A stretch of 64,000 nt of DNA, taken from Nemertoderma westbladi (taxonomy: Eukaryota; Animalia; Xenacoelomorpha). The stretch's first letter is position 1, and every line of letters begins with the position of its first letter. Positions 1-64,000 of this stretch are shown piece after piece. The notes below the pieces were generated by a model, which was not told the origin of the DNA, ran no database searches, and saw nothing but the letters and a program-made list of their open reading frames with translations. The position numbers and the translations under genes are program-made. The stretch covers positions 1 to 64,000 of the forward strand of contig JAUCBJ010000593.1 in the NCBI GenBank assembly GCA_032718475.1. Direction: 5' to 3'.

Positions 1-1324
1 AGACTAACTGTTTAGAGTATTTTTATATTTTAGAAACTGTGATTTTGTATATTTTATAGACTTAAATCCCATTTTCTGGGAGCGGTGTAAAAGCTTCTGT
101 GGGATATAACTGGCCCCTTTTTCTTCGCAATCCAGTTTCCCCCCAGGCGCTGGAATACTCTAAAAGGGTTCTCTAACTGTATATATATTCCCCTCGCCCG
201 CAAGGTACCGTTACAGGTGTTTTAACGGACATAAAAATCATTCTGCTATATACGTGTTTTGGCGGACATGGTAAGGCAAAAAGCCTGTAATGCACCAACT
301 ACCTTTCACAGCTTAGCCGTGATGATTCATATTACGACATCTAACAGCTGGTTGCTGACATGGAAACATCCATTGGACGCATAGTTCTTTGTTTGGCTTG
401 AGCCAATCAGAGCGATTTTTTCTGTCGACGTGTAGCTTTTCAGCCGATCATAAGGAGAGTGTTCAGTCTTACTGTTTTTTACTTGATACTTTGTTGTTAT
501 TGCTGTCTAAAGCCAGAAACACCGGCCTTTTGGGAAGAACTCTAGAAAACTGCTTAAATTATCGAAAGTATAAACTGTTACCTAACTAATCTCACTAATT
601 AACATACTCACTTAATTTAATTGCATTAATCATATTGTTTGTACTGTTATTTACCGTCAGTTATTAATTGTACCTATTTGTTGATGGAAATATTGCTCTT
701 TGGATAATACGGATAAATCACCCAAATTCCCAATTTTCTTGATACACTACAGGTTAGAGAGACCGGCTATACATAACAATTGCGATTTATATTAATGTGG
801 TGTGTATTGAATCCAATGTTATTTAGCAGACCCTACGTGAGTCAATTGCTGCTCTCTTTATGTGTGATCAAATATACTGACGGTCGGCATAATAGTGTGC
901 ATGATTGTGATTGGTAACAAAGTATTTCCTAAAGAATACGCTTTATACTTTAATCATAAGCAGTATCGTTGCGTTTTAGTATAAGTCTTAGTTCTGTTTA
1001 AATAGATAAAGCGCCACGTCCTAAAGGAACTGTTAATATTTCCCGAAAGCCAATAATACCTGTCAGAGATTAATTATTAACGATCTATCGAATAATACAG
1101 TAGGTATACACTGCAACCTTACACTGCAATAATAAAATTTAAGCATCCGAATTCAGTCTCCCGGGTGTAGATCCATCGGGTGAATGATCGCGCATGGGCT
1201 GACTTCGGCTAGTGTTTTGCGTATTAGCATAAAATATTGTCATATGCTAAAGTGGTTTTAATTAACTAAAAGACATATAAATTTTGGCAGGTTAAACTGC
1301 TAAAGGTCTTCAAAAGCGCGAACA
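1..1324 (+). mobile_element. 3' end of a second BEL/Pao-like LTR element: internal tail and PPT at 1..85, 3' LTR at 86..1324
   Basis: 1..85 nearly matches 30383..30467, including the PPT TGGGAGCGG. The LTR starts TGTAAA at 86 and ends GCGCGAACA at 1324. It shares long blocks with the LTRs at 16573 and 30468, e.g. AGCGCCACGTCCTAAAGGAACTGTTAATATTTCCCGAAAG and TTGGCAGGTTAAACTGCTAAAGGTCT. Confidence 0.9.
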
Positions 1325-2333
1325 AGACCCCTTGTTGCTATGTAAAATCCATGTTGCTAAGGTAAGAAACAGGAAATTGAAAGTGATTCGCATAATATAT
1401 TTTTATAGACTTTTTTGGGGGCATTAACAAGGTAATGTGAAATAAAACATCATTGGCTTGGATGAATTGCGAATTTGATATGGGTTGACCCCTTTTTCTG
1501 GCTCGATTGACTCGCCTAATATAAATGTATACAGTAGTAATCAAATAATTGATAATTAATCTCTACATTTTCTAATTAATGATGAGGAATGACTAATAAT
1601 TGCACCTCACCACGTGACATTTACTCATCCATGCGTGATTCATTGGACGCATGAAACTTTCCGTCCGTGTCTAGGTGTGAGTGTGTCAATTATTGAACTT
1701 TTTTCAGGCCCAAAAGTCACACTGTAGGCCTATATATGACGCACTTCACGTGATGTGGTCGAATCAACAATGAACGTTCTTAAGGCCATTACTCATCTAC
1801 CGTCAACGTATTCAGTCATTGGATGGCCTGGTTGGTGGCGTACATGACTTTTTAATTGGGTTGTGGATTAGAAGATCTGCCGGTGGCCTCATAATCCGAT
1901 ATAAATGGTATATAAATCACCTGGAATGAAAGCTTTTCTGAAGGTCGGTTTATTCCGACCCGTAATAGAGTCTGTTGTGCTATGGTAACCCCTGTTCGGC
2001 TCTTCCCGCAGATGACACAGGTCTCTTGACTGTATACATACACTACGATCCTGCGCAATGTTCATGGCATAAAATACGATGCTCACTAAACATATGAAGC
2101 ATTGTACAATCTCGGTAGAATTGTCAGAGCCCAGCACCACCTTGCAGGCACTACGCATTCCAGTTACCTGCCACTGCCATCGTATAGCTGATTGCATGAT
2201 CTGGCGATAGGAAAGTGGTGGTTAGCCATGGAGATGAATTAGTAAGTGGGCTGTTGGAGTGATGTGTTGTCTGTCGGCGATCCATCCTACTGTAGTAGGT
2301 ACAGGTGTAATGTATCAATTTAATGAAGATAAA

Positions 2334-2480
2334 AGTAATTAATTCTTAAATACGAATCCCTACAGTGAGTAATTAATTCTTAAATACGAATCCCTACACC
2401 GAGTAATTAATTCTTAAATACGAATCCCTACAGTGAGTAATTAATTCTTAAATACGAATCCATCCCTACAGCGAGTAATT
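2334..2480. repeat. Minisatellite, ~34-bp unit AGTAATTAATTCTTAAATACGAATCCCTACAGTG, about 4 copies
   Basis: Direct tandem copies visible. Confidence 0.9.
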
Positions 2481-3062
2481 CCTTTGATTTTTCTACGGTT
2501 CATTTTGATTGCATCAAATATTGCGAATAATTTAAAAGCGACCAAAATGGTAACGACATACTGTAGGTTGGCGTTTAATAACCATCAACCGCAAATTAAT
2601 AATTAAATAACTAAATCAATTGCAATAAGTGAACAATATTAACTGTATCTACTGTATCTACTGTAGGCCTATATATTATGTTATATTGACTTCCTATGAC
2701 GAAATGCCAAAGGTCACACCAACTCGATTAAAATGATTCTACTATGAATTTTAATAGAGTTTATATAGACAGTTTTTATCTGTTTGCGTAGTTAATACTA
2801 TTATTGGTTAATTAATGGGAATTAACACTAGGCAAATAAACCTATTTGTATTATACAGTTATACAATATGATACAATTCGACCAGGCCGGGGTGGACAAG
2901 CCAGGCTCAGCACATCGTTATCACATTGTCACATTGTCGACCGACATTTCTATTCTGTTACAAAGATGGAGGGACCACAGAACTTGATATAATGAACGAC
3001 GACCTCCCTGATGCAGATGACCCGTGGATCTTTTCGTGGAATCTCGTTAATCTCGATTGCAT

Positions 3063-3240
3063 GCAAAGCTATAGAACAGAATTCTATTAAATCGCATCAG
3101 GGATCCTGATGGGTTCCGTAAAGGTCGTGGGACCATGGAGCCTATTCTGGCACTTACAATGATAATCGAAGAGTTATCAATAAAGAAAGACTGACAACTG
3201 GCTATTATCTTTGTTGATTTCTTTAAAGCTTTCGACTCAA
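3063..3240 (+). pseudogene. Non-LTR retrotransposon (RTE-like) reverse transcriptase fragment
   Basis: Translates to AKL*NRILLNRI..DGFRKGRGTMEPILALTMIIEE..*QLAIIFVDFFKAFDS, matching LINE RT motifs GFR.GR and FVDF.KAFDS, with internal stops. Confidence 0.8.
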
Positions 3241-3902
3241 GCCAATGCTGTTTGCTAGTACGTGCGAGTACGAGTACACTAGGTGCAAACAGCAAGCTCT
3301 ATAATTTGGTGACTTTGCCGTACTAGCGGTACAGTACTGGTCAGCACTGTAGGCCTAGCAGTTTGACTGATCTGTCTGAGTCCAACGTATTTGCTCAGGC
3401 AATTCTCTATTTTCACAATCAGAGTCTGGTATCAGTGCCAATCACAGACGTAGTTACTAACACCATAATTGCCCGATCGAGTTGTGAATAAAGGAGGAGA
3501 GAGCCCTTTTGACGTCAGTTTGTAAGTATTGCAGCGCGCGACTAGCTTATTCAAGTAGCTAGCGCCCGTTATTATTATTTTGTTAAAAGTCACCAAAACC
3601 TAGTACAACAGCGGTACACCAAAATTTGTTTTATCATAACACACACACACACACACGCGCGCCTTAAGATTGTTTTACTGAAGTATTGCTCCACCCCTTT
3701 TGACTGATTTTTCTGTCAGCAGTATTGCTTTACGCTAGTGTTCGGTTGACCCACTAGCTCGTATTATACCCATATAAATCACACAGTGGCAAGTTTACAG
3801 TATTTAGGTCCATTAGCGGTAGTTAGGATTCGCTACGCGGCAGGATTGATTTCCCATGAGTTTGGTCTGTATCTGTAGACTGTACATCTGCCTCACTGGT
3901 TA

Positions 3903-4883
3903 GGGGCCGTCCAAGTATGACGTCTGCACTTTTCCCCAAAATGTTGACCCCCTCCCTCCCCTAAATCAGATATCATCAGATAGGCGTTGACCCCCCCCCC
4001 CCCCCCTAATCAGATTAAAAAAAAATTTTGTAATAAACTATTATCAGCAGGATAAAGGTATTACAGTATATTGCATTGGACAGTTGGAGGGGGGTGCACG
4101 GGGGCTGGCTGTTACATAGCTTATCTACATAGGAAGGTATAGAGTTGTAGTAGGATAGCCTATCGGGCCCATGTGAAGAATACCAGACTTTCTGCCGATA
4201 TGTTTCACTTTGCAGTTACCCCCATGTGAAGAATACCTGGTTTTCACCAAAAACACAGGTTACTGAAGGGCTGAATCTAACCAAAACAATAAACGAATTA
4301 GTATATGTACAGGTTATAAGACAGAAATAAGCGCTACAAAACACTTAATAAAGATAAATTAAAAAAAATAAAAATTCCCCATATAAAAAATTCCAATAAA
4401 TAGTCGACCGAAAAGTGAAATCCTGGTATTCTTCACATGGGTGATGCCTAAAGTTTACATACTTGTACCTGATGCGACAGCAGTTTATGAATGATAATAA
4501 ACAAACATATAAGCTAATAATAAGCTTATATGAACCGGTAGAGGTAACGGTACTGCAGTCTCTAACAATCATTAGCTTAGGATTAATGTTTCATTTTCAG
4601 GCGAACCCCTGTACCGCAGTACCCCAGTAGCACGCGTCCTAATCACTGAAACATGGTGACTGGTAACTGAAACAGAAGGTCGTGCTACGGGCCTTCGGGG
4701 GCTTCGAACAATTAAAATAGGCAAGCTATTTACTCTTCTGCTATATCTCTTCTAGCACCTATAAATGAACATGCTGACGTCAGATTTTGGCTGACCCCCT
4801 CCCCTCCCCTCATCAGCACGTCATCAGATTTTCCCAACCCCCCTCCCCCCCCTAAAGTGCTGACGTCATACTTGGACGGCCCC
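3903..4883. mobile_element. PIF/Harbinger-type (Tourist-like) MITE, 981 bp
   Basis: About 30-bp TIR GGGGCCGTCCAAGTATGACGTC(T/A)GCACTTT at 3903, inverted copy ending at 4883. TTA on both sides (3900-3902 and 4884-4886). C-run/ATCAG subterminal repeats; no ORF. Confidence 0.88.
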
Positions 4884-5247
4884 TTAGAGGGCGGTCACCC
4901 TGATTGTCTAGTTAGCCCGGGCAATTGATTCGACCAAGTTTAGGAGAGACATCAGGCTCCGTTCTCGCCAGTAGTAGTTTGTGTACTTTGGTATCTATTT
5001 TTTAGACACGTCCTGGGCTGGGATTTCTTGGTAGATACTGTACAAACCCGTTATATGCTGCTGGATCCTACAGTAGGAGATATTCGTTACTAGGATTCAG
5101 TAAGCGGTATACTACTGGACTTTACAGGAGTTGTGGTGGGACTATTTTGTTGACAAGCCGGCACAACATTTTTTATATATATATGTAATATGTATATAAT
5201 GCAGTTGCAATGCAGCATGCCGATCGTAGTAGTAGTAGATGCAGAGG

Positions 5248-8200
5248 AAGCAAACACAACAAACAATGACCTCCCCCGAGAGAGAGGTAGTGAACACAAC
5301 GAACGGCGACCTCCACAGAGAGAGAGGTAGTGAACACAACGAACAACGACCTCCCCCAAGAGAGAGGGAGTGAACACAACAAAAGGCTCCCTCGCCAGAG
5401 AGAGAGAGGGATTGAACACAACGAACAACGACCTCCCCTGAGAGAGAGGTAGTGAACACAACGAACAACGACCTTCCCTGAGAGAGAGGTAGTGAACACA
5501 ACAAACGACGACCTCCCCTGAGAGAGAGGGAGTGAACACAACGAACAACGACCTCCCCTGAGAGAGAGGTAGTGAACACAACGAACAACGACCTCCCCTG
5601 AGAGAGAGGTAGTGAACACAACGAACAACGACCTTCCCTGAGAGAGAGGTAGTGAACACAACGAACAACGACCTCCCCTGGGAGAGAGGGAGTAAACACA
5701 ACGAACAACGACCTCCCCTGAGAGAGAGGTAGTGAACACAACGAACAACGACCTCCCCTGAGAGAGAGGTAGTGAACACAACAAACAACGACCTCTCTGG
5801 GAGAGAGGGAGTAAACACAACGAACAACGACCTCCCCCGAGAGAGAGGTAGTAAACACAATGAACGACGACATCCCCTGAGAGAGAGGTAGTGAACACAA
5901 CGAACGACGACCTCCCTGGAGAGAGGGAGTAAACACAACAAACGACGACCTCCCTGGGAGAGAGGTAGTAAACACAACGAACAACGACCTCCCCCGAGAG
6001 AGAGGTAGTGAACACAACAAACGACGACCTCCCTGGGAGAGAGGTAGTAAACACAACGAACAACGACCTCCCCCGAGAGAGAGGGAGTGAACACAACGAA
6101 CAACGACCTCCCTGGGAGAGAGGTAGTAAACACAACGAACAACGACCTCCCCCGAGAGAGAGGTAGTGAACACAACGAACGACGACCTCCCTGGGAGAGA
6201 GGGAGTAAACACAACGAACGACGACCTCCCCCGAGAGAGAGGGAGTGAACACAACGAACAACGACCTCCCTGGGAGAGAGGTAGTAAACACAACGAACGA
6301 CGACCTCCCTGGGAGAGAGGTAGTGAACACAACGAACAACGACCTCTCTGGGAGAGAGGGAGTAAACACAACGAACGACGACCTCCCCCGAGAGAGAGGG
6401 AGTGAACACAACGAACAACGACCTCCCTGGGAGAGAGGTAGTAAACACAACGAACGACGACCTCCCCCGAGAGAGAGGGAGTGAACACAACGAACAACGA
6501 CCTCCCTGGGAGAGAGGTAGTAAACACAACGAACGACGACCTCCCTGGGAGAGAGGGAGTGAACACAACGAACAACGACCTCCCTGGGAGAGAGGTAGTA
6601 AACACAACGAACGACGACCTCCCTGGGAGAGAGGTCGTGAACACAACGAACAACGACCTCCCTGGGAGAGAGGGAGTAAACACAACGAACAACGACCTCC
6701 CTGGAGAGAGAGGTAGTAAACACAACGAACAACGACCTCCCTGGGAGAGAGGGAGTAAACACAACGAACAACGACCTCCCTGGGAGAGAGGGAGTAAACA
6801 CAACGAACAACGACCTCCCTGGAGAGAGGGAGCAAACACAACGAACGACGACCTCCCCTGGGAGAGAGGTAGTGAACACAACGAACAACGACCTCCCCTG
6901 GGAGAGAGGTAGTGAACACAACGAACGACGACCTCCCTGGGAGAGAGGTAGTAAACACAACGAACAACGACCTCCCTGGGAGAGAGGTAGTGAACACAAC
7001 GAACGACGACCTCCCTGGGAGAGAGGGAGTAAACACAACGAACGATGACCTCCCCTGAGAGAGAGGTAGTGAACACAACGAACAACGACCTCCCTGGGAG
7101 AGAGGGAGTAAACACAACGAACAACGACCTCCCTGGGAGAGAGGGAGTAAACACAACGAACAACGACCTCCCCCGAGAGAGAGGTAGTGAACACAACGAA
7201 CAACGACCTCCCTGGGAGAGAGGGAGTAAACACAACGAACAACGACCTCCCTGGGAGAGAGGGAGTAAACACAACGAACAACGACCTCCCTGGGAGAGAG
7301 GGAGTAAACACAACAAACAACGACCTCTCTGGGAGAGAGGGAGTAAACACAACGAACAACGACCTCTCTGGGAGAGAGGGAGTAAACACAACGAACAACG
7401 ACCTCCCTGGGAGAGAGGGAGTAAACACAACGAACGACGACCTCCCTGGGAGAGAGGGAGTAAACACAACGAACAACAACCTCCCCCGAGAGAGAGGGAG
7501 TAAACACAACGAACAACGACCTCCCCCGAGAGAGAGGGAGTGAACACAACGAACAACGACCTCCCTGGGAGAGAGGGAGTAAACACAACGAACGACGACC
7601 TCCCTGGGAGAGAGGGAGTAAACACAACGAACAACAACCTCCCCCGAGAGAGAGGGAGTGAACACAACGAACAACGACCTCCCTGGGAGAGAGGGAGTAA
7701 ACACAACGAACAACAACCTCCCCCGAGAGAGAGGGAGTGAACACAACGAACGACGACCTCCCTGGAGAGAGGGAGTAAACACAACGAACGACGACCTCCC
7801 TGGGAGAGAGGGAGTAAACACAACGAACGACGACCTCCCTGGGAGAGAGGGAGTAAACACAACGAACAACAACCTCCCCCGAGAGAGAGGGAGTAAACAC
7901 AACGAACAACGACCTCCCCCGAGAGAGAGGGAGTGAACACAACGAACAACGACCTCCCTGGGAGAGAGGGAGTAAACACAACGAACGACGACCTCCCTGG
8001 GAGAGAGGGAGTAAACACAACGAACAACAACCTCCCTGGGAGAGAGGGAGTAAACACAACGAACAACGACCTCCCTGGAGAGAGGGAGTAAACACAACGA
8101 ACAACGACCTCCCTGGAGAGAGGGAGTAAACACAACGAACGACGACCTCCCTGGGAGAGAGGGAGTAAACACAACGAACAACAACCTCCCCCGAGAGAGA

Positions 8201-8650
8201 GGGAGTAAACACAACGAACAACGACCTCCCCCGAGAGAGAGGGAGTGAACACAACGAACGACGACCTCCCTGGGAGAGAGGGAGTAAACACAACGAACAA
8301 CGACCTCCCCCGAGAGAGAGGGAGTAAACACAACGAACAACGACCTCCCTGGGAGAGAGGGAGTAAACACAACGAACGACGACCTCCCTGGAGAGAGGGA
8401 GTAAACACAACGAACAACGACCTCCCTGGAGAGAGGGAGTAAACACAACGAACGACGACCTCCCTGGGAGAGAGGTAGTAAACACAACGAACGACGACCT
8501 CCCTGGGAGAGAGGGAGTAAACACAACGAACGACGACCTCCCTGGGAGAGAGGGAGTAAACACAACGAACAACAACCTCCCCCGAGAGAGAGGGAGTAAA
8601 CACAACGAACAACGACCTCCCTGGAGAGAGGGAGTAAACATAACGAACAA
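5248..8650. repeat. Satellite array, 39-41-bp unit (A/G)AACACAACGAAC(A/G)ACGACCTCCCTGGGAGAGAGG(G/T)AGT
   Basis: About 85 tandem copies. The long minus-strand ORFs in all three frames are just translations of the repeat. Confidence 0.97.
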
Positions 8651-8999
8651 CAACAACACAACACAACAAAGGTGAATGAAGAAGAGAAAGGAAATCTAGA
8701 TGTTCACAAACCTCTCTACCCCAACCACACAACGATGAGTCATAACTTATTGGACTTACTGTACGTACACTAGTATACAAACGTTTAAATAAGTATTGGA
8801 TGTGTTGTAAGTGATGTATGTAGAGTAGGAATCCAGAAACCAGCATATTATTTAGCTGTAAGGTACGTGTAACTGGTTCCACTAAATCAATAAATCCCAG
8901 AGCAAGAATATTACAATATATTGCACTGTAACAATACATTAACGTTATAATCTTACTTCATTATGGGAGTGGTAGAGTTATTAAACTAAGTGAAGTTAA

Positions 9000-9072
9000 T
9001 TTTCTTCGGCCGTTAGGCCAGGGATTACGCACAAAGTCTGACGACTTATTTCCAGTGCGGTCCCCCCAGAAC
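9000..9072 (+). repeat. Dispersed ~73-bp repeat, copy 1 (copy 2 at 59723..59799)
   Basis: TTTTCTT(C/T)GGCCGTTAGGCCAG..ATTACGCACAAAGTCTGACGACTTATTTCCA(G/T)TGCGGTCCCCCAGAAC is shared by both sites. Confidence 0.85.
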
Positions 9073-9422
9073 GCCCCGGGGCGGGGCGAGGTCAGCAACA
9101 ATCCAGTTACTCAAAGAGATCCGGAAAAGGATCCGGGACGTGAGGCTAGAGCGACGCCACGGTACTACCAGTTCCTGGTGCAGCGAATTCTCGTCGCAAT
9201 TATGCATCAGTAATGGGGAGGATAGACGGCATGGCTGGAGATGGGGGATCTATTACCACTTAAATGCCCGCCTCAACGCCGGGCTTGTAAAATTGCCTGT
9301 GATTTTGAAAATTCTGTTAAATTTATTTCTTTTTATTCAAAATAAGATTGGAATTTAGTTAAAAATCATTAGCGTATAGTAATAAATATTAGTGATTTTA
9401 AGGTAAATTAATGTTAAGTCTG

Positions 9423-9606
9423 TTATTTAAGGTCTTTTAGCCGTCTGTCTGTCTGTCTAACTATCGGTTATTTAAGGCCTTTTAGCCGTCTGTCTGTCTG
9501 TCTAACTATCGGTTATTTAAGGCCTTTTAGCCGTCTGTCTGTCTGTCTGTCTAACTATCGGTTATTTAAGGTCTTTTGGCCGTCTGTCTGTCTGTCTGTC
9601 TAACTA
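9423..9606. repeat. Minisatellite, ~45-49-bp unit GTTATTTAAGG(C/T)CTTTTAGCC(GTCT)nAACTATCG, 4 copies
   Basis: Direct tandem copies. Confidence 0.9.
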
Positions 9607-10499
9607 TTCATTTTGAATTTGTGCTGAATTTAGTATCGATTTTCATATCGTAATTAAGTATTTTTAAAACCTATACAACTGAAACAATTTTATAAATCTA
9701 AATTTAAGTTATATTTAAATTATTTTGCAATTGATTACTGGATTGTTAACTGACATAAAAATTCGATATAATCAAAACATTTCCATTTTGCTGTTTAAGT
9801 TTATAAATTTAATTACTAAATATATAAAACAGTGATGTGTATGGTATTCTTTATAATTAAGCACTAATATATTAATTGTTAATTTAATTAAATAATTAAA
9901 GATTGAAGCACTTATTAAACCGTCGTGTGAGCGAGCAAACTTTATGTAACAGATATTTGGCTTTGATAATCAAAAAAGCTTCTTTATTATTATAAAGTTA
10001 TACTATTTATTATCCAAATGGATATTGACACACAAAGATTGTATAGTGTGTAGTTTATCCTGCGATTTCCTTGAAAAGTTCATCAACCAATGAGAAGCCG
10101 GGAAGGATGGAAGGTATGGGTATACAGTGACGGTGAAGGTTGCGGGAAACGTCGTCACATATACCAGGCGAGGAATCAACTTCCCTCACCAGGCCAGCAC
10201 GATTCCTCTTTGCCAACAATAGGGATCATTGGGGGTTGAACGAAAGTTCCAGTCCTTCTGTATATCCGTTATAAATTCAACCACATCACCGCCTGTAATG
10301 CATTATCCTAAATAATTTTTAAGTAACTATTTCGCAAATTTTGTGTTTATATTAGTATATTTTTTAATGTGTTGAATTAACATTAAATTTCCTTGCTGTA
10401 CTGTAGTAACCACCTGTGGTTGTTGTCAGGTTGTTCTAATTATTTAAAATAATTATTATTAAAATATATTATTTTCGCTGACTCTAAAGACCATGCCCA

Positions 10500-13400
10500 A
10501 CCTTGCTCTCTTATCTCCCTATTCTCACCAGACGTTCGTCTCGCTCTGCTATCTCCCCATTCTCACCAGAAATTCGTCTCGCTCTGCTATCTCCCAATTC
10601 TCACCAGAAATTCGTCTCGCTCTGCTATCTCCCCATTCTCACCAGAAATTCGTCTCGCTCTGCTATCTCCCTATTCCAATCAGACCTTTGTCTCGCTCTG
10701 CTATCTCCCCATTCCAATCAGATCTTCGTCTCGCTCTACTATCTCCCTATTCCAATCAGACCTTTGTCTCGCTCTGCTATCTCCCCATTCCATCGGACCT
10801 TCGTCTCGCTCTGCTATCTCCCCATTTCCATCAGACCTTCGTCTCGCTCTGCTATCTCCCCATTCTCACCAGACCTTCGTCTCGCTCTGCTATCTCCCCA
10901 TTCCATTCAGACCTTTGTCTCGCTCTGCTATCTCCCCATTTCCACCAGACCTTCGTCTCGCTCTGCTATCTCCCCATTCTCACCAGACCCTCGTCTCGCT
11001 CTGCTATCTCCCCATTCCATCGGACCTTCGTCTCGCTCTGCTATCTCCCCATTTCCATCAGACCTTCGTCTCGCTCTGCTATCTCCCCATTCTCACCAGA
11101 CCTTTGTCTCGCTCTGCTATCTCCCTATTCCAATCAGACCTTCGTCTCGCTCTGCTATCTCCCCATTTCCACCAGACCTTCGTCTCGCTCTGCTATCTCC
11201 CTATTCCAATCAGACCTTCGTCTCGCTCTGCTATCTCCCTATTCCCATCGAACCTTCGTCTCGCTCTGCTATCTCCCCATTCTCACCAGACCCTCGTCTC
11301 GCTCTGCTATCTCCCCATTCCCATCGAACCTTCGTCTCGCTCTGCTATCTCCCCAATTCCATCAGACCTTTGTCTCGCTCTGCTATCTCCCCATTCCAAT
11401 CAGATCTTCGTCTCGCTCTACTATCTCCCTATTCCAATCAGACCTTTGTCTCGCTCTGCTATCTCCCCATTCCATCGGACCTTCGTCTCGCTCTGCTATC
11501 TCCCCATTCCATCGGACCTTCGTCTCGCTCTGCTATCTCCCAATTCTCACCAGAACTTCGTCTCGCTCTGCTATCTCCCAATTCTCACCAGAACTTCGTC
11601 TCGCTCTGCTATCTCCCTATTCCAATCAGACCTTCGTCTCGCTCTGCTATCTCCCCATTCCAATCAGACCTTTGTCTCGCTCTGCTATCTCCCAATTCTC
11701 ACCAGAACTTCGTCTCGCTCTGCTATCTCCCTATTCCAATCAGACCTTCGTCTCGCTCTGCTATCTCCCCATTCCAATCAGACCTTCGTCTCGCTCTGCT
11801 ATCTCCCTATTCCAATCAGACCTTTGTCTCGCTCTGCTATCTCCCAATTCTCACCAGAACTTCGTCTCGCTCTGCTATCTCCCTATTCCAATCAGACCTT
11901 CGTCTCGCTCTGCTATCTCCCAATTCTCACCAGAACTTCGTCTCGCTCTGCTATCTCCCCATTTCCACCAGACCTTCGTCTCGCTCTGCTATCTCCCCAT
12001 TCCAATCAGATCTTCGTCTCGCTCTGCTATCTCCCTATTCCAATCAGACCTTCGTCTCGCTCTGCTATCTCCCCATTCCATCGGACCTTCGTCTCGCTCT
12101 GCTATCTCCCTATTCCACCAGACCTTCGTCTCGCTCTGCTATCTCCCCATTCCCATCAGACCTTCGTCTCGCTCTGCTATCTCCCCATTCCAATCAGACC
12201 TTCGTCTCGCTCTGCTATCTCCCCATTCCAATCAGACCTTCGTCTCGCTCTGCTATCTCCCCATTCCATCAGACCTTCGTCTCGCTCTGCTATCTCCCCA
12301 TTCCACCAGACCTTCGTCTCGCTCTGCTATCTCCCCATTTCCACCGGACCTTCGTCTCGCTCTGCTATCTCCCCATTCCAATCGGACCTTCGTCTCGCTC
12401 TGCTATCTCCCCATTCCATTCAGACCTTTGTCTCGCTCTGCTATCTCCCCATTCCATCGGACCTTCGTCTCGCTCTGCTATCTCCCCAATTCTCACCAGA
12501 CCTTCGTCTCGCTCTGCTATCTCCCTATTCCAATCAGACCTTCGTCTCGCTCTGCTATCTCCCCATTCCAATCGGACCTTCGTCTCGCTCTGCTATCTCC
12601 CCATTCCAATCGGACCTTCGTCTCGCTCTGCTATCTCCCCAATTCCCATCAGACCTTCGTCTCGCTCTGCTATCTCCCCATTCCAATCAGATCTTCGTCT
12701 CGCTCTACTATCTCCCTATTCCAATCAGACCTTTGTCTCGCTCTGCTATCCCCCCATTCCATCGGACCTTCGTCTCGCTCTGCTATCTCCCCATTCTCAC
12801 CAGACCTTCGTCTCGCTCTGCTATCTCCCCATTCCATTCAGACCTTTGTCTCGCTCTGCTATCTCCCCATTTCCATCAGACCTTCGTCTCGCTCTGCTAT
12901 CTCCCTATTCCAATCAGACCTTTCTCTCGCTCTGCTATCTCCCTATTCCAATCAGACCTTTGTCTCGCTCTGCTATCTCCCCATTTCCACCAGACCTTCG
13001 TCTCGCTCTGCTATCTCCCTATTCCAATCAGACCTTCGTCTCGCTCTGCTATCTCCCCATTCCATCGGACCTTCGTCTCGCTCTGCTATCTCCCCAATTC
13101 CATCAGACCTTTGTCTCGCTCTGCTATCTCCCTATTCCAATCAGACCTTCGTCTCGCTCTGCTATCTCCCCATTCCCATCAGACCTTCGTCTCGCTCTGC
13201 TATCTCCCCATTCCCATCGGACCTTCGTCTCGCTCTGCTATCTCCCCATTCCATCGGACCTTCGTCTCGCTCTGCTATCTCCCCATTCCATCAGACCTTC
13301 GTCTCGCTCTGCTATCTCCCCATTCCATCGGACCTTCGTCTCGCTCTGCTATCTCCCTATTCCAATCAGACCTTTGTCTCGCTCTGCTATCTCCCCATTC

Positions 13401-13600
13401 CAATCAGATCTTCGTCTCGCTCTACTATCTCCCTATTCCAATCAGACCTTTGTCTCGCTCTGCTATCTCCCCATTCTCACCAGACCTTCGCCTCGCTCTG
13501 CTATCTCCCCATTCCAATCAGACCTTTGTCTCGCTCTGCTATCTCCCTATTCCAATCAGACCTTTGTCTCGCTCTGCTATCTCCCCATTCCATCGGACCT
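10500..13600. repeat. Satellite array, 37-39-bp unit GACCTTCGTCTCGCTCTGCTATCTCCC plus a variable ATTC..A(G/C) tail
   Basis: About 80 tandem copies. The stop-free ORFs in all three + frames are repeat artefacts. Confidence 0.97.
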
Positions 13601-14432
13601 TAATTAAGTTTGTTTCTGATTTAGTGATCGTTTTCTTCCTCTTTGTTTTCAACCTTCTTTTATTTATAATTTGGTGCTAATTTTTTTTAAACATACCCAA
13701 TGTTGGTAATAAAATCTCAATTCATTATATTATTTAATTATATATTTAATACTTAACTGTGTTTGTTGGTTATGTAACAGTAACGCTACCTCGACTCACA
13801 TTATTCACAATGCCTTGGAATTCCGACCAACTTATCAGTATTAAGGTGCGCCCTGTACCTCATGAGTATAGAACCCCCGACCGACACCTGAGCGATTAAC
13901 CTATAACCTCGCCTCCTCGAACTCGTTTAACTGCATTTTTAATTATTAGTAGATATACATTTTATAATTAATTAATTATTTTAGCTATTTTATAAATTAT
14001 TAATTCCATATGTTGGACTAAAGAATATAATTATTAATTCTATATATAACTGCTGTATTATTTTAGAATAATTGTAGTATACATTATTAGCAAGCGTTTT
14101 AATTGTATTTTAATCTATTATATTTGAGATTAAGCTTTTATTTTTAACATATAATTTGTTTGTATTAAATAGATTATATTTACATTATATGACATTTATG
14201 TTATGTAAAACTGTGTCGGATTTATGCTATGCGATCCGACAATACCAATTGATAATGATTTTGTTAATGGAATATCATTTTATACAGTATCTATGAAGCT
14301 ACAGTGGACATTTACATTGATTTGTTTAGTATGTGAAATAACATTGGGCAAAGGTAAGTCCTGAAAAGTCATAAAATTAGACTCCTAGTGCCTTTACACT
14401 TGTGTTGGCACTTCCTAGTAAAGCAATATAAT

Positions 14433-16572
14433 CCCCTCCATCTCCTCTATAAGGCCCCCCCTTCCATATATCCCAGTCTCCCACCTCCCTTCATCTCCTC
14501 TATAAGGTCACCCTTCCATATATCCCAGCCTCCCACCTCCCTCCACCTCCTCTATAAGGGCCCCCTTCCATATATCCCAGCCTCCCACCTCCCTTCATCT
14601 CCTCTATAAGGTCACCCTTCCATATATCCCAGCCTCCCACCTCCCTCCACCTCCTCTATAAGGGCTCTCCTTCAATATATCCCAGCATCCCACCTCCCTC
14701 CACCTCCTCTATAAGGGCCCCCTCCATATATCCCAGCCTCCCACCTCCCTTCATATCCTCTCTAAGGGCTCCCCTTCCATATATATCAGCCTCCCACCTC
14801 CCTCCATCTCCTCTATAAGGGATCCCCTTCCATATATCCCAGCCTCCCACCTCCCTTCATCTCCTCTCTAAGGGCCCCCCTTCCATATATATCAGCCTCC
14901 CACCTCCCTCCATCTCCTCTATAAGGGATCCCCTTCCATATATCCCAGCCTCCCACCTCCCTTCATCTCCTCTCTAAGGGCCCCCCTTCCATATATATCA
15001 GCCTCCCACCTCCCTCCATCTCCTCTATAAGGGATCCCCTTCCATATATCCCAGCCTCCCACCTCCCTTCATCTCCTCTCTAAGGGCCCTCCTTCCATAT
15101 ATCCCAGCCTCCCACCTCCCTCCATCTCCTCTATAAGGGATCCCCTTCCATATATCCCAGCCTCCCACCTCCCTTCATCTCCTCTCTAAGGGCCCCCCTT
15201 CCATATATATCAGCCTCCCACTTCTTTCCATCTCCTCTATAAGGGATCCCCCCCCCCCCACTTCCCTCCATCTCCTCTATAAGTCCTCTCCTTCCATATA
15301 TCCCAGCCTCCCACCTCCCACCATCTCCTCTATAAGTCCTCTCTTTCCATATACCCCAGCCTCCCACATCCCTACATCTCCTCTATAGGGGCTCCCCTTC
15401 CACCTCCCTCCATCTCCTCTATAAGGCCTCTCCTTCCATATATCTCAGCCTCCCACCTCCCTCCATCTTCTCTATAAGGTATCCCCTTCCATATATTCCA
15501 ACCGCCCACCTCCCTTCAGCTCCTCTATAAGGTCACCCTTCCATATATCCCAGCCTCCCACCTCCCTCCACCTCCTCTATAAGGGCTCTCCTTCAATATA
15601 TCCCAGCATCCCACCTCCCTCCACCTCCTCTATAAGGGCCCCCTCCATATATCCCAGTCTCCAACCACCCTCCATCTCCTCTATAAGGCCTCTCCTTCAA
15701 TATATCCCAGCCTCCCACCTCCCTCCATCTTCTCTATAAGGTATCCCCTTCCATATATCCAACCGCCCACCTCCCTTCAGCTCCTCTATAAGGTCACCCT
15801 TCCATATATCCCAGCCTCCCACCTCCCTCCACCTCCTCTATAAGGGCTCTCCTTCAATATATCCCAGCATCCCACCTCCCTCCACCTCCTCTATAAGGGC
15901 CCCCTCCATATATCCCAGTCTCCAACCTCCCTCCATCTCCTCTATAAGGCCTCTCCTTCCATATATCCCAACCTCCCACCTCCCTCCATCTCCTCTATAA
16001 GGCCTCTCCTTCCATATATATCAGCCTCCCACCTCCCTCCATCTCCTCTATAAGGCCTCTCCGCTCTACAACTTGTATTTATTAATGTAGGCCTCTCCTT
16101 CCATATATCCCAACCTCCCACCTCCCTCCATCTCCTCTATAAGGCCTCTCCTTCCATATATCCCAGCCTCCCACCTCCCTCCACCTCCTCTATAAGGGCT
16201 CTCCTTCAATATATCCCAGCATCCCACCTCCCTCCACCTCCTCTATAAGGGCCCCCTTCCATATATCCCAGTCTCCAACCACCCTCCATCTCCTCTATAA
16301 GTCCTCTCCTTCCATATATATCAGCCTCCCACCTCCGTCCATCTCCTCTATAAGGCCTCTCTGCTCTACAACTTGTATTTATTAATGTAGGCCTCTCCTT
16401 CCATATATCCCAACCTCCCACCTCCCTCCATCTCCTCTATAAGGCCTCTCCTTCCATATATCTCAGCCTCCCACCTCCCTCCATCTCCTCTATAAGGCCT
16501 CTCCGCTCTACAACTTGTATTTATTAATGTAGGCCTCTCCTTCCATATATCCCAACCTCCCACCTCCCTCCA
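14433..16572. repeat. CT-rich satellite (~52-bp unit CCTTCCATATATCCCAGCCTCCCACCTCCCTCCATCTCCTCTATAAGG..), left part
   Basis: Tandem copies; the array resumes in register after the LTR element at 31651. Confidence 0.96.
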
Positions 16573-17756
16573 TGTAAAGGCTTTTGCGTAATTAGCCGGT
16601 TATTTTCCCCGTAAAGTACTTTGTAGTTGGTTTAACAGGCATAAAAGGCCTTGTCCTTACTGTACTGTTGTTTTAGAGGACATAAAAGCCATTTCTTCTG
16701 TATGTGTACTTTAGCGGACATGATTAGCAATTTTATGACGCAATGCGCCAAATCCTCTGTAAACAGTGTAGCTACCATGACGACGGCTAACAGCTGATGC
16801 TGTATACGTGGACCTTTTCTTTGTTCTCTGTTCCTTCTTTGTTCGGTCGACCAATCAGAGCGTTTTTTGCCTCTGTGTTAGAGATTGTATATAGAAACTC
16901 GTGGAGTTGAGTCAGTATGTGATTTTGTCCACAGCCTACAACATCGGCTTTGGAACCTCCGTGTTTCAGTCTTTAGTCCAACATTAGTAGGCTTAATTAT
17001 AGAACATATATCCATTATCTCACTCACTTAACTAATCATACATAACATATCATATCTCAATAATCATAACTTACTCATTCATAACTTAACATTGTACTGC
17101 TATTTACTGTCGTTTATTCATTATTTGTTGATGGAATATTATATTTGGAATACTGATAAATAATCAGACACCCCAATCTTCTTGATATACTAAAGGTTAG
17201 AGAGACCGGTTACATATAACGATTGCGACTTACATTAAGTGGTTTGAAGTGAATCTAATGCTATTTTATTGGCCCTACACGTATTGTCTGTTGTTCTCCT
17301 TATATGTGACTAAAATTAGTGAAGGTCAGCAGATTGGTGTGCAACATTGTGCAGTATTGTGTATGATCGTGATTGATAACGAAGCATCTCCTAAAGAATG
17401 CGCCATATACGTGAATCTATAGCCATCCCGTTGTGTCTAGTTTAAGTCATAACTCTGTTTATATATTTAGAGCGCCACGTCCTAAAGGAACTGTTAATAT
17501 TTCCCGAAAGTGAATAATATTTGTCAGAGATTATATATATTACGATCAGTCGAATAATACAGTAGGCCTACCCCGCAATACGGTTAGGCTTCCGAATCCA
17601 ATCTCCCGGGTATATCCAGCGGGTGAATGATCGCGCATAGACTGGTTTCGGTTAATGTAGTGTATCAAATACTTGTCATAGGCTAAAGACTATCTATCAT
17701 CTAAAAGACATCCCAATTTGGCAGGTTAAACTGCTAAAGGTCTGAAAGCGCAAACA
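16573..17756 (+). repeat. 5' LTR (1184 bp)
   Basis: TGTAAAGGC...GCGCAAACA. Differs from the 3' LTR by about 14 substitutions and 1 indel (counted by eye). Confidence 0.95.
16851..16862 (+). promoter_or_regulatory. Candidate LTR CCAAT box (CCAATCAGAGCG)
   Basis: Conserved in the diverged sister LTR (403..414) within an otherwise poorly conserved U3; TATA-like GTATATAGAAA lies ~35 bp downstream. Confidence 0.4.
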
Positions 17757-18164
17757 ATAACAGATATAAAGTTCGGATTGCAGGGTAGGCAATAAATACA
17801 GTTTAATATTGTTCTGGTAAGAACAATAACAGATAACTACGTACAATCAGAGGATATAGTTGTCTATTGTTCTGGTAAGAACAATAACAGATATAGCTTC
17901 TGTATTGCAGTAGGCAATAAAGCTGAAGTACCGGTTAACCGGTACCTAGTAGGCCTGACTACCTAACTACCCGGACCGGTACCTACAGCAGTACAGGTAC
18001 AGCAGTATTATTCGATTGTGAAATTGTATACCGGTAGGCTGTTTAAGAGATTAGGGACTGTACACCCCTTGTTTCTTTTGGAGCTTACTTATTTCTGTCA
18101 GTTTTATTTATTTGTAGGCCAGTATTGAGCAGAAGGCGTGTAAGCCTGCTCAGATTGTACAGAC

Positions 18165-18730
18165 AATTTGTAGGCTAGACTGTTGTCTGACTGTTGTTAG
18201 GTCTGAAGAGACTGTAGTGTGTGTAGAGCATATGTCCGAAAAAGTATTAGTTAGGAAAGTAGGGGCTGCCAGTGCTGTGAGGTGGACCCCCTCGAAAGAA
18301 TAAGTCGTACTACTCGGTTAGAACGCATACTAACTAACCATTTCGGAGTTTGCATATACTGTAGTGTATTTAGGCTTGATAGTAGTCTGCCAGCGTTTTC
18401 TGTACTTTGTTTGTGTAGTTTGTACGGGTAGCGTAATATTTCTTACTTAGATAATTTGTAGGCTGGATTTTGTCTGGCTGTTGTTAGGTCTTGAGAGATT
18501 TCGGTGTGTGTAGAGTGTATGTCCGATAAAGTGCCAGTTGGGAACGTAGGGGCTTCCAGAGCTGTGAGGTAAACCCCCTCGAAAGAATAAGTCGTCCTAC
18601 TAGGTTAGAACGCATACTAACTAACCATTTCGGAGTCTGCATATACCATAGTTTGTTTGGGCTTGATAGTAGTCTGTCAGTATTTGGTCTGCATTTTGTT
18701 TGAGTAGTCTGTACGCGTAGCGTAATATTT
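18165..18730 (+). repeat. Tandem ~288-bp duplication in the element's 5' leader (18165..18441 and 18453..18730)
   Basis: Two diverged copies sharing e.g. CCCCCTCGAAAGAATAAGTCGT and GGTTAGAACGCATACTAACTAACCATTTCGGAGT. Confidence 0.9.
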
Positions 18731-19937
18731 ATTATTCAGAGTTTATGCGATTATTCGCAACATTCATATCCCCAAGTTTATTCCTACAGTAATTGTGCTT
18801 GTTATATATACCGTTATAGTTAAACTAACCCCGGTACTACATCAGGGCTGCTTGGCGTAGGTAAAGACTGGAGATTTTGTGCTTTGGTCACTCTGGCAGA
18901 TACCGTGGTTCTTTTAGCTGTTCAAGTATTTTAACTACTAATTATATTTGTTGTATAAGTACTTGTACCTAATTTAGGGTTTAGTGTACAGTACTTTCCG
19001 AAGGTGATTAGTGTGTAGGCAGTATATTTGTGTTGTAAAGTGGTTAATAGGCACGTTGGTTCTGGTAGACCGCGGTAATTAACTTCTAGGTAGGAACACT
19101 CCGTGATACATAACGTAGTACTTATAGCGATATGGCTATAAGTCGTCAGACGGTGGTATTTTCCTATCTGGACAACGCAGTATATTTACTACTACTTATT
19201 ATTTTCAAATACCGTAGTACCCTGTCCTTTGTAATAACCAGATATTCTAACCCTTTGTTAGGCTGGTTAGTAGACTTCTTGTAAAATTACCCTAAAAATT
19301 CGTACTTGTAAATTTTTGTGTTTATTTAGAGATTGTAATCTCACCCCGAATTGTATGTAATTTGTAGTATTAAGTAACTTAGGTAAATTAGAATTATTTG
19401 TTTTAGTGTCCAACAAGTAGCACTTCACTGAGAGCACACAGCTTCTGTGTAGTGACTCCCCCAGAAATAATAACATTTATTTCAAATATTGACAAAAACC
19501 CATTTTAACGGGTATATATATTATAAATCAACTCAAACCGATTTATAAAATAGTAGGCCTGTCATACAACAATTAGGTCTAAATATCAGTTGGACTACTG
19601 CTTAAATAATGGTAATAAAGTAAGTTAAAGTAACCAAGTAACCCTAAAATTCAGAAATTCAGTTATTCTAAAATAATTGACATACCGGTATTCACGATAG
19701 GCCTATTATATATTTATAAATTTAGGCTGAAATTATACCGGTATTCTGTAATTAATTCTAGTTCATAATTATACTTATATATACTATAAGCATACCGGTA
19801 TTCTAATATATTATATATATATCACGCTACACTGAGTAGCAGTATCGGTAATTAATTACTAGGCTAACAGTGATACTGAATTACTAGACTTGCTTAAACT
19901 GTAATAGAGCAGTAGGCATTCAACTGTACAAACAAAC

Positions 19938-22900
19938 ATGTCTGACACTAAACAAAACCTGTCGGACAGTCTCCTAGATACAACCATCTGTGACCCAGAC
20001 AGGAGTGTGGAACGTGAGAGACCGAAGTTCAATTCACATCCTACTGTAAGAAAGATCATCCCTCCAGTAGTAATATCAGACCCTAGGCTGGTCCAACACC
20101 GTAGGTCTATCATAGGCACTCGAGCTCAGGTCAAGCGGGACCAAGAAGCAGCGGAACCGCAACAACCCGCGAGCCAAGAACTTATTTCTCAACGGCCCGA
20201 CAGCTCCAGTAGTGCGGACACTGTAGAGCTGACACCCGAGCACGGAGCAAAGATGACAGATGCGGTTTATTCGGACCCCCTTCTCATCCTTCCTGCAGCC
20301 GTACTCACTAGGTTATTGATTGCGGTGGAAGAACACCAGATCGATTGGGCGAGAAATAAGCGATCGACTAAAGATAGTTATGCGGGATACACAAGGGAAG
20401 AACTGAAGTCTATTGTCGAGTCGCAATGGAACTTCCCCGGACCCGGACTCCCGTTTGATTTATCAGAAGCTGCCTGGGAAGACATACACAGGATGGGAGT
20501 AACCAAGGAAACCATCGATCCAGCTGTGTGGAAGAGGTCCGCAGCCGGATACGCACAGGGATTCTTCAGCTCTATGGACCGATTAAAAGAACAACTGTTT
20601 CAACAACCCCAAGGACCTCAAGAGCAGGGACAGCTGCTTTATCAAGTTAGAGAAAGAATTCTACGAATCAGGCTAATCTTATCGGCCTTTGAGGAGGCTT
20701 CTAAAAGAAGACAAGACACGTCGTTGCAAGTTGTCGTAAAGACTTGGTTTCAACGGGTGAGTCTCCAGGATCAAGGAACGGCTCAGTGGAAAGCTCAGCT
20801 GGAGGAGCGCTCAACCCATGGAGAATCAACAGACGCTACTTTTTCCCAAGTGGAAAGTGAAGCGACGGCAGAGAAACCGCATAAGAGGGATGCCATTGAC
20901 ATCTATCTGTCAGACTATCAGCGCTTTTTAGGAGATGAAGAGTTGAGGAGAAGGTTAGATGGACTTAGCCCTAATAGTGAAGGAACCCAGCGTGTGTTGG
21001 ACGCCATCGATGTGGATATGAGAGCTGCGAACCAAGCTAGATTTGATGAACGCCTTCGCATCACTAGAGTCCAAGAAGAACAAGTGAAGAAAAAACGTAT
21101 AGAAGACAGAAAGGCAGCGGCAGCAGCAGTGGCAGCTGCAGAAGCAGAAAGAAAAGCGGCAGTAGCAGCGGCAGAGGCAGAGGCGGAAAGAAAAGCGGCA
21201 GCGGCAGAAGCGGAAAGAAAGGCGGCAGTGGCAGCGGCCGAAGCGGAAAGAAAAGCGGCAGAGGCAGTGGCAGAAGCAGAACGGAGAGCGGCTGAAGAAA
21301 CCACCCAATTAGAATTGGAAAACATTCAGGAGAATCAAGACTGCATAAATAAACAGTTAACAGCTAGTAATATGCAGATGATGAATCGATCTACTCCCAA
21401 AAGACAGGGATATACATCATCTGAGGAAGGCGATACCACCGATACTGAAGGCAAAGGAAATAGATCTCGTCTAAGCAGACGTAGAAGAACATCCCACCGT
21501 CAGAAATTGCCTGATTTGCCTCCAGCTGTTAGAAGGCAACTAAATAACACAAACTTAGGTAGTACAGAACCCACAGACCAAATAATTAAAATAGAAAGAC
21601 TCCCTACTATAGTAGATGAGCCTGAAATAATTAGGCCTGTTCCCGAAGCCACCCCTTCGGTGGTAGAGACACCTGTACTCCCTGAACCTACCTCTAAATT
21701 CCCTCTGCACAGCACTAAGCTACCTGTGCCCAGCAGAACAGCCCATGAGACAATCCATGTCCTGGACTCCGAGCGAAATATTAATGATTTGTCGCCCGTT
21801 GTCCCTCGTCCGCCCGCTACAACGTTGGCGGCTCCCTCTTCGGCGGTCGAGTGGGTGGATGAGAGACGATGGGGGATGGATCTCCTGCTCGGGCAGATGC
21901 AGGAGACCGTTCAAAAATTCAAGGGCACAGTAAGGGAAAGTAGGTTAGAGTTGCAAGAAGTGCAGCAAAGTATCGCGCTAGAACGCGATAAATTAGTAAA
22001 TACACAAAAGGGTATACCACCACCCCCTGTAACAATGTGTCAACCTGTTAGGTCTGAAGTGTTTCATGCGCAAGGTGTGGAGCCTACACGCATCTATACT
22101 GCTAGTGAAGTAGAAACTCCTATAGTAAACCCTATTAAGGGTAATTATAAACCTGTTGATAATGATATTCCCTATAGACCTGATCATAATCCGAGAAATT
22201 TATATACCGATAACTCGATATTAAATAACACGATGGCCCAAGAAAGTTTTACGCGTCAAATGGCTAGAACCGAAGCCCGTCAAGCGGTAAAGGTGGGAGA
22301 GATAGTCAAGTTCAATGGAGATGAGATGAAATGGTTACCTTTTAATGAATATTATAAAGATAACATACAGAACTCTGTACTATCTAATGGAGAGAAACTT
22401 AGATTCCTCATCGAGTGCTTGGAAGGAACTCCCAAGTTAATGGCGTTAAAGATTATTGGACATCCCGATGGATTAAGACAAGTTTGGGATACCCTAAACA
22501 TCAGGTATGGTAATAGGACTAACATAGCTAGGTATTTATATGCAAAATTAATGGCGCCCCGAAAGTTTCTTAGCAGCGGGATTATAGAGTTTTCCGACGA
22601 GATTCAGGAGATCTGTAGACAACTAGATTGGTTAGGTAAGTCTCATGAATACCAGAATTCTATGGTTGTAGGAGCCTTAGTATCTAATTTGCCCAAGGGC
22701 GGAGTAGGTACACGCTGGGACAAGACAGTGTTATACATGATGGAACAACAACGAAGAGATCCTACCATGGCTGATCTCATGTCATTCTTAGATGGAGAAG
22801 TGAAATTGCAGCTCCTAAAGCAGTCCAGAGAGAAGACACCGGAAAACAAGGTAAGTGAGAAACCCGTTTCTAGGAAAAAGGTAATACCAGTGTGTTATAC

Positions 22901-24515
22901 AGACGACGGCGAAAGCCAGGCTTCTCAAGAGGAAGACAACGGGAAAGACACTGAAAGATCTTACTATGACAACAAAGCGCTTAAGGACGTAAGTAAATTC
23001 AAGTCTCGAACCAATGACAGGAGAGAACAGGTAAGAAAAACTCCTCCTACGTCTCCTAAGAGAATTCATGTAAGAAAGCCCGAGGAAAGAACGAGTGTGC
23101 ACAACGTTACCCAAAGTAAGGTAAGTAACATCAAACCAAAATGTGTGCTGTGTGACGGGCCCCACCGTTTAAGTGTGTGTGATGAATTCCTAAGGAAATC
23201 ACTAAAGGATAGACGGAAAGTCATGTGGGATAAGCGGTTGTGTTATAATTGCCTCAGACGAGGACACCAACGGCGAACCTGTTACTCCGACGCAAGTAAG
23301 GTAAGTGAGGTAAGTGAGTCCGAACTACATGTCCAATTCAGTGATGTGAACGACACTGACCAAAGTTCTGAGATGGAAGGATTCTATACGGACGAATTCT
23401 CAGACGAAAACGAATCCTGTTACTTAATAAATACCGCAGTGTATCGAGCACTTACGTATGAGAAGGAAACCAACAGTGAGCTCCCCGTAATTACTTCTGA
23501 TCGACAACCATCTTGGAAAGCGCCAACTTCCAATGTAGGAATCCGAGAATTTCCTGTAGTACAGTTAAGGGTCCACGGACCTAAAAGGAGTTATATAGTG
23601 AACGCCCTCCTTGACTCCGGTAGCACAGGAACATTCATCGACAAAGAACTAGCCGAAGACATCTTTGCTGGACAACCCAAGTTCCGAACTAAGCTAAACA
23701 TGTCAGGAATTATGCAGGTTTGGAAATCTACCGTAATAGCGGATTATTATGTAGGCGCGTTGTCCACCCCCCAGGATGAACTAGGAGAACACAGCATAAG
23801 GTCAGTAAAAATGGTCGCGATAAAGAACTTCGCTACCAGCCAAGTGGAACCTTATAACTGGGATGAGGACGATTTCACCCAGCAGCTTGAAATACCTAGA
23901 TTCAACACCGATTACCCTGGAGTCCAAATACTCATCGGTCAAAATGCGCATGAAGCGCTCGAGACATTGGAGAAACGGCCTGCTCAACCGCAACCACTAC
24001 AAGCTTATGCGGGAAGAACTAGAGTGGGTTGGTACTTTACTGGCCCTTCCCGTAGAACTCTCATGGAAAGATTACCGAAAGATCAGGTATATCAATTAAG
24101 TGAACGGGAAGTGGAGAGCAGTGAAGTTGACGACCCAACTGAGGGAACACCATACTCCTCAGATAATGACGATATCCACTCCAATGTAGATCAATGGAGA
24201 CATTGCCCCGAGACGATTAATCTAGCCGACATCGCCTCCAGAGGAGCAACTCCTCAAGAACTGACAGATACTCCAGACTGGTTAGGTGAACCCGACTTCC
24301 TAAGTAAAGAAGATGAATGGCCTCCCCACCTTAACCCGGCTGAGATTAGACAGGCCAAGGGAGCGGAGAAAGTAACACAACCACTCAATCGCCCAGCTGG
24401 TCGTTTATGTTTACTGGAAAGAGACCGAAAACTGTCCAGAAACTATGGAAGGCAAGATACTCTTCCCACGACCACCTCCCTAATCCAACAAATATCTAGG
24501 GACTCCATAACGTAA
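19938..24515 (+). CDS. gag-pro: BEL/Pao Gag-protease polyprotein with RT, most of RNase H and integrase deleted in frame (1525 aa)
   Basis: DUF1759-like Gag core (FNGDEMKWLPF..EKLRFLIECLEG). Zinc knuckles CVLCDGPHRLSVC and CYNCLRRGHQRRTC. Aspartic protease ALLDSGS..ILIG..TRVGWYFTGP. Then the Pao RNase H tail QWRHCPETINLADIASRG..W.GEPDFL..WP and the integrase C-terminal remnant RPAGRLCLLE. No YxDD RT motif. Confidence 0.92.
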   Translation: MSDTKQNLSDSLLDTTICDPDRSVERERPKFNSHPTVRKIIPPVVISDPRLVQHRRSIIGTRAQVKRDQEAAEPQQPASQELISQRPDSSSSADTVELTPEHGAKMTDAVYSDPLLILPAAVLTRLLIAVEEHQIDWARNKRSTKDSYAGYTREELKSIVESQWNFPGPGLPFDLSEAAWEDIHRMGVTKETIDPAVWKRSAAGYAQGFFSSMDRLKEQLFQQPQGPQEQGQLLYQVRERILRIRLILSAFEEASKRRQDTSLQVVVKTWFQRVSLQDQGTAQWKAQLEERSTHGESTDATFSQVESEATAEKPHKRDAIDIYLSDYQRFLGDEELRRRLDGLSPNSEGTQRVLDAIDVDMRAANQARFDERLRITRVQEEQVKKKRIEDRKAAAAAVAAAEAERKAAVAAAEAEAERKAAAAEAERKAAVAAAEAERKAAEAVAEAERRAAEETTQLELENIQENQDCINKQLTASNMQMMNRSTPKRQGYTSSEEGDTTDTEGKGNRSRLSRRRRTSHRQKLPDLPPAVRRQLNNTNLGSTEPTDQIIKIERLPTIVDEPEIIRPVPEATPSVVETPVLPEPTSKFPLHSTKLPVPSRTAHETIHVLDSERNINDLSPVVPRPPATTLAAPSSAVEWVDERRWGMDLLLGQMQETVQKFKGTVRESRLELQEVQQSIALERDKLVNTQKGIPPPPVTMCQPVRSEVFHAQGVEPTRIYTASEVETPIVNPIKGNYKPVDNDIPYRPDHNPRNLYTDNSILNNTMAQESFTRQMARTEARQAVKVGEIVKFNGDEMKWLPFNEYYKDNIQNSVLSNGEKLRFLIECLEGTPKLMALKIIGHPDGLRQVWDTLNIRYGNRTNIARYLYAKLMAPRKFLSSGIIEFSDEIQEICRQLDWLGKSHEYQNSMVVGALVSNLPKGGVGTRWDKTVLYMMEQQRRDPTMADLMSFLDGEVKLQLLKQSREKTPENKVSEKPVSRKKVIPVCYTDDGESQASQEEDNGKDTERSYYDNKALKDVSKFKSRTNDRREQVRKTPPTSPKRIHVRKPEERTSVHNVTQSKVSNIKPKCVLCDGPHRLSVCDEFLRKSLKDRRKVMWDKRLCYNCLRRGHQRRTCYSDASKVSEVSESELHVQFSDVNDTDQSSEMEGFYTDEFSDENESCYLINTAVYRALTYEKETNSELPVITSDRQPSWKAPTSNVGIREFPVVQLRVHGPKRSYIVNALLDSGSTGTFIDKELAEDIFAGQPKFRTKLNMSGIMQVWKSTVIADYYVGALSTPQDELGEHSIRSVKMVAIKNFATSQVEPYNWDEDDFTQQLEIPRFNTDYPGVQILIGQNAHEALETLEKRPAQPQPLQAYAGRTRVGWYFTGPSRRTLMERLPKDQVYQLSEREVESSEVDDPTEGTPYSSDNDDIHSNVDQWRHCPETINLADIASRGATPQELTDTPDWLGEPDFLSKEDEWPPHLNPAEIRQAKGAEKVTQPLNRPAGRLCLLERDRKLSRNYGRQDTLPTTTSLIQQISRDSIT

Positions 24516-25045
24516 CAACATACGGAGTGGGTGTGTGACTATATTATTTTATATTTATTTTATATTATGTATGTATTATTATGTAATTTTATTATAATCG
24601 TTTTCTTTAATTTTATTTAGTAGAATGTTATTTTAGCGATTATTTAGTAGATTAGTGCAATATATATTCGCGTTTATTACTTAATTACTTATATATTATA
24701 TATTTAGTGCGACGGCGAGAAATAATTCTTTTTCTCTTTCCTTACTGTCCGTATTACATTATAAATACGTGACTACAGTAAGATGAAATATCCGTACTTA
24801 TTAAAGTACAATAAAGCTCCTACTATATTCAAGTATTATTGGTAAGCAGGTATTAGGAATGCAAAGTTCAGATCCTCGTGTCTCGGCTAAACCAAGCTCT
24901 GGGTAGACCTTGGAAACGACTTGCCTCTTCTCACTGACATTGCTTCGTGCGATATTGCTCTCATACCGTATATTGAATAATACATATAGTAGCGTGATGT
25001 CCCTTTAACAGTAGCGTAAAACGCAAAATAAATCTGTTAAACCCT

Positions 25046-25321
25046 TTGACCATCTGCAATTCTAGTCGATTAAGATATCGCGGCACCCACCGATATACTT
25101 GAAGGACAAATTCTAGAAGCAGTGGTTAACGTCCCCAGACAAGTTCTGGAATAAACTGGTGCCCATCCTAAATATTAATTATTAATATTTACAAAATCTG
25201 TCAAATTTTAGATCCTTTAAAATTCTAGTCGATTAAGATATCGTAGCACTTACCGATACTCTTAAAAAGACAAAATTCCTAGAATCTAGGATCCCAGTCC
25301 CCAGACACGTTCTGGAATAAA
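25046..25321 (+). other. Two copies of a long imperfect hairpin plus a small stem-loop in the inter-ORF region
   Basis: Copies at ~25046..25155 and ~25210..25321 share ATTCTAGTCGATTAAGATATCG..CCGATA..GACAAA..CTAGAA..GTCCCCAGACA.GTTCTGGAATAAA with nested complementarity. Confidence 0.75.
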
Positions 25322-26140
25322 ATTACGTCTATTTAACATTAAATAATAAAATTTACGGGAATAAATTTAAATTCATATATTTCAATGAATTTAATAAATT
25401 GTCATTTTATACAATTTATAACATTCCCAAAATTCCATTAATTAATAGATCATGGGAGCGGAGATTCACCCTATTAAGTGTATTTGTGTGCGAGAATCTC
25501 CAATATATAGTCAATAGCCGATAAAATTCATAAAATCATATATAGAGAGGATATTGACAATTAAAGAATTACTATTAAATAGCATCCCAGATCTGTATGC
25601 ATGAGAATTACCCTAATTCTACCGCTAGCTTTCCATAATGTCACCATGGCAACAACCACGCTAGAATTAGAAGTGAGTTAAAAGAACAATAGAAGGCTTG
25701 CCCCATTGAATAGCATAGGGAATAAATAGCGCGCTGCTAGTATCCAAGGATACATAATAAATAAAGTGACATTCTGGAAGGTACTGACTAACGGACAAAT
25801 GGCCCGAATGTGTACAGTTTATGGCAGTTGTGTTGAATTTGTGCGTTCATAGGTGAATGTTACTGCTAAAGTGTGTTTACAGTAGCTAGTCGCAATTGTG
25901 AAAGTAACCCTAACTCTCCAGAAAGAACCTGAAGTACATCTAAGCCTTTGGGACGGACAGTGGAGTGACTTGTGCCGGTTATCGTTGTCGTTGTGTAGCT
26001 ACATCATTGGCGAAAGCACAGCGACGACGGTACATCGGCGCTGAGGATCTTGCACTGTCCGGGGGCAAAAGAGGGGTAGGCAGCGACGCCCATAGCCTAT
26101 TATATAAACTCATTATAATATTGATAAACTCATAGCAGAT

Positions 26141-26572
26141 ATGACTGAGTTGATAGAAGATGATCTTGGTATCAGGGAGCGATATACTCTACCTTTACAA
26201 GCGTTTGTCAATAGCTTGATACGCGGCGACGCTGGTCCAACTACTACGGAGGATGATGGTCGTTATATCGAACCACCAATGTCCCCGGAGCAACTTACGC
26301 ATGAATTGGATTATAGAAAGTTCACCGCTCGCTATACGCATCGTAATGGTACGTATATGGACTTCTTAACTACTGGCCATCCTATCGATTTACACGATAC
26401 GGACGATGTAGACACCGAAAGGGAAATGGTTTATTTAAATATCATACCCAGCGGAGTCGGAACGATAAACCGAGAATGGAACACGAGAACTCTATTCGAA
26501 ACAAACTCGAAAGGGAAGACGTTGAAGAGCCAGATAAACGCAGCGACTTTAACGATTATCTGGAATTCCTGA
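26141..26572 (+). CDS. ORF2 N-terminal segment, unknown function
   Basis: ATG-initiated 143-aa ORF overlapping the next segment, whose frame is open from 26347. Confidence 0.5.
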   Translation: MTELIEDDLGIRERYTLPLQAFVNSLIRGDAGPTTTEDDGRYIEPPMSPEQLTHELDYRKFTARYTHRNGTYMDFLTTGHPIDLHDTDDVDTEREMVYLNIIPSGVGTINREWNTRTLFETNSKGKTLKSQINAATLTIIWNS

Positions 26573-27465
26573 GAGAGACATATCTCAATATTGCCAGCCA
26601 ACAAATTCTCGAAACTCGATATCCTCAAGGTATACATCATGACCCTATGATAGAACTCAAACGACTCTATTTCACTATGATGTATCTTACCGCCGATCGA
26701 CCGCTACCTGTCGTTCCAGAAAGCTTCGAACAGATGGAGGAATATTGTAAAACTGGAGAACGATCACCCGCGTTTCCCCTGCAGGACGTGCGTCTTTGGT
26801 ATTACTGCGACGAATGCCCTAGACCCAATCAGCAAACGGAAAGACATAAACATCCGCGGAGACGTTGCGCTAAACACAGTTTTACACGATATACTTATGG
26901 GAGTTTCGAGCGAAACCTGTTCGACGTATCCCCTACGGTCGCTCGACTCAAACAATCCCTGAACAAACCAATGATCATAGTTCCGGAATACTCGGTCAGA
27001 CCTCCTCATTCCTCAGTTAGACCTCAGACTCTTGATCCTAATAGTATCACGGATCCTCCCAAACTGTATTTGCTGTTCAAAGATCTAGTGATACCCGAAC
27101 AGTTGATCGGTGGCACTCCGGTAGTAGGCTCACTAGATATTCGCCAACCCTACCTAACTGGATTGGGACGCGGTCATCCAATATCGCCGTTTAACCCACA
27201 CAACCGTCCCGGCTTCACCTCGATACAACCCGTTACGGAAGTCGAAGAGAGCGTCGTACGAAACGCATTAGACGCTATTCGGCAGAAAATCGGAAAGGGA
27301 ACTTACGATTGTTTGGAGAAACGTAAATTGCAACAACAAGTCCAAGCGGTGAAGGAATTAGCTTTACCCCAGTTCAATAGAGAAATACAAAATCTCGAGG
27401 AGGACATCAAACGTGGACGAACCTACTCTTTACAAGAGTTCCTAGATGAGCGTCTACAACAATAA
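26476..27465 (+). CDS. ORF2 segment 2, with a possible Zn-binding CxxC..H..C motif and C-terminal coiled coil
   Basis: 329-aa non-repetitive ORF containing WYYCDECPRPNQQTERHKHPRRRCAKH; in frame with the next segment. Confidence 0.6.
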   Translation: MEHENSIRNKLEREDVEEPDKRSDFNDYLEFLRETYLNIASQQILETRYPQGIHHDPMIELKRLYFTMMYLTADRPLPVVPESFEQMEEYCKTGERSPAFPLQDVRLWYYCDECPRPNQQTERHKHPRRRCAKHSFTRYTYGSFERNLFDVSPTVARLKQSLNKPMIIVPEYSVRPPHSSVRPQTLDPNSITDPPKLYLLFKDLVIPEQLIGGTPVVGSLDIRQPYLTGLGRGHPISPFNPHNRPGFTSIQPVTEVEESVVRNALDAIRQKIGKGTYDCLEKRKLQQQVQAVKELALPQFNREIQNLEEDIKRGRTYSLQEFLDERLQQ

Positions 27466-27501
27466 GCGGAGGAAAATCAGCTCGAGGAGAGACATATAGA
27501 A

Positions 27502-28737
27502 ATGGATGAGAGAGAAGAAGCAACTTTAGCTCAACCCGAAGCTCAAATCCTTATGACGGATCTCTACTCTAAAACCATCCTTCATCCCTCGATGGTTCCC
27601 CATTTCGGAGACAAACTCTTTGCTACGGTACAACCCCAACCGGTTGATATCAACCTAAGATCTCGAGATCTTATCGCTGACGCTCCCATGTTGCAACGTC
27701 CGCCCATCGAAGCCGCTCGTGTCGATGGTATACTCGTTGAACCTCCGGACAATAGAGCGGATCTTGTCCGTCGCATGGTACACGATGTTAACATACGCGC
27801 TAGACCTTTACCGGACTCGTTTTATGGGATCAAAGATCACCCTTATTACGTCAACCTAACACAATATTACATGGTGAAACCGGAAGATCCTACACATAGT
27901 CTGAGGTTTCTGCCACTCATAAATCCTCTCGATCTTGTCGAACTCGAACAACTGCATAAACATCTGGATCAGTTAGTTAAAATAAACTCATTTCGAAAAC
28001 CATACAATGTTTCCAGAATAGAGAAAGAAACAATACCTCCGTATAATCTTGATGGATTCATCAAAACTCGTTTAGTACACTGGAATCTTGACGTGTTATT
28101 CGAGGAGGAAAGAATTCAACGATATGGAGATGTGGAAACATATACCACACAATATTTAAAGTATAGAGACCTACCTAATGCTAGCGAATGCGCTACCTTG
28201 TGGCATCCTATGGGAATGACCCTCGAAAACGCCACTAAAGAGTGGAATGAGACTCTTAACGTTATCGAGATGTATGGAGTTGTCACCTACGACAACGAAG
28301 GTAGCGTTCCGGTTGGAGAACTGGGAACTACGCGGATGATACACATACGAGGACTCGCTGGTTCTACCCACGTATTTACTCGAGCGTGTTCCGATGTGAT
28401 TGATTATTCTTTTGAGACTCTTACTGAGACACAAAAGAAACTCCGACATGGACAATTCGAACTCGCGCAGCGTTATGTCGCCGACACCGAGCGCAAACCG
28501 GCCATGGGTATCGATGGATCGATGTTACCCCAGCCCGTGCTCGAGATGTTGTTTAACGAAAGAATCCTTAAAATCGGCTCAGCTGTTTATGGAGACCTAC
28601 AAAACGACTTTCGGAATATGGAGAACATTCCATACCCCTTCGTTGATGGTCAGCTGATTGCTCCCTGGGCAGAAGGCCGAGGTTTCTTCCGCACTATGTA
28701 TGCAAATACACCCAGCGGCATTACTAAAGTACAATGA
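27502..28737 (+). CDS. ORF2 segment 3 with ExoI/ExoII motifs of a WRN/EXD/Mut-7-like DEDDy exonuclease
   Basis: VVTYDNEG (ExoI D-x-E), LPQPVLEMLFNERILKIGSAVYGDL (ExoII) and FVDGQLIA. Confidence 0.7.
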   Translation: MDEREEATLAQPEAQILMTDLYSKTILHPSMVPHFGDKLFATVQPQPVDINLRSRDLIADAPMLQRPPIEAARVDGILVEPPDNRADLVRRMVHDVNIRARPLPDSFYGIKDHPYYVNLTQYYMVKPEDPTHSLRFLPLINPLDLVELEQLHKHLDQLVKINSFRKPYNVSRIEKETIPPYNLDGFIKTRLVHWNLDVLFEEERIQRYGDVETYTTQYLKYRDLPNASECATLWHPMGMTLENATKEWNETLNVIEMYGVVTYDNEGSVPVGELGTTRMIHIRGLAGSTHVFTRACSDVIDYSFETLTETQKKLRHGQFELAQRYVADTERKPAMGIDGSMLPQPVLEMLFNERILKIGSAVYGDLQNDFRNMENIPYPFVDGQLIAPWAEGRGFFRTMYANTPSGITKVQ

Positions 28738-28854
28738 ACCTCCATCGGACATCTTGCCTTTCAAGAATACGGATGGAATTTCAAGGTTGGAAATCCTATA
28801 AATTACCAACAAGTATATGGAGATCATTATTCTCGTTTATACTTTGATGGACCA

Positions 28855-30162
28855 TTGACTGCACCTGGCGCCGTGTATAGCTTTATGAGTGTTCCACTTC
28901 GTCCCTCCTTAGCTATATACACGATCTTTGAAAATGCAGCACTTGCCGGTTGGCTAGCCGATGTGTGCAGTCGTACCATACGCGCCCATCCCTTAATACT
29001 TGGAACCAAACTCGCCAAGTTAGATGAACACAATAAATTCATCCGCTTCGAATGTTTCAGGCGCTTTCTGACTCCGTTCCGTAACGTTGATAGTCAGTTC
29101 AAGGACCGCACTCTGACCAAACTCAGCCTAAGAGACTCAGCTGCGGAGAAGCTAAATAGCGCGGGATTTGCTCTCTTTCAGGACGTTTGTATACAGAACT
29201 TACATTCATCTGTTATACAAAGACCCCAAATACCCACGGGTTATTCTGTCGTGGAAGTTCAGACAGTGGGTCCGCTTGCGGAGACAGCCGCACCTACCTC
29301 AGCTATGCAATTGGAAGACGAACCAATCTGCTTAGAGTCTGAAGCGATCCAGCCTACAGCGCCCCGGAGCAGCGATAACGATTACGTCTTGGAGTGGTAT
29401 CAAGGTCCACAATGTCTCACCGCATACGATTATCGACACGCCAACTATGTTTCTCGAAAACGTTGTCGATTATGCGCATCGAGAGACCATTTCACCCCTA
29501 TGGACTCAGACGTACCCTGCTCCTATTTCCACGAACAGCCGATGATGGAGATCTATTGTGCGTATTGCAGACTTAATAACTCGCATATTTTTGCAGTCTG
29601 CCCCCAATTTATGACCCAATGTCACCACTGTCAACTTAAAGGACATGCCAGTTATAATTGCCCCTTTAACCGCGATTTAGAAAGCGTAGATGAGATGATT
29701 ACCCTGCGCTACATCCGAGCTTGGGAAGCGAACGCGGATTTACATTGTGAGGCCCGCCATTGCTACTACCCTGGACGCTCTTACGAGGGAGTTTACGCGT
29801 TCCATCCTTATTTATTCGCGTCTGTGGAACAAAAAACACGCACACCGAGTTACGAACTAATGAAGCGTGTTGGTGAGTGTATTTCCACCAAATTTGTTCG
29901 AAAATATCTTAGGAACGTCAATCCTAATGATATTACTTCATACCATTTGATCAATTACATCCGTCAAGACCCTGAGTATGGCGATTTATTTATTAACTCG
30001 CACCCTGAGTTACAGGAAGTATCTCGACGGCCCTACGAATATCGAGCCCGAGAACGCGAGCTGGAAAGAACCATTAAACCAAGGAAGTTTCTCACCACTC
30101 ACGGTCCACCTACCGCCATTGTCCAGACGACCCGTCAAGGACCCGTCGCCCTAACGCCCTAA
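28855..30162 (+). CDS. ORF2 segment 4: exonuclease ExoIII region plus tandem CCHC zinc knuckles
   Basis: PLTAPGAVYS, CRLCASRDH..C, CAYCRLNNSHIFAVC and CHHCQLKGHASYNC. The listed start is a TTG inside a frame open from 28738. Confidence 0.68.
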   Translation: MTAPGAVYSFMSVPLRPSLAIYTIFENAALAGWLADVCSRTIRAHPLILGTKLAKLDEHNKFIRFECFRRFLTPFRNVDSQFKDRTLTKLSLRDSAAEKLNSAGFALFQDVCIQNLHSSVIQRPQIPTGYSVVEVQTVGPLAETAAPTSAMQLEDEPICLESEAIQPTAPRSSDNDYVLEWYQGPQCLTAYDYRHANYVSRKRCRLCASRDHFTPMDSDVPCSYFHEQPMMEIYCAYCRLNNSHIFAVCPQFMTQCHHCQLKGHASYNCPFNRDLESVDEMITLRYIRAWEANADLHCEARHCYYPGRSYEGVYAFHPYLFASVEQKTRTPSYELMKRVGECISTKFVRKYLRNVNPNDITSYHLINYIRQDPEYGDLFINSHPELQEVSRRPYEYRARERELERTIKPRKFLTTHGPPTAIVQTTRQGPVALTP

Positions 30163-30458
30163 CGCGCCCTAAAGGCCGTTAGACCTTGCTCCACTGAAGT
30201 TGATATCGATCAACCAGGTACCTCGACCGGGGATACACCGATCGTAATCCTAAACCTTCTGATGCAATTGTATTGCACCCTTCACCCAGGAGTTACAGCC
30301 CTCCTAGTAAAGTGGCTCGCCCCAAAGAGAAAAGGACTCTTGCTAGCCTCAAAAAACTACGTAAACGCCGTCCGCGTAAGAAAGACTAACTGTTTAGAGT
30401 ATTTTTATATTTTAGAAACTGTGATTTGTTACATTTTATAGACTTAAATCCCATTTTC

Positions 30459-30467
30459 TGGGAGCGG
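30459..30467 (+). other. Polypurine tract (TGGGAGCGG) preceded by a T-run
   Basis: Directly abuts the TG of the 3' LTR; identical at 77..85. Confidence 0.75.
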
Positions 30468-31650
30468 TGTAAAGGCTTTTGCGTAATTAGCCGGTTATTT
30501 TCCCCGTAAAGTACTTTGTAGTTGGTTTAACAGGCATAAAAGGCCTTGTCCTTACTGTACTGTTGTTTTAGAGGACATAAATGCCATTTCTTCTGTATGT
30601 GTACTTTAGCGGACATGATTAGCAATTTTATGACGCAATGCGCCAAATCCTCTGTAAACAGTGTAGCTACCATGACGACGGCTAACAGCTGATGCTGTAT
30701 ACGTGGACCTTTTCTTTATTCTCTGTTCCTTCTTTGTTCGGTCGACCAATCAGAGCGTTTTTTGCCTCTGTGTTAGAGATTGTATATAGAAACTCGTGGA
30801 GTTGAGTCAGTATGTGATTTTGTCCACAGCCTACAACATCGGCTTTGGAACCTCCGTGTTTCAGTCTTTAGTCCAACATTAGTAGGCTTAATTATAGAAC
30901 GTATATCGTTATCTCACTCACTTAACTAATCATACATAACATATCATATCTCAATAATCATAACTTACTCATTCATAACTTAACATTGTACTGCTATTTA
31001 CTGTCGGTTATTCATTATTTGTTGATGGAATATTATATTTGGAATACTGATAAATAATCAGACACCCCAATCTTCTTGATATACTAAAGGTTAGAGAGAA
31101 CGGTTACATATAATGATTGCGACTTACATTAAGTGGTTTGAAGTGAATCTAATGCTATTTTATAGGCCCTACACGTATTGTCTGTTGTTCTCCTTATATG
31201 TGACTAAAATTAGTGAAGGTCAGCAGATTGGTGTGCAGCATTGTGCAGTATTGTGTATGATCGTGATTGATAACGAAGCATCTCCTAAAGAATGCGCCAT
31301 ATACGTGAATCTATAGCCATCCCGTTGTGTCTAGTTTAAGTCATAACTCTGTTTATATATTTAGAGCGCCATGTCCTAAAGGAACTGTTAATATTTCCCG
31401 AAAGTGAATAATATTTGTCAGAGATTATATATATTACGATCAGTCGAATAATACAGTAGGCCTACCCCGCAATACGGTTAGGCTTCCGAATCCAGTCTCC
31501 CGGGTATATCCAGCGGGTGAATGATAGCGCATAGACTGGTTTCGGCTAATGTAGTGTATCAAATACTTGTCATAGGCTAAAGACTATCTATCATCTAAAA
31601 GACATCCCAATTTGGCAGGTTAAACTGCTAAAGGTCTGAAAGCGCGAACA
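30468..31650 (+). repeat. 3' LTR (1183 bp)
   Basis: TGTAAAGGC...GCGCGAACA followed by the TSD CTCCA. Confidence 0.96.
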
Positions 31651-34600
31651 CTCCATCTCATCTATAAGGCCTCTCCTTCCATATATCCCAGCCTCCCACC
31701 TCCCTCCACCTCCTCTATAAGGGCCCCCTTCCATATATCCCAGTCTCCAACCACCCTCCATCTCCTCTATAAGGCCTCTCCTTCCATATATCTCAGCCTC
31801 CCACCTCCTTCCATCTCCTCTATAAGGCCTCTCCGCTCTACAACTTGTATTTATTAATGTAGGCCTCTCCTTCCATATATCCCAACCTCCCACCTCCCTC
31901 CATCTCCTCTATAAGGCCTCTCCTTCCATATATCTCAGCCTCCCACCTCCCTCCATCTCCTCTATAAGGCCTCTCCGCTCTACAACTTGTATTTACTAAT
32001 GTAGGCCTCTCCTTCCATATATCCCAACCTCCCACCTCCCTCCATCTCCTCTATAAGGCCTCTCCTTCCATATATCCCAGCCTCCCACCTCCCTTCATCT
32101 CCTCTATAAGGTCACCCTTCCATATATCCCAGCCTCCCACCTCCCTCCATCTCCACTATAAGGGCCCCCTTCCATATATCCCAGTCTCCAACCTCCCTTC
32201 ATCTCCTCTCTAAGGGCCCCCCTTCAATATATCCCAGCCTCCCACCTCCCTCCACCTCCTCTATAAGGCCTCTCCTTCCATATATCCCAGCCTCCCACCT
32301 CCCTTCATCTCCTCTATAAGGTCACCCTTCCATATATCCCAGCCTCCCACCTCCCTTCATCTCCTCTCTAAGGGCCCCCCTTCAATATATCCCAGCCTCC
32401 CACCTCCCTCCACCTCCTCTATAAGGCCTCTCCTTCCATATATCCCAGCCTCCCACCTCCCTCCACCTCCTCTATAAGGTCCCTCTTGCATATATCCCAG
32501 CCTCCCACCTCCCTTCATCTCCTCTCTAAGGGCCCCCCTTCCATATATCCCAGCCTCCAACCTCCCTGCATCTCCTCTATAAGTCCTCTCCTTCCATATA
32601 TCCCAACCTCCCACCTCCCTCCATCCCCTCTATAAGGCCTCTCCTTCCATATATCCCAACCTCCCACCTCCCTCCATCCCCTCTATAAGGCCTCTCCTTC
32701 CATATATATCAGCCTCCCACCTCCCTCCACCTCCTCTATAAGGGCTCTCCTTCAATATATCCCAGCATCCCACCTCCCTCCACCTCCTCTATAAGGGCCC
32801 CCTTCCATATATCCCAGTCTCCAACCACCCTCCATCTCCTCTATAAGGCCTCTCCTTCCATATATATCAGCCTCCCACCTCCCTCCATCTCCTCTATAAG
32901 GCCTCTCCGCTCTACAACTTGTATTTATTAATGTAGGCCTCTCCTTCCATATATCCCAACCTCCCACCTCCCTCCATCTCCTCTATAAGGCCTCTCCTTC
33001 CATATATCTCAGCCTCCCACCTCCCTCCATCTCCTCTATAAGGCCTCTCCGCTCTACAACTTGTATTTATTAATGTAGGCCTCTCCTTCCATATATCCCA
33101 GCCTCCCACATCCCTCCATCTCCTCTATAAGGTCTCCCTTCCATATATCCCAGTCTCCAACCACCCTCCATCTCCTCTATAAGGCCTCTCCTTCCATATA
33201 TATCAGCCTCCCACCTCCCTCCACCTCCTCTATAAGGGCTCTCCTTCAATATATCCCAGCATCCCACCTCCCTCCACCTCCTCTATGAGGGCCCCCTTCC
33301 ATATATCCCAGTCTCCCGCCTCCCTCCACCTCCTCTATAAGGCCTCTCCTTCCACATATATCAGCCTCCCACCTCCCTCCATCTCCTCTATAAGGCCTCT
33401 CCGCTCTACAACTTGTATTTATTAATGTAGGCATCTCCTTCCATATATCCCAACCTCCCACCTTCCTCCATCTCCTCTATAAGGCCTCTCCTTCCATATA
33501 TCTCAGCCTCCCACCTCCCTCCATCTCCTCTATAAGGCCTCTCCGCTCTACAACTTGTATTTATTAATGTAGGCCTCTCCTTCCATATATCCCAACCTCC
33601 CACCTCCCTCCATCTCATCTATAAGGCCTCTCCTTCCATATATCCCAGCCTCCCACCTCCCTTCATCTCCTCTATAAGGTCACCCTTCCATATATCCCAG
33701 CCTCCCACCTCCCTCCACCTCCTCTATAAGGGCCCCCTTCCATATATCCCAGTCTCCAACCACCCTCCATCTCCTCTATAAGGCCTCTCCTTCCATATAT
33801 CTCAGCCTCCCACCTCCCTCCATCCCCTCTATAAGGCCTCTCCTTCCATATATCCCAACCTCCCACCTCCCTCCATCTCCTCTATAAGGCCTCTCCGCTC
33901 TACAACTTGTATTTATTAATGTAGGCCTCTCCTTCCATATATCCCAACCTCCCACCTCCCTCCATCCCCTCTATAAGGCCTCTCCTTCCATATATCCCAA
34001 CCTCCCACCTCCCTCCATCCCCTCTATAAGGCCTCTCCTTCCATATATATCAGCCTCCCACCTCCCTCCACCTCCTCTATAAGGGCTCTCCTTCAATATA
34101 TCCCAGCATCCCACCTCCCTCCACCTCCTCTATAAGGGCCCCCTTCCATATATCCCAGTCTCCAACCACCCTCCATCTCCTCTATAAGGCCTCTCCTTCC
34201 ATATATATCAGCCTCCCACCTCCCTCCATCTCCTCTATAAGGCCTCTCCGCTCTACAACTTGTATTTATTAATGTAGGCCTCTCCTTCCATATATCCCAA
34301 CCTCCCACCTCCCTCCATCTCCTCTATAAGGCCTCTCCTTCCATATATCTCAGCCTCCCACCTCCCTCCATCTCCTCTATAAGGCCTCTCCGCTCTACAA
34401 CTTGTATTTATTAATGTAGGCCTCTCCTTCCATATATCCCAGCCTCCCACATCCCTCCATCTCCTCTATAAGGTCTCCCTTCCATATATCCCAGTCTCCA
34501 ACCACCCTCCATCTCCTCTATAAGGCCTCTCCTTCCATATATATCAGCCTCCCACCTCCCTCCACCTCCTCTATAAGGGCTCTCCTTCAATATATCCCAG

Positions 34601-37600
34601 CATCCCACCTCCCTCCACCTCCTCTATGAGGGCCCCCTTCCATATATCCCAGTCTCCCGCCTCCCTCCACCTCCTCTATAAGGCCTCTCCTTCCATATAT
34701 ATCAGCCTCCCACCTCCCTCCATCTCCTCTATAAGGCCTCTCCGCTCTACAACTTGTATTTATTAATGTAGGCATCTCCTTCCATATATCCCAACCTCCC
34801 ACCTCCCTCCATCTCCTCTATAAGGCCTCTCCTTCCATATATCTCAGCCTCCCACCTCCCTCCATCTCCTCTATAAGGCCTCTCCGCTCTACAACTTGTA
34901 TTTATTAATGTAGGCCTCTCCTTCCATATATCCCAACCTCCCACCTCCCTCCATCTCATCTATAAGGCCTCTCCTTCCATATATCCCAGCCTCCCACCTC
35001 CCTTCATCTCCTCTATAAGGTCACCCTTCCATATATCCCAGCCTCCCACCTCCCTCCACCTCCTCTATAAGGGCCCCCTTCCATATATCCCAGTCTCCAA
35101 CCACCCTCCATCTCCTCTATAAGGCCTCTCCTTCCATATATCTCAGCCTCCCACCTCCCTCCATCCCCTCTATAAGGCCTCTCCTTCCATATATCCCAAC
35201 CTCCCACCTCCCTCCATCTCCTCTATAAGGCCTCTCCGCTCTACAACTTGTATTTATTAATGTAGGCCTCTCCTTCCATATATCCCAACCTCCCACCTCC
35301 CTCCATCTCCTCTATAAGGCCTCTCCTTCCATATATCCCAGCCTCCCACCTCCCTTCATCTCCTCTATAAGGTCACCCTTCCATATATCCCAGCCTCCCA
35401 CCTCCCTCCACCTCCTCTATAAGGCCTCTCCTTCCATATATCCCAGTCTCCCACCTCCCTCCATCTCCTCTATAAGGCCTCTCCTTCCATATATCCCAAC
35501 CTCCCACCTCCCACCTCCCTCCACCTCCTCTATAAGGCCCCCCTTCCATATATCCCAACCTCCCACCTCCCTCCATCTCCTCTATAAGGCCTCTCCTTCC
35601 ATATATCCCACCCTCCAACCACCCTCCATCTCCTCTATAAGGCCTCTCCTTCCATATATCCCAGCCTCCCACCTCCCTCCACCTCCTCTATAAGGCCCCC
35701 CCTTCCATATATCCCAGCCTCCCACCTCCCTCCATCCCCTCTATAAGGCCCCCCCTTCCATATATCCCAGCCTCCAACCTCCCTGCATCTCCTCTATAAG
35801 TCCTCTCCTTCCATATATCCCAACCTCCCACCTCCCTCCATCCCCTCTATAAGTCCTCTCCTTCCATATATCCCAACCTCCCACCTCCCTCCACCTCCTC
35901 TATAAGGCCTCTCCTTCCATATATCCCAGCCTCCCACCTCCCTCCACCTCCTCTATAAGGGCTCTCCTTCCATATATCCCAGCCTCCCACCTCCCTCCAT
36001 CTCCTCTATAAGGTCACCCTTCCATATATCCCAGCCTCCCACCTCCCTGCATCTCCTCTATAAGGTCCCCCTTCCATATATCCCAACCTCCCACCTCCCT
36101 CCATCTCCTCTATAAGGCCTCTCCTTCCATATATCCCAGCCTCCCACCTCCCTGCATCTCCTCTATAAGGCCTCTCCTTCCATATATCCCAACCTCCCAC
36201 CTCCCTCCATCTCCTCTATAAGGCCCCCCCTTCCATATATCCCAGCCTCCCACCTCCCTCCATCTCCTCTATAAGTCCTCTCCTTCCATATATCCCAGCC
36301 TCCCACCTCCCTCCATCTCCTCTATAAGGCCTCTCCTTCCATATATCCCAGCCTCCCACCTCCCTCCACCTCCTCTATAAGGCCCCCCCTTCCATATATC
36401 CCAGCCTCCAACCTCCCTGCATCTCCTCTATAAGTCCTCTCCTTCCATATATCCCAACCTCCCACCTCCCTCCACCTCCTCTATAAGGCCCCCCCTTCCA
36501 TATATCCCAGCCTCCAACCTCCCTGCATCTCCTCTATAAGTCCTCTCCTTCCATATATCCCAACCTCCCACCTCCCTCCATCCCCTCTATAAGGCCTCTC
36601 CTTCCATATATCCCAGCCTCCCACCTCCCTCCACCTCCTCTATAAGGCCCCCCCTTCCATATATCCCAGCCTCCCACCTCCCTCCATCTCCTCTATAAGG
36701 TCCTCTCCTTCCATATATCCCAACCTCCCACCTCCCTCCATCTCCTCTATAAGGCCTCTCCTTCCATATATCCCAGCCTCCCACCTCCCTCCACCTCCTC
36801 TATAAGGCCCCCCCTTCCATATATCCCAGCCTCCCACCTCCCTTCATCTCCTTTCTAAGGGCCCCCCTTCCATATATCCCAGCCTCCCACCTCCCTCCAC
36901 CTCCTCTATAAGGTCACCCTTCCATATATCCCAGCCTCCCACCTCCCTCCATCTCCTCTATAAGGCCCCTCCTTCCATATATCCCAGCCTCCCACCTCCC
37001 ACCATCTCCTCTATAAGGCCTCTCCTTCCATATATCCCAACCTCCCGCCTCCCTCCATCCCCTCTATAAGGCCTCTCCTTCCATATATCTCAGCCTCCCA
37101 CCTCCCTCCATCTCCTCTATAAGGCCTCTCCGCTCTACAACTTGTATTTATTAATGTAGGCCTCTCCTTCCATATATCCCAACCTCCCACCTCCCTCCAT
37201 CCCATCTATAAGGCCTCTCCTCCCATATATCCCAGCCTCCCACCTCCCTCCATCTCCTCTATAAGGTCTCCCTTCCATATATCCCAGCCTCCCACCTCCC
37301 TCCATCTCCTCTATAAGGCCTCTCCGCTCTACAACTTGTATTTATTAATGTAGGCCTCTCCTTCCATATATCCCAGCCTCCCACCTCCCTCCATCTCCTC
37401 TATAAGGTCTCCCTTCCATATATCCCAGCCTCCCACCTCCCTCCATCTCCTCTATAAGGCCTCTCCGCTCTACAACTTGTATTTATTAATGTAGGCCTCT
37501 CCTTCCATATATCCCAACCTCCCACCTCCCTCCATCTCCTCTATAAGGCCTCTCCTTCCATATATCCCAACCTCCCGCCTCCCTCCATCTCCTCTATAAG

Positions 37601-39940
37601 GTCTCCCTTCCATATATCCCAGCCTCCCACCTCCCTCCATCTCCTCTATAAGGCCTCTCCGCTCTACAACTTGTATTTATTAATGTAGGCCTCTCCTTCC
37701 ATATATCCCAACCTCCCACCTCCCTCCATCTCCTCTATAAGGTCTCCCTTCCATATATCCCAGCCTCCCACCTCCCTCCATCTCCTCTATAAGGCCTCTC
37801 CGCTCTACAACTTGTATTTATTAATGTAGGCCTCTCCTTCCATATATCCCAACCTCCCACCTCCCTCCATCTCCTCTATAAGGCCTCTCCTTCCATATAT
37901 CCCAACCTCCCGCCTCCCTCCATCTCCTCTATAAGGTCTCCCTTCCATATATCCCAGCCTCCCACCTCCCTCCATCTCCTCTATAAGGCCTCTCCGCTCT
38001 ACACTTGTATTTTTATGAGGCCTCTCCTTCCATATATCCCAGCCTCCCACCTCCCTCCATCTCCTCTATAAGGCCTCTCCGCTCTACAACTTGTATTTAT
38101 TAATGTAGGCCTCTCCTTCCATATATCCCAGCCTCCCACCTCCCTCCATCTCCTCTATAAGGGCCTCACTCCTCTCCATATATCCCAGCCTCCCACCTCC
38201 CTCCACCTCCTCTATAAGGTCTCCCTTCCATATATCCCAGCCTCCCACCTCCCTCCATCTCCTCTATAAGGCCTCTCCGCTCTACAACTTGTATTTATTA
38301 ATGTAGGCCTCTCCTTCCATATATCCCAACCTCCCACCTCCCTCCACCTCCTCTATAAGGCCTCTCCTTCCATATATCCCAGCCTCCCACCTCCCTCCAT
38401 CTCCTCTATAAGGTCTCCCTTCCATATATCCCAGCCTCCCACCTCCCTCCATCTCCTCTATAAGGCCTCTCCGCTCTACAACTTGTATTTATTAATGTAG
38501 GCCTCTCCTTCCATATATCCCAACCTCCCACCTCCCTCCACCTCCTCTATAAGGCCTCCCTTCCATATATATCAGCCTCCCACCTCCCTCCATCTCCTCT
38601 ATAAGGCCTCTCCTTCCATATATCCCAACCTCCCGCCTCCCTCCATCCCCTCTATAAGGCCTCTCCTTCCCCATATATCCCAACCTCCCGCCTCCCTCCA
38701 TCCCCTCTATAAGGCCTCTCCTTCCATATATCTCAGCCTCCCACCTCCCTCCATCTCCTCTATAAGGCCTCTCCGCTCTACAACTTGTATTTATTAATGT
38801 AGGCCTCTCCTTCCATATATCCCAACCTCCCACCTCCCTCCATCTCCTCTATAAGGCCTCTCCTTCCATATATCCCAACCTCCCGCCTCCCTCCATCCCC
38901 TCTATAAGGCCTCTCCTTCCATATATCCCAGCCTCCCACCTCCCTCCATCTCCTCTATAAGGCCTCTCCGCTCTACAACTTGTATTTATTAATGTAGGCC
39001 TCTCCTTCCATATATCCCAGCCTCCCACCTCCCTCCATCTCCTCTATAAGGCCTCTCCTTCCATATATCTCAGCCTCCCACCTCCCTCCATCTCCTCTAT
39101 AAGGCCTCTCCGCTCTACAACTTGTATTTATTAATGTAGGCCTCTCCTCCCATATATTCCAACCGCCCACCTCCCTCCACCTCCTCTATAAGGCCCCCCC
39201 TTCCATATATCCCAGCCTCCCACCTCCCTCCATCTCCTTTCTAAGGGCCCCCCTTCCATATATCCCAACCTCCCACCTCCCTCCACCTCCTCTATAAGGC
39301 CTCTCCTTCCATATATCCCAACCTCCCACCTCCCTCCATCCCCTCTATAAGGCCCCCCCCCTTCCATATATCCCAGCCTCCCACCTCCCTTCATCTCCTT
39401 TCTAAGGGCCCCCCTTCCATATATCCCAACCTCCCACCTCCCTTCATCTCCTCTATAAGGGATCCCCTTCCATATATCCCAACCTCCCACCTCCCTTCAT
39501 CTCCTCTATAAGGGATCCCCTTCCATATATCCCAGTCTCCAACCTCCCTTCATCTCCTCTCGAAGGGCCCCCCTTCAATATATCCCAGCCTCCCACCTCC
39601 CTCCACCTCCTCTATAAGGCCTCTCCGCTCTACAACTTGTATTTATTAATGTAGGCCTCTCCTTCCATATATCCCAGCCTCCCACCTCCCTCCATCTCCT
39701 CTATAAGGTCTCCCTTCCATATATCCCAACCCCCACCTCCCTCCATCTCCTCTATAAGGCCTCTCCGCTCTACAACTTGTATTTAGTAATGTAGGCCCCC
39801 CCTTCCATATATCCCAACCTCCCACCTCCCTCCACCTCCTCTATAAGGCCTCTCCTTCCATATATCCCAGCCTCCCACCTCCCTCCATCTCCTCTATAAG
39901 GCCTCTCCGCTCTACAACTTGTATTTATTAATGTAGGCCC
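31651..39940. repeat. CT-rich satellite, right part, with interspersed GCTCTACAACTTGTATTTATTAATGTAGGCCTCTCC variant and a 1341-bp higher-order duplication
   Basis: Tandem ~52-bp units. Near-identical spurious ORFs recur at a 1341-bp offset (32752 vs 34093; 33672 vs 35013). Confidence 0.96.
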
Positions 39941-41519
39941 CTATACTTTCGCGCCCAAATCATCTGGCTTATATATATAATCTCCAGGATATATTACTGA
40001 TATACTGTATCAGTATATACTGTATTACACTGTGTTGCCGCGATTATTTATTTATTCAAAGGAAACCCAATACGGGATTAAACGGAATATCCTGTTACAT
40101 TAATCCAAACAAGAGTAATGAATAGGCACCATATTTATATATTCCTCGCTAGTATTGTAGTATGTAGGCGAAGGAAGGTGAGATTTGTATCAACACATTA
40201 CAAAATTATTATTTTAAAGATACTTCACATTCATGATGTTTGACATTCAGTTAGCATAATTCATCTCAATGACACCGTCACCGAACCGTAAATATTAATT
40301 CTTCGCAATGCTCTTATCCTGGAGAGAAAAAATTGATTCATTAAACTATAAACTTTCGGTTGTCATATATATAGTGTGGGGCGAGCCATGAAGTAATGTG
40401 AGTATTACTAGCGTACGTACTAGTGCTATTAATCAATTTGCCTGTATGGAGTAGGCCTAAACCAAATTTGGTGCACACGAAGTCTGTCAAATGTTTATAA
40501 AATATTTTGTGTGGGGAACTTTGTAGTTCTCCAGCTTTTAATTGTTTGCGATCCTCTGCGGTTAGTTATCTATAATTGGTTCCTGTTATAACCAAGTTAT
40601 ATAACCGGGATGCTGCATTGAGAATGCTATGCGGTTATCGACAAAGGTGCGAATAACTTTGGCAAGATTATCCGAATCTCCAAGGTAGTGCCATTTAAGA
40701 GGCAGCTCAAGACAGTCATTGGCTGTCCAGGTCCACCTTGCTTATTATCTCCATGAGGCCGCCAAAGCACAAGATGATGCACTGACTGGTCCTCAAGGTA
40801 TAATCTCCTGCAAAGTGGTCGCTGGACGCTTCATCGTCGAACGACGTGTCGTGAACGACGGTCGGTGAACATTTCAAAATAAAACACTGAGACTGAGAAT
40901 AATAGTAAGACCGTTAAATAACATAAGGACCATAAAATCAGGTCTGTGGAGACCGTATAATAATGTTTTAACCTTTTTCGCTTAGCTCGGAAACTTGGTG
41001 CTGCGAACACCACAACTTTGTCACTGCCTAAATATCAGTGGAAACATTACGGACAGTCGCAAGTAAAATAAGTGAATTGAAAGTATTTTGGTCACCTTTT
41101 TCTTTTTCTTTTGGATTTTATCCCTTTTTGAAGCGGTGGAGCCTTTTGGTTGGCTGTTCATTCAGCTTAATAATTATACTATAAGCTTCCTATATTATCT
41201 GAATCCCGGAGAAGTGAGTATCGATTTAATTTGAAACCCGCGAATCAAGCGAAGTCTCCAAAACTCGACTGCACCCCCATACGAGCACAAGTTCTACTGC
41301 TGTTCTAAATAATGTAACCTTGGGTTTTCATTTTATTGAAGGAATTCACATGACTTCCATATCCATGATCCAAAGTATCTGTTGTCATTAACATGCGCAA
41401 GCACACCATCCATGGAGCTTATGCTCATACAATCAGCATTTCATGAAACTTGGGCCTTCTTGGAATTATTAACATCTAAAAAATAAAAGAAATTACTTAT
41501 ACTTATTATATCATTAGAA

Positions 41520-41641
41520 GCAAGCAGACTGCTCCAACGTGCCGAGGAGCTCAGTTGGGCTTCCTCCAGTGATTCTGAGAGTACTCCTAAGTCATCAGCA
41601 AAGTCTAGACTAGTAGGGTAGTCGGTAAGGTGTTTGGCTGG
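41520..41641 (-). pseudogene. LINE reverse transcriptase fragment (catalytic motif)
   Basis: Minus strand reads PAKHLTDYPTSLDFADDLGVLSESLEEAQ. Confidence 0.7.
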
Positions 41642-42577
41642 ATCTCTTCAATTGAAACGAGTTATTAATTCGCTGAGGTGGGATTTGCGTCAAGGGATTT
41701 GCATAATTTTGCTGCAATAGTCGCTACTTTACAAGTACAAGAGTGGGATTTAATTTCCTCCTTAAGTTACGACATGACGTTCCTTTCAGCCCTTCTTACC
41801 TTCCGTTCATAAACTAATTACTGAAGTACACCAACCTGTCTGCCATTTCCCCATGTGGCTGGCTACCCGTTACTTCTTTATAAGGTTTGTGCCATTGTTG
41901 GGTGAGGACCAAGGACTATTACTAATAGAATTCCATGACGGGAACTTGAGTGACGGAGAGACAAATTACAATAGTAGACAGACAGTCGGGAGTTGAACGG
42001 CATTGATAAAATATATGTGAAACCCCAATACACTACTTGATTATGAACCGATGGTCAACCAGATTCCTAGTTCAATTGGACCGCAAGAGATTTCTGTCAC
42101 TTTCTGCCGATTACTTTCGCGTTTGGGTGGATTTCGGGTTCGGGCAGATAGTTTATCGATTTGAGATCGGCCCCCAGTCCCGAAGGAAGAATCGGCCACT
42201 CGTGGCGCTGGGAATTATCCACCAGAGATGTCAAATTTCCGAACGCAACAACAAAAAGCGATCGATAAACTATGGCTTTCTCGTTAGATATACCAGTTTA
42301 GTTTGGCCTAATAAAGTCCTTTCTTTAGAGCTATCCCGGTTCACAAAGCTGTTGTATTGACTTCGCTAGCCCCATATGGCGCGAGTGTAATATATTCGGG
42401 AATTATTAAGATATTTTTCCCGAACATATAATGCGGGATATTGCGTGGCGCGAATACGAGTTTAGTTTGAGATGTAAGTAAACTTATACTACAATCCCAC
42501 CCGCACCCGATCAATTTTATATTAAGTGCAATATCATGTAAAATATTATTACAATATGGAATTATTATTGGTTGCAG

Positions 42578-42780
42578 ATGGTTATACATTTACATTCAAT
42601 GGAACTCAACATATTTGGATACGGTTGAGTAGCTATCCTCCCACAACTTCTTCCGTAAATTATCGCTCCGATGATAATATCAGCATTCGGTTTAGTAGTT
42701 ACAGACGGGATGGGCTGCTTCTCTTCATGGGCTCCACGGTCAACGACCAGTTCCTAAAAGTTGAGATTGGCGATGACAAG
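42578..42780 (+). CDS. Internal exon encoding the N-terminal part of a laminin-G-like domain (neurexin/laminin/crumbs-type protein)
   Basis: TTGCAG acceptor and AAG|GTTAAT donor. Translation DGYTFTFNGTQHI..NISIRFSSYRRDGLLLFMGSTVNDQFLKVEIGDDK fits LamG F.G..I..RF....DGLLL..G...FL.VEI. Confidence 0.65.
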
Positions 42781-44521
42781 GTTAATATTGTACAATATTT
42801 TAATTTATAATATTTGATATTGGCCGGTTATTATTTATTTCTTCCAATCTTTGTATTTACACCGGACCAACCTATTATACGCTGGTAATAGCAGCACTGT
42901 TTTGGTAATAATAATCTCCAAAAGAAAATTGACCTAAATAAGAAATAACAGCTGATTACTAGTTTATCGTTTTGGTTACCATCACGTGCCATAGTAACCT
43001 ACGGCCCTTTCCCTTAATACGAGATATTAATTCGATATGCATCAATAGTCCTCCAACTTACCCCTAAATAATCTAAGCAACCGATAATTCTTTAATTAAC
43101 AATTAATTAACATAATTTTGATAGTCGCCATTATTATTCCCCATTTTCGAGATAATTACAGTTGTTTTGTAAAAATTTATTTTCTGAATTGATATATTAT
43201 TATTAACATTGCCAAGTTAAAATTGCAAAAGGTGATCCGGTTTCTGACAGGTTATTATCAAACTGGGGGAAATCAGTCTGAGGCTAGCTAGGAAATCAAC
43301 GGTGGTGAAGCTTTGTGAAGAACCAACGTCAACTTCAATCTCATAACACATTTATTACGCCAATTCATAAGTGATTGAAGGCTCACCAAAGCTATCAATA
43401 CTCAAGGGGTTGGTTACCTTGAAAAAGAAAATTAATACATTGTTTTGTATTTTTCCTTGGGATCTAGTTATTCTGAGACGTGAAATTACATGTGGGAAAT
43501 AAACGTGAACTTTCAACCATCGATACGGGATCCCCAGAGAGTGTAGGGACGACTGGACCGATTGATATGGATGATATGCAGATAGGTTTTAGGTAGACGC
43601 CCACTGTGAGAGGAATTAAACTTGAGCATACCATGCGAAATATATACCTGATAGAATTCTCTCGCGCTCAACTTGGTATTAATTCGGGAGAGTACATTAA
43701 TGTATGTGTGCATGGTGTGTCCAGCATTAGTAAAACAATCCAATCTTAACTAATGAAAAAATTCTTCCCAGTTGGTGTCAGTAGTAGGTGAGGGTCGCAG
43801 ATGGTTGATGTCGTTAAGTGATGATATACAATCTTATAATGATAAACGCAAACCGGTTCGGTAGCACAACATTGCCATTTAGTGCCCCGTACTGATGTTT
43901 TACCTGAGAAACTGGCTTCCCAAACAATCCACAACTCTAAATAGGATACTGAGATAGTGGAATCATGTTCAATGAAGTGCGAGTAATAATAACCCAACCA
44001 TGTTGAGTAATTAATTCACATACAATTTGCACACACACATAATATATACTACTAACTACAGCATAAATACGAAGCACGAAGAAAAATACAGGGTAAATTA
44101 TTTGAATTCGTAGGTAAGTTGTACTATTTTGCGTAACAGGATATTGCATTCCTGACAGGCTCATTGTCCAAGTAGCCGTAGAAGTAGCCGTACACAGCCG
44201 TACACAATGCAAAAACCAATCGCTACTTCTCTCATCAAATGAGACAGCCATCCTATGGAATTCGTATGATTCAAATGAAATTCACTTTATTACAGCTTAC
44301 AGGATATACTACACAACATCAGCCTCTTTCCCAATCAAATAAGGGAAAACTTTCGCGCTGATTGAGAAACCCGATCGAATGTGCCTCGGCCTCGGGGCAT
44401 CTTCTCCTTGACAATTGTAATTCAGTCTAGGACAACAAGTCTCCTAGGGTAACAACAGTCGCTATGGAATATTGTAAACATGGTGAATTACACAGCCAAC
44501 TAACAGGCATCATTTATATAA

Positions 44522-44920
44522 CTGCAGGTTGCATCTCGTGTTGGTCTTTTTGTAAACTCCAAAAAGACCAAAATCATGACAGTTAATCTAGACAGCGCTC
44601 AGGAAATGTCTGATCGTAAGGGAATAAGCTCTATAAGGGGCAGCTTGCTTGAGCACGTAGATGACTTCTGCTACTTGGGATCATGGATCAGAAATTCAGG
44701 TGAAGACCGACCTTCGGATACGTAAGAAGAGGCATGGGAAGCGTTAAATAGTGTGTCCAGGATTTGGAAGTCCCATAGAATAAAACGGACCTTAAGGTTC
44801 GATTATTTATAAGGCTGCAGTAGTACCAGTACTCCTCTATGGGAGTCCATGCTGGGCTCTAACTGCTGAGGACACCAAATCTCTGGATGGCTCATTCACA
44901 AGAATGCTACGCCGGGTTCA
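44522..44920 (+). pseudogene. RTE-clade LINE RT C-terminal fragment
   Basis: VGLFVNSKKTKIM..LEHVDDFCYLGSWI..AWEALNSVSRIWKS..VVPVLLYGSPCW..LDGSFTRMLRRV, with frameshifts. Confidence 0.8.
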
Positions 44921-46436
44921 CTGTGACAAGTACAATGCCACATCTACAACCAGACACTATATAACATTGGAGGTGTCTCATTGGTTGCCCCAAGCTTGGT
45001 TGACCTTTAGTAGTTAGAACCCAACATATGGGCTGCCGTAGAGCAACACATGCTCCACAGCAGCAAGGAAAAGGGAAAAATTAGATATCATAATGTAATC
45101 CAATAAATTCGTTACGATATAAAGTTATATATCACAGATTGCATGACTTCTAGTAAATGAAATGTAATATAACGTGACACAGTCCAATTATTTTACTGAA
45201 ATTAAAATCCTTATAAATGACAGCGTTGTGATTAGTAATTTTATAACTCTCTCATCATCAAGAATAAGTTCTTTTATAAGAATAAATTATATTTCCTGTT
45301 GACACCACGGCACCATTTGTGACAGACAGATTTGCAATTATTATTGTAAATGCAACGTATGACTGCAACAGTCCGGATAAAATGTAAGTATTATAATACG
45401 GCGGACTAAATCATAAGAAAACGAAAGGAGAGTAAAATAATACCAGATTGGAGAAAGATGGAGATAATAGTTGAGTGGCTGGCAACGGAACTACAAGAGA
45501 CGACGCATGCCGCACTTAATAACGACCTAGAATGGGTACTGGAATAGTTCAGATAGAATTAATATGATATGAAAGGGTCCGAGGCGTGTGGGGTGGGGGG
45601 GGGGGGGGGGGGGGGGGTGCGTGACATTGTTAGGTTTAGCTGAGAGTTGCGAAGTAACTTTAACATTAGATCAACGTAATTAATTACCTTTCATTAAATT
45701 ATTATAGAGAGAATTTGTCTTGGAGTCATTTCCATTACCATTAAACCCTATTGAAATAAAGTTTGGGTTACTTTATCGGTCACAGATGGGTGATATGGAT
45801 GCTAAAGTCTATCTTTATTGATTATCGTTGCAACAACTGTGCAGTTGTTTATCGGTTTAGCGTAATTCATAGTATATTTTAAGAGTTAAGATCCAAACCG
45901 GCTCTACTAAACGTTGGTAACACAACGAACCGCAGTAGAGGAACATCCAGTGCCTCAACCACATGGTACTTTGTTATTCGCGATCGGTTAATTCGTGCCA
46001 TTATTATTTTATTAATAGTTTGGTATGTGAGCGAGCGAGTGGTTGTACCGAATTGGTACGACGTATTGATTGACATTACGGAGGTGTAATCTCATGGGGG
46101 GCAGTTCTCTGGAGCGCGACACGAATTGATAAAACTCAACCAAGAAAATTATCCGATTCAGTAAACACAATAGTATACAGTCACTACTACATCCCAAGAT
46201 TAAAAATGGCTTTATTACGTGTTAACGCTATTAAAATATTAATATTAATTCGACTTGAATTAACAAAACAAACAATAATTTCTAACGGGAATGAATGTCA
46301 CCCAAGGATTAAATACAATATATTTTCTACGATGTTAATATGCAATACGAGGTGAAGAGAGTAAGAGAGGAGGAGAGGAGGGTGTTATATGGAAATTATA
46401 TTTACATTTTAAATTATTTATATTGAAAGAACTCGT

Positions 46437-46636
46437 GGGTAATACGGGGGAAGGTATAGAAAGATAGAGAGAGGCATCGTGGGTAATACGGGGGAAGGTA
46501 TAGAAAGATAGAAAGGCAGACTCGCGCAAACCAGTAATACGGGGGAAGGTATAGAAAGATAGAGAGTGGCAGACTCGCGCAAACCAGTAATACGGGGGAA
46601 GGTATAGAAAGATAGAGAGTGGCAGACTCGCGCAAA
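46437..46636. repeat. Minisatellite GTAATACGGGGGAAGGTATAGAAAGATAGAGAG.., 4 copies
   Basis: Direct tandem copies. Confidence 0.88.
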
Positions 46637-47101
46637 CAAAAGGTAAAAGAATCACAATTTTAAATTCTCTATTTGTCACAGTTACTGTACTACATATTTG
46701 TTGTCAAGGGCACCTGTTTCTAACCAACAAACTCTACAGATCTGGCAAGTTAAATGAGCAACCCGACCCGAATAAAAAACACTATGGTAACCTAGACAGG
46801 ATATGTGAGGTTTCAGATTCAATAAAGTATATTATCTATCACGAATTTATATTTATGTTAGATGGCGTAACAAATTCACATACGGCAAAACATTTGTATG
46901 AATCGATATTTTTTATGTTAAATCACAATTCATTAAGTGAATTCGACCGCAATAAAAATATGAATTATTAATATTAAGATGGCATTTGATTTCCTTCGAC
47001 CTTAACGAATCATTAATCAGCAAAAAATCAATTCATTTCGGATTCACTCTCATTACCGCAAATTCAAAATTATTAACAGGCTAAAATATTAAGTGATTTA
47101 T

Positions 47102-48343
47102 CTAAGGAAACTCGTAACTGCCACACATTACACTCGGCAATAGTTGGACCCCCTGTTGGGAGACCGTCCTCTTGAAATCCTCTTTAACCTCAACCAATAA
47201 GCCATTATCCGTGAGAACGTCTAACGCAGTTAGGGTCAATGACCTCGCAGACCGTACAGCTGCTACATATGCCCCGTCTGTGGCTGCTACTGTAGCAAAC
47301 TCTCGTGTGTGATTGGCCACAGAGGCCTGACCAATCCCGTAGAACGGGTGAATGCTGGGAACTGTAACGGAAAAGTTCCCCATATCTGTAGAGCCGAGCA
47401 TAGCCACAGTTTCATCCTCATCGTAATCCACTCCCAACTCGGTAGCATACCGGAAGTAGCGTGATATCATCGGGACGTTCTGCAGTAACGGCATGTACGG
47501 TTTATCGGAAAATGTCATCTTCATAGAACATCCGGTTGCCATGGCAGCCGATTGGAAGCATTTATAAACCCTCTGTTGCAGTTCAACTAGGTCGCCTACA
47601 GTAGCGGCGCGCACGAAGAACTGTAATTGGCTGCTTTCCGGTATTATATTGGGTTTAACTCCTCCTTCGGAAATGATCACGTGGACTCGATACGACGGTT
47701 TAAACTGCTGTCGCAACGCGCTGATGTTCTGGTAGGCGAGGACCGCAGCGTCTAGGGCATTGACCCCAAGCCACGGGAATGCGGCAGCGTGGGAGGCTTT
47801 CCCGAAGAACCGTACGTCTCCCATAGAAACCGCGAGACTGATGGCTCGTCTATAGTCCGCCGGAGTCGGATGCGACATTAACGCCACGTCGACCCCTTCT
47901 AGCGCCCCCGCGCGGATCATTTCTACTTTCCCGCTGGGTAGCTCCTCGGCTGGGGTTCCCATGACGACCAACCGACCCCCGATCTCAGGGTGTGACGTCA
48001 TCACCTGTTTAACGGATGTTCCAGCGAGCAGTCCGGTTATCGCGATCAGGTTGTGTCCGCACGCGTGTCCGATCTCCGGTAGAGCGTCGTACTCACAGAC
48101 GACGCAGACGGTAGGTCCCGGGCGTCCGGTATCGTAAATCGCCCTGAATGCGGTCGGAAGGATGTAGGATCGATCTACGGAGAACCCTTTACTCGATAAA
48201 TACTCAGTTAGTATGTCGTGTGACTTGACCTCTTTGTAAGCTAGTTCCGGGTTAGAGTGGAGACTGTTACTGATCTTACGCAGCTCGCATTCCTCCTGGT
48301 TAATCACACCATCTATGATTTCGGAGAATTTCGTAGCCGACAT
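47102..48343 (-). CDS. PM20D2: Peptidase M20 domain-containing protein 2 / ACY1L2-like dipeptidase (413 aa, no intron in CDS)
   Basis: HSNPELAYKE, CEYDALPEIGHACGHNLI, GTPAEE, GKASHAAAFPWLGVNALDAAV, GGVKPNIIP, GSTDMGN, NHTREF. Confidence 0.9.
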   Translation of the reverse strand: MSATKFSEIIDGVINQEECELRKISNSLHSNPELAYKEVKSHDILTEYLSSKGFSVDRSYILPTAFRAIYDTGRPGPTVCVVCEYDALPEIGHACGHNLIAITGLLAGTSVKQVMTSHPEIGGRLVVMGTPAEELPSGKVEMIRAGALEGVDVALMSHPTPADYRRAISLAVSMGDVRFFGKASHAAAFPWLGVNALDAAVLAYQNISALRQQFKPSYRVHVIISEGGVKPNIIPESSQLQFFVRAATVGDLVELQQRVYKCFQSAAMATGCSMKMTFSDKPYMPLLQNVPMISRYFRYATELGVDYDEDETVAMLGSTDMGNFSVTVPSIHPFYGIGQASVANHTREFATVAATDGAYVAAVRSARSLTLTALDVLTDNGLLVEVKEDFKRTVSQQGVQLLPSVMCGSYEFP

Positions 48344-48927
48344 ATTTAATTTAAAAAGAGCAAAGGAGCGCGAAAAATAAAAACAAATTAACTAGCCTAA
48401 TGTGATGAACTACATGTATTGGAGGTGTATTCCCAATTTTGTAGATAAGCTGGCATGGCATTCGCAAATGCAGCTGCAATGCAGTATATTATTTATTGAG
48501 TTGGCACAGTTATATGATGAGCTAAAAACTTTGTTAGGACGTTAATGTTAAATCGTGTAAGAGTAAGGAATGCAGGAGGGGTCGAACTAGTGTAAGCATT
48601 GTAAGCACAAACGAATCCATTACATTACAAGAAAATTTAATAGACCTAAATTAAGGTGAATTCAGCATCGGACTTAATACGATTCAGCACTTAGCTATGT
48701 ATAATTTCTGTAATACGGCAGTAGTACAACGTTCTTGCCCCTCTTATTGCGTTCGCACTGTAATAAAACTTACCATTCGGAACTATTGCTCTACAAAATG
48801 TACAGTAATTAGTAATAACTGTGTCGTAATTGATTGATAGGATTGCTTGATGGGAATAATATTACCAAATTTTGGTTTGAAACATTGTTAGCTGAAGCTT
48901 ACATTTTGTTAAATGGTGTAGCTTACA

Positions 48928-49329
48928 GAAGTGGCTACTGACCGGACCCAATGACCGGACCATATAAATACCGTCTTGAAGCTTTATATTGGATTTATAT
49001 TTTGCTTTTGTATTAATGACCGGTCCCTTATTTCCTCAACTTTGTGACCGGACCCTCTAAATATACCGTCTTGAAGCTTTATATTTGATTTATTTTTTAA
49101 TTTTGTATTAATGAGCGGACCCTTATTACCACAATTAAGTAACCTGCATAATCTTGTAAAATATGTTAACTTTCGTTTTTTTTTGGTTCCCCCAACACGC
49201 CTCTGTAACCTGCTCCTTTACTAACCTGCTCTTTTAAATGCCAATGGGTCAGGTCGATGGGTCCGCTCAACGGGTCCGGTCAATTGAGCAATGGGTCCGG
49301 TCACGCGGTCAGTAGCAGTAGCCTTTGCC
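48928..49329. mobile_element. Mutator-like MITE between the two host genes
   Basis: 10-bp direct repeat GTAGCTTACA at 48918-48927 and 49330-49339. Imperfect TIRs GGCTACTG..GACCGGACCCA / TGGGTCCGGTC..CAGTAGCC. Multiple TGACCGGACC subterminal motifs. Confidence 0.7.
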
Positions 49330-50362
49330 GTAGCTTACACTCTTAAAAATATTTCATTTGAAATGACTCGACTCACCCATCCCTTACTGTACCCTATTTG
49401 GATTCGATTCCTTAGATCATTTCAGCTTTCAATCAAACCATACAGTACTGTATGTCAATTAATTAACCAATCCAATAATAAATCCATTATATTAGGCCTG
49501 GGGCCTGAAACTAATTAACAGTAAAAACAGGAAGTACACTGCAAGAAGTAAATTGTTTTTTAAATATCCCGCTTTTCTAAATTATATTCCGTAATTGGTT
49601 GTTACCTTTAAAGTGTAAACAAACATTCACAGCTGTGTCTGTATAGGCCTAGCCACCAACAAGGCCCTTGGACCGTAAGTACTGAAGTAGTGTACTGTGT
49701 AGAGTACTACTGTACTACAGTCTACACACACGCAGTAAGCAGTCCTGCAGTAGCCGTAGCAGCGTAGGCCGTAGGACAATTGTAACGCACAGTTTGCAGT
49801 TGGCTGTATAGGATTACCTACAGGATTAGCCTATAGCGGTATAGCAGTAAGTAAGCAGTATAGGATCAGGATATTATTAATGGCGCCTTTGCGAAATACA
49901 GAAATACATACACGAATAGGGCTGTAGGGCAATAGTTCATTCAGTTTAATTTCATTTCATTGGAATTTAAATTTGAGGTAGCCTACCGGTCAGCCGGTAA
50001 TTAACAGCAGAACAGACTAACAGCAAACAAACAAGTAATAGGCCTATCTGATTTCAGGATTTACAGATTTAGCCTTAGCCTCTGTCAAAAGACAGATAGC
50101 GTTACCTTTCAGCCCACCCCACCACCACAGCTGCACACCCCCACCACTGCTGACTGCAGCACTGGTCCACACTATTCTGATATTACAGTATTACTCTTCA
50201 ATTTATTGTAAACTTCAATCAATTTTAAATCTACATAAACCCAGTTTAACTGTTACGGTTTACGGTACTGCGATAGGCCTAATCTGGTAACCAGGTAACT
50301 GGTCATTGTCAATTCTGGAGTTTATTGTCAAATAAATTAAGTCGTCGTCAAAATATCTGAAT

Positions 50363-52156
50363 ATGTCAAATTCTGAGGCCGATGTAAAGGTTTTATACGA
50401 TCAGTGGATGGAATGGGACCGTAATGACGTCACTAGATCCAGCATGGCGGCCCTGATGAGAGACGGTAACTCTAAGGAGTTGACTCGGTTGCTAGGCAAA
50501 CGATTAGTTTTCGGTACGGCCGGACTGCGAGGTCGGATGGGACCGGGGTTCAGCCAACTCAATGACATCACCATCATACAGACGGCTCAGGGCCTCGCGA
50601 ACCACGTGGTCAGCTGCCCAGGGGGCGCCGGTAAAGGCGTTGTCATTGGTTACGACGCACGACACAACAGCCGTCGTTTCGCGGAACTTTCCGCCACAGT
50701 TCTAATAAACGCCGGAGTTAAAGTTCACCTAATGAGCGAGACGGGGCCAACCCCGTTACTCGCCTACTCCGTCACGCGATTGGCTACCCAATGCGGCGTC
50801 ATGGTAACCGCGTCGCATAACCCCAAGGAAGACAACGGTTACAAAGTTTACTGGGAGAACGGCGCCCAGATTATTTCTCCTCTCGACTCGGAGATCTCCG
50901 ACAGTATAGAAGCGAACTTAGTTCCTCTTAAATCCTCCTGGGAAACTAAAATTCTGGAAAATAACCCGCTGTTATTCGATCCTTATAAGGAGATGTTCGA
51001 TGGATATTTGTTGGACCTGCGACGGTTGAATAAACACCACGAGGCGAACCGATCCAGTCGCGTTCTCTTCGTCTACACGCCGGTCCACGGCGTCGGCTAC
51101 CAGCTGTTCCTCCGCGCGTTCCTCGAGTTCGGATTCCCCGCGTCGAACCTCATCGGAGTTCCGGAGCAGTTGCTTCCGGACCCGGAGTTTCCGACCGTCC
51201 GGTTCCCGAACCCGGAGGAGGGCGCAGAGACGTTGGATCTCGCGATCCGGACGGCGGACGCCAACGGATCCTCGGTGATCCTCGCCAACGATCCTGACGC
51301 CGACCGCCTCGCCGTCGCCGAAGCCGACCGGAACCGGAAGTGGCGAGTGTTCACCGGCAACGAGTTGGGAGCGCTCATTGGTTGGTGGTGTCTGCGTTGC
51401 TACGCTACCGACAGCCAATCGGAAGCCTCGAATAAGTACTTTTTATACTCGACTGTTTCGTCTCGGATTCTCCGGACGATGGCGGAGTCGGAAGGTTTCC
51501 GGTCGGAAGAGACTCTGACGGGGTTTAAATGGATGGGGAACCGCGCGGTGGCCCTGGGGTTGGAGGGCCGGGAGACGTTGTTCGCGTTCGAGGAGGCCAT
51601 CGGGTTCATGGTGGGGACCACGGTGGTCGACAAGGACGGCGTGTCGGCCGGAGTCGTGGTCGCCGAGATGATGAACCGTCTCTACGCGACGGGGACCACG
51701 GTCGCCCAGCAACTAGACGCCATCTACCGGCAGTACGGAGAACACGTCTCCTACAACTCCTACTACTTGTGTTACCAGTCGGAGGTTACCGACCGGATCT
51801 TCCGACGTGTCCGGAACTACTCCGGGACCCCGGGCGGCTACCCGTCCGAGTTTGCCGGCGTCCGGGTGTCCGATGTCCGGGACCTAACGACCGGCTACGA
51901 TTCCTCCCAACCCGACGGGAAGGCCGTCCTCCCCGTCTCCAACTCCTCCCATATGATCACCTTTAGTTTCTCCAACGGGGTCGTTCTAACTCTGCGGACC
52001 AGCGGAACCGAACCCAAGATTAAGTTCTACAGCGAGATGGTTACTAAGGACGTTGCTAGAGAGCTGGTTGTCGGGCAACTCACGGAGTTTGTTGAGTTGG
52101 TAGTTAAGGATTTATTGGAACCGCTAAAGAACAATCTTATCGCGCAGGTTAAGTAG
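50363..52156 (+). CDS. PGM2: Phosphoglucomutase-2 / phosphopentomutase family alpha-D-phosphohexomutase (597 aa, no intron in CDS)
   Basis: FGTAGLRG, TASHNP (phosphoserine loop), DPDADR (metal loop), FEEAIG and RTSGTEPKIK; N-terminal W..WD.N..T as in eukaryotic PGM2. Confidence 0.93.
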   Translation: MSNSEADVKVLYDQWMEWDRNDVTRSSMAALMRDGNSKELTRLLGKRLVFGTAGLRGRMGPGFSQLNDITIIQTAQGLANHVVSCPGGAGKGVVIGYDARHNSRRFAELSATVLINAGVKVHLMSETGPTPLLAYSVTRLATQCGVMVTASHNPKEDNGYKVYWENGAQIISPLDSEISDSIEANLVPLKSSWETKILENNPLLFDPYKEMFDGYLLDLRRLNKHHEANRSSRVLFVYTPVHGVGYQLFLRAFLEFGFPASNLIGVPEQLLPDPEFPTVRFPNPEEGAETLDLAIRTADANGSSVILANDPDADRLAVAEADRNRKWRVFTGNELGALIGWWCLRCYATDSQSEASNKYFLYSTVSSRILRTMAESEGFRSEETLTGFKWMGNRAVALGLEGRETLFAFEEAIGFMVGTTVVDKDGVSAGVVVAEMMNRLYATGTTVAQQLDAIYRQYGEHVSYNSYYLCYQSEVTDRIFRRVRNYSGTPGGYPSEFAGVRVSDVRDLTTGYDSSQPDGKAVLPVSNSSHMITFSFSNGVVLTLRTSGTEPKIKFYSEMVTKDVARELVVGQLTEFVELVVKDLLEPLKNNLIAQVK

Positions 52157-52796
52157 AGGCTGCTGGTGCAGCTCGAGGTAAATATAATAAATACCCAGGG
52201 ATATATAGTAGAAACACATTCACTGAGTTTAATTGGATTGGATGAGTCCAAAAAGTAATGGGAATCTTTTGGCGAATGTTTTCTTTAAGTAACTAATTTT
52301 ATGGATACAGACATCGCACTCCGGCACTCCGGGTAAGTTAATTATGTAAAAAACATTTGGAACAAAAAGAAACAGACAAAATATATTAAACAACTGGATT
52401 TTGGGAAAGTATATGTTTGATTTGTAATATATCTTTATTATCCCATAACGATGGTTTAAAAACGTTTATAAATAAATACAATATGTAAATGCCGCGCAAT
52501 TTAAATAAAATATAAGATTAGGCTTTAAAATAAATGATATGAGGCCAATAAAATATGAGTCCCTGGTATTAGAAACTTTCTGGAGAGCTAATCCAAAGCC
52601 TGGAGGTAGAAGGCCAAGCTAATTCCAGAACTTTGAGCCGGTATTTCGGAGCAGGCCGCTGCTTCACACGCGGGCTGTCCACTCCAGATAAACTACAGAT
52701 ACAGTTAGTAGTTGGTCGCCGGAACTTAGTGTTTCCTCACAGTTTATGGTGGTGGCCATTCGAGATAAATTGTGCCCCGGCCCGGCGCCTTTGTTT

Positions 52797-53210
52797 TCAC
52801 AAATCTCGTAAGTTTATCTCTGTTGAAGCTTCATCAGGGTTATCAATAACATCTAGCAATCTGGTTGTAGAATCGTACTTACTTACGCCGTACCAGATTT
52901 TATAGAAAAATTCACGGATTTTAATTACGTGTGGTGGATGTGGCAGATTGGCGTTGGAGAACACGCTACATCCGTAGGTAGTGGCCGGGAGGCCCACAAG
53001 CGACCACAGTTTATGTGCGGGGTCAAAAGAAATGGCCGTCATCTAAACCTTGGAAGCAATCCTCATGCACGGGGCATTGCCACGGTTGTAGAGATGAGGA
53101 GACAGTCTGCCTCCTCGACGGAAATTCATAACCTTGGATTCTCTCGGGTTAACTGTAAGGCAGTTCTCTTCACAATATGTCGATAAATCATTTAACGCGT
53201 TTTGTTGGAT
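52797..53210 (-). pseudogene. Decayed non-LTR retrotransposon RT C-terminal fragment
   Basis: QQNALNDLSTYCEENCLTVNPRESKVMNFRRGG followed by LWSLVGLPATTYGCSVF, typical post-catalytic LINE RT motifs. Confidence 0.65.
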
Positions 53211-53344
53211 CTGTGACGTATAAACCGATGCATATTTTCGCTTTGCAATCTTTAGCTGGCGTTGAAGTAGGAAGCCACGGTTTTGAACTGCGCTTAGGTT
53301 TGTGAACTGCGGAATCCGTGTGAATGTATCTTGGTGTAATGATA

Positions 53345-56300
53345 ATGGTGTACTGATTGAGTTGTACCTGAATAAAGACACTATATTCCAGGACATGGTG
53401 TACTGATTGAGTTGTACCTGAATAAAGACACTATATTCCAGGACATGGTGTACTGATTGAGTTGTACCTGAATAACGACACTATATTCCAGGACATGGTG
53501 TACTGATTGAGTTGTACCTGAATAAAGACACTATATTCCAGGACATGGTGTACTGACTGATTGAGTTGTACCTGAATAAAGACACTATATTCCAGGACAT
53601 GGTGTACTGATTGAGTTGTACCTGAATAAAGACACTATATTCCAGGACATGGTGTACTGATTGAGTTGTACCTGAATAACGACACTATATTCCAGGACAT
53701 GGTGTACTGATTGAGTTGTACCTGAATAAAGACACTATATTCCAGGACATGGTGTACTGACTGATTGAGTTGTACCTGAATAAAGACACTATATTCCAGG
53801 ACATGGTGTACTGATTGAGTTGTACCTGAATAAAGACACTATATTCCAGGACATGGTGTACTGATTGAGTTGTACCTGAATAAAGACATTATATTCCAGG
53901 ACATGGTGTACTGATTGAGTTGTACCTGAATAAAGACACTATATTCCAGGACATGGTGTACTGACTGATTGAGTTGTACCTGAATAAAGACACTATATTC
54001 CAGGACATGGTGTACTGATTGAGTTGTACCTGAATAAAGACACTATATTCCAGGACATGGTGTACTGATTGAGTTGTACCTGAATAAAGACACTATATTC
54101 CAGGACATGGTGTACTGATTGAGTTGTACCTGAATAAAGACACTATATTCCAGGACATGGTGTACTGATTGAGTTGTACCTGAATAAAGACACTATATTC
54201 CAGGACATGGTGTACTGATTGAGTTGTACCTGAATAAAGACACTATATTCCAGGACATGGTGTACTGATTGAGTTGTACCTGAATAAAGACATTATATTC
54301 CAGGACATGGTGTACTGATTGAGTTGTACCTGAATAAAGACACTATATTCCAGGACATGGTGTACTGATTGAGTTGTACCTGAATAAAGACACTATATTC
54401 CAGGACATGGTGTACTGATTGAGTTGTACCTGAATAAAGACACTATATTCCAGGACATGGTGTACTGATTGAGTTGTACCTGAATAAAGACACTATATTC
54501 CAGGACATGGTGTACTGACTGATTGAGTTGTACCTGAATAAAGACACTATATTCCAGGACATGGTGTACTGATTGAGTTGTACCTGAATAAAGACACTAT
54601 ATTCCAGGACATGGTGTACTGACTGATTGAGTTGTACCTGAATAAAGACACTATATTCCAGGACATGGTGTACTGATTGAGTTGTACCTGAATAAAGACA
54701 CTATATTCCAGGACATGGTGTACTGATTGAGTTGTACCTGAATAAAGACACTATATTCCAGGACATGGTGTACTGATTGAGTTGTACCTGAATAAAGACA
54801 TTATATTCCAGGACATGGTGTACTGATTGAGTTGTACCTGAATAAAGACACTATATTCCAGGACATGGTGTACTGACTGATTGAGTTGTACCTGAATAAA
54901 GACACTATATTCCAGGACATGGTGTACTCACTGATTGAGTTGTACCTGAATAAAGACACTATATTCCAGGACATGGTGTACTGATTGAGTTGTACCTGAA
55001 TAAAGACACTATATTCCAGGACATGGTGTACTGACTGATTGAGTTGTACCTGAATAAAGACACTATATTCCAGGACATGGTGTACTGATTGAGTTGTACC
55101 TGAATAAAGACACTATATTCCAGGACATGGTGTACTGATTGAATTGTACCTGAATAAAGACACTATATTCCAGGACATGGTGTACTGATTGAGTTGTACC
55201 TGAATAAAGACACTATATTCCAGGACATGGTGTACTGACTGATTGAGTTGTACCTGAATAAAGACACTATATTCCAGGACATGGTGTACTGACTGATTGA
55301 GTTGTACCTGAATAAAGACACTATATTCCAGGACATGGTGTACTGATTGAGTTGTACCTGAATAAAGACACTATATTCCAGGACATATGGTGTACTCACT
55401 GATTGAGTTGTACCTGAATAAAGACACTATATTCCAGGACATGGTGTACTGATTGAGTTGTACCTGAATAAAGACACTATATTCCAGGACATGGTGTACT
55501 GACTGATTGAGTTGTACCTGAATAAAGACACTATATTCCAGGACATGGTGTACTGATTGAGTTGTACCTGAATAAAGACACTATATTCCAGGACATGGTG
55601 TACTGATTGAATTGTACCTGAATAAAGACACTATATTCCAGGACATGGTGTACTGATTGAGTTGTACCTGAATAAAGACACTATATTCCAGGACATGGTG
55701 TACTGACTGATTGAGTTGTACCTGAATAAAGACACTATATTCCAGGACATGGTGTACTGATTGAGTTGTACCTGAATAAAGACACTATATTCCAGGACAT
55801 ATGGTGTACTCACTGATTGAGTTGTACCTGAATAAAGACACTATATTCCAGGACATGGTGTACTGATTGAGTTGTACCTGAATAAAGACACTATATTCCA
55901 GGACATGGTGTACTGACTGATTGAGTTGTACCTGAATAAAGACACTATATTCCAGGACATGGTGTACTGATTGAATTGTACCTGAATAAAGACACTATAT
56001 TCCAGGACATGGTGTACTGACTGATTGAGTTGTACCTGAATAAAGACACTATATTCCAGGACATGGTGTACTGATTGAGTTGTACCTGAATAAAGACACT
56101 ATATTCCAGGACATGGTGTACTGATTGAGTTGTACCTGAATAAAGACACTATATTCCAGGACATGGTGTACTGATTGAGTTGTACCTGAATAAAGACACT
56201 ATATTCCAGGACATGGTGTACTGATTGAGTTGTACCTGAATAAAGACACTATATTCCAGGACATGGTGTACTGATTGAGTTGTACCTGAATAAAGACACC

Positions 56301-56733
56301 ATATTCCAGGACATGGTGTACTGATTGAGTTGTACCTGAATAAAGACACCATATTCCAGGACATGGTGTACTGATTGAGTTGTACCTGAATAAAGACACT
56401 ATATTCCAGGACATGGTGTACTGATTGAGTTGTACCTGAATAAAGACACTATATTCCAGGACATGGTGTACTGATTGAGTTGTACCTGAATAAAGACACT
56501 ATATTCCAGGACATGGTGTACTGATTGAGTTGTACCTGAATAAAGACACTATATTCCAGGACATGGTGTACTGATTGAGTTGTACCTGAATAAAGACACT
56601 ATATTCCAGGACATGGTGTACTGATTGAGTTGTACCTGAATAAAGACACTATATTCCAGGACATGGTGTACTGATTGAGTTGTACCTGAATAAAGACACT
56701 ATATTCCAGGACATGGTGTACTGATTGAGTTGT
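53345..56733. repeat. Highly homogeneous satellite, 50-bp unit ATGGTGTACTGATTGAGTTGTACCTGAATAAAGACACTATATTCCAGGAC (54-bp ACTG-insertion variant)
   Basis: About 66 near-identical tandem copies. Confidence 0.98.
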
Positions 56734-57082
56734 TATTCGGCTGGTATTGTTTTGGTTGAAGGATAATCTTAATGGTTTGTAGTGAATGTCAATATATTTT
56801 ATTTATCCATATGAAATGCTGTGTATCTTGGAATGCGAATTACTGGTCAAGCATTATAATCGAAATTATGCAACGCATAACTGCCCTCTAATCGTATTAG
56901 CCTGAACTATTGTGCGAACGTTTTATATACGAATGTTCAGTACTTCGGAAGTTTTTTGTTTTCTACCAGTTTCATAATAAAAACTAAATTGATTGTTGGT
57001 ACGAGTCGTATATGTTTGGTTATTGTGTGTATTTATTTTTAATTTATTCAGGGAGTGAATGGGAAGTGAACTGTGGTATACA

Positions 57083-57310
57083 GACCGTTACAGACCATTA
57101 CTGCCACACCGTTACAGGACCGTTACAGCCACACCGTTACAGGACCGTTACAGCCACACCGTTACAGGACCGTTACAGCCACACCGTTACAGGACCGTTA
57201 CAGCCACACCGTTACAGGACCGTTACAGCCACACCGTTACAGGACCGTTACAGCCACACCGTTACAGGACCGTTACAGCCACACCGTTACAGGACCGTTA
57301 CAGCCACACC
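57083..57310. repeat. Minisatellite, 25-bp unit ACCGTTACAGGACCGTTACAGCCAC
   Basis: About 8-9 copies. Confidence 0.95.
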
Positions 57311-57747
57311 CTTAATTAATTAATTATAGTAAGGTGTTTACTTTGTAAAGTCGCTTTGTGATTCAATTCTACTGTTGTAGGTGATAGCCCTCGAGTCTCA
57401 TCTACCCTGTTGTACTTCAGTAGATTGTAGAGCTTAAAACTCATTCGGTGCTAAATTTACAATCTCGTGTTGGTGACGTTCTGGTCTGTAGTGCCGATGG
57501 TTTCCTTTTATTGACAAATTATATCGGAATTTGTAATTTTTTTCAGTGATTTCTGTGCTTTTTATCACTTTGATTTTAGTCTATTTATTTATTTAAACAA
57601 ATATTTCTTGTAATATTTACTTGTAAATTATGTTTTGTACATTAATATTATATGTTCAGATTAATTTATTTTAAACAATTATAAATAATTTGTTTGTTCA
57701 AATAATCTTAATATTTGAATAAGGTTTCCGTTCTGTAGATTTACATA

Positions 57748-58153
57748 ATTTGAGTTAACTCACAATCAATTGAGTAAACTCACAATCAATTGAGTTATCT
57801 CACAATCAATTGAGTTAACTCACAATCAATTGAGTTAACTCACAATCAATTGAGTTAACTAACAATCAATTGAGTTAACTCACAATCAATTGAGTTATCT
57901 CACAATCAATTGAGTAAACTCACAATCAATTGAGTTAACTCACAATCAATTGAGTTAACTCACAATCAATTGAGTAAACTCACAATCAATTGAGTTAACT
58001 CACAATCAATTGAGTTAACTAACAATCAATTGAGTTAACTCACAATCAATTGAGTAAACTCACAATCAATTGAGTTAACTCACAATCAATTGAGTTAACT
58101 AACAATCAATTGAGTTAACTCACAACCAATTGAGTTAACTCACAATCAATTGA
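57748..58153. repeat. Minisatellite, 20-bp unit TGAGTTAACTCACAATCAAT
   Basis: About 20 copies, most containing the 12-bp palindrome TGAGTTAACTCA. Confidence 0.95.
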
Positions 58154-58185
58154 ATTTAATTCCAAATTAACTTGTCCAAATCATT

Positions 58186-59575
58186 TTATTAACAACTGTT
58201 AAATCCTTGTGGTTATTATTAACAACTGTTAAATCCTTGTGGTTATTATTAACAACTGTTAAGTCCTTGCGGTTATTATTAACAACTGTTAACTCCTTGT
58301 GGTTATTATTAACAACTGTTAAATCCTTGTGGTTATTATTAACAACTGTTAATTCCTTGTGGTTATTATTAACAACTGATAAATCCTTGTGGTTATTATT
58401 AACAACTGTTAAATCCTTGTGGTTATTATTAACAACTGTTAAATCCTTGTGGTTATTATTAACAACTGTTAAATCCTTGTGGTTATTATTAACAACTGTT
58501 AAATCCTTGTGGTTATTATTAACAACTGTTAAATCCTTGTGGTTATTATTAACAACTGTTAAATCCTTGTGGTTATTATTAACAACTGTTAAATCCTTGT
58601 GGTTATTATCAACAACTGTTAAGTCCTTGTGGTTATTATTAACAACTGTTAAATCCTTGTGGTTATTATTAACAACTGTTAAATCCTTGTGGTTATTATT
58701 AACAACTGTTAAATCCTTGTGGTTATTATCAACAACTGTTAAGTCCTTGTGGTTATTATTAACAACTGTTAAATCCTTGTGGTTATTATTAACAACTGTT
58801 AAATCCTTGTGGTTATTATTAACAACTGTTAAATCCTTGTGGTTATTATTAACAACTGTTAAATCCTTGTGGTTATTATTAACAACTGTTAAATCCTTGT
58901 GGATATTATTAACAACTGTTAAATCCTTGTGGTTATTATTAACAACTGTTAAGTCCTTGTGGTTATTATTAACAACTGTTAAATCCTTGTGGTTATTATT
59001 AACAACTGTTAAATCCTTGTGGTTATTATTAACAACTGTTAAATCCTTGTGGTTATTATTAACAACTGTTAAATCCTTGTGGATATTATTAACAACTGTT
59101 AAATCCTTGTGGTTATTATTAACAACTGTTAAGTCCTTGTGGTTATTATTAACAACTGTTAAATCCTTGTGGTTATTATTAACAACTGTTAAATCCTTGT
59201 GGTTATTATTAACAACTGTTAAATCCTTGTGGTTATTATTAACAACTGTTAAATCCTTGTGGTTATTATTAACAACTGTTAAGTCCTTGCGGTTATTATT
59301 AACAACTGTTAACTCCTTGTGGTTATTATTAACAACTGTTAAATCCTTGTGGTTATTATTAACAACTGTTAAATCCTTGTGGTTATTATCAACAACTGTT
59401 AAATCCTTGTGGTTATTATTAACAACTGTTAAATCCTTGTGGTTATTATTAACAACTGTTAAATCCTTGTGGTTATTATTAACAACTGTTAAATCCTTGT
59501 GGTTATTATTAACAACTGTTAAATCCTTGTGGTTATTATTAACAACTGTTAAATCCTTGTGGTTATTATTAACAA
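58186..59575. repeat. Satellite, 30-bp unit TTATTATTAACAACTGTTAAATCCTTGTGG
   Basis: About 46 copies; explains the spurious (LWLLLTTVKS)n ORF. Confidence 0.97.
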
Positions 59576-59722
59576 GATTTTATCATTACTTATTTTACTC
59601 ATTCCTAATATATAGATTTTAATAATTAGTATTGAATATGAATATGAATATGAAAATGAATAACGATTATCTTTTATATTATACTGTGGTGTATACTCGG
59701 TGGAGTAAAGTAAAAAGTACTA

Positions 59723-59799
59723 TTTTCTTTGGCCGTTAGGCCAGTGATTACATTACGCACAAAGTCTGACGACTTATTTCCATTGCGGTCCCCCAGAAC
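59723..59799 (+). repeat. Dispersed ~77-bp repeat, copy 2
   Basis: Matches 9000..9072 with a 5-bp ATTAC duplication. Confidence 0.85.
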
Positions 59800-59839
59800 T
59801 TTACTCGGGACCCCTATTTCAGCGAAAAGTCATTCCACG

Positions 59840-61170
59840 AAAATCATGTGCTACCTCTGATCTAGTTGGGATTGGCTGGGATGATACTCTGCCTCATAAA
59901 TTTTACCCCGAATGGGAAAAATGGCTTAGAATGGCTTAGAATGGATTAGAAATGGCTTAGAATGGCTTAGAAATGACTTAGATACATTGAATATGTTAAC
60001 TATTCCTAGGAGTTTTCCACCTGTTGGTTTTGGGGATCCCTGCATCCAAGAGCTGCATGTATTTGCTGGTGATTCTGATGGTGGAATAGGAGGAGTAATA
60101 TATTGGAGATCTGTTAACATAAGTGGACAAAGTTCTGTAGGGTTCGTGGAGGGAAGTTCAAAGTTAGCTCCTCATGCTCGCACCTCAGTTCCCAGATTAG
60201 AACTCTGCGCAGCTGTGGACATTGCTTCACTTGCTGCTGAAGTTTATAATGCATTCAAACATAAACCAAGTGAAGTTATATTTTATTCGGATAGCTCTAT
60301 AGATATGGATAGATATTGGGCTGTTGTGTTTGTCTGTTTGGTATCTCATGTCATACCCATTGAACTATTACCTTCACTAGATACTGTTGCCTTCGGCGCT
60401 TTCTTGCAATTCGTGGGCATTGCCAACATTTTCGAAGTGATCAAGGATCCAATTTTATTGGTAGCTACAATCAAGACAATAAGGAATTGTTGAATCTAGC
60501 TGAGGTTAATAACTATATCAACTCTAAAGGTATCAATTGGACGTTCAATCCACCTCATGGCTCCCACTTCGGTGGTCTCTGGTAGAGAAACATTGGGTCT
60601 ATTCGCAGGATCCTCAATGGCACTCTTCTCCTTCTTGGACCTGGAGGGGTTTCTCGTGACGAACTAAATACATATTTGTTGGAAGTATTTGCCTATAATT
60701 AATGCAACTCCACTTTGGGAAGTATCAGGAGACCCAAATGACCCTCGCCTCTTATCTCCATCCATGTTATTACTGGGAATCAGAATCTTCATCCACCTCC
60801 CATTGGCGAATTCACTGAAGACGATATTATTGCATATGGAAAGCGTAGATATCATCGTGTTCAATGTCATGCTAAACAATTCTGGTCTAGATGGCGAATT
60901 TCCAATCTCCAGATAATGCAAGTTCGTTCCAAGTGGTTGAAAGAAAATGAAAACTTCAAGGTTGGAGATCTTGTGTTGATTCGGGAAAAAGGGGTCCAAC
61001 GTAATGACTGGCCTTTTGGTCGCGTCATCAGTATTAAACTTAGTGCAGATGATCTAGTTCGTTCATGCTCTGTCAGAGTGCCAAAATGTTGCAAAGATGG
61101 TGGCACTAATCCAAAGGTCAAACTACATGACTGACTATGACCGACTTATCCATGAACTTGTGTTGTTATC
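59840..61170 (+). pseudogene. pol: Decayed BEL/Pao pol fragment (RNase H/A17 region and integrase)
   Basis: GIGWDDTLP..EWEKW, SKLAP..SVPRLELCAAV, FYSDS, RRFLAIRG..RSDQGSNF, WTFNPPHGSHFGGLW*R, KVGDLVLIRE..WPFGRV..VRS. Has frameshifts, stops, internal deletions and an (AATGGCTTAG)n expansion at ~59920-59981. Confidence 0.9.
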
Positions 61171-61357
61171 CCGCCCCCGCCCTGACTGGTGGCAATGACA
61201 AAACCTGAATAAAAGTAAATCTTGTTACTGAACAGATAATGTTATTGAGAAACAAACAAACTTAAGTTTTTGTCCCATTGGCATCTCGCCTTGTTGGATA
61301 TATTTTTTTATATTTTTATTGTGCAATTTATTTTTATGCTTGCTTTGATTTCCATCA

Positions 61358-61452
61358 TACACCCAGAGAAGTGGCAAACCCTCCGGTCCATCTCGCTGTC
61401 GAGGTACACCCAGATAAGTGGCAAACCCTCCGGTCCATCTCGCTGTCGAGGA
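61358..61452. repeat. ~48-bp tandem duplication (TACACCCAGA.AAGTGGCAAACCCTCCGGTCCATCTCGCTGTCGAGG, 2 copies)
   Basis: Two adjacent near-identical copies. Confidence 0.85.
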
Positions 61453-61631
61453 GTCACAAAGTGGCGTCGTTGACATAGCTCGGTACACTATCAACTAACA
61501 GATTGAAAGGGACATTTCCCAGATAATGTGAGCTGGATTCAATTTGGAGCTCAGAACCTCTAGGGAAATGTTTCCTTTTCTATTGATATTCAGGTAATAA
61601 ATCATCGTAATAAACTCTATCTCTGGTGCTT

Positions 61632-64000
61632 TATGTGGGTAGTCAGGGAAACACACCTCCGTTATATGGTTGGTCAGGGATACACACCTCCGTTATATGG
61701 TTGGTCAGGGATACACACCTCCGTTATATGGGTAGTCAGGGAAACACACCTCCGTTATATGGGTAGTCAGGGAAACACACATCCGTTATACGGGTAGTCA
61801 GGGAAACACACCTCCGTTATATGGCTAGTCTGTAGGGAAACAGACCTCCGTTATATGGGTAGTCTGTAGGGAAACATACCTCCGTTATATGGGTAGTCAG
61901 GGAAACACACATCCGTTATACGGGTAGTCAGGGAAACACACCTCCGTTATATGGCTAGTCTGTAGGGAAACAGACCTCCGTTATATGGGTAGTCTGTAGG
62001 GAAACATACCTCCGTTATATGGGTAGTCAGGGAAACACACCTCCGTTATATGGGTAGTCTGTAGGGAAACACACCTCCGTTATATGGGTAGTCAGGGAAA
62101 CACACCTCCGTTATATGGGTAGACAGGGAAACACACCTCCGTTATATGGGTAGTCAGGGAAACACACCTCCGTTATATGGGTAGTCAGGGAAACACACAT
62201 CCGTTATACGGGTAGTCAGGGAAACACACCTCCGTTATATGGCTAGTCTGTAGGGAAACAGACCTCCGTTATATGGGTAGTCTGTAGGGAAACAGACCTC
62301 CGTTATATGGGTAGTCTGTAGGGAAACACACCTCCGTTATATGGGTAGTCTGTAGGGAAACATACCTCCGTTATATGGGTAGTCAGGGAAACACACCTCC
62401 GTTATATGGGTAGTCAAGGAAACACACCTCCGTTATATGGGTAGTCTGTAGGGAAACAGACCTCCGTTATATGGGTAGTCAGGGAAACACACCTCCGTTA
62501 TATGGGTAGTCAGGGAAACACACCTCCGTTATATGGGTAGTCAGGGAAACACACCTCCGTTATATGGGTAGTCATCTGTTGGGAAACACACCTCCGTTAT
62601 ATGGGTAGTCTGTAGGGAAACACACCTCCGTTATATGGGTAGTCTGGAGGGAAACACACCTTCGTTATATGGGTAGTCAGGGAAACACACCTCCGTTATA
62701 TGGGTAGTCAGGGAAACACACCTCCGTTATATGGGTAGTCAGGGAAACACACCTCCGATATATGGGTTGTCTGTTGGGAAACACACCTCCGTTATATGGG
62801 TAGTCTGTAGGGAAACACACCTCCGTTATATGGGTTGTCTGTAGGGAAACGCACCTCCGTTATATGGGTAGTCTGTAGGGAAACACACCTTCGTTATATG
62901 GGTAGTCAGGGAAACACACCTTCGTTATATGGGTAGTCAGGGAAACACACCTCCGTTATATGGGTAGTCTGGAGGGAAACACACCTTCGTTATATGGGTA
63001 GTCAGGGAAACACACCTCCGTTATATGGGTAGTCAGGGAAACACACCTCCGTTATATGGGTAGTCAGGGAAACACACCTCCGTTATATGGGTTGTCTGTT
63101 GGGAAACACACCTCCGTTATATGGGTAGTCTGTAGGGAAACACACCTCCGTTATATGGGTTGTCTGTAGGGAAACACACCTCCGTTATATGGGTAGTCTG
63201 TAGGGAAACACACCTCCGTTATATGGGTAGTCTGTAGGGAAACACACCTCCGTTATATGGGTAGCCTGTAGGGAAACACACCTTCGTTATATGGGTAGTC
63301 AGGCAGTCAGGGAAACACTCCTCCGTTATATGGGTAGTCAGGGAAACACACCTCCGTTATATGGGTAGTCAGGGAAACACACCTCCGTTATATGGATAGT
63401 CAGGGAAAAACACCACCGTTATATGGGTAGTCAGGGAAACACCTCCGTTATATGGGTAGTCAGGCAGTCAGGGAAACACACCCTCTTTATATGGGAGTCA
63501 GGGAAACACACCTCCGTTATATGAGTAGTCTGTAGGGAAACAGACCTCCGTTATATGGGTAGTCAGGGAAACACACCACCGTTATATGGGTAGTCAGGGA
63601 AACACACCTCCGTTATATGGGAAGTCTGTAAGGAAACACACCTCCGTTATATGGGTAGTCTGTAGGGAAACACACCTCCGTTATATGTGTTGTCTGTAGG
63701 GAAACACATCTCCTTTATATGGGTAGTCTGTAGGGAAACATACCTCCGTTATATGGGTTGTCTGTAGGGAAACACACCTCCGTTGTATGGGTAGTCTGTA
63801 GGGAAACACATCTCCTTTATATGGGTAGTCTGTAGGGAAACATACCTCCGTTATATGGGTTGTCTGTAGGGAAACACACCTCCGTTGTATGGGTAGTCTG
63901 TAGGGAAACACATCTCCTTTATATGGGTAGTCTGTAGGGAAACATACCTCCGTTTGGTTGTCTGTAGGGAAACACACCTCCGTTATATGGGTTGTCTGTA
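61632..64000. repeat. Satellite, 31/35-bp unit GGGAAACACACCTCCGTTATATGGGTAGTC(TGT)A, running off the window end
   Basis: About 70 tandem copies. Confidence 0.97.

Follow-up and report, generated by a model that had tools for sequence, protein, structure and literature searches.

A pol-deleted BEL/Pao-derived LTR element with an open Gag-protease frame and a second gene likely encoding an exonuclease-like zinc-knuckle protein

Introduction

The bdelloid LTR retrotransposons Juno and Vesta are gypsy-type elements and do not belong to BEL/Pao. They are autonomous and low-copy, possess the canonical pol set, and carry downstream of pol an RNase D-like DEDDy ORF3 with no TM domain and an altered motif, the role of which has been an open question since 2017 (PMC5408684). 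The same study describes the bdelloid TelKA2n, a non-autonomous, pol-deleted element in which part of gag is missing and an env-like ORF3 is kept (PMC5408684), and a second describes the plant TR-GAG elements, which are non-autonomous, encode gag only, and have been observed to transpose (PMC8704663). Members of BEL/Pao (Belpaoviridae, Semotivirus) are 4.2–10 kb long, with LTRs of 0.2–1.2 kb and a tRNA-Arg/Gly PBS (PMC8742986).

The element described here lies in a 64-kb window, the whole stretch of DNA that was analyzed (Table 1). It resembles BEL/Pao in its DUF1759 gag, CCHC knuckles, aspartic protease, Pao RNase H tail, LTR size, short candidate PPT and an extra ORF in the env slot, but differs in its length of 15.1 kb, its lack of RT and integrase, the absence of a tRNA-Arg/Gly PBS adjoining the LTR, and an extra ORF that is not env-like. 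That extra ORF (ORF2) is similar to the Juno/Vesta ORF3 in being a predicted RNase D-like DEDDy ORF in the env position, with no TM domain and an altered catalytic motif; it is dissimilar in its length of ~1340 codons and its C-terminal knuckles, and the likeness is one of description. With TelKA2n and TR-GAG the element shares the condition of a non-autonomous LTR element that has kept part of its coding capacity, although neither of these has an intact Gag-protease together with a nuclease gene.

A first-pass annotation of this DNA had suggested that the architecture may be undescribed. This holds for the combination, as neither an exonuclease ORF within BEL/Pao nor a Gag-protease-only BEL family was found in the literature searched (which held few subscription journals, with Repbase, Dfam and GyDB outside it), but not for the separate ingredients, since DEDDy genes in the env position of bdelloid elements (PMC5408684) and gag-only elements in plants (PMC8704663) have already been described.

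Results

Table 1. Features of the element and its surroundings (window positions)
Feature	Position	Strand	Remarks
Sister element, 3' end	1-1324	+	Cut by window start; nearly same 3' UTR, same PPT
Left TSD	16568-16572		5 bp, within 53-bp satellite
Whole element	16573-31650	+	~15.1 kb; real BEL/Pao-derived LTR insertion
5' LTR	16573-17756	+	1184 nt, TG...CA
Leader	17757-19937	+	2.2 kb; first ~400 nt structured
Twin hairpins in leader	17807-17828, 17865-17886	+
Tandem duplication in leader	18161-18740	+	~290 nt
ORF1	19938-24515	+	Open frame of 1525 aa; a long unique N-terminal region, followed by Pao gag, a pair of CCHC knuckles, aspartic protease and leftovers of pol
DUF1759 (PF03564) BEL/Pao gag domain	22311-22697	+	Pfam E 4.7e-12
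Candidate splice-donor motifs	22634-23315	+	Five perfect AG/GTAAGT (AG then GTAAGT); four phase 0, one phase 1
Two Gag CCHC zinc knuckles	23142-23282	+	Motif
Aspartic protease	23595-24083	+	LLDSG, with Pao-type C-terminal part
First pol junction	about 24085-24175	+
Pao RNase H remnant (C-terminal)	24177-24344	+	Profile iE 2.5e-11
Possible final residues of Pao integrase C-terminus	24390-24422	+	RP..RLCLL; not significant, E 1.2-11
Spacer	24516-26140	+	AT-rich, non-coding; ~165-nt duplication inside
ORF2	26141-30162	+	~4.0 kb, ~1340 codons; disrupted here by a frameshift near 26430 and by stops at 27463 and 28735
Likely DEDDy/RNase D-type 3'-5' exonuclease domain (predicted)	28288-28935	+	Motifs and weak matches; second stop falls inside
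Candidate ExoI, ExoII, ExoIII	28288, 28570, 28918	+	Placed by eye
Three Cys/His knuckles	29464-29661	+	One canonical CX2CX4HX4C
3' UTR	30163-30467	+	Ends in short purine-rich PPT candidate, 30460-30467
3' LTR	30468-31650	+	1183 nt, TG...CA
Right TSD	31651-31655

The insertion seems recent, appears complete and is flanked by a TSD. The LTRs have the TG...CA ends typical of BEL/Pao and are 98.7% identical (14 substitutions and one gap over 1184 nt), CTCCA is present on both flanks, and the satellite register is restored once the element and one CTCCA copy are taken out in silico; the same satellite junction is found at 21 uninterrupted sites within the window. The clean 5-bp TSD and the LTR identity of ~99% reported at first pass are thus both borne out.

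ORF1 combines a Pao-type Gag with CCHC knuckles and a protease, as is usual for BEL/Pao, and all 12 of its homologous matches carry PF03564 with Pao pol domains. Its DSG protease gives weak Pfam matches (E 0.002–0.03). Three CCHC knuckles are usual in BEL/Pao Gag. The RT, RNase H and integrase that follow the protease in that order in BEL/Pao are reduced to the RNase H tail, with no match to RT or integrase in any frame of the element, either by tblastn with nine Pao polyproteins or with a profile of 10. That profile matched ORF1 in one frame at columns 172–681 and 1232–1287 of 1805 only; ~550 columns (RT and most of RNase H) are absent upstream of the RNase H tail and the integrase is absent downstream, with the frame kept. 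The chance of two pol deletions both being in-frame is ~1 in 9. Judged by these matches, the element is a BEL/Pao derivative and not an autonomous member. The BEL/Pao origin and the lack of RT and integrase claimed at first pass therefore stand, the former on DUF1759 and the Pao-type profile matches, whilst the ORF called Gag-protease is indeed open but is not Gag-protease only, given the RNase H remnant at its end. No ORF1 locus was found in metagenome contigs.

Outside the ORFs, the long structured leader and the 1.6-kb non-coding spacer are present as first annotated, and folding of the first 404 nt of the leader beats shuffled sequences (z -5.14, 0/100 shuffles as good). No tRNA-type PBS was found after the 5' LTR, where an 18-nt tRNA-Arg or tRNA-Gly PBS is the rule in BEL/Pao; the nearest TGG lies 58 nt downstream, leaving the first 57 nt after the LTR free of one. 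Self-priming at the PBS position is unsupported, no LTR complement there exceeding 7 nt, and an Rfam scan of the element returned nothing real. The PPT candidate is an 8-nt purine-rich run with one C, compared with ~10 nt in BEL/Pao, and is identical in the sister element. The phase-1 candidate splice donor, at 22636, shares its reading frame with AG sites immediately upstream of ORF2.

ORF2 shows a clear coding signal, with two stops in 1242 codons vs. 48–86 in the other five frames, and contains no introns. The ~4.2-kb second frame of the first-pass annotation is therefore present, but is about 4.0 kb and broken by one frameshift and two stops; the three lesions in ORF2 against none in ORF1 have a probability of about 0.10 if lesions fall uniformly. 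From 26431 on, no TM-like stretch was found (best 19-residue Kyte-Doolittle mean 1.19), in agreement with the earlier claim of no obvious TM helix, and over the same residues the signal peptide and TM anchor of an env-like ORF3 are not seen.

The predicted product likely is a zinc-knuckle RNA exonuclease of the DEDDy 3'-5' type, none of the exonuclease matches being statistically significant. The candidate motifs, placed by eye as ExoI, ExoII and ExoIII, are DxE, D and YxxxE. Among 1.84 billion representatives the sole match for ORF2 (E 6.3e-5) is P0014, an unnamed 648-aa protein from one 9.4-kb ENA contig. P0014 likewise places an exonuclease-like domain (29% identity to that of ORF2 over 150 aa) ahead of Cys/His knuckles, but is half as long and itself a singleton. 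The ExoII and ExoIII regions of the two proteins align, whereas MAFFT did not align their ExoI motifs together, and a long insertion follows the candidate ExoI. Acidic residues occupy every candidate motif position in both, the last being the E of YxxxE, not D, in each. The best family match of ORF2 is RNase D TIGR01388 (E 0.072), on the ExoII stretch, and P0014 matches PF01612 on the same stretch (E 0.2); the nearest Atlas cluster to P0014 (PF01612 100%, zf-CCHC 61%, score 0.86) is a lead only. The exonuclease-like domain hit no Pfam family, PDB searches gave no nuclease, and AlphaFold models addressing the domain had pLDDT of 32.7 and 33.7. ORF2 had no homologs among 7819 candidates and no matches in PDB or in viral contigs, two phage tblastn matches were both at chance level, no named host gene resembling ORF2 was found, and P0014 as query recovered itself alone, with no locus in metagenome contigs. 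The CCHC knuckles noted at first pass are thus confirmed, and its DEDDy exonuclease-like domain is backed by candidate motifs and weak matches but not by statistics.

Public contigs from four runs (four studies, two organism labels) cover 30/30 bins of the element in 4/4 runs. The records aligned numbered 125,361 for run X1, which is not independent as it may be the source sample, and 35,394 for X3, with over a third of each <95% alike. Copies differ by ~13% and hold hardly any indels within ORF2, of which the pieces span 3544/4022 nt across the four runs. Among the 32 contig pieces listed, the 17 in ORF2 hold 643 substitutions and 10 gap letters vs. 124 and 31 for the six non-coding ones (p 0.05 by piece, on pieces selected by the software). 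The substitutions listed (three synonymous and six nonsynonymous in ORF2, nine and 11 in ORF1) form too small and too biased a set for selection to be shown. In each of the four runs there are contigs with large deletions in ORF2. Contigs of X4, from another study, reach 59 letters either side of 24379 and so cross the likely second (RNase H/integrase) junction as in the window. Four X5 contigs part from the window at 24373, directly at this likely junction, and five X3 contigs at 23291 (positions only in both cases), suggesting that differently built relatives exist.

The sister copy announced at first pass does have its 3' end at the window start, with 82/85 nt of 3' UTR and PPT matching, but its LTR is just 77% identical (853/1114 aligned). 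Taken together, the diverged copies, the few ORF2 indels and the crossing of the second junction point to a family rather than a one-off, and it looks to be multi-copy with ORF2 conserved as a coding frame. The family proposed earlier is to that extent upheld, by contigs from four runs.

Discussion

With a probability of roughly 0.7, we read the element as a copy of BEL/Pao without RT and integrase, whose Gag-protease frame is open and whose second gene, disrupted in this copy, likely specifies a DEDDy 3'-5' RNA exonuclease with knuckles, belonging to what is likely a multi-copy non-autonomous family that would use the RT, RNase H and integrase of an autonomous relative. As its own copying and integration enzymes are missing, the element likely spreads with those of a helper. 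Its own Gag and protease would package and mature its RNA, which may give it priority in shared particles, and the helper would recognize the LTR ends and PPT, common to the two LTR types. ORF2, sitting in the env slot, could be an inheritance from the autonomous parent and may simply be that parent's own third ORF; it might be made from a subgenomic RNA, either spliced or started in the spacer.

The ORF2 knuckles may bind single-stranded RNA, with the nuclease trimming 3' ends. The foremost candidate role, at somewhat under even odds, is countering small-RNA silencing. Primer or 3'-end processing, weighed because no tRNA PBS is visible, is a more tentative suggestion, RNA binding without catalysis is fairly unlikely, and some other role has a slight probability.

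The family could instead consist of autonomous ~19-kb BEL/Pao elements with an exonuclease ORF3, with pol-less copies arising sporadically by deletion and forming no separate lineage. The family is rich in internal deletions, as the many contig joints suggest, and the X5 and X3 departures fit differently built relatives, but both pol deletions leave ORF1 in frame, the insertion looks recent and complete, and X4 contigs carry the second junction, so that this is unlikely. Capture of a host exonuclease gene by one pol-deleted BEL copy, now in decay, in essence the refuting case named at first pass, would suit the three breaks in ORF2, yet it is largely refuted by the diverged, little-gapped ORF2 pieces of four runs and the 3' UTR end shared with the sister element, besides the intronless ORF2 and the lack of a similar named host gene; its probability is very small.

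A non-autonomous family with an inactive ORF2, whether a DEDD derivative without catalysis, in the manner of EXD1 or Maelstrom, or an unrelated fold whose knuckles just bind RNA, would agree with the absence of significant family or structure matches, the non-canonical ExoIII, the insertion after ExoI and the unaligned ExoI motifs. The acidic residues retained in ORF2 and P0014 argue against it, and the bdelloid ORF3s likewise have an altered motif (DEED; PMC5408684), making it quite improbable. A more elaborate form of the non-autonomous family reading, improbable when taken whole, would make this an old, highly amplified BEL/Pao satellite lineage that lost pol and keeps Gag-protease and the exonuclease-knuckle protein under selection, with non-canonical priming and a donor cluster fusing capsid to nuclease; the RNA-trimming or anti-piRNA enzyme would be carried into particles shared with the helper, as a function given in return.

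If the non-autonomous family reading is true, the range of nuclease-type accessory genes widens from bdelloid elements to include BEL/Pao, a sign that retroelements may have recruited DEDDy enzymes repeatedly. A large family that has shed pol but retained capsid, protease and an accessory gene of 4 kb would be a natural test of cis vs. trans functions, and many diverged copies would permit selection analysis beyond the reach of the low-copy rotifer families. Elsewhere in the window, a weakly indicated Laminin-G-like exon (E 0.046), together with the class of the element, suggests a metazoan host, and a Pao RNase H/integrase fragment at 59.8–61.1 kb was rejected as helper, having no DNA likeness to the element.

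Element Boundaries and Leader

The insertion is genuine, as evidenced through the CTCCA present at both flanks of the element and the restoration of the 53-nt satellite register when the element and one CTCCA copy are removed in silico; the host satellite, an array of about 10 kb, is split by the element. The LTRs (1184 and 1183 nt) have TG...CA termini and differ from each other by 14 substitutions and one gap, and judged by this identity the insertion is likely recent, in agreement with the first-pass annotation.

The leader, 2.2 kb in length and 3' of the 5' LTR, is more stable over its first 404 nt than 100 of 100 shuffles (z -5.14). No tRNA-type PBS was seen, TGG being absent from the first 57 nt after the 5' LTR, and a self-priming complement looked for at that position was not found. 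The element thereby differs from typical BEL/Pao members, in which an 18-nt tRNA-Arg/Gly PBS is usual (ICTV profile, PMC8742986), as no ordinary one adjoins the 5' LTR.

The sister element was likewise reported previously, and its 3' UTR and PPT do match those of the element (82 of 85 nt), but LTR identity is just 77% overall and ∼68–70% over the first 400 nt. This pattern suggests that recombination has exchanged LTRs or that the cis-acting 3' region is strongly constrained. The decayed Pao fragment was ruled out as a helper, being unrelated at the DNA level.

Features of the window and their coordinates
Feature	Position	Strand	Remarks
Sister element, 3' end	1-1324
Tandem arrays	5243-64000		Occupy much of this span; units of 20, 25, 30, 34, 38, 39, 50 and 53 nt
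Element	16573-31650	+	15,078 nt
Leader, first part	17757-18160		Short hairpin in two copies; loop contains first TGG motifs
ORF1 (Gag-protease)	19938-24515	+	1525 codons, uninterrupted
Splice-donor cluster	22634-23315	+	Five motifs in 680 nt of gag
ORF2 (env slot)	26141-30162	+	∼1340 codons
Region of contig skips	26507-30250		Skips of, e.g., 2805, 2546 and 2728 nt within ORF2
Cys/His cluster	26806-26890	+	CxxC...H...C...H, N-terminal third of ORF2
Probable Laminin-G-domain exon	42526-42810	+	PF02210 E 0.046; splice-donor-like site at end
M20 amidohydrolase gene	47102-48391	-	Intronless
PGM2-like phosphoglucomutase gene	50336-52156	+	Intronless
Decayed Pao fragment	59810-61134	+	Peptidase_A17 E 6e-14; DUF5641 E 5e-21

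ORF1 and the Loss of pol

The earlier description of an intact Gag-protease frame without RT and integrase holds for the most part: ORF1 is open and encodes a Pao gag (DUF1759, E 4.7e-12), two CCHC knuckles and an LLDSG protease, but a tail of RNase H is also present. All 12 homologs are Pao-type polyproteins with 22–28% identity, and the element is therefore remote from everything in that database. Against a profile of 10 of these polyproteins, ORF1 matches columns 172–681 and 1232–1287 of 1805, and a search of six frames gave no further significant match. About 30 residues take the place of ∼550 profile columns, corresponding to RT and the bulk of RNase H, ahead of the RNase H tail, and integrase is lost, with a faint, non-significant resemblance to its last residues. 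The frame is retained across both deletions (chance expectation about 1 in 9), which hints that the truncated polyprotein has been maintained as functional. With pol incomplete and an ordinary PBS lacking, the element is a BEL/Pao derivative, not an autonomous member.

The perfect splice-donor motif AG/GTAAGT (AGGTAAGT) occurs five times in gag and nowhere else in the 15-kb element on either strand. Synonymous-codon shuffles gave a mean of 0.21 motifs and reached five in 0 of 5000, for a motif selected post hoc and with two of the five copies forming a 9-nt tandem. This tandem sits where we would expect a third Gag knuckle. Four of the candidate donors are in phase 0. The fifth, in phase 1, shares its frame with two weak AG sites (26136 and 26139) directly 5' of ORF2; joining these would produce a capsid-nuclease fusion. 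Alternatively, the cluster could yield a spliced message for Gag only, or could bind U1 with no splicing involved.

ORF2 and Its Candidate Exonuclease

An AT-rich spacer of 1.6 kb separates ORF1 from ORF2. The second frame, previously put at ∼4.2 kb, is shorter and carries three lesions that had been missed: the frame shifts near 26430, and stop codons fall at 27463 and 28735. It is nevertheless clearly a gene, since there are 2 stops in 1242 codons vs. 48–86 in each of the other five frames. The window copy is dead; three lesions here and none in ORF1 do not contradict chance (P ∼0.10). As proposed earlier, the part of ORF2 from 26431 onward, downstream of the N-terminal piece, contains no TM-like stretch, and ORF2 is thus not env-like. 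The Cys/His cluster, a possible metal site, matched no family.

With X at the stops, ORF2 gave no match in a word-indexed protein search or in the PDB. Among 1.84 billion representatives there was a single match, the unnamed 648-aa protein P0014 (E 6.3e-5), which can be aligned to it across the exonuclease-like part (150 aa, 29% identity) and across the knuckles, in identical order. The candidate exonuclease motifs DxE, KxGxxxxxD and YxxxE were labelled and placed by eye. RNase D TIGR01388 matches the window domain weakly (E 0.072), as does PF01612 the corresponding stretch of P0014 (E 0.2), whose nearest Atlas cluster combines PF01612 and zf-CCHC (score 0.86, a lead only). Of the DEDDy exonuclease-like domain and knuckles claimed earlier, the knuckles stand, but the domain matched no Pfam family and no nuclease in the PDB. 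Taken together, a DEDDy fold is very probable, and the odds are somewhat better than even that the predicted nuclease is active in intact copies.

Copies in Public Contigs

Family evidence comes from contigs of four runs, out of seven listed, of which X1 is possibly the window's own source sample. These span 30 of 30 bins of the element in every run, and the number of aligned records (125,361 in X1; 35,394 in X3), over a third of them <95% alike, points to many diverged copies. At the frameshift site contigs from all four runs read differently from the window, so this lesion is not family-wide. In all 32 printed contig pieces, with rows picked by the alignment tool, ORF2 (n = 17) shows 643 substitutions (12.9%) and 10 gap letters, ORF1 (n = 9) 235 and 7, and non-coding sequence (n = 6) 124 and 31. 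The scarcity of gaps in ORF2 is the pattern of a maintained frame, with a per-piece contrast of only p 0.05 on these tool-chosen rows. The 29 printed coding substitutions do not demonstrate selection (synonymous: 3 of 9 in ORF2, 9 of 20 in ORF1).

Whether independent copies share the pol junctions and ORF2 had been the check proposed earlier. X4 contigs cross the likely second junction in the manner of the window, with 59 letters each side of 24379, and ORF2 pieces are present, but the first junction is not among the printed rows. At 24373 four X5 contigs break away from the window; they may belong to relatives with another architecture, perhaps one that includes pol. Large deletions within ORF2 occur in contigs of all four runs, which indicates that ORF2 is dispensable in cis. 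X4 and X5 have one such deletion in common, which indicates that there are shorter subfamilies.

Proposed Function and Comparison With Known Elements

The anatomy and the many variants are observed; the steps that follow are inferred. The element would supply Gag to package its RNA and protease to mature it, and the enzymes of an autonomous Pao relative, recognizing the termini and PPT, would copy and integrate it. ORF2, likely inherited in the env slot, may have a subgenomic RNA as its message; the knuckles would bind single-stranded RNA and the predicted nuclease would trim 3' ends. An accessory role in countering small-RNA silencing is our tentative first choice (around 40%), as copies shed ORF2 freely while diverged copies retain its frame. 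Primer or 3'-end processing is a less probable role, and RNA binding without catalysis is more doubtful still.

In the portions of the literature available, RNase D-like DEDDy ORF3s of putative function are described for the bdelloid LTR elements Juno and Vesta (Rodriguez et al., 2017; PMC5408684), and a DnaQ-like domain is called a well-known LTR-element accessory in a 2019 opinion piece (PMC6338049) and also in regard to Terminons (PMC6431247). TR-GAG, with Gag as its sole product, is capable of transposition (PMC8704663), and TelKA2n is non-autonomous and keeps env (PMC5408684). The element would work like these two in depending on a helper, with an ORF2 cargo resembling the ORF3 of Juno and Vesta, from a BEL/Pao background. 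The accessible part of a BEL/Pao survey mentions env as the sole extra gene (PMC3118150), and no BEL/Pao case was found with limited search terms and coverage, Repbase, Dfam and GyDB lying outside this scope. Within these limits the suggestion of an undescribed architecture survives for BEL/Pao, but its components have published counterparts elsewhere.

Beyond the element, the M20 amidohydrolase and PGM2-like genes form a housekeeping pair in divergent orientation among the satellites.

Follow-up and report, generated by a model that had tools for sequence, protein, structure and literature searches.

An accessory gene with a probable DEDDy-like domain in a BEL/Pao-type LTR retrotransposon of Nemertoderma westbladi

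The Juno and Vesta LTR elements of bdelloid rotifers are gypsy-like. Together with the Athena/Terminon retroelements, they are known to carry a DEDDy ORF (ORF3) with a DEED motif and of untested function (Rodriguez et al. 2017, PMC5408684, partial text). DEDDy ORFs in LTR retrotransposons are thus already published, and the bdelloid ORFs are mentioned again in PMC5718144, PMC6431247 and PMC6338049 (partial texts). BEL/Pao elements (Belpaoviridae) are metazoan and are described as measuring 4.2-10 kb, with only gag, pol and env-like genes listed for them (ICTV, PMC8742986). The host protein Egalitarian (Egl) keeps all five catalytic residues of this exonuclease type but works without them, and touches RNA through E563/G564, Q640, S662/L663 and K678 (bioRxiv 2025.08.03.668247, partial text). 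No report of an exonuclease in BEL/Pao elements was found in the literature searched. According to an older report, a nematode Cer element is said to carry an exonuclease. The words "nuclease" and "exonuclease" have 0 occurrences in the main text, taken apart from its supplements, of a BEL/Pao survey (PMC3118150), and the available parts of PMC11662393, PMC11599104 and PMC9094657 hold nothing further on exonuclease ORFs in BEL/Pao.

The window analysed here is a 64,000-nt stretch of N. westbladi DNA (assembly GCA_032718475.1, contig JAUCBJ010000593.1, positions 1 to 64,000 of the forward strand). In repeat-rich eukaryotic DNA it contains a BEL/Pao-type LTR retrotransposon of 15.1 kb (16573-31650), whose insertion site lies within a 53-bp satellite array. 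The main features of the element are as follows:

16568..16572, no strand: left copy of the 5-bp target-site duplication (right copy at 31651-31655)
16573..17756, forward strand: 5′ LTR, TG...CA, 1,184 nt
19938..24515, forward strand: ORF1, with gag, zinc knuckle, aspartic protease (DSG) and then a short pol motif; gag and protease by Pfam
26141..30162, forward strand: ORF2, accessory gene of about 1,340 codons where env would lie, ATG at 26141
30243..30389, forward strand: Lys/Arg-rich frame ending in KKLRKRRPRKKD and a stop, in another frame than ORF2; putative role below
30468..31650, forward strand: 3′ LTR, preceded by a short purine-rich tract

The two LTRs differ by 14 mismatches and one gap over 1,184 nt. 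This near-identity, the TG/CA ends and the 5-bp duplication indicate a young insertion, and the LTR pair with its duplication agrees with an earlier note on this DNA, which had placed an exonuclease domain within an LTR element. The LTR length is inside the BEL/Pao span of 0.2-1.2 kb and a polypurine tract is present; no obvious TGG was seen directly after the 5′ LTR (the BEL/Pao primer-binding site corresponds to tRNA-Arg or tRNA-Gly). ORF1 shows the BEL/Pao-type order of DUF1759 gag, knuckle and protease, with Pfam matches to DUF1759 (E 4.7e-12, above cut-off; aa 802-930 of its product P0001) and to the aspartic protease (E 0.031). We take DUF1759 to be a marker of BEL/Pao. After the protease, ORF1 jumps straight to a short motif at about 24195-24245, which is presumably located after RNase H in BEL/Pao pol. 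Reverse transcriptase, RNase H and integrase gave no Pfam match in ORF1, and the PR-RT-RH-IN order is thus incomplete here: the pol of this copy is mostly deleted. Therefore, the copy cannot move alone and, as ORF2 is also broken, is dead. The element shares with Belpaoviridae the 1.2-kb LTRs, the gag-protease order and a third gene after pol, but differs from their described profile by its length of 15.1 kb and by a third gene that is not env.

This third gene, ORF2, is an extra ORF downstream of pol, separate from pol rather than fused to it. In this copy its frame shifts somewhere from about 26340 to 26430, and two stops (27463 and 28735) interrupt it further; indels near 26430 are present in other contigs. 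The Lys/Arg-rich frame at 30243..30389 is possibly the true ORF2 tail of the family. An env role was ruled out for ORF2, since no transmembrane segment was found over 26347-30159 (top 19-residue hydropathy 1.19). The bdelloid ORF3 likewise lies downstream of pol, replaces env, has no transmembrane segment and apparently keeps its catalytic residues (PMC5408684, partial text). However, the bdelloid ORF3s have clear HHpred matches and a DEED motif, and the available part of that paper does not call their elements BEL/Pao. ORF2 accompanies a BEL/Pao gag; it has large loop insertions, CCHC knuckles and probably a D-E-D-E set, in a frame of about 1,340 codons. The Juno, Vesta and Athena DEDDy ORFs were absent from our protein-database matches, in databases that may not contain them.

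The earlier note, reading through the TGA at 28735, had described a WRN-like domain in the middle of ORF2. Its quoted motifs, VVTYDNEG (D28291, E28297), LPQPVLEMLFNERILKIGSAVYGDL (D28594), FVDGQLIA, SIGHLAFQEYG and FDGPLTAPGAVYSFMS, were indeed found at their places in one frame, and the TGA lies within this frame. The region was divided as follows:

28240..28302, forward strand: helix and beta-1 with the ExoI motif D-x-E-G (D28291, E28297), rank 1 of 1,251 with four profiles
28303..28524, forward strand: predicted hairpin of beta-2 and beta-3, followed by some 40-45 inserted residues with predicted helical structure
28525..28662, forward strand: LP..L..L...ILKIG block with the ExoII Asp D28594, then a D-x-Q motif (28645-28653), by profile matches
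28735..28737, forward strand: premature TGA, private to this copy by contig comparison
28882..28986, forward strand: preferred ExoIII, F-x3-PL-x6-Y-x3-E (Y28918, E28930), and a long helix, a weak assignment with negative scores; rival register Y28876/S28888
29557..29661, forward strand: two CCHC-like zinc knuckles, at 29557 and 29620, by pattern scan

The knuckle region gave a Pfam match to zf-CCHC_3 below the cut-off (E 0.0064). For the domain itself, the proposed naming as PF01612/WRN_exo was not borne out by library searches. Pfam had no PF01612 match in ORF2 even at E up to 10 and no MUT7-C match; PDB sequences contained no relative (three chance rows, E 0.9-1.6); a protein database searched in two length ranges yielded no homologue; 1.84 billion protein representatives yielded 0 matches and viral and metagenome contigs none, and PHROGs returned only rows at E 0.1 and 0.29. 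An unbiased scan of 18,950 NCBIfam models ranked RNase D first (E 0.075), around D28594. The domain has in common with WRN, EXD2 and Mut-7 (Nibbler) the LP..L..L....ILK.G....D block and the W/F-x3-PL-x6-Y spacing. Unlike these proteins, ORF2 has no PF01612 match, carries Glu or Ser at ExoIII and is accompanied by neither a MUT7-C nor a helicase domain.

Purpose-built profiles were made from 14 RNase D/Pol I-type exonuclease domains and from a non-redundant set of 60 WRN/EXD2-like domains drawn from 154, with 10 regarded as eukaryotic. D28594 follows a helix-strand block, as the ExoII Asp of DEDDy exonucleases does. HMMER without filters aligned this ExoII block alone, at 8.8-9.0 bits (9.0 with a 60-sequence WRN-like profile), a score reached by 0 of 3,000 shuffles with each of three profiles; the 14-sequence profile gave 4.4 bits (0/2,000 shuffles), and the ungapped block scored 23-24 bits. 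Glocal alignment had a z of 4.2-5.5 (0/400 shuffles in each of six settings), and hhalign, with small bacterial alignments, assigned probabilities of only 6% and 1.3%. At ExoI, the D-x-E stands on beta-1 after a helix, again as in DEDDy exonucleases, and the helix with D-N-E-G ranked first among the 1,251 ORF positions, an equal block being present in 10-22 of 1,000 shuffles. Another candidate for ExoI, the S-x-E near 28408, is canonically spaced but scored 8-14 bits lower; it was picked by the glocal alignments and by two MAFFT runs, while a third MAFFT run picked D-N-E. A chain of ExoI, ExoII and ExoIII in order scored 26.8-30.9, whereas the highest-scoring shuffles got to 14.1-16.5 (0/1,000 reached the chain score) and ORF1 and the reversed sequence to less than 3; these shuffle P-values are not blind, since the DEDDy hypothesis was picked after viewing the sequence. 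The last two blocks of a seven-block chain, run with one profile, fell elsewhere. Of the WRN-like motif order proposed earlier, the ExoI and ExoII blocks thus stand in order and above shuffles, but the ExoIII assignment was not confirmed.

These matches may alternatively be due to a conserved orphan protein outside the DEDD group, in which an alpha-beta-alpha segment resembles the ExoII block by chance. Blank library searches, the single block aligned by HMMER and the P-values that are not blind speak for such a protein. However, there are two separate blocks whose catalytic residues are correct and follow in the expected order, neither being outscored anywhere else in the ORF, and RNase D was the top NCBIfam model in the unbiased scan. 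The orphan protein is accordingly considered improbable. We regard it as very probable, judging from sequence, that the LTR element encodes a DEDDy-like domain with an RNase H-like fold.

Two candidate ExoIII registers, FDGPLTAPGAVYSFMS of the earlier note and FMSVPLRPSLAIYTIFE, 14 codons downstream, both have the exact PL-to-Tyr spacing (PL-x6-Y). Y28918/E28930 of the downstream register ranked first for the W..PL..Y..D block and beat Y28876/S28888 in three of three profiles. ExoIII scores were negative in every register, and the three-block chain of one profile chose a third place. The Tyr of Y28876/S28888 is followed by prolines at +6 and +9, although a proline from +5 to +9 is seen in only 1 of 70 references; the Y28918 register continues into a proline-free helix. 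Helix propensity after the Tyr was 1.11 for Y28918 and 0.97 for Y28876 (references: mean 1.12, minimum 1.01, n = 70). From the K motif to the Tyr there are 31 residues for Y28876 and 45 for Y28918, compared with 26 in Egl. Because of the negative scores, the third place chosen by one chain and the shorter insertion that the rival register requires, Y28918/E28930 is regarded as likely rather than settled. Instead of the canonical Y-x3-D before a long helix (Asp in 69 of 70 references, Glu in one), the best register has Y-x3-E and its rival Y-x3-S. As ExoIII is without the canonical Asp in any register, the domain was filed as DEDDy-like and not as a member. The predicted active site, which we favour by a little, consists of four acidic residues, D-E-D-E, with Tyr.

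The earlier note had read the final Asp as apparently replaced by Ser and the domain as possibly impaired in catalysis. On this version, with Y28876/S28888 as ExoIII, ORF2 would bind RNA or act as a decoy through a catalytically dead DEDD fold. The exact PL-x6-Y spacing and the shorter insertion agree with it, and inactive EXD1 and Maelstrom are known to act in piRNA pathways (PMC5408684; bioRxiv 2025.08.03.668247; partial texts). However, the block score was lower in all three profiles, the prolines break the expected helix, the propensity of 0.97 is below the reference minimum of 1.01, and the carboxylates of ExoI and ExoII are kept. Therefore, the reading of the final Asp as Ser is probably wrong, and a dead decoy has a low probability.

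Structure prediction gave a divided answer to the note's proposal that a model be compared by Foldseek. A single-sequence model was of unusably low confidence (pLDDT 32) and had no DEDD match. A second model, for which 20 bacterial WRN-like domains were aligned with the sequence, had an overall pLDDT of 53, rising to 70-80 in the cores around ExoI and ExoII, and folded residues 243-270 into one continuous helix though the guiding alignment is gapped there. It resembled EXD1, the top Foldseek row (E 8e-4), as well as EXD2, RNase D, Egl and Nibbler, and superposed on five DEDD-fold chains with Z 9.8-9.1 and rmsd 4.2-4.5 over 171-191 aligned residues; since the model was built on a DEDDy alignment, these matches are circular and indicate compatibility only. 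WRN and Pol I exonuclease domains were also among the structural rows, as would be expected if ORF2 acted on DNA, as a proofreading or cDNA-end-trimming helper of reverse transcription. Genome growth is permitted by the nidovirus ExoN (PMC7968707, partial text), and the element has 15 kb even with its pol mostly deleted. However, ORF2 is separate from pol, the knuckles point to RNA and the structural rows are circular, which leaves a role on DNA highly improbable.

The stretch or part of it was present in five of the nine sequencing runs listed, from four studies, and the best-matching run may be the window's own source sample; none of the runs listed with the stretch was an RNA run. Contigs from all four compared runs span all 30 bins of the ORF stretch, which rules out an assembly error as the origin of the whole ORF2. 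At 28735, the contig depth unlike the window was 99.8%, 99.8%, 100% and 100% (43, 25, 4 and 2 contigs in the four runs). The TGA, which lies in the motif frame as the earlier note had it, is therefore absent in other copies and private to this one. In this copy it is either a mutation or a base-call error. The same note had asked for selection across copies, and a silent excess was found in the domain region (28230-28960): 34 of 39 classed differences were silent, all of them at third positions, where 11.8 were expected from like changes, and no simulation out of a million got as high as 34. The 39 are the 40 best-supported of 125 differences with the stop site left out, and they come from related copies and are not independent events. 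Within these 40, only one change, at 28293, falls in a codon for a putative catalytic residue, and it was silent. Over the whole of ORF2, 32 of 40 listed differences (1,271 in all) lie in the main frame and divide into 17 silent and 15 non-silent changes; this list favours sites at which nearly every other copy is unlike this one, and these may be post-insertion changes of its own. The silent excess and the missing TGA in other copies indicate that purifying selection maintains the domain in the family.

Variants were found in addition. Two studies have contigs in which 27502, where an in-frame ATG begins, is linked to 30231-30250, and in further contigs 26507 is linked to 29313. The sides of these joints are short (24-35 letters in the first kind), at 80% likeness. 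The family thus includes DNA variants that lack the exonuclease, or both it and the knuckles, and that are either deletions or the pre-capture state. It follows that the cassette is not required in cis by every copy.

A possible function may be outlined from these features. ORF2 would be a trans-acting protein in which a divergent DEDDy-type 3′-5′ exonuclease is joined to zinc knuckles. The exonuclease, apparently with four carboxylates, would shorten or degrade the host small RNAs that target the element, and this counter-silencing would act in trans, from a separate gene in the env position and without a membrane anchor. The knuckles suggest RNA as the substrate, and so does an analogy with Trypanosoma brucei RNase D (PDB 7c42-7c4c), in which a DEDDy domain with a CCHC knuckle was solved with U12 RNA; the analogy is one of architecture only, with no sequence match to ORF2. 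It is known that viruses use exonucleases against host defence, as in arenaviruses (PMC7968707, partial text). The whole chain, up to an ORF2 exoribonuclease against silencing small RNAs, is the reading favoured here, plausible but tentative and somewhat short of probable.

The DEDDy-like domain may instead serve the element's own RNA by binding, trimming or Egalitarian-like carriage, with catalysis incidental. By motif reading, the ORF2 domain resembles EXD1/Egl in D-x-E-G at ExoI and an S-hydrophobic...K block, and Egl in a D-x-Q at the same distance of 19 residues after ExoII; read in this way, its D-x-E-G, its S-I...K block and the Gln 19 residues past its ExoII Asp correspond to the RNA-touching residues of Egl. 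EXD1 was the top Foldseek row though all domains in the guiding alignment were bacterial and WRN-like, Egl carries I-factor RNA while retaining catalytic residues that it does not need, and 3′-end processing of element RNA is favoured for the rotifer ORFs (Rodriguez et al., PMC5408684, partial text). However, the likeness to Egl/EXD1 comes from motif reading alone, the structural rows are tied and derive from a circular model, and variants without the cassette exist. Unlike EXD1/Egl, moreover, the ORF2 domain is below sequence detection, transposon-encoded and without host-type partner domains by Pfam, and about 41 extra residues separate its ExoI and ExoII from each other when compared with Egl. 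A role on the element's own RNA is thus unlikely, if worth weighing. For the exoribonuclease directed against small RNAs, a more specific history can be imagined, in which a BEL/Pao lineage captured an EXD1/Egalitarian-type host domain of silencing or RNA transport, fused it to knuckles and re-tuned it to D-E-D-E/Y as an enzymatic suppressor of piRNA silencing in trans; this full sequence of events is rather doubtful.

If the DEDDy-like call holds, the capture of DEDDy domains by retroelements would extend beyond rotifers and would have occurred also in BEL/Pao, apparently independently. Such convergent capture would argue that the domain is useful to the element, a question open since 2017. 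With its many copies, purifying selection on the domain and variants with and without the cassette, this family may be a good one in which to ask whether animal retrotransposons encode anti-silencing enzymes.

The 15.1-kb BEL/Pao-type LTR element (16573-31650) is inserted within a 53-bp satellite array of strong GC skew, and minisatellite arrays and uninterrupted coding frames occur elsewhere in the window.

14400-16570 and 31651-40000: 53-bp satellite array, long and C-rich, flanking the element on both sides
5090-8957: minisatellite array, 39-40 bp unit
10453-13680: minisatellite array, 38 bp unit
53200-55500: minisatellite array, 50 bp unit
58036-59600: minisatellite array, 30 bp unit
61600-64000: minisatellite array, 31-34 bp unit
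47102-48391 (-): Peptidase_M20 plus M20_dimer frame (Pfam), 429 codons without interruption
50336-52156 (+): phosphoglucomutase/phosphomannomutase frame (Pfam, 4/4 domains), 606 codons without interruption
17757-19937: non-coding leader of the element, 2.2 kb, with a 287-nt repeat at 85%
24516-26140: non-coding spacer between ORF1 and ORF2, 1.6 kb, with a 100-nt repeat

Long open frames in the 39-40 bp, 38 bp and 30 bp arrays are repeat artefacts. The M20 frame is either an intronless gene or a retrocopy; for the phosphoglucomutase/phosphomannomutase frame, which sits in a patch of 55% GC, a foreign gene is a further alternative to these two.

Both non-coding stretches inside the element are unusually long and may have room to accommodate splice signals or an internal promoter. 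The gag N-terminal part (19938-22300) places about 790 residues, including an Ala/Glu/Arg repeat, ahead of DUF1759, and a Pfam search with these residues returned no match.

The window opens (1-1325) with the 3′ terminal part of a related element. Here 96 nt match 30383-30478 of the 15.1-kb element at 96%, followed by an LTR that is about 75% similar across its final 700 nt. This related element represents a second subfamily that has the purine tract just 5′ of the 3′ LTR in common with the 15.1-kb element.

The entire exonuclease-plus-knuckle cassette of ORF2 is absent from family variants in two studies, whose contigs join 27502, an in-frame ATG, to 30231-30250. Its presence or absence among variants may reflect either capture or deletion.
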